Shown here piece by piece: positions 1-64,000 of a stretch of DNA of 64,000 nucleotides. Location: contig OZ316895.1 of the NCBI GenBank assembly GCA_973895155.1, positions 23,892,281 to 23,956,280 of the forward strand, given 5' to 3'. Below the pieces are notes generated by a model. It searched no databases. It was not told the DNA's origin and saw nothing but the letters and a program-made list of their open reading frames with translations. The number at the start of each line of letters is the position of its first letter. Positions within the stretch are counted from its first letter, which is position 1. The stretch comes from Marsupella aquatica (lineage: Eukaryota; Plantae; Marchantiophyta). A program made the translations under genes and the position numbers.

Positions 1-1500
1 GTGACTCTATTTGATCGGAGATGAAAATTGCCTTCATGCTGACTCCTGGGCCATAACTCATAGAACTTTGATTGCTTTAATTGTCTTTATGAAAGCATAT
101 TGACTCTGCTGACAAGATGGGTCTTTGCGTGTATTCATCCTTGAAATTGAAATCAGAGGCGAGCTGCATTGAAAGAGGCCAAAGGAGAAACTGCAGTTAT
201 TGAAGACGGAGCGCAAATCGACGGCGAGGATGAGTTAGCTGAAGCAATCACAAAGGATGTCTCTGGTATGAAGCTCCTTTTGAAGAAATATGAAATCATA
301 GGAGGGAAGAATGCAGTTAGAAGTAAAAGAATTGGGAGAAAACTGAGCGACACAATTGCCAGATTATGTAGCTCGTTTGAGCAAGCTTTGAACGACTCGA
401 GAAGTGCCAAGACAATGAGCGCTGATTCATGGCTGTCTCGCAGGTACTGCCACTTACGATGATAAAGAGACCACCACTGTAGTGCGCGTGACTACAATAA
501 CGGCAGAGGACGAAGACCAGGAAACGGAGGAACGACCTGTAAGGAAGGCTGATAGACATGCTGCCATATCGCAAAAGTTAAAACCAGTGAAGGTGAAATT
601 TAAGAAGCCGAAGAAAGTTCAGTCAGAAAAGCGAATGAGAAAGTTGACACGGCGGGAGAAATCAATGCCGAAGAACTTGAGGTCGCGGAGAGATAAGAAG
701 CGGAAGAAGTGATTCCTGTACTCCAGATTTCAGCACGGCGGGCTTGAGTAGATAGAGGTCACAAGCTTCCAGGAGCTTTCAAGGCTTGTCGGCTTCTCAA
801 ATTCAGTTTGGGGATGAAACTGTCGAGTTTTGCTCCTGTGCCTCTTATTAGAATGAAGAAGCCCGTGAAGCCAAATTGCATAGTTTTCCTTTGAGGCAAA
901 TGGAATCATAGCCAGATGAAGAAGCTGTCCTCTTTAAGGATAGAGGAAATCTGTGCGTTGACGGGTAATTGAGGCACCGATGGACTTGATTTGTATGATT
1001 CAGATGTGGATCAGGTCCTGCTTAACAGGAGGAAGAAGCACTCTGGAATAGATAGGGCAAAGTTCGATGGTGTAAGATCAAATTGACGGAACGTCTGACT
1101 TGGGAGAGGAAATATTGGCGTGGTGCGGGATTGGGACTAGATTGGAAAACTCATGAGGACCGACAAGAGAAGTACGAACATGAGGACTTCTGATGAGGTG
1201 TAGAGTTGACGGAGAGGCTTAGTATTGAGGAAGTGGAAGAGTTTTGGGATAAGGAAGAGTAGGATGCTTCCGCGAGAAATAGTGGCAGTTTGTTTTACCT
1301 GCTACCACGCAAAAGAGTATCCAAGATTGCCCTGTTTGGTGCAGTGAGTTTTTTCTCATCGTTGCGACGATGATCTCCGGGTGTGAATGTCACGGTGACT
1401 TTCAGAGCTTTGCTCATCAATGCAAGGCTCGGTTTTCCTTGCTCTGAGAGAAGCAAATTTAGTCCTGGTCGAGCGTTGATTTTCTTCACCTGGCTGTTGC
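1..1500 (+). pseudogene. Decayed coding-like sequence, probably TE-derived, family unknown
   Basis: Plus-strand ORFs 169-462 and 482-712, and a frame near 1080-1370 (KLTERLTWERKYWRGAGLGLDWK...EEVEEFWDKEE*), read as charged protein broken by TGA/TAG stops compatible with C>T decay. No domain recognised. Confidence 0.25.
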
Positions 1501-2486
1501 TTCACTGTTGAAATTCATCATGCGTATGTATCAAGCACGGGCACCATGGCCGATAGGATCTTCGCTTTTTTCAGTGGCCATCAGGTTATTTTGAAGGTTG
1601 CTCGTGTTGACTGTGTTGGGACGTTTTGGGGATAGCGGGGACTTTTGGAAAGACCTTTCGTTTGCTCCTCCTGTGAGTATAATGCCCTTCTTTTGTGGAT
1701 CCAACTTTCATGAAATATCTGTGGATCAGAATTCAGTCAAAAAATAGTCAAATACGCAGCCGAATTCGGAGACTTATGTCAGTTCTTCCTGAAACCCAGT
1801 CAATTGTTCCGGACCAGTTGAGGATTGCTGAGGTCTGATTTCATACAAAATGAAGTACAATACATCCATGCAACTGCATTTGGACAGGTCAACCCAACAT
1901 CAGCCAAAATTGGTCTTTCGCCCACGGATAACTGATATCCAACGTACAAAATAAAAAAGCCAGTATAGCCAATTACACACACTTACCCCAAAACAGGCTA
2001 CTGTAGGAGGATGCGTCACAACTACAATTGAGATGCTTTATATCTCCAATAAATTCAGATTTACAACAATAGAATGTTGGGTTGCACGACCGCAAGACAC
2101 TGGTGTGGGCAGGCACTCTTTCACAACAAGGTGCACCGACCCTAGCTGGAATTTCGCCTAATTGATGAACACTACGTACAGTAGAGAACGCTTCGACTCC
2201 AAAACCAAATGAAGTGTGTCCTCAACACAAGATGAGGCTACTATCACTGATGCTTAGTGATGCATAATCGGTCGCAGGTTCAAATAGAGGAAGGTTGTGG
2301 GTTGCCAAGATACATGACGGGAATTACAAAGGCCAACTTTGCTCAAGCGGCGAACGGTCCAAGAATACAGGGCCTGAGCTGCATGCGAGCGGTCTATATA
2401 CGTTGGATTGACGAAACAAAATTTCACAAGCACTGAGCAGTGTCCACATGAATGCTTTCTCCAACTTGCCCGCATGAATGTTGACT

Positions 2487-5400
2487 TCAAGCCAAATACT
2501 TCTCAAGCTTGTCCACCTCCTCTTCACTGCCAACAAAAAGTGGGACTCTTTGATGTACCTGTTCCCACACCGACGCCGTTTAGTTGAAAAGCTTTGGTCG
2601 GATCAGAGTATAATAATGCAGAAGAACGAAAAATAATATTTATGGTCACGATAGCTAATAGAATACAGGATTTACTTTGATACAAAAGAGTTCTACGAAG
2701 AGGATGCACTACAGGAGTGATGAAAGAGTTAAATAATTGAATAATTGAATAATGAATCGTTCATCACTCCTGTAGTGCATCAAATCGTTCATCACTCCTG
2801 TAGTGAACGGGGTGGAACGAAGGACGAAGGTTAATTCTACTCCGAATGTTATAGTCAACGTCTTACTCCACCCTCCTTAACTTGGGTCCACAATTGCTCT
2901 CCAATAACGGATGGTTCTACTACAAGCATTTACTTTTGCTCCCCGGTTACAGAGAGTGTCAAGGAGTATATCACTCCCGGTACAACAGCCCTGCGGAGTG
3001 TAACTATGAATTCACTCCAGAAAAAATGCACTCCCAAGCAACGTGGAAGACACAAGAAAAGTAAATGATCAGCCTACATAGGAAAGCAAATTTATCTACT
3101 GAGAATTAGTCAGGAAAAGATGTACCATGAGAGAGATTTACCTGGTCGGGCTGGATATCCAAAACTCTGTTTCTGCCATCCGACCCCTTTCCACCAGCCT
3201 GCTCTGCCAAGAAGCTCATGGGAGCACACTCATAGAGCAACCTCAGCTTTCCAGTAACACTCTTCTTGTCGGCAGGGTAGCCGTAAATTCCACCGTAGAG
3301 CATAGTTCTATGGAAATCACCCACGAGACTGCCAATGTAGCGAGCTGAGTAAGGCTTTCCATTTGCATCAGGGATTTTCAGGGCATCCACATACTTTTTC
3401 AACTTGTCATCCCAAAGCGCATAGTTCCCTTCATTAAAGGAGTAAATCTTTCCCTTCTTAGGAATCTTAATGTCCCTGTGTGTAAGCACGAACTCCCCAT
3501 ACAGAGGGTCAAGGGTGAACCCGAACACTCCATTGCCAACCGACAGGACCATGATGACCGAGCTGGAGTACATGCAATACCCAGCAGCCAGAAGGTTACT
3601 TCCGGGCTGGCAGACATTGATGATACAGTTCTCTTGAGTCTTGGCAAGCTGCAACACAAGATATTTGTTAAGCTTTCGTTTCCAGCAGTATCACAACTTT
3701 CGTTTCCAGCAGTATCAACCAGGCATTCCAACATTTCGTTCAATGCCTGATCTAGTCATTCCGCATTGCAGCGTGAATCCAAATGTCAAACGAGTCCCCA
3801 AGATAACATATATAAAATTCTTTTATCCAGAGGTAACCATTTTAATTTATTTTTACAAGACGATCTCTATTCGTAGGAGATCAGACCACTTCCGTGAAGT
3901 AAGACGACGATGAGAAAAGGAATGAAGTGAACGACTAGAAGAAGCCAAGCGGCACCCGTGCACACGACGGAAATGGATTTACACTCGAGCGTGCGGAGAC
4001 AACACTGATGTAAGTTGCCTCTTTCGGCTGAGGCAACATAATTCAGGGGGCAAAACGCCGACTCTATTTACGGTAAGCAAGGGAAAGAGTTGGGTTGAAT
4101 GTTAAATTACATTGTCTTCGTCATCGAGGTCTGCGAGGCACTCCTCAGTGGGCCTGTAGATCCCGAAAATTGAACCAGTGGAGACTGCTGCGTCGATGTT
4201 CGAAGAGCCATCCAAAGGATCGAACACAACGACGTAATTTCCTGAGTAACTCTCTTCCACTGCCACTGGGGTATCCTCCTCCTCGGAAGCGATGATGCCT
4301 GTCCTTCCGCTCGACCTCAGGCAGCTGGAGAACACCTGCAAGTTGGAATAGACCACATTGACCCGTCCCTTTAGACATATGCATGACCCCGTCCAACCTC
4401 GGCTTCTAATCGGAAACCCAATTTTGGGCCCGTGTTACTAGCCCATTTCCCAAGCACACTTTTATCCTCCACTCATCCAAACGAGAGAGAAGATTGCTCG
4501 AAGATTTCCGTCTCAAAAGAAACCGGAAGTTATGCCAATCGGAATCCTGGACAGCGGCGTCCCAATTCCTAATTTTTCTTCTTTCGACTGACTAACGATA
4601 GATTTGCAGCAGTGGATACAGTAGATCCAAACTACATCATTGTAAATTCCGAAGTTTTGGTCTCTACCAAAATACTAAAACAAAATACAAACGAAAATTT
4701 ATTTTCCAGTACTCTGATTTTGGTTACAAGTTGTGATCAATCTGTACCATGATTGAAAGAGGAAGAATGAATCTACGTAGACTCAGACAACTCATTATTA
4801 GTGGCTGGATGATGACGATCATCCAGCATCAGTTATCGATAGCAGAATGGCAATACTAAAAGTACAAGGGATCCACACAGGCCCTGGGACAAGAATTGTA
4901 CAGTGCATTCGAGAGGCAGAAGTCACACATCGTGGGTATGTGAATTTGAGAATGAATGAGTGAAAAATCAGTAGACAAACTATCTAGTCCTCGACGACCC
5001 ATGTGGTCAATGGGACCGACGCTTCGCAAAGATTTCTACGAGCAAAATCTCACGTAAGTTCTGAACCAAGAGCGTACCGACGAATTCACCACAAAATCTC
5101 TAGCTTGAGTCCAGAGAGCGAATGAACGAATGAAAGTCCACGGGAATTCAAATCGGCAATGGGACCAATAATGTAAAGTGACCCATCCAAGTCAAATTCA
5201 ACGTCGCAGCAGGTGGGCAGCATTAACAGGAGATCTAGACAGTCCGGAAGCGCATTTCATTTCATTCCCCAACTCCTACGAAATGCGGAATGGACTGGCT
5301 GATGGAAAAGAGCGAGAGAGAGAGAGGCACCTCGTTGGAGATGACATCGAGCTTCTTCTGGTCCTCGCCCTGCACGTTGACGGCGCCCTGCACACCGGTG

Positions 5401-5810
5401 AGATTTGAAATGCCAGCGCGTTGCACCAATGAGGCAATCTGCTTGCAAGCCACCGCAATACTAGACAGCACAATGGTCAATTCCCCATCAATCACGCCCT
5501 CCTGCTCCTCCCTCAGCAACCAGCCGGTGAAAGTCTCCAACTCGTACAAGCTCTTCTTCCTGGGCTCCTTGGCTGGCGGAGTCACGGCAATAGCTGCTCT
5601 CGCGGCCCCTCCTCCTCTGCCCCCCGCAGCAACACAGCTCGTGGCTCTGTTCACTCGCAGCCGCAACGATGGCGATGCTGCGTGGAAGGAGGACGAGAGC
5701 TCATTGCACAGGGCCCGAGCGGACGATTCTTTGCCGTGAGAGGTCTTAGATAGCCGTGATTCAGCAGCAATCGAAGCAATGGAGCTGGCAACTGCTGTAG
5801 TGGCAGCCAT
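2487..5810 (-). CDS. FBP: Fructose-1,6-bisphosphatase, chloroplastic (redox-regulated cpFBPase), 4 exons, ~427 aa
   Basis: Exons 5810-5331, 4335-4111, 3648-3142 and 2558-2487, all GT-AG and in frame. Ala/Ser-rich transit peptide. Motifs [63 protein letters not shown] and [10 protein letters not shown]. Regulatory loop with three cysteines ([27 protein letters not shown]). Confidence 0.97.
2703..2805. repeat. Intronic 22-bp perfect inverted repeat with CACTA...TAGTG ends plus a duplicated right arm
   Basis: gatgcactacaggagtgatgaa (2703-2724) pairs with ttcatcactcctgtagtgcatc (2760-2781). aatcgttcatcactcctgtagtg is repeated up to 2805. Lies in FBPase intron 3. Confidence 0.75.
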
Positions 5811-6569
5811 AGCTTCAATCCGTTCTAATTCTCCACACTGTAGTCGCTCAGCTCAATTCAGCTCAGCTCAGCTACAATGCAATAGAAGCGACAGGAAGAG
5901 ATTGAAGGGAACTCTGAATTCTGGCCAGGAAGCGAATTGCAGTGCACGGTGGTCAAAATTGATCAATGAACCAATCAATTCCGCTCCGAATCAGCGTCAG
6001 CAGCAGCAGAGAGTCTCCACTTCCTCTCTGGATAGCATCGCGATGAACGAACAGCATATCCACAGAAGGGGAACGAAACCGGCGGGGCTGATTCCGGGGA
6101 CATGGAAGGGGAACGAGAGGTTGGGAAGGGGAACGAGAGCTGTTGGGAAAACGCGAACGAGAGGCCCACAGTTGGATAACCAGAGCACCAAGAAGATGGC
6201 GCCACGTCGGAACATTTCAACGCCCCTTGAAGGATCGGACGGTCTCCAGTGCGCCCCCGGCATGTTCATGCGCACTTGTGGGGGCGGTCCTCTGAAACAA
6301 GTAACAGTAATTCGTTACCGAGTGTGTACGGTTTTTAGGGGCCTTTATTATGTTTGAGGGAATATAGATTATTTCATTTTGAGAATGAAAGGATTCTATT
6401 CTGGAACCCTGCAATCTGGAGTTCTTGACCGTTGATTGAATAGATGAACGACAGATGATGAGTACTGGGATTCGCATCTTTGCTGCCGCATTACAAAGTT
6501 ACGTTTTGTAGTATTGTCTTTTAGGGGACATGGGCAAAATTACGTATTACTGTTTTAAATTATCTAGTA

Positions 6570-6771
6570 ATTACTATATTTTATGTTTAGGGGGGCAATA
6601 GGGGCAGAGTATGGTCATATTAAAAATTTTGCCCGTGATCTGACCATAACTTTTAATTTTATTTAATGGCAAAACCTCCAACCCTAAACCCTAAACATAA
6701 AATAATAGTGACTATTAAATAACTTAAAAGTTATGGTCATATTAAGTGTTGCCCATAATCTGACCATAACT
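6570..6771. repeat. AT-rich element with nested imperfect inverted/direct repeats (MITE-like remnant)
   Basis: tattttatgtttaggg pairs with ccctaaacataaaata. tatggtcatattaa...tctgaccataact occurs twice. Confidence 0.4.
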
Positions 6772-7253
6772 ATTCTTTGTAGGTGAACTTTTAATCTAAT
6801 TTTTTTGTGCCCAATCTACAAAGCTTTTTTACGGTCATGTAGTACATGGATGTCTCTCAAGAACACAGAGTTACTGAACAATGATTTTGAGTTCTATAAG
6901 GTTTGTGTCCATCAACTCACAAGTTAAATACTGCAAACATTGTTGCTAGTAAGTGGAGTATGAGCCAAAGCATCTTTGAGCACAAATCATCCTTACAACT
7001 GGATTTCAAGAGATATGCAAGCACCAAGGTGAGTAATGCGTTGGGCATTGAAAATGGTGCATGGTGGGACCTCTAGGTCCATCTCATAGTTAGTAAAAAA
7101 TGTTATCAAAATGAATATATGAGTCTGGGGAGGCCTAGCCCCATAATTACATTTTGTAAATAGATCATTGGAATGATTGCATAGATAATAATGTTTAGAA
7201 GCCAACAAATATTCCAGTAAATACTGTTTAAGAATGAGCAGTGTAGGTATGCA

Positions 7254-7450
7254 TCTTACTAGTAATTCGCTACCAGAAACTACAATTGGGGTCTAGGTTT
7301 GTAGAGTGAAGCCTCTAGAGTGTAACTCTAGGCCCAACCAAATGTATGTGGATGGAGAGGGTGGGATGTAGTTTATGTCAAGATGATGATGCATGCTGAT
7401 TTTTGTCATAATCATCTTTATTGTCATTCAAAGAATGGCATTCAGGCTCG
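7254..7450 (+). mobile_element. Short non-autonomous Helitron family member (diverged)
   Basis: Starts a|TCTTACTAGTAA and carries the family core tagagtgaagcctctagagtgtaactct. Ends with a cattc-aaa-gaatg hairpin followed by CTCG|t (variant of CTAG). Confidence 0.55.
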
Positions 7451-10299
7451 TGCCTTTGAAATTCAATTTGCCAGCTGGTGCCCAAAGTAGAGAAGGGAAG
7501 CTCTTGTGAACATTTCTTTGAGGTTCAGAGTATACCAAAGTCACCTAGTCATCCCAAGCAGTGTGTATTTTAGTGGCAGAAATTTGCTAGATTCCACCTC
7601 CCCAAAAATCTTTCGCCACTTTTGGCTAAAATTCGCTACTTTTTGCTGTCTCATTAGCCAGTGTTCCACCTAATCCCAGGCCCCATTAGCCAGAATCTAT
7701 GGTCAGCCTTAAATCTAGGGAGATCTGATGGGCAGGAAGATAATTGAATAATGAATCTTTTGAGCATCTTTCCTTCACACACTTTACATTGCCACTCTGG
7801 CAAAAAAGTGAAATCCTTAAAAAATACACTGATCCCGAGAATACCGTAGTGCCATCACGGTTTGTGCAGGACCTCCACGTTTTCATTTTTGGAAAAATGC
7901 AAGGCCACCTGTTCTAGGTTTTTAATTTTAGAACAGTGATGGCGTACAACAAAAAGTCAGTGTTTACACCAGAATGCTTACTTAGATATTCTTAAAATTT
8001 ACATGACAAAATTCTTTCGACATTTCACAAAGACCCTAACATGTTTTGTTTAACATGTTCTGTTTGTTGTGCAATGAGGCCTCAAAGCAAATAATGTTTA
8101 ATTGGTTGTAAGCCAATAGGATCTGTTCTGCTAGATCCACCACTAATAACTTAGTACTATTTAGAAGAACAAAATCAAACAACACAAAACTTCTTCTTGG
8201 GGTTGAGGTATCTTTTGAATATGACCCTAACCCTAACCCTACTTGGACCATCTTGCTCCAAACATCATACAACGTATGACTATGAGCAATGAAATGTGAC
8301 CCTCCATCCTCATCTCCATTGTGCGTCACAGCAGCAAGTCACAACATACGTAGCATTTCAAGCTTGGTACATTGTATCTGGCATTTGCTTCATTCTCCCT
8401 CCTCCTGATATAGATGCATCTTTCTAATGCCTTTCTATTTCAACTTATTCAAAAAATATATAAAAGTTATATTATCATATCATACTGAGTACATGAGAGG
8501 AATCATTTGGTATAAAGTTATGAAAATGACTGAAACTTTACAAGAATTCAACTTCAAGAATGGTGGCTGAGGGGGCTGGGGAGAGACGGTGCAGCAGTCT
8601 CGAAGCATGAAACACTTGGCCACTACCAATGCAAAAGAAAATTAACTGAGTACAAAGAAACCTTTCTGGTAGAAAGTAACCCTCAAAAGAAACAATACCA
8701 AATTACCTAGTGACTAGGATCATGAGAATGGTGATATTTCGGAGGACCAGTTAGATATAGATGTACATTGTGCACCTTGACATCTCGGGGCTCAAGTTTC
8801 AAATTGGATGAAATATTCTGCGATGATGGATTCTTAACATGAAAGGTGACCAAGGATACATCTTGTGTGCTTCCTTCTGATCCATATCTGCCAGGTAATC
8901 AGCTTTTGCATAATATGGCACATGATGATCGACAAGGATATCCAATTGATCCTTAACTGGCTTGATAGTAAACATGAGTCGGGCTGCACAAGACCAATCG
9001 GGTGGAGACAATGACAAAGGTATAATTCACAAGTCTTTTGTTCTACCTTGACAATGCCGTACAACAAAAGCAGCAAAAATTGTGTAGTTAATTAAGCTAC
9101 AGGATTGCAAAGAAGTTCAGTTTTTGGAGCCAATTTTCAATGAATCACTGTGCATTCAAGCTTCATAAATGACTGACCATGCAAATTAACACTCTTCAAC
9201 TTCTAAAGACTAGAAAGAATTAGGGGTAATTGTCCATTATACATAACAATCCCAGGTTAGTGGTTTGATTGTAGGACACCAAATTGTGAGATGCACAGAA
9301 GCTGCCATGAAAGCTATTATGGAAGAAAACATGAAAGGGCTCAAAGATATAACTCAGGTGCACACATTACTACAACTTTGAACACAACTCACTAGATTTT
9401 AGTTATTGTAAGCCTCAAATTCAATACTCATGGGATGGTGAGACTAAGTTGATTGATGGCCAGCATTGATACCAACCTATAGAATTTACAGAAAAGAGTT
9501 TGCAAGTAGGAAAGGTACACCATTCTCCTTTTATCATTCTCCATGAGAAGATTTATGGAATATTCTTGAAAATCCTACACTATGTACAATCAAGAAAGAG
9601 AAATTGTCCAACAAGTGCAATTAAACATGGAGAATGAAGAAATAAACTTCAAGTAAAGAGATTAACCCTAATATGAAAAACCCTAAACCCTGAATTCTCA
9701 AAGGAAGCACTTATCTGGGGGAGCTTTTGGAGAGTGACTGTTTGAGGGTAAAATTCTGGTGTCAGCCATCTTTCAAATAATCTTCTCATCAGACAACTAG
9801 GTGTAAAAAGTTTGCTAGATCATGAATTCATACAATTCTGAAGCAGGAGAAGAATTGTGCCAACCTGCATGAAATGGATTTAATTTATTTGAAGATTTGA
9901 GAACTGGATAAGTTGCATTTATGTTACAACGTAATGAAACTGTTTCATAAGCATTCATGTTGTGTACAATGTTTAGAGGCTAGCTACCAAGTCCATGACT
10001 GAGAAAGAGAAGGTTGATACGTTGAAGGAGCTGGAGGACTTATTTTATGGCTTCAGCTCTCAGCAAATTTCTATCGCAATGCAAGCTTTAACATTGTGCT
10101 ACGAGGCAACTCATCATAATGTTGATGTTCCACCAAAGGTTTAGAACTATTCCAAAGTCTGTGTTTAATTTTAGTGGCTCTCTTGGTTTTGATATCATAC
10201 ATGTTTACGTGAAATGAAGTCAAAGGGTTTGGAACCATTGCAAATTTAGCCCACTTGACTACTGTGAATAGTGGTTAGATAACAACTAATCGGTAGACA

Positions 10300-10617
10300 C
10301 TAGTCAGGTTACCCCTTCCTTGAACATAAATAAACATGAAGACACGAAAAAAATTCTTGAAATGAAAGAATTCTATACTATTTCCCTTGCCCCCATCCAT
10401 ATTTTTTGTCCACCCTTATTTCATTGTTGTCTTTAGTTAGAGTCAATGTCACTTTTGTTCATCTTTGCTCCTGTCCCTATTTTTTGTCCACCCTCATGTG
10501 TGTTGTCCTTATTAACAATCATTGTCACTTTTGTCTTTATTAAGAGTTACAGTCTGGAGGCTTCACTCTAGACCATAGGCCTTTCAAGTAGTTTCCCTTT
10601 GCTAACTATTAGTAAGA
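10300..10617 (-). mobile_element. Non-autonomous Helitron family member
   Basis: Minus strand starts a|TCTTACTAATAG, carries core ggtctagagtgaagcctccagactgtaactct and ends atgttcaaggaaggggtaacctgaCTAG|t. Confidence 0.65.
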
Positions 10618-11234
10618 TCTCTAGGATGCAACATTGTTGTCCTTGCATCAAGTTTATTCCATGAAGAGGATAATTTCAAGAAATGTGGATGATGAATTGT
10701 GAGAGTACTGAGACCTCCACTTAAGAACATATGATGTGGAATAGTTTCTAGCCAATAATAGGATTTCCCCACAGTAATTATTCAGGTTTCCATATGTAAA
10801 GAATTCTATGGATGCAACACTTATCCATGAACTTGGTTTCCTGTAATATTCTAGAGATTTTGGAAATAGCATACTGTTTACATAACATATCAGATCAGAT
10901 AGTTTTGTGGGGCCAGTGTTATAAAGAAAATCGATTATAAGTAATGAAGGAATCTTAGCGGAGGGTTCACAAGAACTTTACTGGGAAAATTTCATTTGAT
11001 TCCCTTTAATTTCAAGCATTTGGGGGAATTGCATTCTTTCCCCTGCTTTGGGGACAGCCTTACTATAGACGAGGAGAGATTCCGAATCGATGTGCACCAA
11101 TCATGAAGATTTCAAAGCGATCAATAGTATTTTTTTGTGCAATGGACGTCTCGAACCCCTTCTTCCAAAATCTGTAGACAGGGAGTGAAATTTCCTTCTT
11201 TCAACAAACTGGTGAATCGAACTTGGGCCACACA

Positions 11235-14200
11235 ATGGTATCAATTTTCACTGTGAAGATGTAATTATAAGCAAAAGGTATTTGTGTCATTTGTCAGGTG
11301 ATTAGTCAACAAGCTTCGGGTGAGGACGTGGATCGGAGTGAAGTAACGCAAGGTGCAGACCCAAGTGAACAATCTTTAAATCAGAGTGTGAGGTCAGGTA
11401 CAGCAACTTTGAATCAAGATGTTGAGTCACCTTCATCAGAGAGCTCCAGCAAAATGTCAAGAGATGAGAACCACCATATCGAATACGTGGACAACGAGGC
11501 TGAAAACAAAACTTATGCAAAATTGCTCCCTAGGTGAGTCTGCCTGTAAATGCAGTAGCAAAAAGTCGACATTATTGCTATACAAACGTACTGATCAAAA
11601 GTTCCCAAGACTTGGGTTCGTGATTATACCGGAGCGACAGCTCAGATGAAAAGAACAATCCTTGTAAGGTTTGGAGGCATAATAGATATCATGGGAATGT
11701 TCTCATGCACTTTGATCGCGACTGACAGCTTGAATGGATTATTTTATGATTTTAGTTCATCAATGAGAAAAAGAAATCGAAATTGGTCTGAAAGTTGGAG
11801 GAAGGCTGTGGAGGGTGCTCTTCAAATTTCCAAACATCCCCGTCCCAAGATACGGTACATCATCTTTCAACTTTAGTTTGACTACTAGTTGATTTTACAC
11901 TTATATTTCAGAGCCCAACAGCCACAAATTCTGAAGATCAGATCATAGTTCAATCAAATCACGATTCCTAAGTTCAACTTCCAAAAATCATTAAGATCAG
12001 CTAGACAAACTCTATCGAATTGGTAGTTATTCCATGTGAGCCAAACCCATACTTTCAATGTTTGCGCTGCAACCAGGACTCCACATGAGACTTCGATCTC
12101 AAAGTGTACAGAGTATGATTTGGTTCCAAGTGGTGTACTTAAACACTAAGGTAGAGAAAGATATACCTGCTCGAGGATGATTTGCATACTAATCATGATG
12201 TTTGGCCTGTCTACACTCTTGACCCATAGCATCTGTTACAGCAGCTGAAAATAGGTGCAAAAGGTTTTACTTCTGCTAAGTTTCCAGAGAACTATATCTG
12301 ATTAACTAAGTTTCAAAACTGCAGAGACGCAGTTTTTTCAAAAATGGAAGCATTATCAATGCGAAAAGTGGTGCCAAAGTCAGAAGGTGCAAAAGAACGT
12401 TTGCGGAAAATTTTGAGGTCTAAGTTCGATAAGAGCTTTCCAAGTACAATTATTTCCATTCCTAGTTGCGTTGACTCAAGGTTTAGCGTTTTGGTCATTA
12501 CAACATTCGCTTCCAAAGAAAACTTACGGTCACTTTATCGAGTAAAATGTTGGGTGTTTTGACTGTCTCAACAGTACGTAGAGTAGATAGAGAGTGGAGT
12601 TACTTGACTTATAACTTACATTTCAAGCTTGTCCTTCCAGCACGCACTTTCTTCTAGGAGACTTGGATGATGCATTGAGGGAGGAGATAGTAGACGCTTT
12701 TCAGGATCTTCGTGTTGGGCCCGATACAGAAGTTATGAAACCTGGAGAATCAGCTGACTTCTTTTATGTGATTGTGAGCACCATTTGTAACCCGACATCT
12801 AAGGATTTCCTGGTCAGCATGTCAATGTAATCCCAGCCCACTCATAAGTTTCTTACAGCAAATGTTTTGAGTGAAGGCTGTCTTGGATAGTGCTTTCCAA
12901 TTATGGTGGGCGCCAATATTTCGGCAATCCTGTTTTCCGAGGGAAAAAGTCACAAACGGTTGGAATGTAAATTCAAGGGGTACCACAAAAAACATTTCGG
13001 CAATCCTGTTTTCCGAGCCTCATCTTTTCCCTTCGTGTACACTTTCTAAGAGCATAATACAATTTCAATTTTCCCGCCAACTTGATCTTTTGGTTCTTGC
13101 ATACAGGATGTTGGAGAAGTTGACGTTTTGATGAAGAAGGTGAGCTGAAGTAAATTATATGATCTCAAGCTCCATGTGTGTTGAATTCTATGTTATAGCT
13201 GAATAGGAACATCCCACCCAGCTAGCAACAAACCAGTTCGAAGCTTAATCGTACAGAACACAGAATTCGAAATGAGTTTCCATCGTGCTTGCTTGGTAGG
13301 GTAATGAACCCACCACTCTGGTACATTCGAAAGGCGCAGGGGAGAGCTTTGGAGAACTAGCGCTAATGTATGATACTGTTCGGAATGTAACAGTCAAGAC
13401 CAAAACTCACTGTCTGTTGTGGTCAGTTGACCGTCCAACATTCAAGTCCACTATCAGCCGCCATCTTAGTGGGTCCCAAATTGCACAGGTATTCCATCGA
13501 ACCAAGCGACATCCCTTCATGGCTTTGGTCAATAGAGGCTTTCTTCAAACAACACAGCGTTCTGTATTTATGAGGAATTGAAATTTCATGTACTGTCTTG
13601 TAAGTGAATTAAAACTTGAGGAGTCAAGCTAAATAAGAAACCCAGGATAGAAATGAAGCATGTACCAAAATGAAGAGAGAACTTATCTGTTGTCTTTGGC
13701 AATTCATGTTGTTTTTTGAACTTTGGATGTCCCAAATTTCGAGTACCTAAAGGAACGTTTCTAACAAATGCTGTTGTCGGTAATTACGTTGGTAGGTGCT
13801 AAGAGAAGTTCCTGCATTGAAGAAACTGCCAACTCGGGATATTGTCGCGTTGAGCCGCCATTGCAGCGTTCAACATTTTCGTCGTGGTCAGCAAATTTTG
13901 CAAGCCGGTACTCACGTAGACAAGGTGAGTTTGGATAGGACACGCAATACTTAACAATATAGCTGTATTTTAAGGCAACTACTGTAGATTGTTGTCTGCA
14001 GCAGCATCATATAGCTTGATCTGTGACTATGGATGGCCGAGATTGATCAGGTTTCTAAATGTAAGTACTCGTTGCTGGTATCAAATAAGGTAGACTGCAT
14101 TTACTCACGTGGAGCAGAATGGATGAGCCTATTTCTTACCATGCACAATGCAGGTGTATGTTATACAAGAAGGGCAAGTAAGAATGAGTTGGGGAGTACC

Positions 14201-17200
14201 TGTAGCAGGTAAACCATCAGGCGTTGGAGGAGACACACTGGCGATGATGGATCGATTAGAAGTTCTTGGTGAGGCTTTGCTCTTAAATGACGACACATTG
14301 AACCCTTGGAACTACGTTGCGTCCTCGGACCATGTAATTTTGGACCCTAGCCTTCAGGTTATTAAGCCATGAAAAGAAATTACGGTAGCTAAAAAGTTGA
14401 GTTGTTCTCTTAATTTAATCTTTTTAAGAGACCTTGCTATCCAAATATTTAGCTATCTATGATCCTAGTGCACGGCATGAATAGTTTTGATACGGAACAG
14501 TGTTTTAACTCGGGAGTAGATAAAGATCCAACTGGAAGCACAAATGCATTTAATAAGGTTTAGTGCTTTAAATGATCTCTAAAACCGACCTTATGCTTGA
14601 CAGGTCGAATTGATTATGATGAACAGAAGTCTATTTGATAGCGACATTTCGAAATCTATACGAAAAGGGTTGCAGATACAATTTATAATTCTTGCCCTTC
14701 AACGTGTGCCGTTGTTTCTAGAGCTGGACTACGAGCAACTTTCAAACCTTGCAGAACAATTCACAGAATCAACGCATAAGAGAGGTTCCATGTAACATCC
14801 TAGAATCTTTGCCCTCATTGAACATTATTGATCCAAGAACTTCCTACACTAACATAGATCTCTTCCAAGTCATTTTGAATCTAACCTTTTAAGTATGTTG
14901 CCTACAGTTTTTTGATAAGCTAATGATAAACTTGCAGCGGAAGAATCAACCTAAGGTCGTTCATATTAAAACTTTGTGACAGATTAAGTTCATTAATTGG
15001 CATTGAATGAGTCAAGCTAGTGACATGTAGAATGGAGGACTCTGTTTCAACTAACAGATGACGATTCAGATTGAGTGGCCTGTGATACAAACGATAATCC
15101 TTGGATCTGCCGTTGATCTGTGCAGGACAAATAATTGTGGGAATTGGTGATGCTTCTGCCTCCGATGCACGTTTATATGTCGTCCTCAAAGGCACTTTAG
15201 TAGTACAGAACTTCGTGACCAGTCCTGAAGTGATGCAAAATGATGCGAATCAGGTGACTAACAGTCCGGTGATTAATAGTTGGGGTAGTAGACTGGGCTC
15301 TTTGTTGAGGAGCCCGTCTGGAAACCACACAATTCCACCTCCTCTGACCCCATTGAAGAGCCCATCTGGAGTAAACACAATTCCACCTCCTCCAACCTCG
15401 TTGAAGAGCCCATCTGGAGTAAACACAATTCCACCTCCTCCTACCTCGTTGAAGAGCTCACAAGGAGGAAATACAATTCCACCTCCTCTGACGAGTGGCT
15501 CGAAATCTTCTCCCACAAGTTCCGGAACTTCCAGCACAAGCCTCTGCAGCCCGAGTACTAGCTCAGGTCCCCTGAAAGTGTCCCAACTTGAAATTAACAA
15601 TTCGGCAAGGGATCCTACGAGTCGCTCCCCTTCGCTCACTTCTGGGTAGGTGGAATTGTCTCTTTGAAGGAAACCATGCACTTAAGGCGCACCTGTTACA
15701 TGTACGCTACTGTAAACCATTATCAGAGAAAGCTAAGGATGCTCTTCATTCTCAAGAAAGTGTTCATGAAAAGAACGTACCAATTAAGAATTGTTCGCAG
15801 GCAAAATATGTCTTCATGAGTAGCTCTCACTGAAAAACATTTCAAACAAAATGTTTTTTGGAATGAAATACTTCATAACTCAGGTGTCTTCTTCCTGCCT
15901 GATATATTGCTGTGAGAATCGTAATGATTCATTACTACTAATCCCACGTCCTATATCTGTCGAAAGCTTTATAATCAGGTGTTGGTGTTTCTGTGAGATC
16001 CAGTCAAAGCTGGACTATTACAACTTATTCGGTCTTTGGAGAGGAGTGTTTACAAGACGACAGATCCTCAAGCCCAGCATGCCAGTCTACCACTGTGCTT
16101 GACAGTGCAGCGATTTGTTTATCTGTGTCACTGTCAGAGATGGCCTGTGTGCTTGGACCTATACAAGAGTTTCTTGCACGAGTTGCAAATCTCAACGTTC
16201 TTAGGTGCAATTCTCTCCTTTCTCTTCACATACATGCACCAACGGCAAGCTAGTGATCTGATTACACATCTGTCAATTAAACTAATTATTAAAATGAGGC
16301 TCTCAAGTAATGTTGAAAAACTATCACAGGAAAACTTATTACAGGCTCGAAAAAACCCTTGAGCTGTTATATCCGGTAGATGATATACCCGGAAATGAGG
16401 ATTTCGCCATCATTTTCTCGACTCAGGGATTTGTAAAGCTCATTGTATGCACACTCATAGTACCAGTTCCTAAATAAAACAGAGCACCCCATTGCTGAAA
16501 AGACCCAACTTGTCGTCACGTGAGAAATATGACAATGACAATTCTTTGGCCAGAAAGGTTCCATGCTTGGAGTATCTTACAAGCCCAGAGTTGGATATGA
16601 TGTCGCGGTCAATGGGTCTTCGGAAGGTGAAGCCCGGCGAGGTGATCTATCGCCTTGGAGATCCAGGTGACCGACTATATGTCGTCCACAAGGGGACAGT
16701 GGTGGAATCCACGAACTCAGCCAAAGATGGCAAAGTGGAAGAGCAAATCCTAGTATCCGGATCCTTCTTTGGAGAATGTGCTCTTCTTAAAGCAGAGCCA
16801 AGATGGCAGACAATAATTGGTGGCAACGCTAGTTCCCCATCAGGTTAGCATAATGTAGTATATATATCACTTGTGTAGCCATTTTGTGAAACCTCTAGAG
16901 AGCCTCACCATGTAACCGACATATAGACTGGGCTGCAGCTTAATGAATTCTGTTTCAAACTGTCACTCAATCGATTAGTCTAATTTATCTGAGGTAGATA
17001 GTTCCAGATATTCCAGCCTGTATTACTAAAAAGGTTTGGAGTTCTACACTTATATATAATAGTTGTCTTTCGAATTTACTTCCAATTGTTTCAATTGGTA
17101 CATTTGCTGTACTCAAGTCCGGACTCGTATCACCACACTGCTAATGATTTGTCCACCGGGTAAGATGCAGCCAGAATAGAACTGTACTATTTGGATCGAG

Positions 17201-20069
17201 GAGTTCTGGAAGCTCACCTTGGTCCCCTACAAGAGTTGTATGAGACTCGCAAAGCAAATGCTGAAAAGAATGGCATCATGAAGAAAATATCATTTGAAGA
17301 GCTGCAAGTGATCGGTCTCCTTGGCAGTGGTCAGTTTGATTTTCAGCTTGGTTAGCTTCTAGCAATACTGTAATACACATATAAAGTGACTGTAGTGTTA
17401 ATAGCCAAATCTCACGATAACCTATGGTACGATAATTGGAATCGGTGGAAGTCACTAAAATAAATAATTTCAGGTTAACGCGACCTAGGATCTGGAGAAT
17501 TCTAAACTTAATATTAGCGGATTGCAATTTGACATTTGTTTCCATTCAAATCTTTTGCAGGATTGTTCGGTAAAGTGAAACTTGTGTATTGCCAACGTAT
17601 GGATGAGTTCTATGCTCTCAAGTGCGTCAAGAAAGCGCAGGTAGGGATAAAGCATTGCCTAGTTTTGTGGGACGTTTCTTCATTCTAATGAAAGGTTGGA
17701 CAATATCTTCTCCACCGAATGTAATCAGTTCATACTAAAATTTGTGATGCGACCCTGAAGTTTGTATATTCTTAGCGTTCATGTGCTCAATTTTGAGCCT
17801 GTCGCCATGAAGCATTAAAATATTTTACAGCTTCTGAATAAGGCTCGACGATCATTTATGGTTGAGAATATCGGAGTTGAACTGTACGTGCAGGTCGTCA
17901 AAATGCACGAAGAAGAACACTTGCGCAACGAAAAGATCAATATGTCCGAGTTGGATCATCCTTTCATAACAAAACTTGTTCGAACCTTCAAAGACGAGAA
18001 ACATGTAAGATGCACGGTACTCGTAATATGTTGAGGGAATATTGACTTTCGCACGCGTTCAATTGCACTGCCAGTTACCTGCGCATGACTCCGAATGCCC
18101 AATTTTTCCAGATATATCTTCTTCAAGAGTTGACAACTGGGAAGGAATTGTTTCAATTCATGGAGAAGGTTGGGCGGCTCCAAGAATGGGAAGCTTCGTT
18201 TTATGCTGGTGCGGTGCTCCTTGCGTAAGGATTCTCCACTATATGTTCTTATCAAGCTTGTAGCAACCTACTTCTACTCCTACATCATCCTTATAGGCAA
18301 TTTAAGCTTTTAGAATATCTGCATATTTGTTTCAAAGTATATTGCAACTGAGATCGACAGCGCACTCTTAGTACAACTCTCGTCATTGTCGAATTTCATT
18401 TCATAAAATTAGATGATGCGACTAGAAATCCAAAGCAATTCCTGATAGATGGGTGACAATATGTGAGGTCCAAATCGAGGTCCAAATCAGTAAAACACTG
18501 CAGGAGGCGATTATTTTCCGATGATGCAATTCACTCTAAACAGGATGATCTTCTAGATATACAGTTAGTGCAAACTAGGGCTCATTGGACACGTTTGGCC
18601 CCTGATACAGAAGGATTAGAACAATTGTCCACCAATGCAGGCTCGCTAGACTTAAACGCCTCGCATGCTTTCAAAACGAAACAGAAAACCCTAAGGGTAT
18701 ACCAGACATGTGCAGATTGGAGTATATGCATGGCAAAGGAATTGCGTATCGGGATTTGAAGCCTGAAAACACTCTCATTGGAGAGAATGGATATCCCAAA
18801 CTTATTGACATGGGATTCGCGAAAAGGATTTACAATCGAAAAACGTTTTCCATGTGTGGAACACCAGACTACATGGCCCCCGAGATCATTAAACGGCAAG
18901 GACATGGAAAGGCTGTAGACTTCTGGGCTCTTGGTTGTTTGATCTTCGAGATGATTACAAACACCAGCGCCTTCAACAGAGGGAGCGATCCGCCTCAGGT
19001 ACTAGTGCTCTAGAATCTATAGATATGTCTGTACTGTAAAATAGCAATCATGCTGTAATGCAGCAACTAAATGCATTGGTCTATTTACAGTAGCTCCTTA
19101 TCGATGTTTGTTGGGATCCAATCGAAAGAATCGGTAGCTGTCTCGTTTCGATCATTAAATTTGAAAATAAAAAACGATGAAAAACTCATGTGACAGGACC
19201 TGCCCATTAGAAAAATCCTAGCAACCTCTGAATGTATATGGTTCAGAAGTACGTAATAGATGATGGCAGCAAGCAAACTTGGCTGTCCCAGAAAAATTAG
19301 CCCTCAAGCTCACTTCTACAAGAAACTAACCGAAAAATCAATTGCATGCACAGCTGAGAATCTGATTCAGAGGTGCATCGATAGATAATGCTCTAGAAAA
19401 GCCGCAGAGCGTCAATACAGAGACAGGCTTTTAATTTGCTGCCTTCACATATCCCACATTTCCCCACATTCTCCGGGACGACATCGATCACTAATTTGTT
19501 AAAGAAACTTTCTTGCAGGTTGTCTTTCAAAACATCACGGAAGGGCGCTTCCGTTGTCCGGGATATGTCTCGGTCACTACTGTGGACATTATCACGCAAT
19601 TGCTCGATCCAAACCCAGAAACTCGACTTGGATCTCGCCCAGGCGGGATCGTGGAGCTCAAGCAGCATCCTTTCTTCACCCGGGAGATAGACTTCCAACT
19701 TCTTCTACGCCAGAAAGAGGAGGCACCCGTGAGTATCACATTTGACATAATTTTACTGCAAGACACAATTTCAGTCGTTTACTAAATATATATATAGGTG
19801 CGAAACTAGCGCAGAACCTTATATGGCAGCAAATGTTTTGGTGAAGCCTTCTTTGTTAAGGAGTCTTAATTCCTCCAAGTATTGTCTGGTTTACGGTCTG
19901 GATACTCTCAAATACATACTAAGATATTACTTACCACTGCTCGCAGATGATCCCTAACAAGGTCAAGGACTACAAGGCTCTTTGCACGATTGACAAGCAC
20001 CCTGAAGATCCATTCGAAAATATGAGCAATGTATCACAGCACAATCCTCAGTGGGACGACATCTTTTGA
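11235..20069 (+). CDS. cGMP-dependent protein kinase (PKG)-like kinase: four CNB domains + AGC Ser/Thr kinase, ~1088 aa
   Basis: Predicted exons: 11235-11237 (ATG, uncertain), 11298-11533, 12325-12417, 12641-12773, 13107-13139, 13300-13488, 13796-13924, 14154-14333, 14604-14784, 15126-15645, 16004-16204, 16554-16843, 17171-17329, 17561-17640, 17894-18004, 18112-18224, 18716-18998, 19519-19728, 19947-20069. Phases are consistent (3267 nt). CNB cassettes FGELALMYDTVRNVTV, LGEALLL, FGEECL and FGECALLKAEPRWQT. Kinase motifs LGSGLFGKV, YALK, YRDLKPEN, DMGFAK, CGTPDYMAPE, AVDFWALG, RLG and HPFF. C-terminal WDDIF*. Confidence 0.92.
15305..15496 (+). repeat. Coding tandem repeat, 4 x 48 nt (LKSPSGVNTIPPPPTS), inside the PKG-like gene
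   Basis: Units LRSPSGNHTIPPPLTP, LKSPSGVNTIPPPPTS (x2) and LKSSQGGNTIPPPLTS, in frame within exon 15126-15645. Confidence 0.9.
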
Positions 20070-22244
20070 TTTGCTTCACAATCTTTTGAGGCCTCGATTA
20101 AATTCTTGGACTAATATGTTTGGGTGGCACGTTCTGTCGCTTTGCAAATGGATCATTCTTTTCAATATCATCATCCAGGGTGAACAGAGAATAATTATGA
20201 GCTGGTATTAGTCTCGAGCTGTCGTTTAGTTCATTCATTGAAGACGAGAACACTATCAAAGTCTCACATTTTGATTTTGTGGAGTGCTCTCGACAAGAAA
20301 CTCAGCACAAATGTGTACAGGTTAATTGGCCAATAGTAACTTAACTCTAAGTTCTAATGTAAAATGGATTATTTTCCATTCTCTCCCCTCGCCACCACCT
20401 CATAATTACAGTGGTGTCCCGCAATGTCTACGTAATTAGCAAACAATAACGAAAACTGAGTGCTCCTTGTCAAGCTCCAAACCAATCGAGCTCCAAAGCC
20501 CCCGCGTCACATGAGTACAAAACAAAAATTAGGCTTCTCTGTGCATGGAAGGTTCCAACCCTTACATTGCAGAAGATCCTCTAGTCTTGGCGCTAGTGAG
20601 TTTGGACCTGTGGGTAGATCACTTGAAATTATCTAATTGACGGGGAGAACGTTTCAAACAGTAATCACTGTCCTCGTCTCCATTCTCCTGTTCCCAATCT
20701 CTTGTTCCCATGTCCAAACACGTTTACTTCGGTTCATCCCTCGGGACTCCGAGAAATCCGGCAGCCTGTGGAGATCCACCAAGAAATTATGGACAATGCG
20801 CCACGGGAGTGAATTCATCGTGCGGATCTATGTGATGACAGAGAGGTGATAACTTGCAGAAGTTCCCCCAGGCAATGAGCTGTCAAAGCATAGGTTGTTG
20901 GAAAATTGCTTCGGTGTTAACGAAGGCGTTCCTGCGACACCTGGAGATCGCAGAATGAAAAAGAACTCTTCTTGGTTTGTAGTCCAAAAAGCAAGTCAAG
21001 TTTCGATTTCCGTAAGTGTTTAAAATGTCAGTGGGTTCGTGTTTTCTAATTGGCCCATTTATGCCAAATCGTCACTCAAGACTTGGGCGAGCTCTTAGAA
21101 GAAAGGGAAGATGGGAAATCTTGAGACAAAATTCCTCGTACATTGGTTGCTTACAAGTTATTCGAGACCATGCTTGCCAGATGCAATATTCCTGCTTAAA
21201 GTATCAGAAGATTCAATGATACAGAGTAGATGTGCTAGAGGCACTTCAAGCAGACCATAAGCTCTTCACCAACCAACCACAATCAGCCCCGCACTAAAAG
21301 AACACTGGTGTGAGTAATTAGTGGGGTCAGGGGGTATGTTGAAAATAAATCACAGCATCGTTACTCTAGATTTGTAAACAATTATTGTTGCATGAGAATG
21401 GGTTGACAATGGTTGGTCGGATGTTGAAAAACAGCAAAACCATTCCGCCGAAAGTTGTATGCGATGACGCAATCCCCACTCTTGACAAGACTTGGAAACG
21501 GATGAGGCAATGCGTAACTGTCGACAAGACTTGGAAAGCAAGATACGTTTGCTTCATGATTGTAATGCACTTTCGCTTTTATTGCAGACGTGCAATGTTC
21601 AAACCCATCTCGACTCTTTTTCTGAAGGCAGATTCCGAATGATGCCGTGTCGACTCCTTGTAGACTCATTCACAAAGACTGACGTAGTGCCCAGCCTCCT
21701 TTCAGTATCCACCACCATGGTTTTCAATTTCAGATCAAGAACACAAACGACTGACTGTTCACTCCCTTTCGGAGGAGGGCTTGTAGCCTTTAGACTCTTA
21801 GCAAAGACCATGGAAAAATATACTCCTGTTCAAAACATTCAGCTAATAGAGACCCGAGGGCGTGGGCGTGTGTCACTAGACTTTCGATTCAAGACAATCT
21901 GCACTTAGGCCGCAACAATTCGGTGTCCTTTGGCAAAAGACAAAACAAAAATCATGAGTAAACACACATCGTTGAGGGCTGATCGATGCATGAACATCCA
22001 GTCTTCGAGAGGATTTTATTAAGTGGAAGTGAGTACGGCGAGCTGCACAAAGCTCGAGAATTCAATGAGTTTTGGACATCCAGTCGGAGCCAGTGATGAT
22101 TTCACATACAGCAACCCGGGACAGCAACATACAGTTGCCTCCATGACTTATTGGCAATGATAATGTAAACAGTTGGATCCGACCCACAGTCATTGAAAAG
22201 GAAGGATCTATGCGTAACTTTCCGATCCCAAGCTACTGGATCGG

Positions 22245-22281
22245 ATATATATGTATATATATATATATATATATATAATAT
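22245..22281. repeat. (AT)n microsatellite (imperfect)
   Basis: Visible atatat run. Confidence 0.85.
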
Positions 22282-23255
22282 AAGATCAGTAACCGGGCGG
22301 ACAACCCAGTGAGCGTCTTGGAGCTGGCGCAGGGTTGTGTAGCTTGGCAGCTAAACAATTAATAGGTGTACATTTAAGTTGTCTGCAAATTAACCGATAG
22401 CTCATATTGAGAGCCGGTCTCCGAATCATTACATACTTTCCGAGATCACTTTATAACGAAACGTAAGATCTTCAAAGCATCGAATCTCCGGTCTTTGATA
22501 GAAACGATGGAAAGAGCTCATTTCAGCGCGCGCCACAGCCAGTAATCTCACTGACAATCCGAACAGTGGTGAAGTTTCGGAAGTTGCTCCCGTCCAGAAA
22601 AGTAAGTGATAGACTCTCCCTCTTGATTTGAATCTGCTTACGTGACAAAGGTGGAGCCATGCCAGTACAGCTAAATTCCTTGATTCGGAAGATTTCCACG
22701 CATCTTTTGCTGTCAGTGAATGTCCGATTCAACTTTTCGGTTTCAATTCCTCCTCGCCCGGCGCAAGTCGGCTACAACTGGCCATATGCAAGTAATCCCG
22801 GGAGTCTCCAAGGGATAAATCAGGGGAATTAAGCATAAACAGAATTCTCTCGTTTACTCTGTACTATGGAGCTTTTCTATGAGCTCTTCCTCTAATTAAT
22901 TTAGTCTCGATACTTTTGCCATATCGAGGCGAAAGGGTGCAAATTCCCGAACTTCTACCGTGTGTGACACATAAACGTATCAGGCGAAGACAGTTGCTCC
23001 CGCTGGCTGGCACTAGCATGCGAGACTCCGTCTAGGAGAGCACATCAAGTTTAAATTCTATTTACATTCTACTTCAAATAGGTGTGTTGCTCTACCTGCC
23101 TGTACATGTGAGAACCAAATGGCAGCCAACCTCGCTGCTCACACATCTGTCTCTACCGCGCAAATATAATCTCGAGTTCAAAAATTGCAGAAAAATTCCT
23201 CGATAACTAATTCTGGGCTCCGCATCTATGCTGTGACATGACCGGAAAATCCTGG

Positions 23256-25452
<2,197 letters not shown>

Positions 25453-27102
25453 CGTTTTCTCCCTTGGAAGTCAACTGGCTTGGATCTGGACCTGGACAGA
25501 TATATAAGTCTGTTTTTCTAGAGTGATGAACGGACAGTTTTTCGAACACTCAACATCATTCAACGAGCTCGATGTTGAACGGAATTGGAGCAGCTCTCGC
25601 AGCCCTGAAAGGTAACCTCCAGCAAACTCCCAGCACAGATCGAGCGAGTCTGTCTAGCTATATTAGCTAAAACCATACTTCTGTACGTTTCCGTCCTACC
25701 AGATGAACTTTAGCACTTCAGAGTAGGTTCGTTACAGTCGCAGACTTTGCTGACCGAACTGGAGGCTAGGGAGAGATATCGTTGTCCACTTGAAACTGTC
25801 AGTGAATGTGCGCATCCGAGAACTCAGGACCTGGCTTCAACACGATGTCAGCTAGGGATCGCTGTCCGCCTGAAGCACGTACTTTACACTCAATCAATCA
25901 CACGAACGATCGGACAATTAAATTCAATCAGTCACTTCTAGAACGAATGCTGATTCACCAAGCTACCAGACGAGCTTCTTCCCCAGCTTCTTCTCTGAAC
26001 GACTGAACGTATCCGGCCCTAGAGTCCCATGCCATGATTAGCGAAAGATTGATGATCAACAAGAACTACATATATCGAAATGGATTCTCCAGTTGTCAAA
26101 ACCAGCTGGCTGCCTGCCTGAAGTTGGATGGCGGCTCGAATGTCGAAGTACTGATCGAAATCTAGCTGGCTGGATTGCTGGCTGGCTGCTTGGCCGGGGG
26201 CGTCAGCAAAACTTTCTACTGACTCGAACGATCTCAGCTGGGGAAGGGGGAATTTGACTTCAACGTGTTCGATTGATTGTTAATGAATATCAGAGCGACA
26301 TACACGGCAAAGGATTAAGAGGTGGCAAGATGTCAAGGTGTCAAGAGGAGCAAGAATCATGCTCGTGCATCAAGTTGGAAAGGGGAGGCTCTGGTTGACA
26401 TTATCGATTCAAACAGCGTGCGAGCGTTCCCACGAAGGCTGCTAGCGAAGTCATTAGTATGAGTAGTAACCCAGTTGCTGAGTTGCACCACATCAATAGA
26501 AAATAGTTCTATATTGTGGCGTTTGCATGGCGTGTGGGAAATAGACAGACTCCGGAAAGAATGTCCAGCCAGCTGCAGCTACAGGAGTAATTAAGTTGAT
26601 TGCTTGAACCTACTCCTTTGAGCTAGCTCGGGGAGGGTCTGGTTCAGATTGGTCACACCCGTCAACCACTCTACGCCAGTGGGTCTGGCTGCCACCAGGC
26701 GAACCTTCTTTCAAGGTCAGCCCCCCGTCTCCATAGTCAGTGCAGCAGACAGCGTCTCCGATCCCAAGCTAGCCAAGTGATAGGCAAGCAAGCAAAGCCA
26801 ATGCCAGCTGATCGAGCTCGCCATGGGAAGGACCTGACGATTGCTTATAGGACGTTTGTCACTCGTTTATTGTCGAAATCAGTATTTGGGTGCTTTAGAT
26901 GTCATTCTTTTAATTAAATAGACCAACAAAAACAAAACATAAGAGAAGAGAAGAGACCAATTATAAGGGACTCCGTGACCTCCTATGTTCTTTACTCTGG
27001 AGCTTTACCAAGCTTTGCATTCTTCTCAAGTACATTATGATAACTTGTCCCCGCCGTCGTGTGCTTGGGCGGGTTCATTTTAAGCTCCAATGCCACACCA
27101 TA

Positions 27103-27509
27103 TCTTACTAATAAATCGCAAACTGCAACCTATTTTTCACAAGCTAGGGTCTAGAGTGAAGCCTCTAGACCGGAACTCTATGGTCATCATGTGCATGAGA
27201 AAAACTTATGATATGATTATTATGTATGTACATGCCAATTTTATGTGATAATTTTTAAATATTAATTTACATTCAAAAAATATAGATAGTATGGCCCCAT
27301 CACAACATATGTGCATAGAACATGGATGTGCATACAAAAAGCCTGATGTGCACATCAAGGAGAATGATATATTATATATGACTATTAAAATGATGGGTTT
27401 TTTTATCATTTCATTAATCTTCAAAGAATATGAATAAAAAACATATTTTGATAATTCTTTTATTGTTCTCTCCGCTATTCATGTTCAAAGAACGGGTAGT
27501 CGGGGCTAG
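27103..27509 (+). mobile_element. Non-autonomous Helitron (~0.4 kb)
   Basis: 5' a|TCTTACTAATAAA and 3' gttc-aaa-gaac hairpin then gggtagtcggggCTAG|t. Inserted at A|T with no TSD. Closely similar inverted copy at 50111-50514. Confidence 0.85.
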
Positions 27510-27936
27510 TTCGCCAAATTCTGTTTTCCCCCGCGCCACCATTTTTGACTTCTGAATTTATCCGTTCGTGTCCGCAATTGTCTTAGTGGTTGCAATGCCG
27601 CCAACCACGGTCCCTACAGCCACATCAGTTAGGGTGTTAGCTTTCACTGCTCCTTTGTAGTAGGGTGTTAGCTTGTTAGCTTTTACTGCTCCTTTGTAGG
27701 TTACTTTTTGTCTTTGTTACTTCTTTGGCTTTTGGTTAGGCCCCCTTGGCTTGTTTTTCTTGGGGCCCTCTCCCCTCTTTTATTCAATCCCTTTCATTGG
27801 GATCATGTCTCCCATTTGGCATTTTTTGCCCTTGGGCACTGTGATCATTATAGCAATAGCAAACCTAGCTAGGAGGAAGCCCACTGGCTGCTCTTACCCC
27901 CAAAAGCACCAAAAGCATGGTCAAAAGCAAGGTCAA

Positions 27937-28064
27937 CGCCCGGGTCAAAGAACCCAAAGACCCTAAGAGCCAACTCACATGTGAGGGACTAGGTTTTGCG
28001 GCGCCCGGGTCAAAGAACCCAAAGACCCTAAGAGCCAACTCACATGTGAGGGACTAGGTTTTGC
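27937..28064. repeat. Tandem duplication of a 65-bp unit
   Basis: cgcccgggtcaaagaacccaaagaccctaagagccaactcacatgtgagggactaggttttgc occurs at 27937 and 28002. Confidence 0.9.
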
Positions 28065-29897
28065 AGCCCTAAGCACTCGCAAAATGTTTGAATAAAAGCA
28101 AATCTGGTTTTAGAGTAGGATCTGCTCAAGTGCAAGCCAGGTCTTTGCTTCTCTTTCATTCCCAATTCAAAGGTCGGGGTCTGGAAGTTGAGGGCAGCCA
28201 GGAAACTTTTTGGCCTTGCCCTTGGCAGTCCACATTCTGTATGGTCTGGCCTGGCGCAGGAGTTCTCGCATGTAAATTGCGCTCAAATGCTGCTAGGAGT
28301 CAAGTTGAAGGCCACATTCTTCAGGACTGCATACATACGAGTTGGGCCTAAAGGCTGTCTTACATACATGTGTAGAGTCCTTGAAATGCCCTCAACTGAA
28401 TGGGTGGCATTCCCAACGACTGAGATTTGTATACCTCAACGTCTCCTTGGGCAGGCATACGTGGTGGTACCTAAGGTCAAAGGGCTGGAAAATTTCCAGC
28501 CCTTGAGATCCCAAACCTTGAAAATTGAATACAGCAAGAGAGGGTCCCCTTAAAGCAATGTTCACACTTAGCAAAATGGATTCTGTGGAGAATCAAAATT
28601 CACTCTTTCCCAACAGTTGAGGAGTGTTCAAGGTTCTGAAGGGCTCTGAAAGAAAGGGCTCTTGGCATGCAAGACGACCCTAAGCTGAATAACACATTGT
28701 AAAGACTTTCCCAAGTTTTGGCTTTGTATGTTTTAGAGCATTTACTTCCTACAATACACACCTTGCTTTGAGATGAATTATGCAATGCCCATCAATCTAG
28801 GCATAGTTTTACCATATGAACCAAAAACATGACCTAAAAGTATCATGTTAACTTCTCCTTTGTTCTTTAGTTACACATTATTGAAAGTGATACTATATTC
28901 TCACAAACAAGACAAATGCTTCTTTTGCTAGCCAAAGTTGTCTTTAGTGTCATTATGAGATGGCATCAAAGTTGTACCTAAACAGTGTCTGTTTGATACC
29001 AAAAATTGAACATGGATCCACCCTGCGTGATCATTCTACTAAGAAAGAAGTTGCCCTCTCTAGGGATCCTTTAATTGCATTATTCAATCACATTTTGCAC
29101 GAGTGCCGCCCTTCTACAGGTACCCTCCAATGCATGGAACGATTTTCGTTGCCTTTCCCAAATAAGCGGGTTAAAGCAGTGCAGGATTTTATCACCTCGT
29201 TCCCCAAAGTCTGGGATGACATAGTATTTAGTGGCATGAGGGGGGAGAGGAGGAAAAAGCCATGCTTTCAGGAGTGCAGTGGCTTTCTTAGGTTTGGAGT
29301 ATAATGATGGATCAAGGGAAGCCTAAAAGGGATGTTTTTTCAGAATCCCTGTCTCCATTTTCCTTTGTCTTTTTACAGGTTTTGAGTGTAGAAACATCCC
29401 TGTAACAAGGCTTTGTGGGCTGTACGGCTCTGAAAATTGAGGGCCTCATGAGCTCGCTCATAACAAGGCATTAATTAAACTCAAAGGCTTGGGAGACTTT
29501 TTGGTTTTGTTATATTTGACGAATATAGAAGAAAACTTTTGAAATATCCTTATCCAAATCTGGAATGTACATTCTTCTCCAAAATCAAAGCACCCGAAAT
29601 CACAAAGAGATACTCACTAAGGCATTAAAAACAATCCCTCAATAATTCTCAGCTCCTCTCCGTCCTCCCCCCCCCCCCCCCCAACTCTGTGTTTTACAAT
29701 GACTTCCCTTGCGGTTGTTATAAGGGCTGAAATTTGTGTTATAATAACTTCTGACAAAAAATGGGCCCGGAAGTCCATTGGGACAAAATATCCATGTTTT
29801 GGTCGGTTTTGGGGCTTCATAAGAGGGTGGGGGTTAATTCTTGAGTGTTCCTCCATCCAAAGCAAAGTTGATGGCCACTTTCACACACTAAAGTTAA

Positions 29898-30161
29898 AAT
29901 GCATAAGCCAAAATGTGTCAGGTCTCCGCTGAGCTGGCTGTGCGTTGTTGTGTTGTTATTGTTTTGTTTGGTTTTGAGGCGATTCTCTGGGCTTGCTGTA
30001 GTCACCGAAACCTATTCCACAACACATCCAAAGCGCCGGGCCAGGGGATCCATACTAATCCAGCAAGCGCAGAGAATCGCCTCAAAACCAAACAAAACAA
30101 TAACAGCACAACAACGCACAGCAGCTTCAGCGGAGACCTGACACATTTTGGCTCATGCATT
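29898..30161. mobile_element. Foldback/MITE-like element with ~100-bp terminal inverted repeats
   Basis: The arm 29898-29998 (atgcataagccaaaatgtgtcaggtctccgctga...gggcttgctg) is the near-perfect reverse complement of 30061-30161, with a ~62-nt spacer. Confidence 0.8.
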
Positions 30162-33100
30162 ATGGCTCATGCATTTTGGCTTCGAAATTATAACCAGCCT
30201 ATTATATAACACACTCTCAAAGAACAAAATTTTCCAAACTTGGAGACAATATCGAAGGAAAACCCAATAAAAAGGAGAAAACAAGAAAAACCCTCAAGAA
30301 AACCCAAAAGCCTGAGAGTCCTTGACAATAGCTCTACTGGGGTTTTGTAACGTGGCATGAGTCGTCAATCTCAAGAAACTGTGCATTAAATGCCAAGATG
30401 CGACTAGAGTTCGACCCAATGAGTGTCTAACGCTTATTAAAACATGGGAAAAGGTCAGGTGCAACTGGGAACGTACATCAGGCAAGAACAGCCACCAATC
30501 TCAGCATATGTTACCTCGTCCTAATAGGACCCAAGTTCAGCATCCAGCCTTTTCCTCCATCCCACGAGATTGCATGGCCCTCACTCATTGGCTCCCCCCT
30601 TGGAAATCGTTGGGCCCTCCATGTGCATCTTCAGAAAAAGGAGTTGTGGCCCATGTTATCCAAGGAGGAGAATCTCATCGTGAGAAGCCCTAGGAAGGCT
30701 CACGTTTGTCAGATGCACAATTTTGTTTTTTATTTGGTTCTGATTTATTTTGTTTTGCTCTGTTTTGGGGACAACTTTTTCCTTTGTTGGCGCCAAAGGA
30801 ACCCGAGTCAGTAGCCCAAATTGTGTTGTATGGATATGGGTAATTTTCAAGGTCTGTTCTTTCTCGCCAAGGTGGCCAATGCTTGTGGTGAACAATAAGA
30901 TGCTAAGGGTCTTTCTTACTAATTACAGACCCCCATTAGAGGTCCTTTCCAAAATTCCTGGCTCCACAGCACGCCACCTCATCATGGCATGTCGCAAACA
31001 GGAAGAGACTTGTTTTTGGATAAAATTAACTTTTACATTTGTATTTGTGTCCCAATAATGGTTTTATTTCCATTTTGATTTTATTCAAAACATAATTTTC
31101 CCGACAACAATTTTTTATTTGACATTGATTTGACATTGTTGAGTCAAATCATAATAAAAATTTGCGTATAATATGGCGTTGGAAAGATCTTAAAGAGATG
31201 ATCTTGATGAGCTCAGCATTGTCACCATTCGATAAGAATTGAGTAAGTAATTTTGAAAAATAGATTTTATCCATATTTCATAATCTCTAATGTGAATAGA
31301 AATCTTTGTTGTACAACCCCTTAAATGTTGACCCCTTTCATGAGAATGAAACTAAAATTAACAGATTTTATAGTACTAAAGAGATTATGAATTTTAGAAT
31401 TTATTTAGCTTTTTAATGAACTTAACATTGATAGATTTAGTTCTAAAAACTTGTTTTGTATTTGATGTTAATTATGGTTGCATTGGTAAGTTTGACAACT
31501 ATTTCAAATGTCAAACATTGACTTGTATATTTTTGAATTTTTTTCTTTAGATTTGGAGGTACATCTAGGTTTCAGTTTCTAGAATAACATGGGGTACACG
31601 GATTAATTTTCCGAATTAATTTGTGGTTGTCAGATTCCCTTGAATTAAGGATAAGCATCAGATTAGGCTATTAATGGGGTTCTTTGGCTGCCACAATTCC
31701 ATTTTGTTGATTTAAATTTGTTGTTAGGGGTTGACAAAATTGTTGGCTGCAGACGGGCAATGGGACACTCCAATGCGTCTGATTCAATAAATGACTTTCT
31801 AAGGACCCACTCACTCAAATATCTATTTTAAGTAGATTAATAGACTCCTCTATGGGTCCAGCTCTGATGCACGTGAATTAAAATAGGAATGGACCAGGTG
31901 GCCAGACGAAGAGGCCTCCAAGAGTGGTGGTCTAAAATCTGGGACAAAAATGCCCACCATATAAGCAAAATTTGAATAAATTTGGCTGTCCATTCTATAC
32001 ATGTAGGATTGGCATTAGTATAGAAAGAAACTATCCCCAATGTTTGTGAAGTGATATGCACTTACTACTGTCTGTACATGAGTGGCAATTAGGTTTGCAC
32101 AAAAAGTAATTACATACAAAACATGTGGTCTAGTGCAAAAAGTTGATGTTTAAAATTTAAGGGAAAGGGGAGAAATTTAATTCAGGACATGAAAACCTGA
32201 AAAACTTTCTATGAAGCACCAGGAATACAATGTTATCTGCTGAAAGTGGCAACTAACATATAGTTTGGCTAAGTAGAAGCGAGAGTTATTAATGGACCGC
32301 CAAACCAAAAGTGTCTTCCCAATCAACGCCATGAGGGTTTTGTGTACATTCATTTAAGGTGTATCAAGGGTCTGGATCACTTATGGGGTCCATCAAGTAA
32401 CACTTTTAATTGGGGGGTCCATTAAGCATAATCATACCTAGTAGAAGCCACATACAGAAAATCCAGAGAGAAACTTTTTGGTTGGGATAAATTCTAAAAG
32501 TAAGTGTACGGGGAGTATTTGCTTGGGGGACCCCCAAACCAAACTCTTCTCCCTAACCAATCCCATGAGGTTTGGGTACCTTCATTTTAAGGTCTGTCAA
32601 GGTCTATTAGCATTTTGGATCACTCAAGGGGCCCATCTTTTATCATTTTGGGGGGTCCATCAAGCATATATCTCTAACTATTTGGTCCCTAAGTTTGGAA
32701 GCACCAAGTTATCAATATGGTACAATTAATTTGCATTCCCATAATTGCACATGGAAATCTCCTGAGTGCCAGTAATATCCCATCAAAATGTGGTAATATT
32801 ATATAGTGTATTCACCAATTTTTTTTAAATGGTATGAAGAGATGTTATATTTTTATGTGCAGTTACCTGGATCGATGGAAATGTGACAAAATAACGTACT
32901 ATGTCAATCCATGATAAACCCAAATATTTTATAATTTAATATTTTATAATTCTGTATTATATATTTTGCTATCATTTTTAATCTGCAATTACCCTGACAC
33001 TTAAATTTTGCCTGCCCAACAAACTCTTTTCCAGGTACGCACAGCACGTGGGTATTGCTGGATGCGCACCACCTATGGGACCAAGTCGCCCCATTGCTTG

Positions 33101-33797
33101 GCCCCTCCCTTCTTGAAGTGCTAATTGGCCGCCAAGCCAGGTCACCCTCGAAGGCCTCGGCCCCTTGGGTACTGCTGCCCTGCTTGCCCTTCTGGTTTCA
33201 GCTGTTTCTCCTGCCCATGTATTTTTCTTGTTGGCTATTTGGCTATTTTCAGCCAGATTCTTTGTTTCTATTTATGTCAAGAGAGGGCTTCAATTGAGAA
33301 TTCCTCCTCAACTTTGTATCCTTCCGGAGTTCTGGATGTGATTGGGTTTTGTCGATCAGACCACTCTCTTATTATATCCACTCATGACCTCAAAATACTG
33401 GCGGGTCCAAGCGAGAAATATCTTAAAAAGTAATTGAACTGTGGCCAGATTGCATCATTCGAGCTGAGGGTGACACATTCTCGACAATATTGACCACTAA
33501 TTTAAGCCCCAGCCATCATGAAGCCCTACAAGAGGCAGCTAAACATACGGCATGGCGGTCCTTCAAGCTCGACAATACTACACTTGATGATTTCTCAGAA
33601 GCGTTCTTGAACGGAGGGCTCATCAGCTCCCTTTTCTCTGCCTTTAAATTCAGCTCGGAAAAATAATTGAGCTCCGTGTTTACTGTAGCAAAATTTGCCG
33701 ACCAGTTACACATGATATAAACAGTTATCACTTCCATATCTGTACTTTTTGGGTCCTTTGCCTGATGGGATCATGTACCTTTGTCTTTTGGCAGTTT

Positions 33798-33800
<3 letters not shown>

Positions 33801-33836
<36 letters not shown>
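33801..33836. repeat. (AT)n microsatellite
   Basis: Perfect AT run. Confidence 0.95.
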
Positions 33837-33839
<3 letters not shown>

Positions 33840-36800
33840 CGTGCAGTATCAAAATCTCTGCATGGTTTGCACGGATAATAAATTCAGTCGAAACTGATGT
33901 TCCCAAGAGCAATAGAATCTGATTGTTTCAGAATTCGTTTGTTGGAGAAAAGCATAAATCAACCTAGAAAGATGATTGAAGGCAGTGAGGAGTTGACATA
34001 GTCAAAAACTTCATGATCAACTGCTGTCATTGTCGCAAAGAAATCCATGGTTTTTGCTAAATCACTCGATCAGAATTCCACTGCATCTGATTTAAGTAGT
34101 CCAGGAAGTGTAAGTCCTAGCTACAGCACGTACTCTGGAAGAACGGATCAATGGAATTTGAGATATTGTGGCCCTCGATCTCAACCTTCATGGATACCAC
34201 ACTGTAGTACCAAAACCTCAATTTATTATTATTTCATGGAATACTCGGGTCTTCTCTCCACATAGATGCTTATGGTAGAGATCAATAAATAAACAAATGG
34301 TAGAGATCAATTTGACATACCGAGTACTGCAGTAACGATATACATTGGTAGAGAATTTGTACAAATGGGAGTGGGTCAAATTTTACATTACGAAAACACG
34401 CTCTGGATCCTTGATTGACTCCATGCCGCGCGTTCAGTGAATCTTTTTGTATTGAGTCACCATCGTTGACTCGAAAAGCAAGCGAGACAAACGAATCGAT
34501 GGAGTTATAATCGTTCATCTCCTCTCCTGGCAGTCATACGAAGTGCAAGTCCACTTAATCTCGCAAAGCTACTCCAAAAGCTTACCGAGTTTGTTACCTT
34601 GCTTGTTAGACAACCGCGTTGCAAATCTGCCTAACAGAAATTAGTCTTCACGATATGGTATACATGCGTTAAGGATCTTTGAATTGACTCCGGTTCCAAG
34701 TCAATCTTTATTGAGTTATGGATCCTTGAGTTATAACAGGTCTTGAATCCAAAGAGGCGGAGACGTAACGAATTGATGGAGATATCTCCATTTTCTGTCC
34801 TGGCAGTCATGCGAAATGCAAGTCCACTTTATCTCCCGTCAACTCAAAAGCGGAGCAAGTTGATGGTACGTAAGCCATGATTCTTGTATACGAAAGGCGA
34901 CGAAGTACCGTGCTTTTGTGTACCGTAAGAGCTCAGAGAAAGTCATGAGTGAGAACTCATTCGTTCTTAAGATCATTGTCATGATCTCGCCGCGCGAGAC
35001 TCGCTCCGAGACAGCGAACACATCGTCACTGAGCGGCGTTGATCCTTTCCCCCGCCAGGCTACGTACGCCAGGCTACGTACGCTGTACAAATGCTGCACA
35101 TACGCAACATGTCGAGGAGTGTCAAAACACCAAGAAGTGCGATGTTTGACATTTGGTTTTACAGCGCATCATTCTCTCGGTTCAAAAAGCAGGAATCGCT
35201 CACTTCCAGAGTTGAAGAAGAAGTGCATGCAGAGCTTGCCGTAACCACCAGGCTACAGCATGTACCACGGTCGGCAAAGCTCAAGCAGTAAAGCAGATTC
35301 ACAGCTTTTTATTGTAGTCAAAATCGATATTTTCTTCATAATAATCATACATTAAGTTCCTCGATTGTTCTGTTCTAGATTGATTTTTTATTGACATTTG
35401 CTTGACCTGTCTTAGCTTTGGAGGTGGGTCCGGGGCCAAACAAGAGTACGCAGAAAAACCCAACAATGACTCAGAAGAGAACTTACGGCAGCATGCTTGC
35501 ATTCATAAGTTGGTCAGGAAAATGCTGACTGGCCCAGGTGGCATTTCAAGAACACAAAGGAAGACCGAGGAAGCTTAGCTTAGTGCTTTCCGTCATTCCG
35601 GCTCTAGTAGACCGTAAGAAAGAGGAAGTCTGTTTCTCAGTGCTTGTTTGCAACCTGTAAAAGCTGTCGTGAGAAATGCGCAATTTATTGCGACGGAGAA
35701 GGGATTTGTTTTCTAGTGAAACGAATCTCCCTACTCCTCAAATTCTCAAAAGGCACTTAATTATCATAAAGACAAACCACAGGCTATCCCGTACACTCAC
35801 AACTCTCAGCTGATGTACAGTAAAGCTGGTGTACATGGAATCTGTCAAGTTGTGATCCAATCTTGGTAATCCCCATACAATATTAAGCCCAGCCGAGCAA
35901 GCTAGCTCTCTTTTGTTGGCTATATTCCATACTTTGGCTACTTCGATGGCTCCAAACGGCCTTTCGATGGAGAATTGAAGAAATTAAGTTTATGTGATTC
36001 CAATGTTCGATAATTCCCAAAACTCCATAAACTGGAAACCATTAAACTCTTAACTCGTCATCGATGACAAGGCACCGTGGAAGCAGTAAATTAAAAGCTC
36101 TAAGAATGTATCGATACCCTTCCTATATATATACAATCTCTCTCTCTCTCCCTTTCCCTCTCTCTAGATAGATATATATGTTCGGATTAGGCTGAATCTT
36201 CAAGCTGATTCATACGGGAGCACAGATCATCACATTAATTTGTTAGTAGAGACCACCTATATATCAGACGGAGGATCTAGAACCACTGTTACACGGTAGA
36301 AGCTAGCGGCACAATAGCAGTACAAAGTTCACTTTCAACCACCCTGTCTTTCGCCGTTTGACTTACCATTCCAGCTAGCAAGCAAAGAGAACCAATGTAC
36401 ATAATGTCGTCACAGTTTTGCCTTTCAACAAGGGGAGCTGTTCGAGAAGGCCTTAACAGCAGCTGCCTCTGCATACAAACCACCCATGGACAGTTTGAGC
36501 CCATAAAATTGCGTCCCGGAACAACCTGCCCACAACCCAATTCCGAGTCCAAAACTCAAGCTCTTGTACCCGCAAATCAAAGAGGGCACCGGCCTACTAC
36601 TATTTCCGGAGCAGGACCCCAAACCAAAGCTTGTCAGAAGTTCTGCCTCCTGACAAGCAACTCCAGATTGAGTTTGAAACTCTCGTGAAAATCTCTAGCG
36701 CAACGTCTCTACACTTCTGTAACGACAATAGCCTGACTTGATGCCCATATCTTTTTCAACGACGACATAACATGCTTTATGATTGTGGCGGTCAGGGTAT

Positions 36801-37360
36801 GGTTTTCCTCAATAGAACAGGAGTCAGATTGAAGCTGGAGAAACTGTATCGCCAAACGCACTGCCAACTTGGCCGTCGTTAAGAAAGATATATTGGATGA
36901 GAATCTATGAGCCAGGAACGGGTACGCTCGTGCATGATGTGCTGTATCCAGCTGACATGAGGGCCAATGATTATCGAGAATCAACCTCGGAGCTGCTGAA
37001 TATAGAGAAATCTTATACAAACACCACAACATTATAATATCAAAGTATGAACAGTAGCCGATAACAGTGGGTGACTCTCGAGGCTAATTCAAAAGGCTCT
37101 AGTCTGGATAAAGGCAGACTGAGAGACCCAGGACTACCAAGGAGGCCCAACAAGCCCCCGAGAGTCCCAAGCCGATAAGAACCAAAAGCCCACATAGGAG
37201 TACAGATGAGGAAAACCCTACTCGCGGAAAACTGAAAAGCTTGATTGACGCATGTAGTAAACCATACAGGAGGGTTTGAAAGAGCCACATTATGGAAATG
37301 TTTGGACCGCCAATGGAGGATACTCTAAAATTCAAAGTAAAGTCAGCACTCCACATTGGC

Positions 37361-37465
37361 TTTTCCTTGGGCTCAACGTCATATGTTGGATGGCCCTGGA
37401 ATTCTTGTAAAGCAAACCGGAGCATTTCCTTGGGCTCAACATCCTTGGATGGCCCTGGAGTTCTT
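37361..37465. repeat. Imperfect direct repeat (~64-bp period)
   Basis: tttccttgggctcaac...ttggatggccctgga occurs twice. Confidence 0.7.
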
Positions 37466-40400
37466 TGCACCCATGCCCATTATAGTGTCCAGATTTGAAA
37501 TCAAAGTAATTGAAAACGAAGCATGGCCCCCACTCTAGTAAAGCCACCCTAATAGGCAGTATTTGCTGTAAAGCTCCAATGTCTTCCGTTTCATTCAGTC
37601 AACAAATAAATAAATCTATGGCAAACATGGGCAATGCTGGTTTCGCCGGATTTCTCTGACTACAGTACGTGACCTTAATATATACTTTCCTTCAAACGAT
37701 GAAGGCACGAGAAACGTCGTTTGTCCTTCGATCCCACGCAGTTTTTTCTTGAAAAAAGGAGCTATGGTGATTTGTAGAGAGATCAGGGACAGGTCCTTCC
37801 CACGCACCTCCTTGGAAAATGAGAGGTGCGGTGATGTCTAGAGAGACCAGGCACGAAAAGTTTTGTCCTTCCCATGCACCTCAAAAAGGAGAGCTTGAGT
37901 GATCCCTGGTGAGATCCCGGGATCCGTGTTTGGAGTTGCAAACTCCATGTAGAGTGAGCCACAGTACAACTTTTCAGATCCGATCCACATGCACGTTCAG
38001 AGAAATCTCTGCAGCTTCTCCAACAGTTGCGAATCCTGTTATAGTTATTCATCTTAGCTCAGTTATTCCCGGTCATTAATCCTGGAGGCCCGGAAGTGTG
38101 GTGCAAGTTTCCGAAGTGAAGAAATTCTGAAAAGATGGGCGACACTTGAGACGCTTGGTGATTCCATGCGAACGAAAGACCTGTTTCGACTTGTATGTTT
38201 CGACGGTGAATGAAGGAATGACTGATGAGTGAAATCGAAAGGACATCCTTGAGGACAACTCATATTTGAGATAGCATCCCAAGGTTTATGGATTCTGCAT
38301 TTCAGAAAAACAGCTAGGCTGAATCGTCGCACATATGATCAACCAGCGAGCCGGGTGCTCAGAAATAACATCGTCACGAAGCGAGCTTGGCACAAGCAAC
38401 AGACATTGGGTGGTGGTTTTGAGAAGGCTTGAGTGATGACAAAGAGCTTCACTACGACCCAGTCTAGTCTACGAGGTTCAGTTTTAGTTTATCCTTTGCC
38501 AAATTTTCATTCGAGATGCCTGCGAAGATTCAGTTCCGCGAGTTTTGATTTTCTTTGTGTGGCATTCCTTGGTTACCTAAAAACATTCGGCTGAACGCTT
38601 TTGTTGTTTACTTTGTTGGTTTACTCCGTCCGCCTAGGAAAAAATTGGCCAGACCTTCGCTTATCTTCTCTCTGACTTTCCTGCCCGCTTCGACAAAATC
38701 CATGGTCATTTCCTTGACCCTCAATTCCAGCAGATGTACACATTCCTTCCTGAGGGAATGCTCTAGATCAATTCGGAGTGCAACCAAAAATATGATCCTC
38801 GCTCTATGACAAACGACCGGATAGGCAACTCGCCCGAGCTGGCTATCTGTCCGTCAACGACATCACGAAATGATCTGAAGCAGACACCATGATTGATCGA
38901 AATCGACCGAACACTGGTCGACAAAGATCAAGCTTAACTCGACATCTGTGCAAGAAGACGAGTTGGAGAGCGCGACATGAGAGGAAGTCTCATCCATCCT
39001 CAGGGTATGGTCATTCTCGTAGCAATGTTGTACGAATGACAAATAAAGCGAATTGATCCAGGAGGAGACAATGTAATCATAGACATTTGCCTGCATTGAC
39101 AAACACAAACCACTGAGTGAGACCAAAAGGATTGCCAAATGTTGAAGACGTCACCAAACGCTATATCCGAATTTAAAGAAGCGCTATCATCCGATTGGAG
39201 CGAAGTGATCGGCCCAGAAACAAATTGCGGGCGAGTAAGAGATTCCAGACGAGTGTTAGGGTAGCATAGAGCTTCGATTTCGAGCGTTTTTGCCTCGAAA
39301 TTCAGCAAAAATCCATTCGTTGAAAAACAAACAGAAGCGGGAAGCCCACAATCAGTAGAATTCGAGCCTTGCGAGCCGATGTCGCCTGCCTGAGATTAAA
39401 CCTGAGGACAGGCAAGGGGACACACTCACCCTACCAAACTGATAGAAAGGGGAACATCTTGTGCACAATAAATTCAAGCCCAACAAGGACTTCGGTCTCG
39501 GTAAAATAACAGATTCGAATGCAGAGACCCTCACCATCACCAGCGGCACAGGGCAGGGCACGATTGCAGGAAGCTCAGCTTGGCCACTCTCTCACCAGCA
39601 GGTCATTTCAGGGGGTTGAATTTCCGATTAGTTGTTGGCCGATAATTATACATGCAGAGACTTTACTGGCAGACCTTCTTTTCTGGGGTTTTCTCTTGGT
39701 TTTCTGGGTTTCTTTTGTCTTGCAATATGAAGGCACTACCGTATGTTTTCCTCTCGTACAATGAGTAGTTCGAAGCGACTACCATACTGTACGCATCCTG
39801 GCTATACGGTCCTCCATCGAGCAGTTACTGAAACATACAGAGAATTCTAGAAAGCACGAACGACTCGGATTGCGCTTCTCCGAAGTGTCGCAGCGTTGAA
39901 ATCAGTCAACCGAGCCGCGCAAGGCCAAGCCAAGCCAAGTCAAGCCAAGCCACGGCATAGCAGAGAGTGAATCGAATTGCGACGGACATCTTCCTTCTTT
40001 GGTATCGACAGGGTTTTTTGATAGAATAGATTGAGTTCTGATTTACGAAACCAACTTTCTCGACGGATTAGGGGTCAGTGAAGCTTCACCATTTTGCCTC
40101 GGTGGAAATCAATTGGCTTAGGGGTTCATGAATTAGGGCACATATTCTTTTGGGAGAGTTGGCGGACGTTCCGTCGGTGCGATCCACTCAGAGAGGTAGA
40201 AGGTGTACTTCGAACGGTCCGAAACTGCAGAAAAGCGGAAGCCATATATTTTTACTTTAACGAATCATTGCGATCAGTGGTTATCCGAAAAGAATTGATC
40301 CAAGCAGTAATTGTCAGGTGTCTAAAGAGGAATAACGGAGCATTTGACGAAGTATTTCGGTGAACGTGTATTTCTATATCATTCGACTGGATGTTCATTC

Positions 40401-43400
40401 TTCTCTGCAAAGCAGTGAGTAAGAAGTCAGAGTTTTGTCAACGTCTTATTGTTTCCATTCAATTTGCTGTGTATGAGTGTGACTTTGCTTCACGGCAGGC
40501 TTTTCACTCATATGTGCAAAGCTGCAAGTTGGAAGCATGTGGGTTTTCACCGGCTTTTGTTTCCATTCAGTTTTTGTATAGTGAATGTGAATTTGTTTCA
40601 TTATTGACTCACTAAGTGTTTCGGCCCTTTAATCAAGGAGCACAAGTTTCATCAAGTGAAACACTTCAGCTAGTGACTGAACGTCCGTTGGTTAGTTGCT
40701 TCGTTCTTTTGTTTCAGTCAAAGAAATTTCACGAGTGATGATGGCGATCGAATGATGTGTGGATTTCATTGATTTCCTTTCTTCGTCAGCAAGTAAGGGC
40801 AAACTTCGGTGAGGTGAATTTTTCTTTCAATTATACAGAGTATGTTTTCCTATTTCATGTGCTCATGCAGTGGGTTCGAGGATAATTCATTGTTCTCATA
40901 TACTTTCCTTGCATTCGGTGGAAAACTTGAAGTCTCTCTTTGTATGATTTTATGGGATTCACCATGTTCATCAATTTGTGTGAGGAAACCCTTAAGCATC
41001 CATGGGGTTATCTGAGCTGAACTTTCACTGATTGATTGACTATTTGGGCCCATGGAGCCTGCCTGATTGACCTCATCAATTTATATCTTCACTCCTCACA
41101 AGTTTTTTCGCTTGACTACAGCTGTCATTTAGTCCAACCATCCTCGAGATGTTTATCGCACAAGTTTCTATCCATGCATTGTCGTGAGGAGAACAGATCA
41201 CAGATCGACTGTACACAAACGGGTCAGCGTGATATGAAATTTCAAGGGAATCGTTCTGAATACAAATATTGAGCTTCTGCACCCTGCTTTGACCAGTTTG
41301 AGGTATACTTACCAATCATGTTCTCTCACAGACTACATTTTGAGTTGCAAGACGAAAATCCGAAAGCCTTGGAGTCGGACTCCCGTAGACAGTCAGGCAA
41401 GGAGATGAATGGAAGGAACGGAGAGAAATTCTGTGAAGTTTCTAGTTTAGTATCACCGACTGGAAATTCTGCTCCTGATCACTGATGGTCCGCAAGGGAG
41501 AGAACTTTGCATCCGAGAGCCTTCGCTGGGCAGGCTCGAGGCATTACAGACGGGTCAGATCTTATTTCCATCGGCACTATCAGAAGTTCACTCTAAGAGG
41601 GCTCCGAGAGGTTGTGAATCGATTGACACAACTGATTTGGGGAAAAGGACTGGATTGAGGGCAAAATATCGAAGGAGACTGTGATGTGCAGCTGTGTTGA
41701 ATCTGGCTGTAATGCTTAGATAGTTCTTTCTTCCTCTCACGAAAAAAGAAATTCCCACTACTTTAGTTGAGCAGGATGATGAGGAGTAGGTTGCTGGTAG
41801 AGTCGGTTTACTTGAGGGATATGTTTTCTACAGGGGCCAGGGAGGTCACTCTTCTGTCTACGTATACAGCTTCCTTTACTGCTAACACAAGCAAAATCTG
41901 GGGATGGCCAGTGTGAATAAGCGGCCCTGCACATTATAACATACGCATCATATCTTCAATCCTCCCCCTCCCATGGCGAAAATCGGAAGCCCGAGTTCTT
42001 TCTGGTTGATGGAGAATTTGACATGGAATCAAACGCTTCTTGTCTATGACAGATGAGCAACTTGTCTGAAAGCAGAAGAAAGAATTGTCTACTTGTAAGT
42101 GATGACAAACTGATCTGAAAAATGGAAGCCAGAACCGTACGTTAATCTTGAGCACCTAGTCATCCATACAGATTGTTCTTGATGCGTGTGTCTAGGGCAT
42201 CTGGAAGAAGTGATGCAGGCCTCCAAACGTGTGCAAGGTGAGAATGGCACAGGACGGATGCAAACTTATCATTCTTAAAGTCTGTGGCAGTAGCTTGTGT
42301 GGAGAGAGGCATAGCAAGGTGTACAAGCTAAGTAATACCAGAGTATATGTTTGTGGGCAGGTCACAATCCAAGACTCCCTTTCTGCAAACCGCGGGACCT
42401 TACATGCACTGCGCTGTATTTGATTTAGCAGAGGGATTTAGAGTGGTATCAGACTTTTCTCTATGTGAAAGAAATAAATGTTGCAGTATCATCGATCGTT
42501 TTAATTTCTTATCAGTACCATGACTGCCTAGACAAACAGAGAAGGCGACAATACATATGTGTACTCCCACGATCATTGCAGCCATTTATATCAATGCTCT
42601 CCTCATGAACTTGATGTTGCAAAGAACTGGTCTTTCCATTTTTGCAACCGATTAAATAACGTGATTTGGGAATTCGGTGAGCTCGCCATGCCTGTTCGGT
42701 TCAAAATATATTTGCAGGTCACAAACCTCTCCTTATGTTGTCCGTGACCTGCATTGGTTGTCCGAATTCCCGGAGCCTTCCACAGACAACACCAACAGAG
42801 AAAGAGCTTTTGTCAGCATTGTATTGGCAACTCTTCAAAACATGCATGGTAATATCACTCTCCCAATTGTGTCCACCTGTAACCACTTATCAACTTGAAG
42901 ATTATGCAGAAGTGACTTGCAAGGAGCGTCATAGTCTCTAGTTTTCATCTAAAACTATGAGAACTTTTCTAAAGATTGTTGAGTAGGATGCACAAAGTCA
43001 TACTCAATGACACTGCCGATGAACATGTGGAGGATTCGATGGTTGCACTAGTACGTGGCTGCAAATGTAGAGTCCCGGGCTTTAGTATAAGTGCTCTAGA
43101 CAAACGAAAGTTGAAACGACTGTTGGAAATTAGACTCATATATACCAAAACAATAGATCTCTGGGCCCAAAGGACAACCTGGTGGTTGAAGCAGTGAAGT
43201 ACGTGATCGGATGAGGTACACAATCACATTCGTGTATACTAGTAAAACTTTTGCAATTTCTGAATATAGGACACGAACGGTGAATGGGTGAATTTTGTAT
43301 AGTCTTCTTATGTAGATCAAAGGATGAACTCGGTGTCATGTCAAAATCGTCCGAACTGAGTTTTTCGCCTGCGGTATGGATTTGCCAGAGCAGTAGCAAG

Positions 43401-43923
43401 CATCTAACTAGTGGTCCTGTGTATCCAAAGAAGCTTGGAAACCTACAATATTGTCATAAGATAGCGGGGATATATTTTGTGTTGACACCATAATCAAAAC
43501 TATACCTGCTTTTGATCGAGATAAGAAATTTGAGGTTCACGTGAAGGCAAAGGGTAACCTGAAGATACGTATATGATGGGTGATTTGTTATAGACTAGTG
43601 TTGCATTGAAAATGCTAGTTCAATCCGAGAGGGATTTTGTGGGACGTGCCTTCTAAAATCCATCTAGAAGTTGTAAACGAAGGTCGGAAGCATAACCTGT
43701 CACTATTCACTCTCTAGTCCAGGGTATTTGTCTGTTGAACTAGCCATGTTACTTTCATATGCCACAGGTCACAGCCCTCGCAATCCAATTTGGAGCTATA
43801 TTGCCGTTTTCAACTGACTACTTTAACACATATCGTAAAGACGGATATCGGTAGTTTACTTGTTCTCTAGAAGGTCTCTGACCGGCCATTCAATGATAAA
43901 GTAGCCAACCGATTACAAGGAAG

Positions 43924-46900
43924 ATGACGGAACCCAAGAATACAGGAGAGAGCGAACAAGGGGCTTCACCAGTGGGTCGTGTTTATCGGCGTCACTCAGC
44001 AGGAGGTTCAGACGAGCTTAAATTACAACGAACTAGGAGCTCTAGGAGAAGTTCATTATCACAAGGCCTGAGAGAAGGTGGCCACATAGTAGCGTCAGCT
44101 GTTGGCGGGGCTGTTGGGGCTGTTGGAGCCTTCTTCAAAGATAGTAGGTGAGTTCATGTATAAATTTTCTGTACTATACGCCCCTTGGACATTCGTGATG
44201 TTTGTCCACTTTTCAATACCTGAATGTGCTGCAAATGAGAAACATTTGTTTTTCTTAAATTCACTAGTTCATTGAAAAATCTAGAACCAACTTGTTCATA
44301 CTGGGAGAGAGGACGATGGAAGGAGGGATTTCCCTCGTTCCTGCAGTTTTGCTAATACCAAGGAATCATTATGTATCGTAAAAGGATGATGAGACAAAAA
44401 ATCGGTCAGGATTTACCATGTTTCTCGAGAATCGAGCATTGGCAACTATGTAGGACGAAGAACTTGCGCTGATGCCTAAGCCACAGGCAGTGCGCTAGTT
44501 AGTATAAACCAATGAGCAACAATTAACAAGAGCATGCACATCGGTGTTTGATAGGGGTGAACTGCTTGACCCTGAGGATGATCCTGAGTTTGTCCGAACC
44601 CAGCCAACATGGGAAGATGATCTGAACAAATACCTGCCTGAAAGTCAATCTTATACGCAGCCATGGAATGCAAATCCATCATCAGCCGTTGGTCCATCAA
44701 CATCCAGACAGCCTGTTGCTTCCGGATTCGAGAATGTCGCCTCCACCTCAGCAAAACCTCCAATGATCCCCTCTCAAGGAACAGGCAATGCGGTATTGAA
44801 CTTGCTGTTAGGAGTCAGTTCCAAACAGCCACAAAGCCTAGCAGCATATCGATGGCACAAAGCATATCAATTCGTCAAAAGGCAAAATGTACGCATGCCC
44901 TTCTCCTATGATCTATATGCAACACAATTTCTGCATTAAAAAGTGAGAAGAACCTTTCTCTTTTAAAGCACTACTTCTACTAGTCACACAATCTCTTCTT
45001 GAAGCAAGCCGTTCATAATAGTATAAACAAAACATTCCTTTTGTTAAAGAGACAGAGTTCGTGAGTTTAGCATGTTGGAATTGGTTGCAGGCGATGAGAA
45101 GGAAAGCCATGAGCAGTCCACTAGGTACTGGAGCAAAATTAGATGGGCTTGCTTTTGGAATGATCCCCACGGATGATGAAAACAGACAAAGCCTATTTAA
45201 GTTTTGGTACCAATCGTATCCACCAGCAATATACTAAGCCTTCATATACTCCTTTGTGGACACGAATACTTTTGACTAAAGGAGTTTCTTCCCATCGATT
45301 AATGAACTGTGTGCTTGACAAATACATAGTCAATCAGTCCGAGAAGTTATAGATTGCTATGTATTTCTCAAGCATGTTAATTAAGTTTGGTATCAGTGTT
45401 TCAACAAACAGAGGGCTTTTCCTTAAACCTGCGAAACATGTAATTGGTGTATTGAGTGTATATCTCCTTATTAGGAATTCCTGTTTTTCCAGAACTTTAC
45501 TTGTTGACTTCAGCAATTTATGTGCTTCAAGAATCTTTCTTAACATTATATCAGGAATGCGGAGTATTGGCTGGCTTGTCTTATTGCAGGTCATATTCTT
45601 GTACTTATTTTGAAAGCAGAACACAAGTTTGTCACACCATACATACCCCCCAAGAAAGGTCTTAATGGTGCCGACATTGCTCTCACTACATTCTATACGT
45701 AGGGCCCTCAACACCTTCCGAGTTGAATTTCTTTTCTTTGTATGTTTTGACTCAGTGCCCCTTCTGCATGGACTTCCATTTTTAAGTTCTGACAGAACAA
45801 AATCAAACCCAAGGAGAAAAATGGAAGGAATGACGAAATTTAGCATCAGTACTTAGGAACAGAAATCACCGCCTAGCAAAATTAATGAATTTCCTTGTCT
45901 ATCTCACCACATATGTCCACACTCGGTAGCTTGCTTGAGTTGAGGGGTCATTATACGTACTGTATTCTTCGTCTGGCATGTTCATCTTGCCTGAGATTGG
46001 ATAACAACTTGGATACTACTTCCATATCCTCTCCTAAGTCACGTCTCGTTTTCAGAAAGTCAGAGGTTCTCCCCTTTGGCAAGTGCACCAACCTTCTGCC
46101 TGCGGGCGGAAATAAAATAATGTCGCAGAAAAGTCCTATTGACCTCATTTTATTAAGAACCAGGCAAGTTAATGGATGATAATGACTGTTCATCTTGATT
46201 TTATTGCAGATTGGAAATCGTAAGCCGAATCTTTTGCTTGGGATTTTGGCACGAAGGTCCCCACACATATCTGCGTAATCCCTACAACAAGCTAGATCTC
46301 GTCATTGTTGTTGATTCATGGTGAGATTTGTATGCAGCATGTAGCTAAATTTCTATGCATTATGGCAAACTATTATTCGATCTAGGTCATATTCTAAGTG
46401 TTTCAAATCTGAATAATGTCTCCTCTGTTCTGTGGAGAAGTTTTCGAGACTCATAAAATGGACAAACCGGTCCTGATGTATGCGAACTGCAGGGTTCATA
46501 TTGCACGAACGTGTATTCTAGGGAAAGATGCATTTTGCCGTATCGCTATACTTCGAATATTTCGAATATTGCTGTCTATGAGGCACTTCTCTTTCATCGG
46601 GAATGTTCTAGTATGATTCATTTTTCACTTCGCTCCAATTCAAAGTCTTTTCTTTCTCATGTATCAATCGTGCATATTCCTTACAGCTTTTTAGCACCTA
46701 GCCAGGAGCTTGTTGGAATAGCCCACATGCTTGTAAAGAGGCTGAGGAATTTATTATGTCACTGTTTTTGTTTGTCCTTTCTGTTATGACAAGCTCACCC
46801 AAGAAATAGGAGAGAGGAAGTTCTTGTATGTCCGGAAGCATTCATGTTTTCAAAGCAATGAATTCTACTCGAAACAGCAACTGTCTTAGTTTCTGGTCCA

Positions 46901-49900
46901 CATTCTGTATTGTTGTGTATCGTTGCATATAACTTCTTTGCTGATATTTTCCAAGTGTTCTGGGAATCTTGCAGGCTATCATGGACTCCATAGCCAAAAG
47001 TGCCTGGCAATTGAGGACAATATTTGTATTTACCATTATGATAATGTCCTTTTATTCCTTGATGGGTGTGGTCTACTTAGGTGGAGCCCTGCAAAATAGG
47101 TATAGTCTCATAGCATGCATTCATCGTTTGCACTCTTACTTGTACAGCCAAATCTAATGTCCTGCCTACAAATGAGCAAGTTTAACGTATTCTTGCAAGC
47201 ATAATGCATGAAATGAAAAGTCAAAACTAGACTGAAAAATCAGAATCGAGCTTTGATGTGTTTTGTTCATGGCATTGTCGGACGTTGCGTAAACCTAATT
47301 CCTTACCTACATGGAGACGAGAATGTGTCTGCCAGAATAGCACAACTACACCTCAAGAGTGATTCTTTAGAGAGTCTGAGTTGTATTCAGCACAATCTTT
47401 GATCTTGTCAAGGTTTTAACACGGTCAATTACCTGTACAAACTTATTATTGAAACCCTTGCTAAGATGGCATCAACTTACTATCCTGTCAGGTGCATACG
47501 GACCACAGATAATCTTACTTCCTATCCCGAAAGGAATTGCATAGTAAACTTGAATAATCCTTACGGATATTTATGTCCGGATGAACTTGACCAATACTGC
47601 CAGGTAACTTCTACTCAAAGTGATTGAATGTTCTTTGGTGGATGGCTGCAGTTTTCAGTGACCAATTTCTACAGGTTACACATAGATTAAAAATTCAATC
47701 TATGAGCTATCGAGATACAAGATTAGATTGCAATTTATGAAAGAGAGTGGGCACTTAAGTAAGGACAAGTAATATGCTTTAGCCGCGGCTTTATCGACGT
47801 GGTTAAAGGAAGATGTGCTTGAGACTCATACGTTCTTCCATGACGAATTAATTGTTTCCTGTTCATTTAATTCTGTGGATCTACTCCTTGTTTTTCTAAA
47901 CAAGGAACAATTGATTTGTCATGGAAGAATCTAATTCGTTCGATTTACTCCAGCCTGCATATTCTTCTCAAAAAGAAGCAGTGTGATTTGTAGTTGTGTG
48001 CTCTTGCACAGAGGTCACTGAAACCTTTTCATGAAATAGTAACTTGATATGACTCTGAAAATTTTGTGCAGCCTTATATAAATCCTAATTGGGGAATCAG
48101 CAGCTTCGACAACTATGCATCAGGGATGCTAGTACTTTTTCAGGTTAAAATATATTATGTGCATGATACCTCTCGCTATAAAATGAACATTGTGTGTCGC
48201 TCTTTGTACAGACACGTAGTGAGTATAGTAAATGGTGGGTGAATGTAAGATTCCCTATAGAGAGCCTTTGCAGCTGCATTTCTCCGGATGCTTGCAAATT
48301 CCTCAAGAGCAAGTTTCATCACAGAATCAAGATTTGAGGGTTTGCAATTGTTAAAAAATGCAAATGGTAACCTCCTTCCAGCTAAGGTGGCTTCCATCAA
48401 GTGTTGTCGGCACTCACCCTTCTGAAAAACTGACCTGGCTAGTATGGCCATGGCTGTGACCATAAGAACTGGCTACCTGACAGGCTATCAACAACATGAT
48501 CGTTAAGGCTAAGTTGTATTGGTTTATATTTTTGTTTTAGTGGACACAATGCTGTAGAAGCAAACAGTTTTATGCTTAGCAACTCCTTAGGTACATGCAA
48601 GTAAGTGAAACAATTGATTTCACGACAAGCCGGCTTGCGAAAAATTTTGATGAGTTTAATTCATTATTTTGCTTTTGCTTTCTTCCAGATGATGACTTTT
48701 GAAGGATGGTCACTTCAAATGTATAACATGGATGATACGAATGGGTATACAGGTGTGAAATGTCTTTCAAATGTGTACCTACTCTCTTTCAAACATTTGT
48801 AAGCATCAAATTCAAGAACAGATCGAAAGAAGCTATTAGTAAGATATGCTACAGTACATCAGAACAAAATGTAAACTCTCAACGAGTAGCTCTCGAAAAT
48901 TTTGGTAAGAAAACATTCTTGAGGAGATGAGTAATGATCTCCTGTGCGCACCAAAGAGAAGAGAACAGGACGAATTACAGGAAGCCATATATTGGAGGAC
49001 TACAATCATGCTATGTACAGGAAAGATAGACTCTGAGCTTGGAAACCTGTCTTACAGCCTGTGTACATGTCTGGTTTACTAGTCTTGGACCGCACTGCAT
49101 TGGAGTCAAGCTGTGGGTGTGATACAACAATATTTTCAATGGCAAAATTTCTCCCAATTCCACCTCACTAAAAAGTCTGTCAGGTTTGGCAAAACTTTGC
49201 CAGGCTTATTGTCTTCAATTCGCCAGATTCTCACCTTGCCACAGACCCCATTTGTCAGAATCCGACCGTCATCCTTAAATCTGGGGAAATCTAGCGGTCA
49301 GCAATCCATTGAGGGGAATTAGATGAGGTACATAGTGAATACTCTCCTTTGTACAAAGTGACATTCGCCACCTTGGCAAAAAAGAAAAATGTTGAAGACT
49401 ACCCTGGTGTGGTACAGAGTGAACTCTTAGCTTCCTTCATGGGGCATGATTCTGGTTCTATTGTCTTTTACTGGCCTTGTCTTGGAGTAGAGTCCACTTG
49501 TCATGCGAGGTAAAAAAATTGACATAGGAAAGGCATTTTAGTGAAAGGATAAGGTGGACGGGAATTAAGAAAACAAGAACAGCGGAAGTGTAAAGAATCC
49601 AAATAACTATGAGGAAAGTGCGGTTCTGTTCCCCCTTTTTCCAACAACTAAAAGCTATGACATATCAGTGCTCCATAGAGCTCTCTCCATGTGTATGCAA
49701 TTATTGCTAAAATCCTAACAGCTATCAAATGTATCTAATCAGCTAAAGTCCACTCAACATGATAGAATTGGAAAGAGATCAAGAGTAATGTTAAAAATTC
49801 ATGGTTCTCTTTATGTTTTGAAAGAAATGTGAAAATCATGATTGACAGCCCATCTACATTTTGAACTGATCGCATTACACAAGCTGTACGTTTTGGATTA

Positions 49901-52900
49901 ATTTGGTTGTATGAAAATCTTAGTAATTTCTTTCCATTGGTGGTTTTTGCAGATGCATTCTATATGATCTTCTTGGTTATCGGGAGCTATTTTATAGTTA
50001 ATGTGTACATTGCAGCCATAAGTAGTATATTTCTAAGGGTGAGGCATGAGCATCAGGTACATGACATACACTGATTCTGAAACCTAGGCAGTCCTTGTTC
50101 TTTAAGATTACTAGCCCCGATTACCCGTTCTTTGAACGTGAATAGTAGAGAGGACAATAAAGAATTATCAAAATATATGTTCAATTCATATTCTTTGAAG
50201 ATTAATGAAATGATAAAAAAAACCATCATTTTAATAGTCATATATAATATATTATTCTCCTTGATGTGCACAGGCTTTTTGTATGCACATCCATGTTCAA
50301 TGCACATATGTTATGGTGGGGCCATACTACCTATATTTTTTTAATGTAAATATTTAAAAATTATCAACATGTATATACATCATAGTCATGTCATAAGTTT
50401 TTCCCATGTATATGATGACCATGCACATGATGACCAGAGAGTTACGGTCTAGAGGCTTCACTCTAGACCCTAGCTTGTGAAAAGTAGGCTGAAGTTTGCG
50501 CTTTATTAGTAAGATGAATATATACATAGAATCAAGAATTTAAGTTTCCAAACAGGGAAAATAGAAAATCAATTAACCTTGTCTGGTCATGATAATTGTA
50601 CAAGAAGATAACTTTCACATATTTTGAACAATAATATTTAAAGACTTAAACTGATAGACTTCTTGATAAATGTAATTGTTTACTTGTTTCTTGCAATTTT
50701 CATTTCTTAAATTTTGAAAAACATAGACGTCCTCTCATTATAATTGAACTGCATAGTGAAAGCAAAGACAGTCACTAAAAATACCAGAATTTGCCTTAAA
50801 AACAACAAAAACTAGCTGTGAATGGGGTATTGATATTCTTACATCCACCAAGTTGTCTAAAAAGTGAGTTGTTGTGCTATCTTTAAGGATTGTCATATAT
50901 TGTCATGCAGGCTCTACTCAAGAAACACCGGCGAGATAAAGAATTCACTTTTGCAGCTGCAATTGAAATGGCCAACTTATTAAGGGATGTCATTGTTAAC
51001 GATGACAAAACTGTCAAACTCACATGGAGGCAAAGGTTGAGTGTTAATACCTCCATAGGCATAGAAAAATTAACGGCGACCGTCTCTCGACAGGGTACGA
51101 GACTACAAAGGACATTTACAAGGGCAGTAGATTGGAATGATCCAAACTCCTACTTGAAAAGATTAAGTACCTTTGGTGCGACTAGCCATGACACTGTAGA
51201 GTTGGAGGAGGTTGCACAACCACCTGGGTCAAGATCATTTGGACGTTCTCTATCTCGTAACCTCTCTATTGGTGGACAGCATGTTGCTCGATTGAGTCGT
51301 TCTCTCTCTCGCAATATTTCCCTGGGCATGATTTTTGCTGCCAAAACTACGTCTCAAAAGTGTTATCTTATTGTGCAAAGTAAACTCTTCATGTATGCTG
51401 TTCTACTTATGATTAGTCTCAATATGGCGGGTCTCTGCACCTTTCGGGCAAGTATATCTCACATACATAAAGTAAGACTTGGTATCCTTGCCTATGAAAG
51501 TTTGAATTACAATTTAACAGTGGTAAGGAATCAAAATATCAGAAAACCTATATGTCTGAGAAACTTATATGAACCTTGTAGATTACTACCTAGATTGAAT
51601 AAACCATACGCCTCCTAATAAATTGGAAACTAAGGGACAAAGAAAATGAATCAAAGCTCAGTCTAGTTGGTATGTGGTTGCTCCTGTGATTAGTGAGTAT
51701 TTTTTTTCTAAATGAACAGTAGTGCATTGTGAGCTCTACTATAAATTATGAGATAATGCGCTGTTTGAATTTGCATTCTTTTTAGCTGTATTCCTATGGA
51801 CGATGAAGCTAGAGATAGATTTAAAATGGACAATTTAAACATAAAAAGATCCTAGCAATGCAACTATATTTCTGCTGATTTTAAACTGTTCAATTACTAA
51901 TGAATATTTAGTTTTTCTCATCTGATTAAATTGAACAATAAATAGGCAGCTGAAGACTAGCTATTTGTTGATACTCCTTAATTTCTATGCATATTGTCTT
52001 TGTTCAAAGCTGTTGTGTTGGAGTATTATACTGAATTTAGACTGAAGGTACATTAATCAAAACAAATGCTCCTCACTAACAAACATTGTAAACGTGCTCC
52101 CATTTTGCAAAGCAACTGTCTTTCAAGTGGCACATACATTGAGCACTTAGCCCAATCGGATTTGGTGTGAGTGTGGAGTGTAGAGCTGGGTTGCAAGAGA
52201 TTGGACATCTGATTTTGGGCCAATGATGCAGAGAAAGATTCCTTTGTTGCCAGCTGAAAAGTAGCAATTAGTTCAGTCACAGAATTACAGGGTAACCATC
52301 TGAGTGGGGCCTAGAGGTCAGCTTAGTTTGCCAGGGATGACTAGTGTCCTGCAAGTCTTCAAGTTCAATCCCATCAGACAGTTTGGCTACGTACAGAGTC
52401 TGTTCTTGCATGCAATATGAGGTCTATACCACCCCACTTTGGGTGGGTCAAATGTGTTATGTGCCATTTCCCTTATGGTAGTTGTAGAATTAAGCTATAC
52501 CAAAGAAACTATAAACCAGGGGTTTCCCTGCCTGCAAAAGCTAGTTGGGCAGCTCGCTCAATGAAAGGGTGTTTCAAGCTCAAAGGCAATTTCCCTTTCA
52601 GTTAAACTAAGTGTTTTGGGCTCAAATGCGGTCTCCTTTTGAGAAAGGGTATGTTTGGCAGCAAGCATTCATTGTTAGTGACTTACTGGGGTGATCCACT
52701 ACTTTCCTCACTTTGGTATCTACCTCATTGACTCCGGTTGATTTGAGTCTTCTGAGGGGGGGTTTGTTGACTCTGTGGGGTTCTGTAGGCTTTGCCCATC
52801 CCCCCTTCCCCCAGATTTATTTTGCTGGCCCATGGCTCTATGTCTGGGTTTCAGGTGCCAAAAATGAATGTAAAATGTTGACCGTTGGGAAGCCAAATAG

Positions 52901-55900
52901 TTACAAACAATTGAGACAAGTAACCTATCAAGACAATAGCCAGAAAGTGTTATCTAGTTTGTTTCACTTGCCTTTGTCTCGATCTTTTATGTTAGTATAT
53001 TAGAAAACTTAGAGTAAGTAGATCAGTACCCCTACTTTTCATATAGTTATTGGACATAATAGAGATGAGTACAAAAATTGTTTGTGTGAGCTGTGGGGAA
53101 AGTGGCAGATTGTGCATGGAATGGGCGCACAGTGACACCTTTAGGTTGATATCATGGTCAGAAAAAAATGTCACCATTATTCAATGTCCAAGGAGGCTTC
53201 TTGCTAATATGACATTGATAAACAGACAATGAGAAAGAAAGACAAGGGATCTAGCATATATGATAGTGTCTAGATGTATGTATGTTATTTTATTCCTAAA
53301 CCAAAAAACAATTGAAGCAAATACTGAATGAGAACACATTATAATTTCCATGACAAACCTTGACAAAATATTAGAGATATTGGAGATTGGCATGTTGATT
53401 ATATTTTCAGGCGAGATGGCCTTGCGATTCATGGCTGCAGGTTCACTTGCAGGCTTTGTTGATGAAAGTACGTATGTGAGAAAATTTCCTTGATGACAAG
53501 AAAAGTGTTTGCAGTATTGTTGTGGTTGTGTTTTTAGACAAAGTTATCTAGATGAAAAAAATATATTGGGGTTCACTTAACTTCTAGAAATAGGTCACTT
53601 GCATATAACACTCTCTTAGGTAACCCAATCATGCAGATCTTTTAAAAACATCTAGAGTAATACTGACCAAATAATTACTAGAGACCAAAAAAGTGAATAC
53701 AATCAATAATAAGTTATTGATTTTAAAAACCAGGCAAGAAAACATTTTTGAATGTAAACCTGAGCCACCAAGTTGAAGCTTTGATCAGTTGGGTCACAAA
53801 CCTTTGTGAGAAAAAACGGAAGTGCCCATACTATATCCCCCCCAACCGTGTATTATTTAAAGAACTCAAGGAGAACTAGTTTATTTACCAGGGGAGGGAC
53901 AAGAATCCCATCCAGAATAAGGAAAATCTGTCCGCATGTGATCATGAGAAAATGAAACTGCACGGTGCACCACAATGCTATTTCTATGTAAAGTACAATG
54001 TCTGACTTAAATAAATCCCCAAATTGGTGTCATATGAAGTTTTTCCTATCTAGAAATTTATACATGATATTCTACATTTGTGTGTTATGGTTGTTAATCC
54101 CATTGTTAATTCAGTCTGTGCATTGTGTTTATAGGGATGAATATTGTTGATACTGTTGTTATAGTTATCTCCTTTGGTGCCACTGGTTTTGGACCCAGCA
54201 AAAATTATCCAAATATAACTCCAATTCGAATGTTGCGTTGGTTTTATAAGAAGAACAGCCACAATGAAGACCAAGGGGAAGACATATCCATATCGGTATG
54301 CACTGAACTCCGTTTGTCCCATATGTTCTATTTCCAAACAACATAATTGCGCAATTGAAGTAAAAATGCACAAGATTCATGGGTGATTTTTTTAACCAAA
54401 AACTATCTTTGCATAAAGTCTCCAAAATGACAATATGTAGAAGTAGATGGAAGCTTTAGTCCATTGTCAGTGCATGATACTAAAGAGATGTTTATGGAGA
54501 AAAAGTGACTAGCTAGGATCTAGATCCATAATCTGCAGGACACATGTCTCACTCATTAGTGGGGGCATCATTCATTTAATAATGTCAATGGTGCATAAAA
54601 ATAAGACCATTGATACGAGGTGTCACTCGTTGAAATATAGTATGTATTCAAAGACAGAACAATAGTGATCTCGACCATTTTCTACTCTCCATCAATTTGA
54701 ATTAACAACCTTCCAAATGGATTATAATAATGGAGGATTATGCTGCCTACAGTCCAACCATTTCACTCTAATCCATGGTTTAACTATTTTTAGATATATT
54801 TGAGCTACCCAGAGGAAGACTGAAGTACTCATTATTTAGTTAGCTGTAAGTTACCAAGGTGATTTGCATGTGAACATCTTGTTAGACACTACAGTAGCTA
54901 GAATGGCTGTCATAAACAAAGAAAGAGAACAATTTCCTCAAGCCAGGCTACAAAGACAAATGTCACACCTCTATAACTATCACATAAGTGCAAATGAATA
55001 AAGACAATAGTCTCTATAATTGTGTTGTACTGTATGTTTAAAGAGAAAAACGAAATGATAAATACTTAATTAAATCAGCAAGCCAACTTAAACAACTAAT
55101 CTGACTTGCTATCAAAATAGCATTGATGTTCATTTTGTTTGATGTAGGTGGCAATCATACGAAGTTTTGGATCGTTGGCAAGCGTGTTTTTTTTCTTCAC
55201 ACTGGTCATTCTTGTATATTCCATAGTTGGCATGGAACTATGGGGCGGCCAATTCAGCAAATTTGATGATGGCTATCCACGTGCCAACCATGATACTATT
55301 TTCCAAGCTATGCTATTATGGTTTTCAGTGACCACAGCTGAAAGTTGGCCTAATCATATGTGGAACACAATGCGTCCTGGGATGCCATACCAGTTACACT
55401 TCCTAAATTGTCTTCAACTCTTGTGGACCAAGTCTCAGTGGATTCTTCACATAATTTTATGGACTTTAGCATCTGACATAATGTTGGTGTCAATAGTGTT
55501 GTTTCACTTTAAGATGGATATGGTGACCCCAATTGTGACCTTTCTTTAATCATGTTGCACCTCTCATGAATGGCATATATTGCAGTAAATAACTCAAAAA
55601 ATGCATGATGGTTATTGAGGGACAATTGTGTCCATATTATAAGACAAGAGTGCAGGTTGCAAGCATTAATTAGCAGTGACATGGATCATATGATGTGGCA
55701 GGTGGATGGGACCTATCATGTTTATTAGTTACTATATGACATCTACAATAGTTATTCTGAACCTCATCATGGCTGTGATTTTGGAGCAAACTGAGCTGAC
55801 TGACAACCAAAAAAAGTACATACAAAAGGTTTGATACCTCAGAGACAAGAATTATGGACAAAGATAAATTAATATATTTTGTTAAAGTTTGGTGTAACCT

Positions 55901-58900
55901 TTAGACTGGAGATGTCTTTAGTTATGCATCCATCAATTAAACACAGTTTAAATTCACCATACTTAGCATGACCTACTCTGAGTGCGGCCTCATTCCATCA
56001 TTTTGAAAAATTAACATGTTGTAGTGAATGGCTGGCTTCGTTTTGTGATTAAAAATTGCATTGTTCTCAATCTACCAGGATGCCTTGTGTTGTTGGAATA
56101 TGAATCCTAGCTAGGGAAAGAACTTTTGTTATTATTGGCCATATGTTCAATTTTGTAGCATTGTTCAATTTCTTCTGATTGTAATGCATTGTTGTGATCT
56201 GTCTGGGGATGCTAGAGGGATCATATAAAGTGGTTACAATCCAGGCATAGTCATCATGTTTCTACAACAAGGGGTTCAGATTGGCTTCTCGACGCTGTGC
56301 ATGGTGCTCACAAAGGATATAAGGGGGTGAAGAAGAGAATGAGTACCATAAAAGTCTCAAGAATGTCACTTTTCCCAGTGTTTCAGCCAGAAACTGGATA
56401 TGTAAGGATGATCCCTGCTTCACAAGGTGGACCTCCCACTAGTGAGGGTCTTCTTCCCATAACCAACTCTCAAACACCATTAGGAGCAATACCCGAGGCA
56501 AAGCCCCCTACCAGAAGGTATTCTTTTGGATCCCCAACAGCTACTATACCAGGGGCAGTGGCAGACCCCCCAAGCGAGGATAGAACAAAAGCAAGGATTT
56601 TTCGAAGAAGCAGCTTGAGTGCTTTAACTAGTATGGGTTTAATGTCTCCAGGTAGTTCTCATTCACCAATGCATCGAAGACCTAGCCATGATGCTGACAA
56701 GGTGGTTCTAAGAAGTGGTTTTGGCAAAATAAAGCCTGTAGTTGAAGGTGAAAACAGAACTGCATTGCAAACAGCGCTCTTACATGTTGTGGAAGAACAG
56801 AAAGAACTTTCCAAAATAGTGGACCAACAGAAAAGTGAATATGCCCAAGAACTTGCTGCTGTGATAACTCCAGTGCCTGGCGTACCAATTGATCCAAAAT
56901 TGGCAACCCCTAAACTTGGGAAAATGCCATCTAGGAAAGAAAAGGAGACACGTATCTCATTTTCACTGTCTGACTATGAAGCAATTAAACCAATGGGTGA
57001 GAAGAAGGTTCCATGGTGGTTGTCCGAACCCTCTCTCTTTATCTTCAAACCTGATAATAGGTTCCGGATATTTTGCAACAAAGTAGCTGAGAATTCCTAT
57101 TATCTTTATTGGCAATATATACTTATTTGGTTGAGTTTGCTTATTGTTGTGGAGCAAACTGAATTAGGATTTTACGAACTTTGGACAAGTCGGCCACAAA
57201 TTTTGAATAACCTTGACTATGCGCTTTGTGGTGTAAGTTTTCCTTTTTCATTCTCCTTCAAACTGGGTTTCACTCAATTTTCTTTGGGCATCAGTAGGGT
57301 CTTATTCATTCAAAAGTTGATGATGTCTTAGTGATAGTTTAATTCAATGCACTCATCTGTTTAAGAAATTGCTAGATACTTCACCTTGTTTGCTTAAGTC
57401 CGTAGTCAAGTGTTTTACAGATGTAACAATTCATGTGCCTGAAAATGTAAACATCATTGTCAGTTTTTTATGGACCTCAACTCAGCCATAGATCGATGTT
57501 TGTAAGCTGGGTTTGAGGCAGGCTTTGCAGTTACATAATGAAAATAGCATGAGACCATAGGACATGCAACATTTGAAGTTGTTGTGTTTTGAATGGTTAA
57601 ATTTTAACCTTGGGAGCTATGGATATACTGTAGTCTATGTTACTAAGAGACAGGACTGGTGACCCTATCACACATTCATGTGACCTTTTCAAGGATATTG
57701 AAAGAATCCCTATTGATGAAATATGTTGCTGTTTGCACTGCATAATTAAGTCTCTCCAAAACTTCATTGCCTAGATCTTTTGAATTATCAATGAATGCTT
57801 GCTCAAGACCAATAATATCACTTCAAGATTCATATGCAAATAGAACTCATGTCTTAAGTTTAACATTTGAAACTTTCAGTTCCACTTAACTAGCTCAATA
57901 TTTATTTATGAATGAGCTATTTATTTATGTTTCTTGTTATTTTTACTGATCACCTATGTTAGAATGTAATCTTAGAAACGTACTTTTATTGGTGCACAGT
58001 ATTTAGAGTAGTAATATTTATATATATACAAAACTCAACTCAGCTATCACTCAAAAATAATTCCTTCCTTGATAAGAATTATTCACAAATAGGAGAGGTA
58101 CTTAGACTGAGGAGAACTTGTTCATGACTCATAAAGTTATTATTATGGAAGCTAAGTGTTTACATTGTACACATACATTCTGTGAAATTGGGTGTGAAGG
58201 AAAGGAGGGATAAATGAATATTTATGTTATTGCCTGTGCTAGTCTTTACCTTTAATTTAAACTCTGGGATTATCTAAAGAGGAATTAGTAACTTGATTTC
58301 TTGCCCTGGGAATAATGAAGCTTTGATTATAAAACAATGTTCAATACAATTTCTTCCCCAGATGACACAACTTGGCTTGAGCAACACTGAACCAGAGCCA
58401 TGTTCTAAATCCCCAAACAGGTCTTAGCAAGCTTGAACCAAGAGCTTTCTCTTGTTTATTTGTTTGTATCCTATATTGCAGTTTTGCACATTATGAATTT
58501 CTTGATTAAGAGGTCTCTTAACTCATTTGTGCAATTATTGTTGGTTGCAGGCATTTTCCCTAGACTTCTTAATAAAAATTGTTGCTTACGGTTTTCTCTT
58601 TGCACCAGAGGCTTATTTGGGTGATCCATTCAATCTTATAGACCTCTTTTGCCTTATTGTACATCTTTGTAGAGTGCAAACCATAGTAGCGGGACCCTGG
58701 TTCAATATGTTCTTGCTATTATCAATGACACGCCCTGCAAGATTTGTTGTTCGGGCACCTGGTTTGAGGACTTTAACAGTATCAATTTTCCGCACAATGC
58801 CAGCAATCGGCCAGATGCTTGTCTTCACTATTGTTATCTATGCTATCTTTGCTGTTATTGGAATACAGTTGTATGCAAACCGTTTCAGGTATTGCACTGA

Positions 58901-59550
58901 TAGCTCGGTGACAGGTCATTTTGATTGTGTGGGCTACTTCTATAATAATGTCGGGATAATTGCCCCAAGGACATGGAGAAACCCTCCTTTTCATTTTGAC
59001 AATTTTGGTGAAGCAATGTTGTCTTTGTTTGTTCTATCTACATTTGACAACTGGCTCGATCTATTTGCATACACTTCTATGGACATAGCTCATCAGCATG
59101 AATTACAGCCAACGCGAAATGGTAGCCCTGAAAATATCATTTACTTTGTGAGCTTTGTTTGTGTGGGAGGCTTCTTCATTTTACGCATGTTTATTGGTAT
59201 CTTTATAGACCAGTTTGGTATTATCTCGGGATCTAAGTTGCTCACAGAGAGGCAAAAGCTATGGCGAGATACAAACCGTATTGTACAATCTATGAGACCA
59301 ATTCGTCTTCCAAATCAACCCACGGGAATCATCCGAGGATTTTGCTATAGACTGGTTCACTCTAGGAGGTTTGAGCTACTTGTCATATTTGTGGTTCTTG
59401 TCAACTATGGTTACATAGCTTATCAACACTATGGCAGTGAAAGTATACTAGTACATTTTAAGCACGTTATGGACTTCCAGAATGTTGAGACTATGTTTGT
59501 TAGCCTGTACTTGGCGGAAGCCCTTGTCAAGTTTCTAGGTACTGAGGTGC

Positions 59551-59627
<77 letters not shown>

Positions 59628-62600
59628 TGAGGGAAACATAATCTTTTGCCATGTACCATGAATCATCACATTCTAGAACTCAAACCTGTTATTTTATCTG
59701 AGATATACTATCTTTCCACGGAAACAAGCGGTAATTACTAAGCTGACACTACACCATATATTAATAATATGCCACAATATGCACGAGTTGACACCCAGGC
59801 CAGATGTACAGGTATCATACTGACCGCTTTGAACCACAGAGCCCCTGTCAATGGCAAGGAACCTCTGTCACTCCTGTTGACTTCAACAACTCCCACCCTC
59901 CTCCATGAATACAGTCATCCATGTCAAGCCTGGCCTTAGTATGTTCCCTTAAACCACAACTGCCCTTCAAAAGCTACGGGTTACCCGTAGTTACCATTAA
60001 AAGTAAAATTTTCCTGCAATTGTGGAGCAAACTGGCATGCTAGAGGAGAAAAGTGATTAAAATGTGGAAAAGGAGGAGATCTTGGACACTTCCACTTATA
60101 TAGGGGAAGTTGTGGTTTAAGCAAACTAAGGTACATTGGGCTATACAGCCATTTGACCAAACTAAGCATACTGAAGGGCACATAGTCCTTACTAAGCTGC
60201 AGAGTTTGCTAAGATACAACAGTGAGACCATGGGTGACTACTGTAGACTATATATGCTACTGGTGGGGAAATAGGAAATTTTCCCAACTAAGTTTCAGTG
60301 TCAAATTAGTAATTTCCATGGTTCCCATGCATGGCAATTCAGGAAGTCTCAGTTAAGTTGCAACAAGAAGCTGTTGGAACCAGTTTCAAAGTTTTGGTTT
60401 TGCTTTGAAAGACAATTCTTCATATAAAGAGTGCAAGGTTTTGAGGTTTTATTATGGAATTCTAGCAGCCCGAATTCTAGAAGACTGTTTTAATTTCAAG
60501 TAAGAGGTCATAAATGGATGAATCAATTGCAATATGTCTGTTTACAACTCTTATAGAGAGTGTGATGAAACCATGAGTCATTGTTTGCACATGACTATCT
60601 TATCAATACTGAGGTGTCAAACTTTTACTTAGCTGTTTTAGATCAAACAAAAGCTTTGGGGTACTGACTCAAGTAAATGTCTAATCAAGCTTGTGTTCAA
60701 ATCTTTGTTTGTAGTTTAATGATTGGTGGCACCAAAAATGGAACTTGGCAGAATTTGTTATGGTCATCGTATCTGCATCATGTATATATCCTGAATTTGA
60801 TTTGAATCAATATAGGACAGATGTTGGTGCATTCTTCTACATATTAAGAATATTTCGGGTTATCCGGTATATCCCACAGCTTAGCAGTATGGTCTCGACA
60901 GTGCTTATAAGTTTGCCAAATATGGTGGACATTGTGTGTTTGATGGGGATTGTATTGTTCCTTTTTGCTGGAATTGGAAACAGCTTATTTCCAACTCTCA
61001 AGAATGGGACATGCTATGGGGGTAATCTGAGCTTTGCTAGGTTCACAACAAGCTTTGTGCTGCTTTTTCAGGTAAATCTGATACTCACTATAGAACTTTT
61101 CAAACTTAAGCAATTGCCTTCTCACCCATTTCAAATCACGAAAAGCTTTTTTGTGCTAGCTAGTCATAGAAATTGCAGTTTTGCTTCCTAAAAGTGGATG
61201 TCATTGGAACTTTTCCAACTAAGTAGCAGCTTTTCCTCCTTATGAATAAGAAAAGAGTCATTGGATCAGTTAGGAGGTCATCTGTTAGGATTGAGGAAGG
61301 CTGAATGGAAGCTGGCCACAAATAATTACAAACTGTAATTGACAAATTCTAAGACATCATGATTTGCATGCAAGAGATCCGCTAGTACCAATAATATTGC
61401 ATTCATGAAACAATATACAATATATTACGAGTTCATGTATGATTGTAAATTCGACTTTTGAGGCATTGGTATGGCGCCCCGGTATGGCGCCCCGGTATGG
61501 CGCATGAACATTATTCCAGCTTCATTGGCCTAATTTATTTGAATGCGTCTTGAATGTTATTTTGGGCAGGTAACAACCTTGGACAACTGGTCATGTCTTC
61601 TACCAGACATGACTGTGCAACAACCAAGCTGCACTTATGGTAAAAGTAAATACTCGTCAGACTGTGGACTTCCATCAGGAGGCATAGTGTACCTAGTTGT
61701 GCTCGTTTGTGTGACCAGTCACATATTTGCGAACCTTTTTGTCGCTCAAATTATTGATAGTATCACCTTTGGATTGCTGGAGGAGAATGCTATGCTGACA
61801 CCTGCTCATTTATATGCATACCAAAACCTATGGGCTCAAAAAGATTTTGATTACTTGTAAGTCATGACACATACATTGATCTAACAAGGATAAAATTGTC
61901 TTTGAAAGTGGCTATTTTGTTTTTTTGCCAAAACTGAGTCCAAAACCATTTTGTAAAAACATTTGTATTTTTGACATTGCGCCTATGTGCAGTGAAGAAA
62001 GGTTTGAAAGCTCACATTTATTATGAATTTATCCAAAGTGTTCATAGTGCCATGTCCTAAGATGTAGAAAGTCACAAGTTTTTCATCACAATCCTCAGTT
62101 GCCACAATGTCTATTATCGGTTAAAGTTGTGCATCAAGACATATACCCCCCCTCTTGTAGATCTCCCTTGCACCCGGTGCATGGGGAAGGCATACTATTA
62201 AGGGGGGAGGTAGAGGGGTACATATGAAAAGTGGGGAGTAGGTACGGGGAGAGGTGGAGTACGAATTACATACACAAAAAGATGGGAGTATGTACAGGGA
62301 GAGGGAGTACATAGGGGCTTAAACCGCCACTGGCCACATAGAAGCTAGGAGTGTCCAAAACTTCCTCCAGTTCCCATATTTCACTCACTTCTCTCCTCTC
62401 CATGGCATTGTGCTCCACAATTCCAGGAAAAAGTTGCTTAATTGGTGAAACCTGGTGGATCCAGGTTCTGTCATGGCTAGTGGCAATTTAAGAACCATGT
62501 GGGTCATCAGTAGGGCTTGCAGAGAGACAATCTAGCTAGGCCATTGATTTGGAGAAAACTATGGTGGCCTTGAAAAACTATGGTGGTATTCTGATATATT

Positions 62601-64000
62601 AAAATTAAGACAAAGCAGTAGTTTTGAATAAAGATTATTGGCAAGGTAGATGCCTCAGTCGATTAAAAAGACAAAAGTAGTGGAACCTTCTCAAATCTCT
62701 TAGAAACCTGAAATGCAATCATTTTTCATGTCCCAACTCTGCCCTGATTTGGGTGTTGTCTTATTTTAAGGGCCTTACTTATTTTGAGGATCCCCCTAAT
62801 TTGGTGGGGTTCCAGCAATGAATAAATAAAAAATAAGGAACCTCACTGAATCTTAGTTTTACATGTGCACTTTGTACAAGAGTGTAGTCTCTAAATGAAA
62901 GTACTTTCTTGATTCCAAAGCTAAAAAGAGTACCAAGTTATAATGAATATAGTAGTGAAACTCTTTATGCACATGTTTCATTGCTTCTTGCAGGGCCACA
63001 GGCTACATTGGACACCACAAGCTGAGGGAATTTGTGAACAGGCTTGGTCCACCTTTGGGACGACGTCTCACATTCCAAGACAAGTGGTAAGTAGTATTTG
63101 ACTTTAAAGTCGTAAGTAATTATTTAGTTCATATTTGGTTGAATATATTATGCATTATTTTGTTATCATGAACTCTATCCACTTTATGGAGTTTGAGTGC
63201 ATTTTAAGTATAAGCACACAATACGAAGCATTGCTGATTCTGGGGAGCAATTTAATTACAAACTACAGTAAACAAACAAGGTAACTTTCCAACAACAAAA
63301 AAACCAAAAGATATCATTTCTCATTCAGTGCACACATCATAGCTTCCTTAAGCTTTTGATTGTTCATTAATATATTGTGAATCAAATGCAACAGGTTTAC
63401 TCGGATAGAATATGAAGCTCTCAACTTTCGGAGTTCAAGAGGAATTCCTTTCCGATCATTGCTTGAAACGTTGGTTTTGTACAAAATTGGGCCAAAGGTG
63501 TGTTTGAAAAGTTCAACAACAAATAGCATACATAGGACTTTAGAATACCTATTTAAATAACAAAAATTTAGCTAAATTTCACTAACTGTTATTTTTTCAT
63601 TGTCATTATGCCCAGGTTAAGTCTTCAAAAGATTAATTAAGTTCTTTTTGTTGGAGAATAATCAAAACAATGTTTTTATCCTATCTCAGATCTCATCTTA
63701 GGCTCGGGGGTTTCACTTCCACAAGCATGGCACATCATGTGCAATGAAAGATATGGTCATTTTATTGGTTCTAAGGAATACTTAGGAAGTTTATGGGAAG
63801 AACATTATGGTCTTTTTAATCAACATTTGAAATATTCCAAAAACATTCTAACTTTATAGGGGAACTTAAATAGTAATGTTTTCTTACATTTTAGGGGGTT
63901 GAGGCCTAAAAACGTCACAGCTGATGGGGAGGCCTCCATACAGTGAGACCCTGGCCCCAAGATCTTAGGCTCTCTTGCCTTGGTGGTCTATAGGATCTTG
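43924..64000 (+). CDS. Four-domain (4x6TM) voltage-gated-type Ca2+/cation channel alpha subunit, EEDD filter, NALCN/Cch1-like; 3' end outside window
   Basis: 22 predicted exons: 43924-44147, 44555-44888, 45091-45215, 45555-45698, 46210-46320, 46493-46610, 46975-47099, 47492-47603, 48072-48143, 48689-48752, 49953-50056, 50911-51481, 53375-53467, 54135-54295, 55148-55392, 55702-55828, 56216-57232, 58551-59546, 60715-61071, 61570-61856, 62994-63086, 63395-63497. Together 1861 codons, phases consistent, no stop. Four pore loops: FDNYASGMLVLFQMMTFEGW, HDTIFQAMLLWFSVTTAESW, FDNFGEAMLSLFVLSTFDNW and FARFTTSFVLLFQVTTLDNW. S2-S3 motifs YLRNPYNKLD and YLGDPFNLID. S6 motifs ILNLIMAVILE and FANLFVAQIID. 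EF-hand-like C-tail ATGYIGHHKLREFVNRLGPPLG. Confidence 0.95.
50111..50514 (-). mobile_element. Non-autonomous Helitron (~0.4 kb) in a channel intron
   Basis: Minus strand reads a|TCTTACTAATAAA ... cgttc-aaa-gaacg hairpin ... ggtaatcggggCTAG|t. Same family as 27103-27509. Confidence 0.85.
59553..59624. repeat. (TC)n microsatellite just after a channel splice donor
   Basis: Perfect TC run of ~70 nt starting 6 nt after the exon end at 59546. Confidence 0.95.
61468..61503. repeat. 13-bp tandem repeat (ggtatggcgcccc) x ~2.8
   Basis: Seen directly in a channel intron. Confidence 0.85.

Follow-up and report, generated by a model that had tools for sequence, protein, structure and literature searches.

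An intact gene for a PKG-like kinase with four CNB-like modules in the liverwort Marsupella aquatica

Gene structure and coding span

The stretch of DNA analysed here (the window, 64,000 nucleotides from Marsupella aquatica) carries on its + strand an intact gene whose product is a single-chain kinase: four CNB-like modules come first and are followed by a complete catalytic domain of the PKA/PKG type. All features described below lie on this strand. The full coding extent of the gene (8974..20069) was delimited by tblastn of two predicted proteins against the window, P0001 from Calypogeia fissa (the closest annotated protein and the template of the model) and P0002 (Mp1g01440, the Marchantia ortholog), followed by a splice-junction search and then by placement of a mini-exon and the first exon. 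The homology-assembled model has 22 exons, a CDS of 3654 nt and 1217 aa. Every intron is GT..AG, and the only stop codon is the terminal one (20067-20069). Exons 1-5 lie at 8974-9019, 9275-9357, 9977-10138, 11298-11533 and 11756-11854; exons 6-10 at 12325-12417, 12641-12773, 13107-13139, 13300-13488 and 13796-13924; exons 11-15 at 14154-14333, 14604-14784, 15126-15645, 16004-16204 and 16554-16843; exons 16-19 at 17171-17329, 17561-17640, 17894-18004 and 18112-18224; and exons 20-22 at 18716-18998, 19519-19728 and 19947-20069. An earlier note had begun the gene at 11235; the real start is at 8974, and the first three exons had been missed.

In the exon table and its translation, exon 16 runs from the final strands and helices of CNB-D through a linker into the beginning of the kinase glycine loop (…GLLGSG), direct evidence that one exon serves both the CNB and the kinase part. 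The model is based on homology to predicted proteins, and RNA evidence for M. aquatica was not found (of the four sequencing runs that contain the stretch, none is listed as RNA, and the introns are present in their contigs). Both points would suit an artefact, either two adjacent genes (for a CNB protein and a kinase) read as one or a decaying pseudogene. The shared exon argues against this, as does the intact frame: all 22 exons are canonically spliced and free of internal stops. Independent annotations of liverworts, mosses and one lycophyte contain the same CNB-kinase fusion, protist relatives known from transcriptomes (MMETSP and EukProt rows) have it too, and the functional domains are conserved far above the linkers. 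We therefore regard an artefact of either kind as very improbable.

The window protein is 83% identical to P0001, 61% to the Marchantia protein and 34% to P0121 of the prasinophyte Cymbomonas tetramitiformis. Identity to P0001 is 93% in the kinase, 93% in CNB-A/B (73% to Marchantia) and 69% in the N-terminus; the conservation of the kinase and CNB-A/B above that of the N-terminus fits selection.

CNB modules, N-terminal region and kinase domain

With a custom, family-specific CNB HMM, the window protein and seven other land-plant rows (P0001, P0002, P0004-P0007, P0012) each showed four modules; in the window protein the second half of CNB-C was placed by alignment (about aa 696-758). Four complete, contiguous modules were also found in Cymbomonas P0121 and in ciliate PKGs. 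The four CNB domains of the earlier note are thus present as modules, but strictly two of them are canonical and two degenerate.

CNB-A (aa 237-352; 12407..13470) was detected by the custom HMM (E 4e-28) and by Pfam cNMP_binding (1.9e-07 on 13300-13581), as was CNB-D (aa 759-880; 16194..17235; 5e-27 and, on 16474-16848, 8.8e-13 respectively). Both align to the corresponding CNB of Plasmodium falciparum PKG (PfPKG), Arg on Arg. The PBC of CNB-A, FGELALMYDTVRNVTVKT (13348-13401), has the Glu and the Arg, followed by Asn, and Glu with Arg-Asn was seen in 8 of the 8 land-plant rows compared. The PBC of CNB-D, FGECALLKAEPRWQTIIG (16768-16821), also has the Glu and the Arg, followed by Trp (TGG, 16804-16806). 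Glu and Pro/Ala-Arg are kept here in all 12 land-plant rows (including Diphasiastrum P0009); the next residue is Ser in eight of them, Val in two and Leu in one, and the Trp is unique to the M. aquatica copy. After the PBC Arg, PKGs have Thr/Ser and PKA has Ala.

CNB-B (aa 358-481; 13486..14663) scored 2e-24 with the custom HMM and just 0.14 with Pfam on exon 14154-14333. Its PBC, LGEALLLNDDTLNPWNYVAS (14265-14324), keeps the Glu, has neither Arg nor Lys and contains a one-residue insertion. The first half of CNB-C (aa 491-577; 14691..15292; custom HMM E 2e-13, model positions 2-58) comprises the N-terminal helices and first strands, which appear as such in the AlphaFold2 (AF2) model of P0002 with pLDDT ~80-97. 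The second half (aa 696-758; 16005..16193), located with hmmalign to the CNB HMM, forms strands and the PBC helix in the same model; its PBC, FGEECLQDDRSSSPACQSTTVLD (16035-16103), keeps the Glu, has Cys in the canonical Arg column and carries a four-residue insertion. Across the land-plant orthologs the PBCs of CNB-B and CNB-C have Gly-Glu/Asp and no Arg at the canonical column. Tandem Repeats Finder and ortholog comparison delimited a Pro/Ser-rich insert of ~135 aa within CNB-C (about aa 560-695; 15239..16004), which varies in length among orthologs, is absent in Cymbomonas and contains a 48-nt tandem repeat (x3.9; 15304-15492) with the 16-aa unit LKSPSGVNTIPPPPTS. The equivalent region of P0002 (residues 552-636) is modelled as disordered (pLDDT <50), and in this Marchantia ortholog CNB-C is modelled as a helix-bearing beta-barrel interrupted by that loop. 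For CNB-C of P0001 Pfam found no family with a cut-off as loose as E<=10; the disordered insert that splits the module is one that Pfam cannot bridge. Pfam returned Pkinase and three cNMP_binding stretches in six of seven relatives, P0001 included, and two such stretches in the seventh; among the single ORF pieces of the window, 3 of 17 gave matches (two cNMP_binding, one Pkinase).

Upstream of CNB-A, ortholog conservation marks a block without known domain (aa 20-95; 9286..10132) that is predicted to be helical and is conserved in liverwort, moss and Calypogeia orthologs. AF2 models its helices in P0002 at low to medium confidence, and the block gave no Pfam family and no usable Atlas lead. 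A zipper domain was not recognizable in the Pfam scan of the relatives, the N-terminal helices being modelled at low confidence. Conservation and alignment also identified a basic segment, SSSMRKRNRNWSESWRKAVEGALQ (aa 176-200, intron-spanning; 11532..11828), about 40-50 aa upstream of CNB-A. It is conserved in liverworts and Physcomitrium, aligns with RKKRRLAVS of Cymbomonas and has pLDDT <50 in the P0002 model.

The AGC kinase and C-tail (aa 904-1217; 17305..20066) were assigned by Pfam (Pkinase 7.8e-32 on 18606-19013; 5.8e-63 on ortholog P0001), motif coordinates and alignment. The kinase had been described as intact and ending in WDDIF, and every named motif is indeed in place: the G-loop GSGLFG (17323-17571, interrupted by an intron after GSG), the YALKC lysine (17611-17625), YRDLKPEN (18747-18770), GTPDYMAPE (18858-18884) and the C-terminal WDDIF (20052-20066), which adjoins the stop codon. 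HLRNE (alphaC Glu), DMGFA and an activation-loop Ser in TFSMCGTPDYMAPE are also present. In a 47-sequence alignment 25 columns are invariant, including the G-loop Gly, VAIK Lys, alphaC Glu, RD..K.EN and TP..PE. All land-plant orthologs aligned have DMG in place of DFG after subdomain VII, a substitution that is probably tolerated. Against the PDB the kinase domain scored 236.5 bits with PfPKG (3.7e-69) and 228.4 bits with PKA-C (1.1e-66); on these values the kinase domain alone does not separate PKG from PKA.

Relation to other CNB-containing kinases

The orthologs from Riccia, Sphagnum, Physcomitrium, Diphasiastrum, Selaginella and Marchantia have the same architecture as the Marsupella protein, with the same PBC pattern (Arg in A and D, none in B and C), the same DMG, a C-terminal WDD[IV]F and an insert within CNB-C. 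The Marsupella copy differs from them in the Trp of PBC-D and in having its own 16-aa tandem repeat. In the kinase tree the land-plant clade has an SH-aLRT of 100, and its branching order resembles that of the species tree.

Among solved structures, the PKGs of Plasmodium are the best matches by both sequence and fold. These apicomplexan enzymes (P. falciparum/vivax; PDB 5dyk, 5ezr, 4rz7, 5dyl) likewise carry four CNBs ahead of an AGC kinase on a single polypeptide. By sequence against the PDB, PfPKG was matched at 1.7e-100, human PKG Ibeta at 5.6e-87 and PKA-C at ~1e-65. The AF2 model of P0002 (mean pLDDT 74.8) shows four CNB folds and the kinase, with disorder in the insert and over most of the N-terminal region; its top eight Foldseek hits were full-length Plasmodium PKGs (E 4.3e-59 to 2.4e-56, 916-938 aligned columns), and human PKG Ibeta followed at 2.1e-40. 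The relative domain placement of PfPKG was not recovered (TM 0.27/0.39), global confidence in the placement being low (pTM 0.47). According to the excerpted text of PMC6628679, PfPKG also has an N-terminal autoinhibitory segment before CNB-A, and its third CNB is degenerate, lacking the same conserved residues and not binding cGMP, whereas the other three CNBs bind this nucleotide, with activation beginning at CNB-D. In contrast, CNB-B of the Marsupella protein is also without Arg, CNB-C has the insert of ~135 aa, the N-terminal region is ~236 aa long (the PfPKG segment is ~30 aa), and DMG replaces the DFG of PfPKG. Identity over the fold alignment is ~24-25%, and position-by-position homology of the four CNBs was not established.

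The best match from outside the land plants was Cymbomonas P0121 (5.6e-133, 41% local identity), which also has four CNB modules and a kinase, as well as a basic segment of the RRLAVS type upstream of CNB-A. It differs in its contiguous CNBs without insert, in the Arg kept in CNB-B, in Arg-Ala in the PBCs of A and D and in a DYG motif. A tree with P0121 as sister to the land-plant clade was not rejected (p-AU 0.535; likelihood 0.64 higher than the free tree), and P0121 may hold this position. The protist/algal-type interpretation put forward earlier is partly supported overall, by the chain of four CNBs and kinase, the clade distinct from the PP2C-CNB-kinases, the best match to PfPKG and the unrejected Cymbomonas placement.

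The ciliate PKGs (Stentor, Blepharisma) share the four CNB modules and the kinase, with Arg-Thr in the PBCs of A, B and D. Metazoan PKG I/II (human PKG Ibeta, PDB 7lv3, 7t4t) resembles the Marsupella protein in placing CNBs N-terminal to an AGC kinase on one chain; it has two CNBs, compared with four modules here, an N-terminal leucine-zipper dimerization domain and Arg-Thr in its PBCs. In PKA (Marchantia MpPKAR1/2 and MpPKAC; mammalian PKA) the catalytic subunit PKA-C is roughly as close to the Marsupella kinase domain as PfPKG is. The CNB-A position of the Marsupella protein clusters with the first CNBs of relatives. However, regulatory and catalytic polypeptides are separate in PKA and fused, with four modules, in the Marsupella protein. 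In the excerpts of PMC11032487, the PKA regulatory subunits of Marchantia are stated to contribute to sperm motility.

A further family with CNBs followed by an AGC-like kinase is that of the PP2C-CNB-kinases ('plant PKG'; Arabidopsis PP2C19; algal/stramenopile P0167, P0234, P0303, P0346). Both families occur in the green lineage and the deep branching among families is without resolution in the kinase tree, as would suit an origin of the Marsupella gene from a PP2C19-type member that had lost its phosphatase domain. We consider such an origin most unlikely. PP2C-CNB-kinases have an N-terminal PP2C domain and two CNBs, and their aligned members have degenerate kinase motifs, without the G-loop glycines and the HRD Asp, all of which the Marsupella protein keeps alongside its four modules. 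As the earlier note had stated, the window protein has no PP2C domain; nor has any of the seven relatives scanned with Pfam. In the kinase tree, built without angiosperm PP2C19 sequences, the two groups form separate clades, each with an SH-aLRT of 100, and forcing the land plants together with the green-algal PP2C members (a constraint group named after the tree was seen) cost 35.2 lnL and was rejected (p-AU 0.0157). Cymbomonas holds both kinds, P0121 and P0303. The excerpts of PMC13017905 describe the Marchantia PP2C19 ortholog as consisting of the PP2C domain only and the kinase of the Arabidopsis protein as predicted to be catalytically inactive.

Predicted regulation and distribution

We think it likely that the kinase is inhibited by its regulatory region and released by cAMP or cGMP at CNB-A and CNB-D. 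In this model the regulatory region would hold the kinase inactive until a cyclic nucleotide binds these two modules. CNB-B and CNB-C, conserved but without the Arg, would serve as structural or relay modules by analogy with the non-binding third CNB of Plasmodium PKG. The basic segment SSSMRKRNRNWSESWRKAVEGALQ may act as an autoinhibitory (pseudosubstrate-like) segment, for which it is a candidate, and the putative substrates would be basophilic Ser/Thr sites. Two features speak against activation by nucleotide: half of the CNBs are without the Arg, and the PBC Arg is followed by Asn in A and Trp in D, compared with Ser, Val or Leu in D of the orthologs and Ala in A and D of Cymbomonas.

The CNB array might instead sense no cyclic nucleotide and act as an autoinhibitory or scaffold region, or bind another ligand, with the kinase regulated by phosphorylation or partners. 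The absence of the phosphate-binding Arg from CNB-B and CNB-C in all orthologs, the variable position after the CNB-D Arg, the unusual Arg-Asn of CNB-A and the weak Pfam scores of single CNB exons are consistent with this, and the PKA regulatory subunits of kinetoplastids retain the CNB fold and are not known to respond to cAMP. However, in every land-plant row that covers CNB-A or CNB-D the canonical PBC columns hold Gly-Glu and Arg, both modules match their cGMP-binding counterparts in PfPKG, CNB-A and CNB-D, in a residue-by-residue alignment, and CNB-A/B is as conserved as the kinase. A non-sensing array thus seems rather unlikely, and we favour release by cyclic nucleotide.

Orthologs were found in our searches only in liverworts, mosses and lycophytes; none was recovered from ferns, hornworts, cycads/Ginkgo or charophytes. 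This is a weak negative, and on it the distribution does not fit a simple 'sperm flagella' pattern. The supposition that the protein is little described held: the literature search gave one supplementary-table line, in which Mp1g01440 is listed as 'cGMP-dependent protein kinase like' (SI Table S1 of a 2024 PNAS paper, PMC11032487), and no characterization of Mp1g01440 or of other orthologs was found in the literature searched. It is a known but uncharacterized kind of kinase, named in print without a dedicated study and, as judged from its sequence, an enzyme of alga/protist type that liverworts, mosses and clubmosses have kept.

Gene structure and surroundings

The DNA of the window is eukaryotic and intron-rich. 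A gene model was built by tblastn with the Calypogeia fissa ortholog P0001 as guide, combined with a search for in-frame GT..AG junctions. It places the PKG-like gene on the + strand from 8974 to 20069, with 22 exons, a coding sequence of 3654 nt and a protein of 1217 aa. All introns are GT-AG, the only stop codon is the terminal one, and CNB-A, the first of four CNB modules (CNB-A to CNB-D), contains a 33-nt mini-exon (13107-13139). The earlier note had put the gene at 11235-20069; its end stands, since 20069 closes the stop codon, but its start missed three 5' exons and moves to 8974. Exon 16 (17171-17329, + strand) codes for the last part of CNB-D and the linker, and also for the glycine loop's first half. 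As far as DNA can tell, this shared exon places the CNB and kinase parts in one gene, as the note had proposed, and speaks against separate transcripts. In four sequencing runs of this DNA (two studies), the contigs read through the introns of the gene; the runs are therefore DNA and say nothing on transcripts.

When the kinase exon was used as query, the best match was P0001, an annotated protein of 1247 aa (99% identity over that exon), followed by Marchantia polymorpha MPTK2_1g01440, Riccia, Sphagnum, Physcomitrium, Diphasiastrum and a partial Selaginella protein. Overall, the window protein is 83% identical to P0001 and 61% identical to the Marchantia protein; the window thus derives from a relative of Calypogeia, distinct from the annotated record itself. 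Identity to P0001 varies by region: 69% in the N-terminus, 93% in CNB-A/B, 73% in CNB-C with its insert, 85% in CNB-D and 93% in the kinase. Sequencing runs of a second organism contained ~70% of the sampled words of 11200-20100, and their contigs differed from the window over 8900-20100 by several hundred substitutions and small indels; these divergent contigs stem from a close relative or from a second copy of the genome.

Two introns carry features of their own. Intron 3 contains a short high-copy repeat at ~10300-10600, probably a small transposable element: in each of the four DNA runs the summed contig depth climbs ~25- to 110-fold there, and contig joints and loose ends are numerous. 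The intron between exons 7 and 8 contains two similar ORF fragments at 12870-13050 (…NISAILFSE… and …FGNPVFR…), which suggest a small duplicated element.

Upstream, on the - strand, lies a fructose-1,6-bisphosphatase gene (~3106-5852; two ORF pieces match Pfam FBPase and FBPase_C), and downstream, also on the - strand, a class III peroxidase gene (~23256-24683; two ORF pieces match PF00141). The + strand at ~55148-61860, possibly from ~50900, carries a gene for a voltage-gated cation channel of the multi-repeat type, in which at least three Ion_trans stretches were recognized; the gene runs towards the end of the window. Its exon at 58506-59630 best matched domain III of animal T-type/L-type Ca channels (Cav3.3 7wli, 1.7e-65), with NALCN far weaker (~1e-23). 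Cav channels with four domains are not known from seed plants. Together with the PKG-like gene, ~35 kb away, the channel gene would make a pair of 'animal-like' signalling genes.

Domain architecture and nucleotide pockets

Pfam found both Pkinase and cNMP_binding in all seven relatives scanned, with three CNB stretches in six of them and two in Physcomitrium. Only three of 17 ORF pieces from the window had a Pfam match, as is expected for split exons. A custom CNB HMM, built iteratively from 63 PKG-like proteins, placed four modules in the window protein at aa 237-352, 358-481, 491-577 and 759-880. The third match covers the first half of the model only; the second half aligns at ~aa 696-758, and the two halves of CNB-C are separated by a Pro/Ser-rich insert of ~135 aa that includes a 48-nt tandem repeat in 3.9 copies. 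Even at E ≤ 10, Pfam recognized no family across the 290 aa of P0001 that cover CNB-C, so the identity of this module rests on the custom HMM and on the predicted fold of an ortholog. The N-terminal region matched no Pfam family, and an Atlas feature search reached at most 0.83 there, returning only clusters without names.

AlphaFold2, run on the Marchantia ortholog with a 47-sequence alignment (mean pLDDT 74.8, pTM 0.47), predicted four modules of beta-barrel plus helices, with a disordered loop (residues 552-636) breaking up the third. In a Foldseek search of the PDB with this model, the best eight matches were full-length Plasmodium PKGs (PfPKG from P. falciparum and PvPKG from P. vivax; E 4.3e-59 to 2.4e-56, 916-938 columns), followed by human PKG Ibeta (2.1e-40) and then PKA catalytic subunits. 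As the TM-scores are low (0.27/0.39), the match reflects collinear domains and not a shared global arrangement. Taken together, the custom HMM, AlphaFold2 and Foldseek point to four CNB folds preceding the kinase, collinear with Plasmodium PKG.

All kinase motifs are kept (GSGLFG, YALKC, the alphaC Glu in HLRNE, YRDLKPEN, the activation-loop Ser, GTPDYMAPE and the terminal WDDIF), and the intact AGC kinase ending in WDDIF recognized in the earlier note is thus confirmed motif by motif. In place of DFG, every land-plant ortholog in the alignment has DMG and Cymbomonas has DYG, and the other sequences keep DFG; the Asp is unchanged. Against the PDB, the kinase region alone matched PfPKG (3.7e-69, 236.5 bits) and PKA-Calpha (1.1e-66, 228.4 bits) about equally well, so the label 'PKG' rests on architecture and not on the catalytic domain. 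In the broad sense the architecture is that of a PKG: the gene model, exon 16 and Pfam matches on orthologs all place the CNBs N-terminal to an AGC kinase on one polypeptide.

The four modules differ in their phosphate-binding cassettes (PBCs). The canonical Glu and Arg are both kept in CNB-A (FGELALMYDTVRN) and CNB-D (FGECALLKAEPRW), and HMMER aligned each Arg with that of the corresponding PfPKG module. The cassette of CNB-B (LGEALLLNDDTLNPWNY) has no basic residue and carries a one-residue insertion; that of CNB-C (FGEECLQDDRSSSPACQSTT) has Cys in the Arg column and a four-residue insertion. The Glu-Arg pair typical of PKGs is thus present in CNB-A and CNB-D and missing from CNB-B and CNB-C. 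Hence the four tandem CNBs of the earlier note stand as modules detected by HMM and AlphaFold2, but just two of them have the residues of a canonical pocket.

Thr or Ser after the PBC Arg favours cGMP, whereas Ala favours cAMP. Here CNB-A has Arg-Asn, as in all eight land-plant rows listed, and CNB-D has Arg-Trp, so neither pocket carries the Thr/Ser of PKGs. The Trp (TGG, 16804-16806) occurs in this window alone; the position is Ser in eight of 12 land-plant rows (including Calypogeia, two Marchantia and two Riccia species, Diphasiastrum and a further land-plant-clade member, P0013), Val in Sphagnum and Leu in Physcomitrium. Cymbomonas differs in having Arg-Ala in both CNB-A and CNB-D, and the ciliate Stentor in having Arg-Thr in its PBCs. 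Given Arg-Asn and Arg-Trp, the sequence does not justify the label 'cGMP-dependent' for this copy, nor does it tell which nucleotide would bind.

Relatives and the PP2C-type family

A word-indexed search with residues 250-1247 of P0001 scored 7988 candidates and returned 161 proteins at E ≤ 1e-20, of which 11 reached E ≤ 1e-200 (four liverwort, five moss, one lycophyte and one other protein). After this land-plant group came Cymbomonas tetramitiformis (5.6e-133) and then ciliates, dinoflagellates and diatoms; angiosperms were represented by AGCVIII kinases only (~1e-30). An exhaustive HMMER search of 1.84 billion representatives with the Marchantia ortholog P0002 (Mp1g01440) gave 8616 proteins at E ≤ 1e-30. 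Identity exceeded 50% in six only, all from the land-plant group or without an assigned source; the others, among them Palpitomonas, Rhodelphis and Phytophthora PKGs, did not exceed ~41%. Neither search yielded a fern, hornwort, seed-plant or charophyte ortholog, a weak negative since such proteomes are possibly absent from the collections or hidden in 50%-identity clusters. The Mp1g01440 group shares DMG, CNB-B and CNB-C without the PBC Arg, an insert in CNB-C and a terminal WDD[IV]F, and the gene is single-copy in Marchantia.

The searches also brought up other architectures. The best matches of the exhaustive search included very large protist proteins in which 12-14 CNB stretches were matched (P0353, 3779 aa, Gefionella okellyi; P0378 and P0389, ~2650 aa). 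P0008 (1086 aa), a relative from the diatom Thalassiosira, carries two kinase domains in tandem behind three CNB modules.

A rival reading is that the gene belongs to the PP2C-CNB-kinase family. The Arabidopsis representative of that family, PP2C19, is described in PMC13017905 as a PP2C fused to a CNB and to a kinase-like domain of AGC type, which is predicted inactive; the same source gives the Marchantia ortholog of PP2C19 as PP2C only. Pfam detected no PP2C in any of the seven relatives (PF00481 is absent in P0001, P0002, P0004, P0006, P0009 from Diphasiastrum, and P0010), nor on the ORF pieces of the window. The PP2C-type members we aligned differ further in lacking the G-loop glycines and the HRD Asp. 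In a kinase tree (49 rows, 325 columns, IQ-TREE quick), the nine land-plant rows grouped together (SH-aLRT 100) in an order resembling the species tree, and eight PP2C-CNB-kinase proteins formed a clade of their own (SH-aLRT 100), with deeper relations poorly separated. Our trees covered neither animal PKG, PKA-C nor angiosperm PP2C19, the last being absent among the matches listed. Forcing the land-plant clade together with two green-algal PP2C members, a group named after the tree had been seen, cost 35.2 lnL (p-AU 0.0157). Membership in the PP2C-type family is therefore rejected with respect to its green-algal members, the angiosperm ones lying outside the sample; scan and tree agree with the note's reading of a kinase without PP2C, placed outside that family. 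Cymbomonas itself has both families, a four-CNB kinase (P0121) and a PP2C-CNB-kinase (P0303). Joining the land-plant clade to P0121 gave an lnL 0.64 above the free tree (p-AU 0.535); as this constraint is not rejected, the data allow descent within the green lineage without proving it.

We also considered module-by-module homology with alveolate PKGs. In a tree of 63 single modules (120 columns), all A positions fell together (SH-aLRT 93) and land-plant C grouped with ciliate C (90). An alternative joining land-plant C to land-plant D had an lnL higher by 4.17 (p-AU 0.60, 120 columns). The grouping with ciliate C did not survive this AU test, and the proposal was dropped.

Proposed mechanism and significance

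According to PMC6628679, cGMP is bound in PfPKG by CNB-A, CNB-B and CNB-D but not by the third CNB, in which the conserved Glu and Arg are missing; activation is proposed to begin at CNB-D, and the substrate site is filled by an autoinhibitory segment from the N-terminus. The liverwort protein is predicted to be a cyclic-nucleotide-gated single-chain kinase, in which CNB-A and CNB-D would be two competent sites, with CNB-B and CNB-C as conserved, predicted non-binding modules. A conserved basic segment, SSSMRKRNRNWSESWRKAVEG, lies upstream of CNB-A and may be the autoinhibitory element; model confidence there is low (pLDDT < 50), which bears on this role neither way.

For decades it has been contested whether plants possess kinases that respond to cyclic nucleotides. 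According to a 2012 review, typical PKA is absent from plants (PMC3499706). Sperm motility in Marchantia is reported to be controlled by cAMP signalling via CAPE and PKA (PMC11032487). SI Table S1 of the latter paper lists Mp1g01440 among 14 CNB proteins as 'cGMP-dependent protein kinase like'; the subject of the paper is CAPE and the PKA regulatory subunits and not Mp1g01440. Several orthologs carry the UniRef name 'cGMP-dependent protein kinase'. Our literature search found no study of the PKG-like family and no main text naming Mp1g01440; the supplements of a sperm-linked gene screen (bioRxiv 10.1101/2021.07.25.453666) could list it. Four points were likewise not found in print: that, of the four sensor modules, just two look competent, that the third carries a variable disordered insert, that land-plant copies share DMG for DFG, and that the family is distinct from the PP2C type.

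The gene in this window is one more ortholog of an already catalogued family, and its value is that of a lead and not a discovery. Whereas the angiosperm 'PKG' is a PP2C fusion with a predicted inactive kinase, this family keeps every catalytic motif and two canonical pockets. A speculative reading, which we hold to be rather unlikely as a whole, is that the family is the sole catalytically competent, self-contained cyclic-nucleotide kinase of land plants: a two-site sensor (CNB-A, CNB-D) from flagellate green algae that would read cGMP or a second cAMP signal, for example in chemotaxis, beside CAPE and PKA in the motile sperm of bryophytes and lycophytes, and that later plant lineages would have given up once their sperm motility was rewired or had disappeared. 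Since the gene is present once in Marchantia, where CAPE/PKA signalling in sperm motility is established, a direct test is possible.

Follow-up and report, generated by a model that had tools for sequence, protein, structure and literature searches.

The window, that is, the whole 64,000-nucleotide stretch of DNA analysed here, carries on its forward strand a predicted four-domain cation channel gene. The neighbouring FBPase and peroxidase genes, which the preliminary description had placed on its contig, are both confirmed by Pfam matches, and a repeat lies in intron 11.

43924..63497, + strand: channel gene, 22 coding exons, ATG at 43924; terminal exon(s) predicted beyond 64000
43924-44147, 44555-44888, 45091-45215, 45555-45698, 46210-46320, 46493-46610, 46975-47099, 47492-47603, + strand: channel exons 1-8
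48072-48143, 48689-48752, 49953-50056, 50911-51481, 53375-53467, 54135-54295, 55148-55392, 55702-55828, + strand: channel exons 9-16
56216-57232, 58551-59546, 60715-61071, 61570-61856, 62994-63086, 63395-63497, + strand: channel exons 17-22
50110..50473, no strand assigned: high-copy non-autonomous repeat in intron 11, with CTAG ends and a 9-bp hairpin

The splice sites were placed by homology to orthologues. The spliced model comprises 5,583 nt, or 1,861 codons, with no stop against about 114 expected at the stop frequency of the introns, and all 21 introns have GT-AG ends and consistent phases; the 22 open, phase-consistent exons described previously are thus confirmed. The frame exits exon 22 at a donor site, and no terminal stop occurs within the window. 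In four full-length orthologues from land plants or algae, the C-terminus is longer by 57-160 residues and bears an IQ-like motif (PF00612 scores above cut-off in the Selaginella orthologue and just below it in that of Diphasiastrum), and this tail was not found in the last 500 bases of the window. We infer that the last exon, with the IQ motif and the stop, lies outside. The earlier term "intact", which missed the 3' end, accordingly covers only the 24-TM core plus the proximal C-terminus.

Contigs from four sequencing runs (type unrecorded) of two studies span the region at a depth that is flat outside repeats; they traverse the channel introns and are uninformative on expression, and the best of the runs may come from the window's own source. 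Between these contigs and the window, no exon indel occurs among the 12 indels listed (of 85), and none of the seven exon substitutions among the 40 listed (of 520) creates a stop; three are silent, and four letters alter three residues, a number too small for a dN/dS estimate. These data, the absence of stops, and a copy of the intronic repeat near the peroxidase gene argue against a contaminant, a misassembly or a decaying pseudogene. Such an origin would be in keeping with the terminal exon lying outside the window and with the fragmentary state of several orthologue gene models in the databases; given also the nesting among liverworts described below, we consider it very improbable.

A single reading frame, as joined by the homology-based splicing, encodes four 6TM repeats, which is the arrangement of the 4x6TM superfamily. 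An HMM of one repeat, derived from nine channels of non-plant origin, matches four repeats, and PF00520 matches single exons of each (E values: D1, 0.0012; D2, 2.5e-13; D3, 2.1e-42; D4, 4.4e-15 and 0.0049), in agreement with the four repeats and four pore loops first reported.

45556..50038, + strand: repeat I, residues 229-505, exons 4-11
46533-46589, + strand: S4 of repeat I, four basic residues kept
48701-48703, + strand: filter Glu460 of repeat I
51379..55789, + strand: repeat II, residues 668-897, exons 12-16
54206-54250, + strand: S4 of repeat II, two of five reference charged positions kept
55340-55342, + strand: filter Glu851 of repeat II, followed at +1 by Ser, not Asp
55790..57097, + strand: II-III linker, residues 898-1204, Ser/Pro/Arg-rich, mainly exon 17
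57098..59219, + strand: repeat III, residues 1205-1472, followed by a 48-residue III-IV linker
59046-59048, + strand: filter Asp1415 of repeat III
59364..61767, + strand: repeat IV, residues 1521-1766
61582-61584, + strand: filter Asp1705 of repeat IV

The pore loops read TFEGW, TAESW, TFDNW and TLDNW, in which E460, E851, D1415 and D1705, one per P-loop, align with the animal filter positions. The residues at +1 are G/S/N/N, with Asp in no repeat. Of the seven land-plant rows in which four loops align, all have the EEDD filter apart from Ceratopteris (EDDD); GSNN at +1 is found in all eight land-plant rows, with Ser at the D2 +1 position in the window gene and in most land-plant rows. The S4 regions of repeats III and IV keep four of seven and three of six reference charged positions, respectively, and both are missing the outer arginines. 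The channel does not have the four Arg/Lys-rich S4 segments of the Cav/Nav branch, and loss of S4 charge is common to the land-plant orthologues. Turret cysteines number four in L5-I, none in L5-II, two in L5-III and three in L6-IV, plus one in L5-IV, which together with the short III-IV linker corresponds to the 4-0-2-2 signature of four-domain channels (PMC6259924). The II-III linker has no Pfam match. The structure of exon 18 was predicted from a 61-row alignment with a pLDDT of 92.1, the single-sequence fold (pLDDT 40) being uninformative, and the best structural match to the model is human Cav1.2 (E 2.4e-15).

Orthologues were found in Marchantia (Mp2g23520 and Mp6g11570, bearing out the bryophyte candidates mentioned in the preliminary description), mosses (Ceratodon KC19_4G185300), lycophytes (Selaginella XP_024521493, Diphasiastrum O6H91_02G023500), ferns (Ceratopteris KP509_11G019800) and Ginkgo (Gb_09885), with at least four distinct proteins in Selaginella and a pair in each of Marchantia and Diphasiastrum. 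Long models are about 35-45% identical across most of the chain: each Marchantia gene is 44.5% identical to the window channel (for full-length Mp2g23520, over 1,755 columns), and the Diphasiastrum orthologue P0004 is 40% identical over 1,844 columns. In a search with exon 18, the top 16 matches, at 40-58% identity and 284-396 bits, all come from named land plants whose sperm are flagellated, and from row 18 on scores are at most 232 bits. No angiosperm or conifer channel appears among the 120 matches listed of 308 or the 120 listed of 231, and the matches listed include no named one from Physcomitrium, hornworts, cycads or charophytes, which have flagellated cells. Among seed plants, Ginkgo, whose sperm swim, retains the channel (P0016, the species being read from its "Gb_" identifier).

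Trees were built under LG+G4, the main one from 26 hand-picked rows (38 of 64 left out) and others with 5 of 224 or 1 of 65 rows left out; the main tree contains one Cav3-like row, and the trees include no named NALCN or Cch1 sequence. The window gene falls inside the liverworts (support 100/99), which belong to the setaphytes (98/95) and to a land-plant clade (100/100) uniting bryophyte, lycophyte, fern and Ginkgo channels, whose EEDD/GSNN residues and charge-poor S4 segments it shares; the Ginkgo fragment is placed beside the lycophytes with weak support (93/73). Prasinophyte algal channels form the sister clade (100/100). Grouping of the window gene with algae, as expected of an algal contaminant, is rejected (AU p 6e-35), upholding the earlier view that contamination is unlikely. 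Nesting with liverworts and the prasinophyte sister clade together show that the channel was inherited from a green algal ancestor and is not contamination, and the window gene likely represents a further liverwort lineage of the land-plant clade.

We compared the channel with known relatives. The prasinophyte channels (Bathycoccus prasinos, Pycnococcus provasolii, Pseudoscourfieldia marina and unnamed marine relatives) share the D1 S1 and D2 S4 motifs and the IQ-like tail but have an E/E/D/E filter, mostly more S4 charges in repeat IV, and about 30% identity. Animal Cav3 resembles the window channel in its E/E/D/D filter, in having no beta-subunit binding motif and in the position of a U12 intron at D1S1 (PMC6259924), whereas the window channel has no D2 +1 Asp and fewer S4 charges. 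A clade of plant channels with Cav3 is rejected (p-AU 4.9e-8; one Cav3-like sequence), and thus the EEDD filter likely arose twice. With animal Cav1/Cav2 and Nav1 the channel shares the fold, the turret cysteines, the short III-IV linker and a U12 intron at the D1S1 codon, but identity is about 25% and its filter is neither EEEE nor DEKA. The absence of EEEE, and of any match in the I-II linker to a pattern that we take to represent the AID motif, excludes the high-voltage-activated Cav1/Cav2 type; the lack of a filter Lys excludes Nav1. EEDD without the repeat IV +1 Asp, and the presence of the D1S1 U12-type intron, likewise speak against the NALCN/Cch1 type, and repeat I of P0004 matches NALCN at E 0.004 versus 1.6e-31 for Cav2.2. 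Judged by these comparisons, the channel is a member of a distinct green-lineage clade whose voltage sensors are reduced, and the original label, Cav/Nav/NALCN-type, applies at the superfamily level only.

Two introns carry signals of the minor spliceosome, which the preliminary description had overlooked.

45216..45554, + strand: intron 3, probably U12-type, with donor GTATCCAC and, 11 nt from AG, branch TTCTTAAC
51482..53374, + strand: intron 12, probably U12-type, with donor GTATCCTT and, about 11 nt from AG, the branch-like CCTTGAC

Intron 3 interrupts Ser228 in phase 2, immediately before D1 S1, and matches the U12 consensus at six of eight donor and seven of eight branch letters; it is likely a minor-spliceosome intron. 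Ser228 aligns with S132 of frog Nav1.5, that is, human S131, and the minor intron 3 of SCN5A, which comes after c.392, has the identical codon and phase. By motifs and position, intron 3 thus corresponds to the D1S1 U12-type intron of the Cav/Nav branch. The U12 signals of intron 3 and the site shared with SCN5A are a new observation. Intron 12, in phase 1 of Glu702 in the D2 S1-S2 loop, also looks U12-type, with a chance figure that is partly circular since its junction was picked with the U12 motif in view. The orthologue alignment is gap-free across this junction, and a major-class reading, which shifts the donor 9 nt upstream and the acceptor 2 nt downstream, was set aside, as it would remove four codons that the orthologues keep. 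Two minor-class introns would make expression of the channel dependent on the minor spliceosome, like that of animal Cav/Nav genes. A shared U12 intron would mean that this Cav/Nav genomic signature includes plants as well as animals and choanoflagellates.

The E/E/D/D filter without the domain II +1 Asp, combined with charge loss in three S4 segments, makes Ca2+ permeability likely, together with modest selectivity and weak voltage dependence. We lean slightly towards the reading that this four-repeat green-lineage channel passes Ca2+ into flagellated sperm for steering; its sperm role, proposed from distribution, has in our estimate a little over an even chance. Judging from known channels, the acidic ring would pass Ca2+, G/S/N/N in place of +1 Asp would make selection of Ca2+ over Na+ and K+ less strict than in animal Cav channels, and the charges missing from S4 of repeats II-IV would make voltage dependence less steep. 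With so flat a response, we propose that opening also needs pH, Ca2+/calmodulin (through the IQ motif of the orthologues) or phosphorylation of the long linkers. Ca2+ entering the sperm, a location read from distribution only, would then change beat and steering. CatSper channels are weakly voltage-dependent, and both they and Chlamydomonas CAV2 are functional analogues in the proposed Ca2+ entry that alters the flagellar waveform. CatSper is assembled from single-repeat subunits (PMC10120453), and the CAV2 filter is E/E/E/E, according to PMC5824947, versus E/E/D/D here. The algal sequences retrieved include two long unnamed proteins but no named Chlamydomonas one, and no link of descent to CAV2 emerged. 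PMC11032487 describes land-plant sperm chemotaxis as largely unstudied at the molecular level, moss GLR channels excepted.

Any trait lost in flowering plants fits the same distribution, and some observations point away from sperm. Bathycoccus prasinos, in the sister clade, is not known to have flagella. Mp6g11570 is called UP in at least four and Mp2g23520 in at least three stress conditions in 15-day vegetative thalli (PMC9946954 file 11), so the Marchantia orthologues are not silent outside sperm. Both findings would suit a plasma-membrane Ca2+ channel of the somatic thallus, serving stress signalling or liverwort action potentials with no special role in sperm, as would the several copies in Selaginella, Marchantia and Diphasiastrum, which permit divided roles. 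However, the UP calls come without expression levels and may begin near zero, Ginkgo retention fits sperm better, and the reduced S4 segments are ill-suited to fast regenerative spikes. Action potentials also persist in flowering plants, from which the matches listed include no orthologue. We regard a purely somatic channel as unlikely.

A voltage-insensitive leak channel, non-selective or Na+-permeable, that sets the resting potential, akin to NALCN or fungal Cch1 in function and not in descent, appears rather unlikely. The sparse charges of the repeat II S4 and the missing outer arginines of III and IV are consistent with it, and PMC5824947 regards a channel as probably voltage-insensitive when one or more of its S4 segments are poor in charge. 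Under the beacon rule, the lack of a +1 Asp may allow Na+ through or leave a filter unselective, the Na+-permeable cnidarian Cav3b being in this state (PMC10120453); the rule may apply to the window filter and then also tells against the preferred Ca2+ reading. On the other hand, the filter has no Lys, the repeat I S4 keeps its four basic residues, and outside animals, according to PMC5824947, +1 acidity does not follow filter type. The leak reading is about gating and is compatible with a location in sperm.

Embryophytes were stated in 2018 to lack four-domain channels (PMC6259924 and PMC5824947), a statement the present finding contradicts, shifting the loss to those lineages of seed plants that lack swimming sperm. 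A listing-level search by title and gene identifier, partly dominated by animal papers, returned no published description of the land-plant family; the gene identifiers are absent from the readable supplements of PMC6174852, PMC5784723, PMC9680858, PMC6290024 and PMC9477723, and channels go unmentioned in the main text of bioRxiv 2021.07.25.453666. The orthologues are present in RefSeq/GenBank as "hypothetical" or under automatic best-hit labels, so the single gene is less novel than first implied. Broadly, we give just under an even chance to the view that a green-lineage channel survived wherever sperm still swim, in lineages ranging from liverworts to Ginkgo, as a sperm Ca2+ channel and plant counterpart of CatSper with an independent EEDD filter and pared-down voltage sensors, was lost only with flagella, and retained the U12 intron at the SCN5A codon. 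If true, the move of plants onto land did not cost them their four-domain channels, and the D1S1 U12 intron goes back to an ancestor shared by plants and animals. Mp2g23520 and Mp6g11570 offer knock-out targets in the tractable Marchantia for how Ca2+ steers plant sperm, the channel is also a candidate for bryophyte electrical signalling, and its E/E/D/D, G/S/N/N filter and reduced S4 segments provide a natural test of animal-derived rules of selectivity and gating.

The intron 11 repeat was originally called a Helitron. Its CTAG ends and hairpin make it Helitron-like, with the class unproven; the reported second copy in the window stands, as 27102-27510 is 85.6% identical to 50110-50515 over 424 columns.

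Using land-plant homologues as guides, we modelled the four-domain (4x6TM) cation channel gene on the plus strand as 22 exons extending from the ATG at 43924 to 63497, with splicing predicted from homology. Each of the 21 introns has GT-AG ends, and no stop interrupts the 1,861 codons of the joined frame, where the stop frequency of the introns would predict about 114. Four repeats were recovered by a single-repeat profile built from nine non-plant channels only, and PF00520 was matched by exons from each of them, which bears out the stop-free, four-repeat gene proposed in the preliminary description. The frame exits exon 22 at a splice donor; four full-length orthologues extend 57-160 residues further, with an IQ-like motif, and this tail has no counterpart in the last 500 bases of the window. 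Therefore, the gene runs beyond the window, and the intactness first claimed for the whole gene is established for the 24-TM core alone, but not for the 3' end.

Contigs that include the channel region come from four runs in two studies. Three contigs of the best run, possibly the window's own source, cover 44001-49214, 50462-59543, and 60099-64000 with zero letter differences, and depth is flat across the region, repeats aside. In a second organism, the region differs from the window by both substituted letters and indels; all 12 of the indels shown (of 85) fall outside exons, and 7 of the 40 substitutions shown (of 520) are exonic, none creating a stop. The channel gene belongs to the genome of the window: multi-run contigs, flat depth, and tree placement among liverworts all agree with the initial view that contamination is unlikely. 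The fructose-1,6-bisphosphatase and peroxidase noted as neighbours were both confirmed. The supposed intronic Helitron does have a second copy in the window, but is Helitron-like by its ends only.

Features accompanying the channel gene in the window
3109-5852, minus strand: fructose-1,6-bisphosphatase with N-terminal extension
13300-13578 and 16474-16845, plus strand: two cyclic-nucleotide-binding domains
18606-19010, plus strand: kinase domain, best PDB match cGMP-dependent protein kinase 1
23259-25470, minus strand: haem peroxidase, secreted-type
50110-50473: 360-bp high-copy non-autonomous element in intron 11; copy at 27102-27510

The intron-11 element has CTAG ends, a 9-bp hairpin, and a summed depth about 200x that of its flanks. 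It differs from an inverted repeat pair, 77% alike, in introns 18 and 20 (60001-60122 and 62317-62439). Another high-copy repeat lies 3' of exon 22 (63700-63950), and a long CT microsatellite (59550-59625) directly follows the exon 18 donor.

With exon 18 as query, the best 16 of 308 matches are named land-plant proteins with 40-58% identity, from Marchantia, Riccia, Sphagnum, Ceratodon, Selaginella, Diphasiastrum, Ceratopteris, Adiantum, and Ginkgo (the last assigned from the id Gb_09885). Marchantia has two orthologues, Mp2g23520 and Mp6g11570, matching the bryophyte candidates mentioned at the outset. The matches listed (120 of 308 and 120 of 231) include no name from angiosperms, conifers, Physcomitrium, hornworts, or charophytes, which is weak evidence of absence because the searches were word-seeded and length-limited. 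In a tree of repeats III-IV (553 columns, 26 rows without hornworts, LG+G4), the window channel groups with the Marchantia genes (100/99), mosses join next (98/95), and all land-plant channels form one clade (100/100), whose sister (100/100) includes Bathycoccus and Pseudoscourfieldia/Pycnococcus. The pattern was repeated with 220 and with 64 rows. Grouping the window channel with algae (p-AU 6e-35) or with mosses (p-AU 0.0025), or the plant channels with a Cav3-like channel (p-AU 5e-8), was rejected. A liverwort is the probable host.

The gene is real and adds one member to a so far undescribed variant of four-domain channels in the green lineage. The orthologues are already public, under automatic names only, and the literature searched, which excluded subscription journals and meeting abstracts, yielded no paper that describes these plant channels or names their gene ids. 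Voltage-gated channel genes have reportedly been linked at meetings to the behaviour of Marchantia sperm. Embryophytes are said in two papers to have no four-domain channels (PMC5824947, PMC6259924). The worth of the finding lies in the family, a conserved minor intron, and ready knock-out targets, more than in the window copy alone.

The selectivity filter, E460/E851/D1415/D1705 with G/S/N/N at the +1 positions, is conserved among land plants. This E/E/D/D ring differs from the E/E/D/E of the algal sister channels and is common to Cav3, whose additional Asp at +1 of repeat II (PMC10120453) is missing here. In the fern orthologues P0007 (Ceratopteris, E/D/D/D) and P0009 (Adiantum), Asp replaces Glu at the repeat II filter, which is a step towards an all-Asp ring. 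The turret cysteines fit the 4-0-2-2 pattern (PMC6259924), plus two more in repeat IV; the III-IV linker has 48 residues, and no AID motif was found in the window channel. The predicted fold of exon 18 (pLDDT 92.1, 61-row alignment) has human Cav1.2 as its best structural match (E 2.4e-15, TM 0.67). Among S4-region columns charged in at least six of eight reference channels, the window keeps 2/5 (II), 4/7 (III), and 3/6 (IV); the corresponding counts in other land plants are 2-3, 4-6, and 3-5. A voltage-insensitive leak channel, which would fit sperm or somatic cells alike, seems rather improbable. Beside the observed structure, filter, S4 charge loss, and ancestry, the channel would have Ca2+ permeability with modest selectivity and weak voltage dependence, and the IQ motif of the orthologues suggests calmodulin control.

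The distribution leads us to lean towards a role in sperm flagella. This role is weakened because Bathycoccus, which we take to be non-flagellated, retains a relative, and because no Physcomitrium is among the matches listed. It is also weakened because Mp2g23520 and Mp6g11570 are both called up-regulated in stressed 15-day vegetative thalli, in text giving no levels (PMC9946954). A somatic signalling channel appears comparatively unlikely. A PKG-like gene (~13300-19800, plus strand) sits 24 kb upstream of the channel and, by analogy, may be a second sperm-signalling gene, since Marchantia sperm motility is under cAMP signalling control (PMC11032487).

Introns 3 and 12 (2/21) combine a GTATCC donor with a 7/8 match to the U12 (minor-spliceosome) branch site 8-21 nt before the acceptor; 0.0013 such introns in 21 would be expected from the gene's own intron sequence, an estimate partly circular for intron 12. 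Intron 3, in phase 2, splits Ser228, which aligns with frog Nav1.5 Ser132, equivalent to human Ser131. Human SCN5A has its minor intron 3 at the same codon and phase, following c.392 in the second position of codon 131 (PMC13602164). This U12 site at S1 of repeat I (D1S1) is common to animal Nav and Cav1-3, not NALCN (PMC6259924); in the portions available, PMC2831892 and PMC6865273 discuss U12 introns of channel genes for animals only. At the intron 12 site, two database models from Selaginella contain an insert of 21 residues starting Y-I-L, which, judged from protein alone, is probably what U12 donor read-through would encode. Among animal genes, introns 2 and 13 of rat Cacna1c are of the minor class (PMC8767276). 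Annotation errors at minor introns may be part of why the plant family went unnoticed. The public models P0003, P0014, P0015, P0043, and P0149 break or enter intron sequence at or beside the two U12-type sites; among them, at D1S1, are models of animal SCN5A and Cav2.3.

What the first reader, a model, noticed from the sequence alone, without database searches (positions are those of the whole stretch)
48689..61590. E-E-D-D selectivity ring, the residue pattern of T-type Ca2+ channels
Seen: filter residues are TFEGW (E, 48701-48703), TAESW (E, 55340-55342), TFDNW (D, 59046-59048) and TLDNW (D, 61582-61584). Established: EEEE = Cav1/2, EEDD = Cav3 (T-type), DEKA = Nav, EEKE = vertebrate NALCN. 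Inference: an all-acidic ring predicts Ca2+ permeability. EEDD on a non-Cav3 scaffold would be convergence with animal T-type channels.
Basis: partly seen in the sequence, partly recalled or inferred. Interest (0 to 1): 0.75.

Follow-up and report, generated by a model that had tools for sequence, protein, structure and literature searches.

The report
Land-plant four-domain channel, T-type-like pore
This is an apparently intact gene for an animal-style four-domain ion channel in a seed-free plant (likely a liverwort): its pore ring matches animal T-type calcium channels although a family tree places it far from them, and because it lacks their extra pore aspartate it is likely a weakly selective calcium-passing channel, predicted to work in swimming sperm.

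Summary
The four codons are real and in frame: Glu460, Glu851, Asp1415 and Asp1705 of a 22-exon, 1861-residue, stop-free gene model. The gene belongs to a conserved land-plant family (Marchantia, mosses, lycophytes, ferns, Ginkgo); 8 of 9 complete land-plant rings read E-E-D-D. Its sister group is green-algal channels with E-E-D-E, and a land-plant+Cav3 clade is rejected (AU p=1e-163). So the match to T-type channels is convergent, but only one substitution away. The Ca2+ inference is too strong. Cav3 selectivity needs a fifth aspartate just after the domain II glutamate; here it is serine, and 0 of 15 land-plant sequences have an acid there. Removing that aspartate makes Cav3.2 Na+-permeable (PMC9694082). 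Best reading: a Ca2+-permeable, weakly selective channel with charge-poor voltage sensors, likely serving flagellated sperm (untested). The larger point is that three papers read say land plants lack such channels; the sequences sit undiscussed in one 2025 supplement. The scan had not noted this family on other DNA.

The parts
43924..63497 (+). Four-domain cation channel gene model, 22 exons: 43924-44147, 44555-44888, 45091-45215, 45555-45698, 46210-46320, 46493-46610, 46975-47099, 47492-47603, 48072-48143, 48689-48752, 49953-50056, 50911-51481, 53375-53467, 54135-54295, 55148-55392, 55702-55828, 56216-57232, 58551-59546, 60715-61071, 61570-61856, 62994-63086, 63395-63497. The last exon(s), which carry an IQ-like motif in relatives, were not found inside the window.
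   Evidence: 1861 aa, 0 stops, all GT-AG; Pfam Ion_trans in exons 15, 18, 19. Start codon and exons 1-2 are the least certain.
48701..48706 (+). Domain I ring Glu460 and +1 Gly461
55340..55345 (+). Domain II ring Glu851 and +1 Ser852 (Asp in Cav1, Cav2, Cav3)
59046..59051 (+). Domain III ring Asp1415 and +1 Asn1416
61582..61587 (+). Domain IV ring Asp1705 and +1 Asn1706
46539..46583 (+). Domain I S4: four Arg (329, 334, 337, 343), irregularly spaced
   Evidence: read from the translation
54227..54238 (+). Domain II S4: only two Arg (764, 767); mouse Cav3.1 has five basic residues here
58704..58754 (+). Domain III S4: only the three inner Arg (1310, 1313, 1317); mouse Cav3.1 has six
59238..59246 (+). 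III-IV linker motif (Leu1479, Leu1480, Thr1481) at the place of the Nav inactivation motif; kept in all 9 green-lineage rows of alignment A1 and absent from Cav3.1
   Evidence: likeness to the Nav motif by the definition in PMC5824947
60847..60867 (+). Domain IV S4: three Arg (1626, 1629, 1632) at every third position; mouse Cav3.1 has six basic residues

Best explanation
The window holds an apparently intact gene of a green-lineage family of four-domain cation channels whose E-E-D-D ring arose apart from animal Cav3, and the channel is likely Ca2+-permeable but only weakly selective, predicted to let Ca2+ into flagellated sperm to steer their swimming. Shown: the ring, its register, its conservation in land plants, the sister relation to algal E-E-D-E channels, the missing domain II +1 aspartate, and charge-poor S4 segments in domains II and III. 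Inferred: (1) four carboxylates without lysine admit Ca2+; (2) without the fifth aspartate the pore would not hold Ca2+ tightly, so monovalent cations would pass too; (3) in fresh water with little Na+ such a channel would still carry Ca2+ inward; (4) domains I and IV would do most voltage sensing, and the III-IV linker motif plus the EF-like/IQ tail of relatives would give inactivation and calmodulin feedback; (5) the role in sperm rests on species distribution alone.
For: Ring and frame. Family: best named hits are liverwort, moss, lycophyte, fern and Ginkgo proteins at 40-58% identity, against 23-30% for animal channels. Tally over 17 land-plant rows: domain I Glu 10 of 10 filled, domain II Glu 13 and Asp 2 of 15, domain III Asp 17 of 17, domain IV Asp 14 of 14; domain II +1 is Ser 11, Gly 2, Asn 2, acidic 0 of 15. 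Tree of 57 proteins x 916 columns with the filter columns removed: land plants 100, land plants + 8 E-E-D-E algal-clade rows 100, Cav3 separate 100 (SH-aLRT); forcing land plants + Cav3 together costs 351 log-likelihood units, p-AU 1.3e-163. Identity over those columns: Marchantia 49-52%, Pycnococcus 34%, Cav3.1 24.0%, Cav1.2 24.3%, Nav1.5 24.9%. Effect of the +1 site: PMC9694082, PMC10120453. Outer pore (+1 to +5 of each domain) holds one acid here, three in Cav3.1, four in Cav1.2. Distribution: Data S8 of PMC12412391 has Marchantia 3, Physcomitrium 1, Selaginella 14 entries and none for Arabidopsis, Populus or Amborella, all six being in its proteome list.
Against: The +1 rule comes from animal Cav3 and bacterial channels at about 24% identity and may not carry over: of 107 all-acidic relatives only 61 have any acidic +1 residue, and 42 have Asn at domain II +1, so lacking it is common outside animals and probably ancestral (PMC5824947 says the +1 acid does not track the ring). 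One Marchantia paralogue, Mp6g11570, has an Asp at domain IV +1, so the family is not uniform. The tree is a quick LG+G4 search without bootstrap; the careful and mixture runs did not finish. It holds no NALCN, Cch1, hornwort or streptophyte alga. Conifers and cycads were not surveyed by proteome, so the link to motile sperm is not fully tested. The closest algal relatives include Bathycoccus and Pycnococcus, which are recalled as coccoid cells with no or doubtful flagella (no call), which weakens a strictly flagellar role.
Confidence: 0.55

Rival explanations
1. A strongly Ca2+-selective, T-type-like channel: E-E-D-D alone, helped by other pore or turret residues, gives the same filter as Cav3.
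For: Ring identical to Cav3 in 8 of 9 complete land-plant rows; exon 18 scores best against Cav3.2 and Cav3.3 by sequence; PMC10120453 notes that turret loops also tune selectivity.
Against: No domain II +1 Asp (0 of 15); that Asp is needed in Cav3.2 and snail Cav3; few outer-pore acids; S4 charges reduced; exon 15 scores best against Cav1/Cav2 and exon 20 against NALCN, with no Cav3 among 48 matches.
Confidence: 0.2
2. A voltage-insensitive background (leak) channel working like NALCN/Cch1, gated by partners, pH or Ca2+ rather than by voltage.
For: S4 of domains II and III are charge-poor across the family; PMC5824947 assumes such channels are voltage-insensitive; the domain IV pore exon matches NALCN best (E 1.2e-6); PMC12412391 says the wide NALCN/Cch1 clade A includes some Chloroplastida channels, without naming them.
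Against: For exon 18, NALCN scores 87 bits against 212 for Cav3.2, 202 for Cav1.2 and 159 for Nav1.4; for exon 15 NALCN is at E 7-8; domains I and IV keep 3-4 Arg; no lysine in the ring; no domain IV +1 Asp in this gene.
Confidence: 0.2
3. The channel acts in body cells (wound or cold action potentials, spores) rather than in sperm.
For: Nothing here shows where it is expressed; close algal relatives include species recalled as non-flagellated (no call).
Against: Named relatives come only from land plants with swimming sperm, including Ginkgo; absent from three angiosperm proteomes; a Marchantia BK channel with a similar range is highest in male tissue (10.1101/2021.06.01.446568).
Confidence: 0.2
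4. A true Cav3 orthologue, by descent or gene transfer from an animal-like donor.
For: Same ring; RefSeq names one Selaginella relative 'T-type alpha-1H'.
Against: AU test rejects the clade; identity to Cav3 equals that to Cav1 and Nav; RefSeq names other members of the same family L-type or sodium channels.
Confidence: 0.02
5. A pseudogene or a chance joining of unrelated exons.
For: The splice model is unconfirmed by RNA and the last exon is missing from the window.
Against: 22 exons, all GT-AG, phases compatible, 0 stops, colinear with full-length relatives at 38-44% identity.
Confidence: 0.02

Closest known systems
Marchantia polymorpha Mp2g23520 (MARPO_0069s0001) and Mp6g11570 (MARPO_0016s0197), annotated as hypothetical proteins
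   Same: Same family and ring; 49% and 52% identity over membrane columns; sister to the window protein with SH-aLRT 100. Mp2g23520 has the same +1 set (Gly, Ser, Asn, Asn).
   Different: The window protein lies outside the Marchantia pair (support 94). Mp6g11570 has Ser and Asp at +1 of domains III and IV. No paper naming either gene id was found.
Green-algal four-domain channels of Pycnococcus, Chloropicon and Bathycoccus
   Same: Sister clade (support 100); 31-34% identity; the Pycnococcus row shares the two-Arg domain II S4, the III-IV motif and an IQ-like tail.
   Different: Ring E-E-D-E; domain II +1 is Arg, Lys, Gln or Gly.
Animal Cav3 (T-type) channels
   Same: E-E-D-D ring; Gly at domain I +1 and Asn at domain IV +1; four-domain fold.
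   Different: Cav3 has Asp at domain II +1, a basic residue before the domain III Asp, fully charged S4s and no III-IV motif; 24% identity; separate clade.
Anthozoan Cav3 gene lacking the +1 aspartate, and Cav3.2 D975N
   Same: E-E-D-D ring with a neutral residue at domain II +1, the closest analogue of this pore.
   Different: Those are true Cav3 with Asn, not Ser. Only the mutants were recorded in the passages read; the anthozoan gene's Na+ permeability is the authors' inference, and PMC10120453 calls it Cav3a in one section and Cav3b in another.
NALCN / Cch1
   Same: Charge-poor S4s; similar domain IV pore loop.
   Different: Different ring; NALCN has Asp at domain IV +1; much lower scores for domains II and III. 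Not in the tree.

Membership tests
[quoted passage not shown] | Four 6-helix repeats in one chain | tested here: met
   Gene model; Pfam Ion_trans in window exons 15, 18, 19 and four stretches in relatives P0004, P0316, P0247
[quoted passage not shown] | P1 helix, filter loop, P2 helix, with the ring residue two places before a conserved Trp | tested here: met
   All four motifs; model of domain III; Foldseek best hits are Cav and Nav structures, E 3.5e-12
[quoted passage not shown] | Arg/Lys-rich S4 in all four domains | tested here: inconclusive
   4, 2, 3 and 3 Arg, read by eye; not tabulated over all relatives
Green-lineage clade (land plants + E-E-D-E algae) | Well-supported clade; two-Arg domain II S4; conserved III-IV motif | tested here: met
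Cav3 (T-type) | E-E-D-D ring | tested here: met
Cav3 (T-type) | Asp at domain II +1 | tested here: not met
   Ser852; acidic in 0 of 15 land-plant rows
Cav3 (T-type) | Falls in the Cav3 clade | tested here: not met
   (p-AU 1.3e-163)
Cav3 (T-type) | No Nav-like III-IV motif | tested here: not met
   Motif present in the green rows, absent in Cav3.1
Cav3 (T-type) | Low-voltage activation, transient Ca2+ current | not testable with these tools
   Needs electrophysiology
Cav1/Cav2 | E-E-E-E ring with domain II +1 Asp | tested here: not met
Cav1/Cav2 | AID motif in the I-II linker | not tested
   No motif search was run
Nav1/Nav2 | D-E-K-A or D-E-E-A ring with a one-residue gap after the domain II Glu | tested here: not met
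   No Lys or Ala in the ring, no gap (against P0042)
Nav1/Nav2 | Three hydrophobic residues plus Thr in the III-IV linker | tested here: inconclusive
   Two Leu plus Thr, preceded by Lys
NALCN/Cch1 | E-E-K-E, E-K-E-E or E-E-E-E ring with Asp at domain IV +1 | tested here: not met
   E-E-D-D with Asn1706
NALCN/Cch1 | Falls in the NALCN/Cch1 clade | not tested
   No NALCN or Cch1 sequence was held for the tree; pairwise scores are mixed

The most novel reading that the evidence does not exclude
Land plants with swimming sperm keep an overlooked, conserved four-domain channel family that is their sperm Ca2+-entry channel, the functional counterpart of CatSper and of Chlamydomonas flagellar Cav. 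It reached the T-type ring independently, uses it without the fifth aspartate, and in Marchantia has split into a paralogue pair with and without a +1 aspartate, i.e. a Ca2+-selective and a mixed-cation version, as proposed for the two anthozoan Cav3 genes. It was lost with the flagellum in flowering plants.
Probability: 0.35. Interest if true: 0.8.

Novelty: new variant of a known kind. Interest (0 to 1): 0.58.

Why it matters
PMC6259924, PMC5824947 and PMC6509283 state that land plants have lost four-domain Cav/Nav-type channels; this gene and its relatives from liverworts to Ginkgo show that the loss is much narrower. A 2025 Marchantia preprint says Ca2+ signalling in land-plant sperm chemotaxis is largely unexplored (10.1101/2025.04.26.650577); this family is a direct candidate, with two genes in Marchantia and one entry in Physcomitrium, both genetically tractable. 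For channel biophysics it is a natural, independent test of whether E-E-D-D or the fifth aspartate makes a pore Ca2+-selective. The ring match alone, one substitution from the algal ring, would be a modest result.

Tried and rejected
No whole genome is held. Expression: no RNA holder was listed, and the four runs laid behaved as genomic contigs with no splice joints among those shown, so expression and splicing are open. Careful bootstrap and mixture-model trees did not finish on one CPU; only the quick tree and its AU test are used. The ESM Atlas gave only generic Cav/Nav clusters. Foldseek on the single-exon model cannot rank families (rmsd 16-20 A; no Cav3 among the 50 rows shown), so it is used only for the fold. 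A four-domain model was not made (over the length limit). No complex prediction was run. S4 charges were read by eye for the window protein and 10 aligned proteins, not counted over all relatives. Literature: ten searches found no paper that names or characterises the land-plant family; searches for its gene ids and for two names recalled from memory for a Marchantia sperm channel (VICSRF, VICSPER) gave 0 hits. Those names come from no call and may point to work in journals not held. One review on liverwort action potentials was not held. PMC5406480, PMC12849711 and PMC12069490 (passages) had nothing on the family. Diphylleia P0452 (D-E-D-D) and three E-D-D-D proteins looked like possible relatives but fall elsewhere in the tree.
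Full report
Observation. Guided by translated matches to three of six plant relatives searched and by splice-site listings, I built a + strand model of 22 exons from 43924 to 63497. All introns are GT-AG, the phases fit, and the product is 1861 residues with no stop. The ring residues are Glu460, Glu851, Asp1415 and Asp1705. The end of the gene was not found in the window; relatives carry an IQ-like motif there (Pfam IQ in P0004 at E 4.7e-4, just under the cut-off). The register was checked against solved channels for domain III (Cav3.1-3.3), domain II (Cav1 and Cav2) and domain IV (NALCN), and in a multiple alignment for all four. An AlphaFold2 model of exon 18 (pLDDT 86) has helices at 152-163 and 168-177 with the ring Asp (position 166) between them. 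Its fold matches Cav and Nav structures.

What it is. A search with exon 18 returned 308 proteins, 120 listed. The top 17 are from Marchantia, Riccia, Sphagnum, Ceratodon, Diphasiastrum, Selaginella, Ceratopteris, Adiantum, Ginkgo and one unnamed record, at 40-58% identity; animal channels follow at 23-30%. A search with a full-length lycophyte member gave the same set plus Chloropicon. No angiosperm or conifer name is among the 120 listed rows of either search, but not every row is named. Cluster look-ups identified two Marchantia paralogues, Mp2g23520 and Mp6g11570, and named algal relatives as Pycnococcus and Bathycoccus. The organism is likely a liverwort, since the protein groups with the Marchantia pair at support 100; no hornwort was in the set.

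Ring survey. I tallied 17 land-plant rows chosen by source name, leaving out duplicate isoforms (P0001, P0003, P0012, P0121) and four unnamed fragments. Domain I is Glu in 10 of 10 filled rows, domain II Glu in 13 and Asp in 2 (both ferns) of 15, domain III Asp in 17 of 17, domain IV Asp in 14 of 14. Of 9 complete rings 8 are E-E-D-D and one (Ceratopteris) is E-D-D-D. The algal relatives are mostly E-E-D-E (one E-D-D-E). Of the best 150 cluster representatives from 1.84 billion, 140 were new and were surveyed: 126 have complete rings, 107 are all-acidic, and these show 14 of the 16 possible Glu/Asp patterns. E-E-E-E leads with 58 and E-E-D-D has 10. Nine of those ten have Cav3-type flanks, and the six placed in the tree join Cav3. 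The tenth, P0474, is neither Cav3 nor plant.

Convergence. A tree of 57 proteins on 916 membrane-domain columns, with five columns around each ring residue removed, gives land plants as one group (SH-aLRT 100), joined to eight E-E-D-E proteins of the algal clade (100), and Cav3 as a separate group (100). Five of those eight rows are unnamed records; three are tied to Pycnococcus, Chloropicon and Bathycoccus. Holding land plants and Cav3 together lowers the log-likelihood by 351, p-AU 1.3e-163. The groups were named before the tree was seen. Identity to Cav3.1 (24.0%) is no higher than to Cav1.2 (24.3%) or Nav1.5 (24.9%), against 34% to Pycnococcus. With E-E-E-E the commonest ring outside, the simplest path is a domain III Asp in the green ancestor and a domain IV Asp on the way to land plants; this order is inferred, the tree is unrooted, and no streptophyte alga was included. 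The search was quick, single-model and without bootstrap; longer runs did not finish. NALCN and Cch1 are missing from it.

What the ring predicts. PMC9694082 (passages) describes the Cav3 filter as EE(D)DD and reports that changing the bracketed domain II aspartate to asparagine raised the Na+-dependent current gain from 1.32 to 6.53 in human Cav3.2 and from 2.32 to 8.56 in snail Cav3. PMC10120453 (section 13 and passages) classes E-E-D-D without that residue as sodium-permeable. The window protein has Gly, Ser, Asn, Asn at the four +1 sites; 0 of 15 land-plant rows have an acid at domain II +1, and only the Mp6g11570 paralogue (2 of 14 rows) has one at domain IV +1. The five positions after each ring residue hold one acid in all, against three in Cav3.1 and four in Cav1.2. 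Against over-reading this: 46 of 107 all-acidic relatives have no acidic +1 either, and PMC5824947 (parts 1-3 of 5 read) takes the ancestral channel to be Ca2+-permeable rather than selective. So the likeliest pore is the old permissive kind, not a rebuilt T-type filter.

Gating. Read, the S4 segments carry 4, 2, 3 and 3 arginines, against 5, 5, 6 and 6 basic residues in mouse Cav3.1. The two-arginine domain II S4 is shared by all nine green rows of alignment A1. The III-IV linker keeps two leucines and a threonine at the place of the Nav inactivation motif in all nine, while Cav3.1 lacks it. Relatives have an EF-like segment and an IQ-like motif after domain IV. Voltage gating by domains I and IV is plausible but not shown; a leak mode is a real rival, helped by the NALCN match of the domain IV pore exon and opposed by poor NALCN scores elsewhere.

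Role. Every named land-plant source has swimming sperm (established botany, and stated for these groups in 10.1101/2021.06.01.446568, passages). In PMC12412391 (passages, Table S1, Data S8 and S9 searched) an HMM screen of proteomes kept three Marchantia, one Physcomitrium and 14 Selaginella four-domain entries and none from Arabidopsis, Populus or Amborella. That set was filtered to proteins with at least 18 predicted helices. This fits a flagellar Ca2+-entry role but does not show it. No expression data were obtained.

What is known. PMC6259924 (passages), PMC5824947 and PMC6509283 (passages) say land plants lack these channels; PMC12455266 (passages) says the same of most land plants for the Nav type. 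The supplement of PMC5824947 has no Marchantia, Selaginella, Physcomitrella or Klebsormidium entry. PMC12412391 holds the sequences in Data S8 but its main text has 0 mentions of Marchantia, Selaginella or land plants; its tree figure could not be seen, 19 of its 34 supplementary files were not searched, and the preprint (passages; supplements closed) adds nothing on them. Ten searches found no paper on the family, in a library that lacks most subscription journals. I recall, without a call to support it, that Marchantia sperm voltage-gated channel homologues have been presented by others, so priority is uncertain. Earlier scan notes hold nothing on this sequence and only protist or algal channels with other odd rings.

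Verdict. Observation confirmed. Interpretation partly supported: convergence yes, T-type-like Ca2+ selectivity probably not. Novelty: new variant of a known kind. Interest 0.58, carried more by the overlooked land-plant family and its testability in Marchantia than by the four-letter match.

Noticed in passing
window 50110-50473 (intron 11): High-copy repeat: contig depth 3,500-38,000 in the bin 50164-50685 against 13-250 elsewhere, with many loose ends at 50110 and 50469-50473. On the minus strand it ends in CTAG a short way after a small hairpin, which suggests a non-autonomous Helitron-like element (inferred from recalled Helitron ends; one search found a hairpin only at the other end).
   Followed up: partly
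window about 3100-5850, minus strand: Exons of a fructose-1,6-bisphosphatase-family gene (Pfam FBPase and FBPase_C).
   Followed up: partly
window 59553-59624: Long (CT)n microsatellite just after the exon 18 donor; it extends the open frame and could mislead gene callers.
   Followed up: no
P0326 / P0327 (Marchantia Mp6g11570): This paralogue has Asp at domain IV +1, the NALCN-type position, while Mp2g23520 has none: a possible pair of channels with different selectivity.
   Followed up: partly
P0007, P0009 (Ceratopteris, Adiantum): Both ferns have Asp instead of Glu in domain II, and the Trp after the domain III ring residue is replaced.
   Followed up: no
P0474 (unnamed, 3228 aa): A third E-E-D-D protein outside Cav3 and outside the plant clade, with Asp at domain II +1.
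   Followed up: partly
P0006, P0011, P0013, P0014, P0015 (Selaginella): RefSeq names members of this one family variously T-type, L-type and sodium channel subunits; the names are best-hit labels.
   Followed up: no
P0247, P0124, P0453: Algal sister channels carry Arg or Lys at domain II +1, a positive charge at the site where animal Cav have Asp.
   Followed up: no
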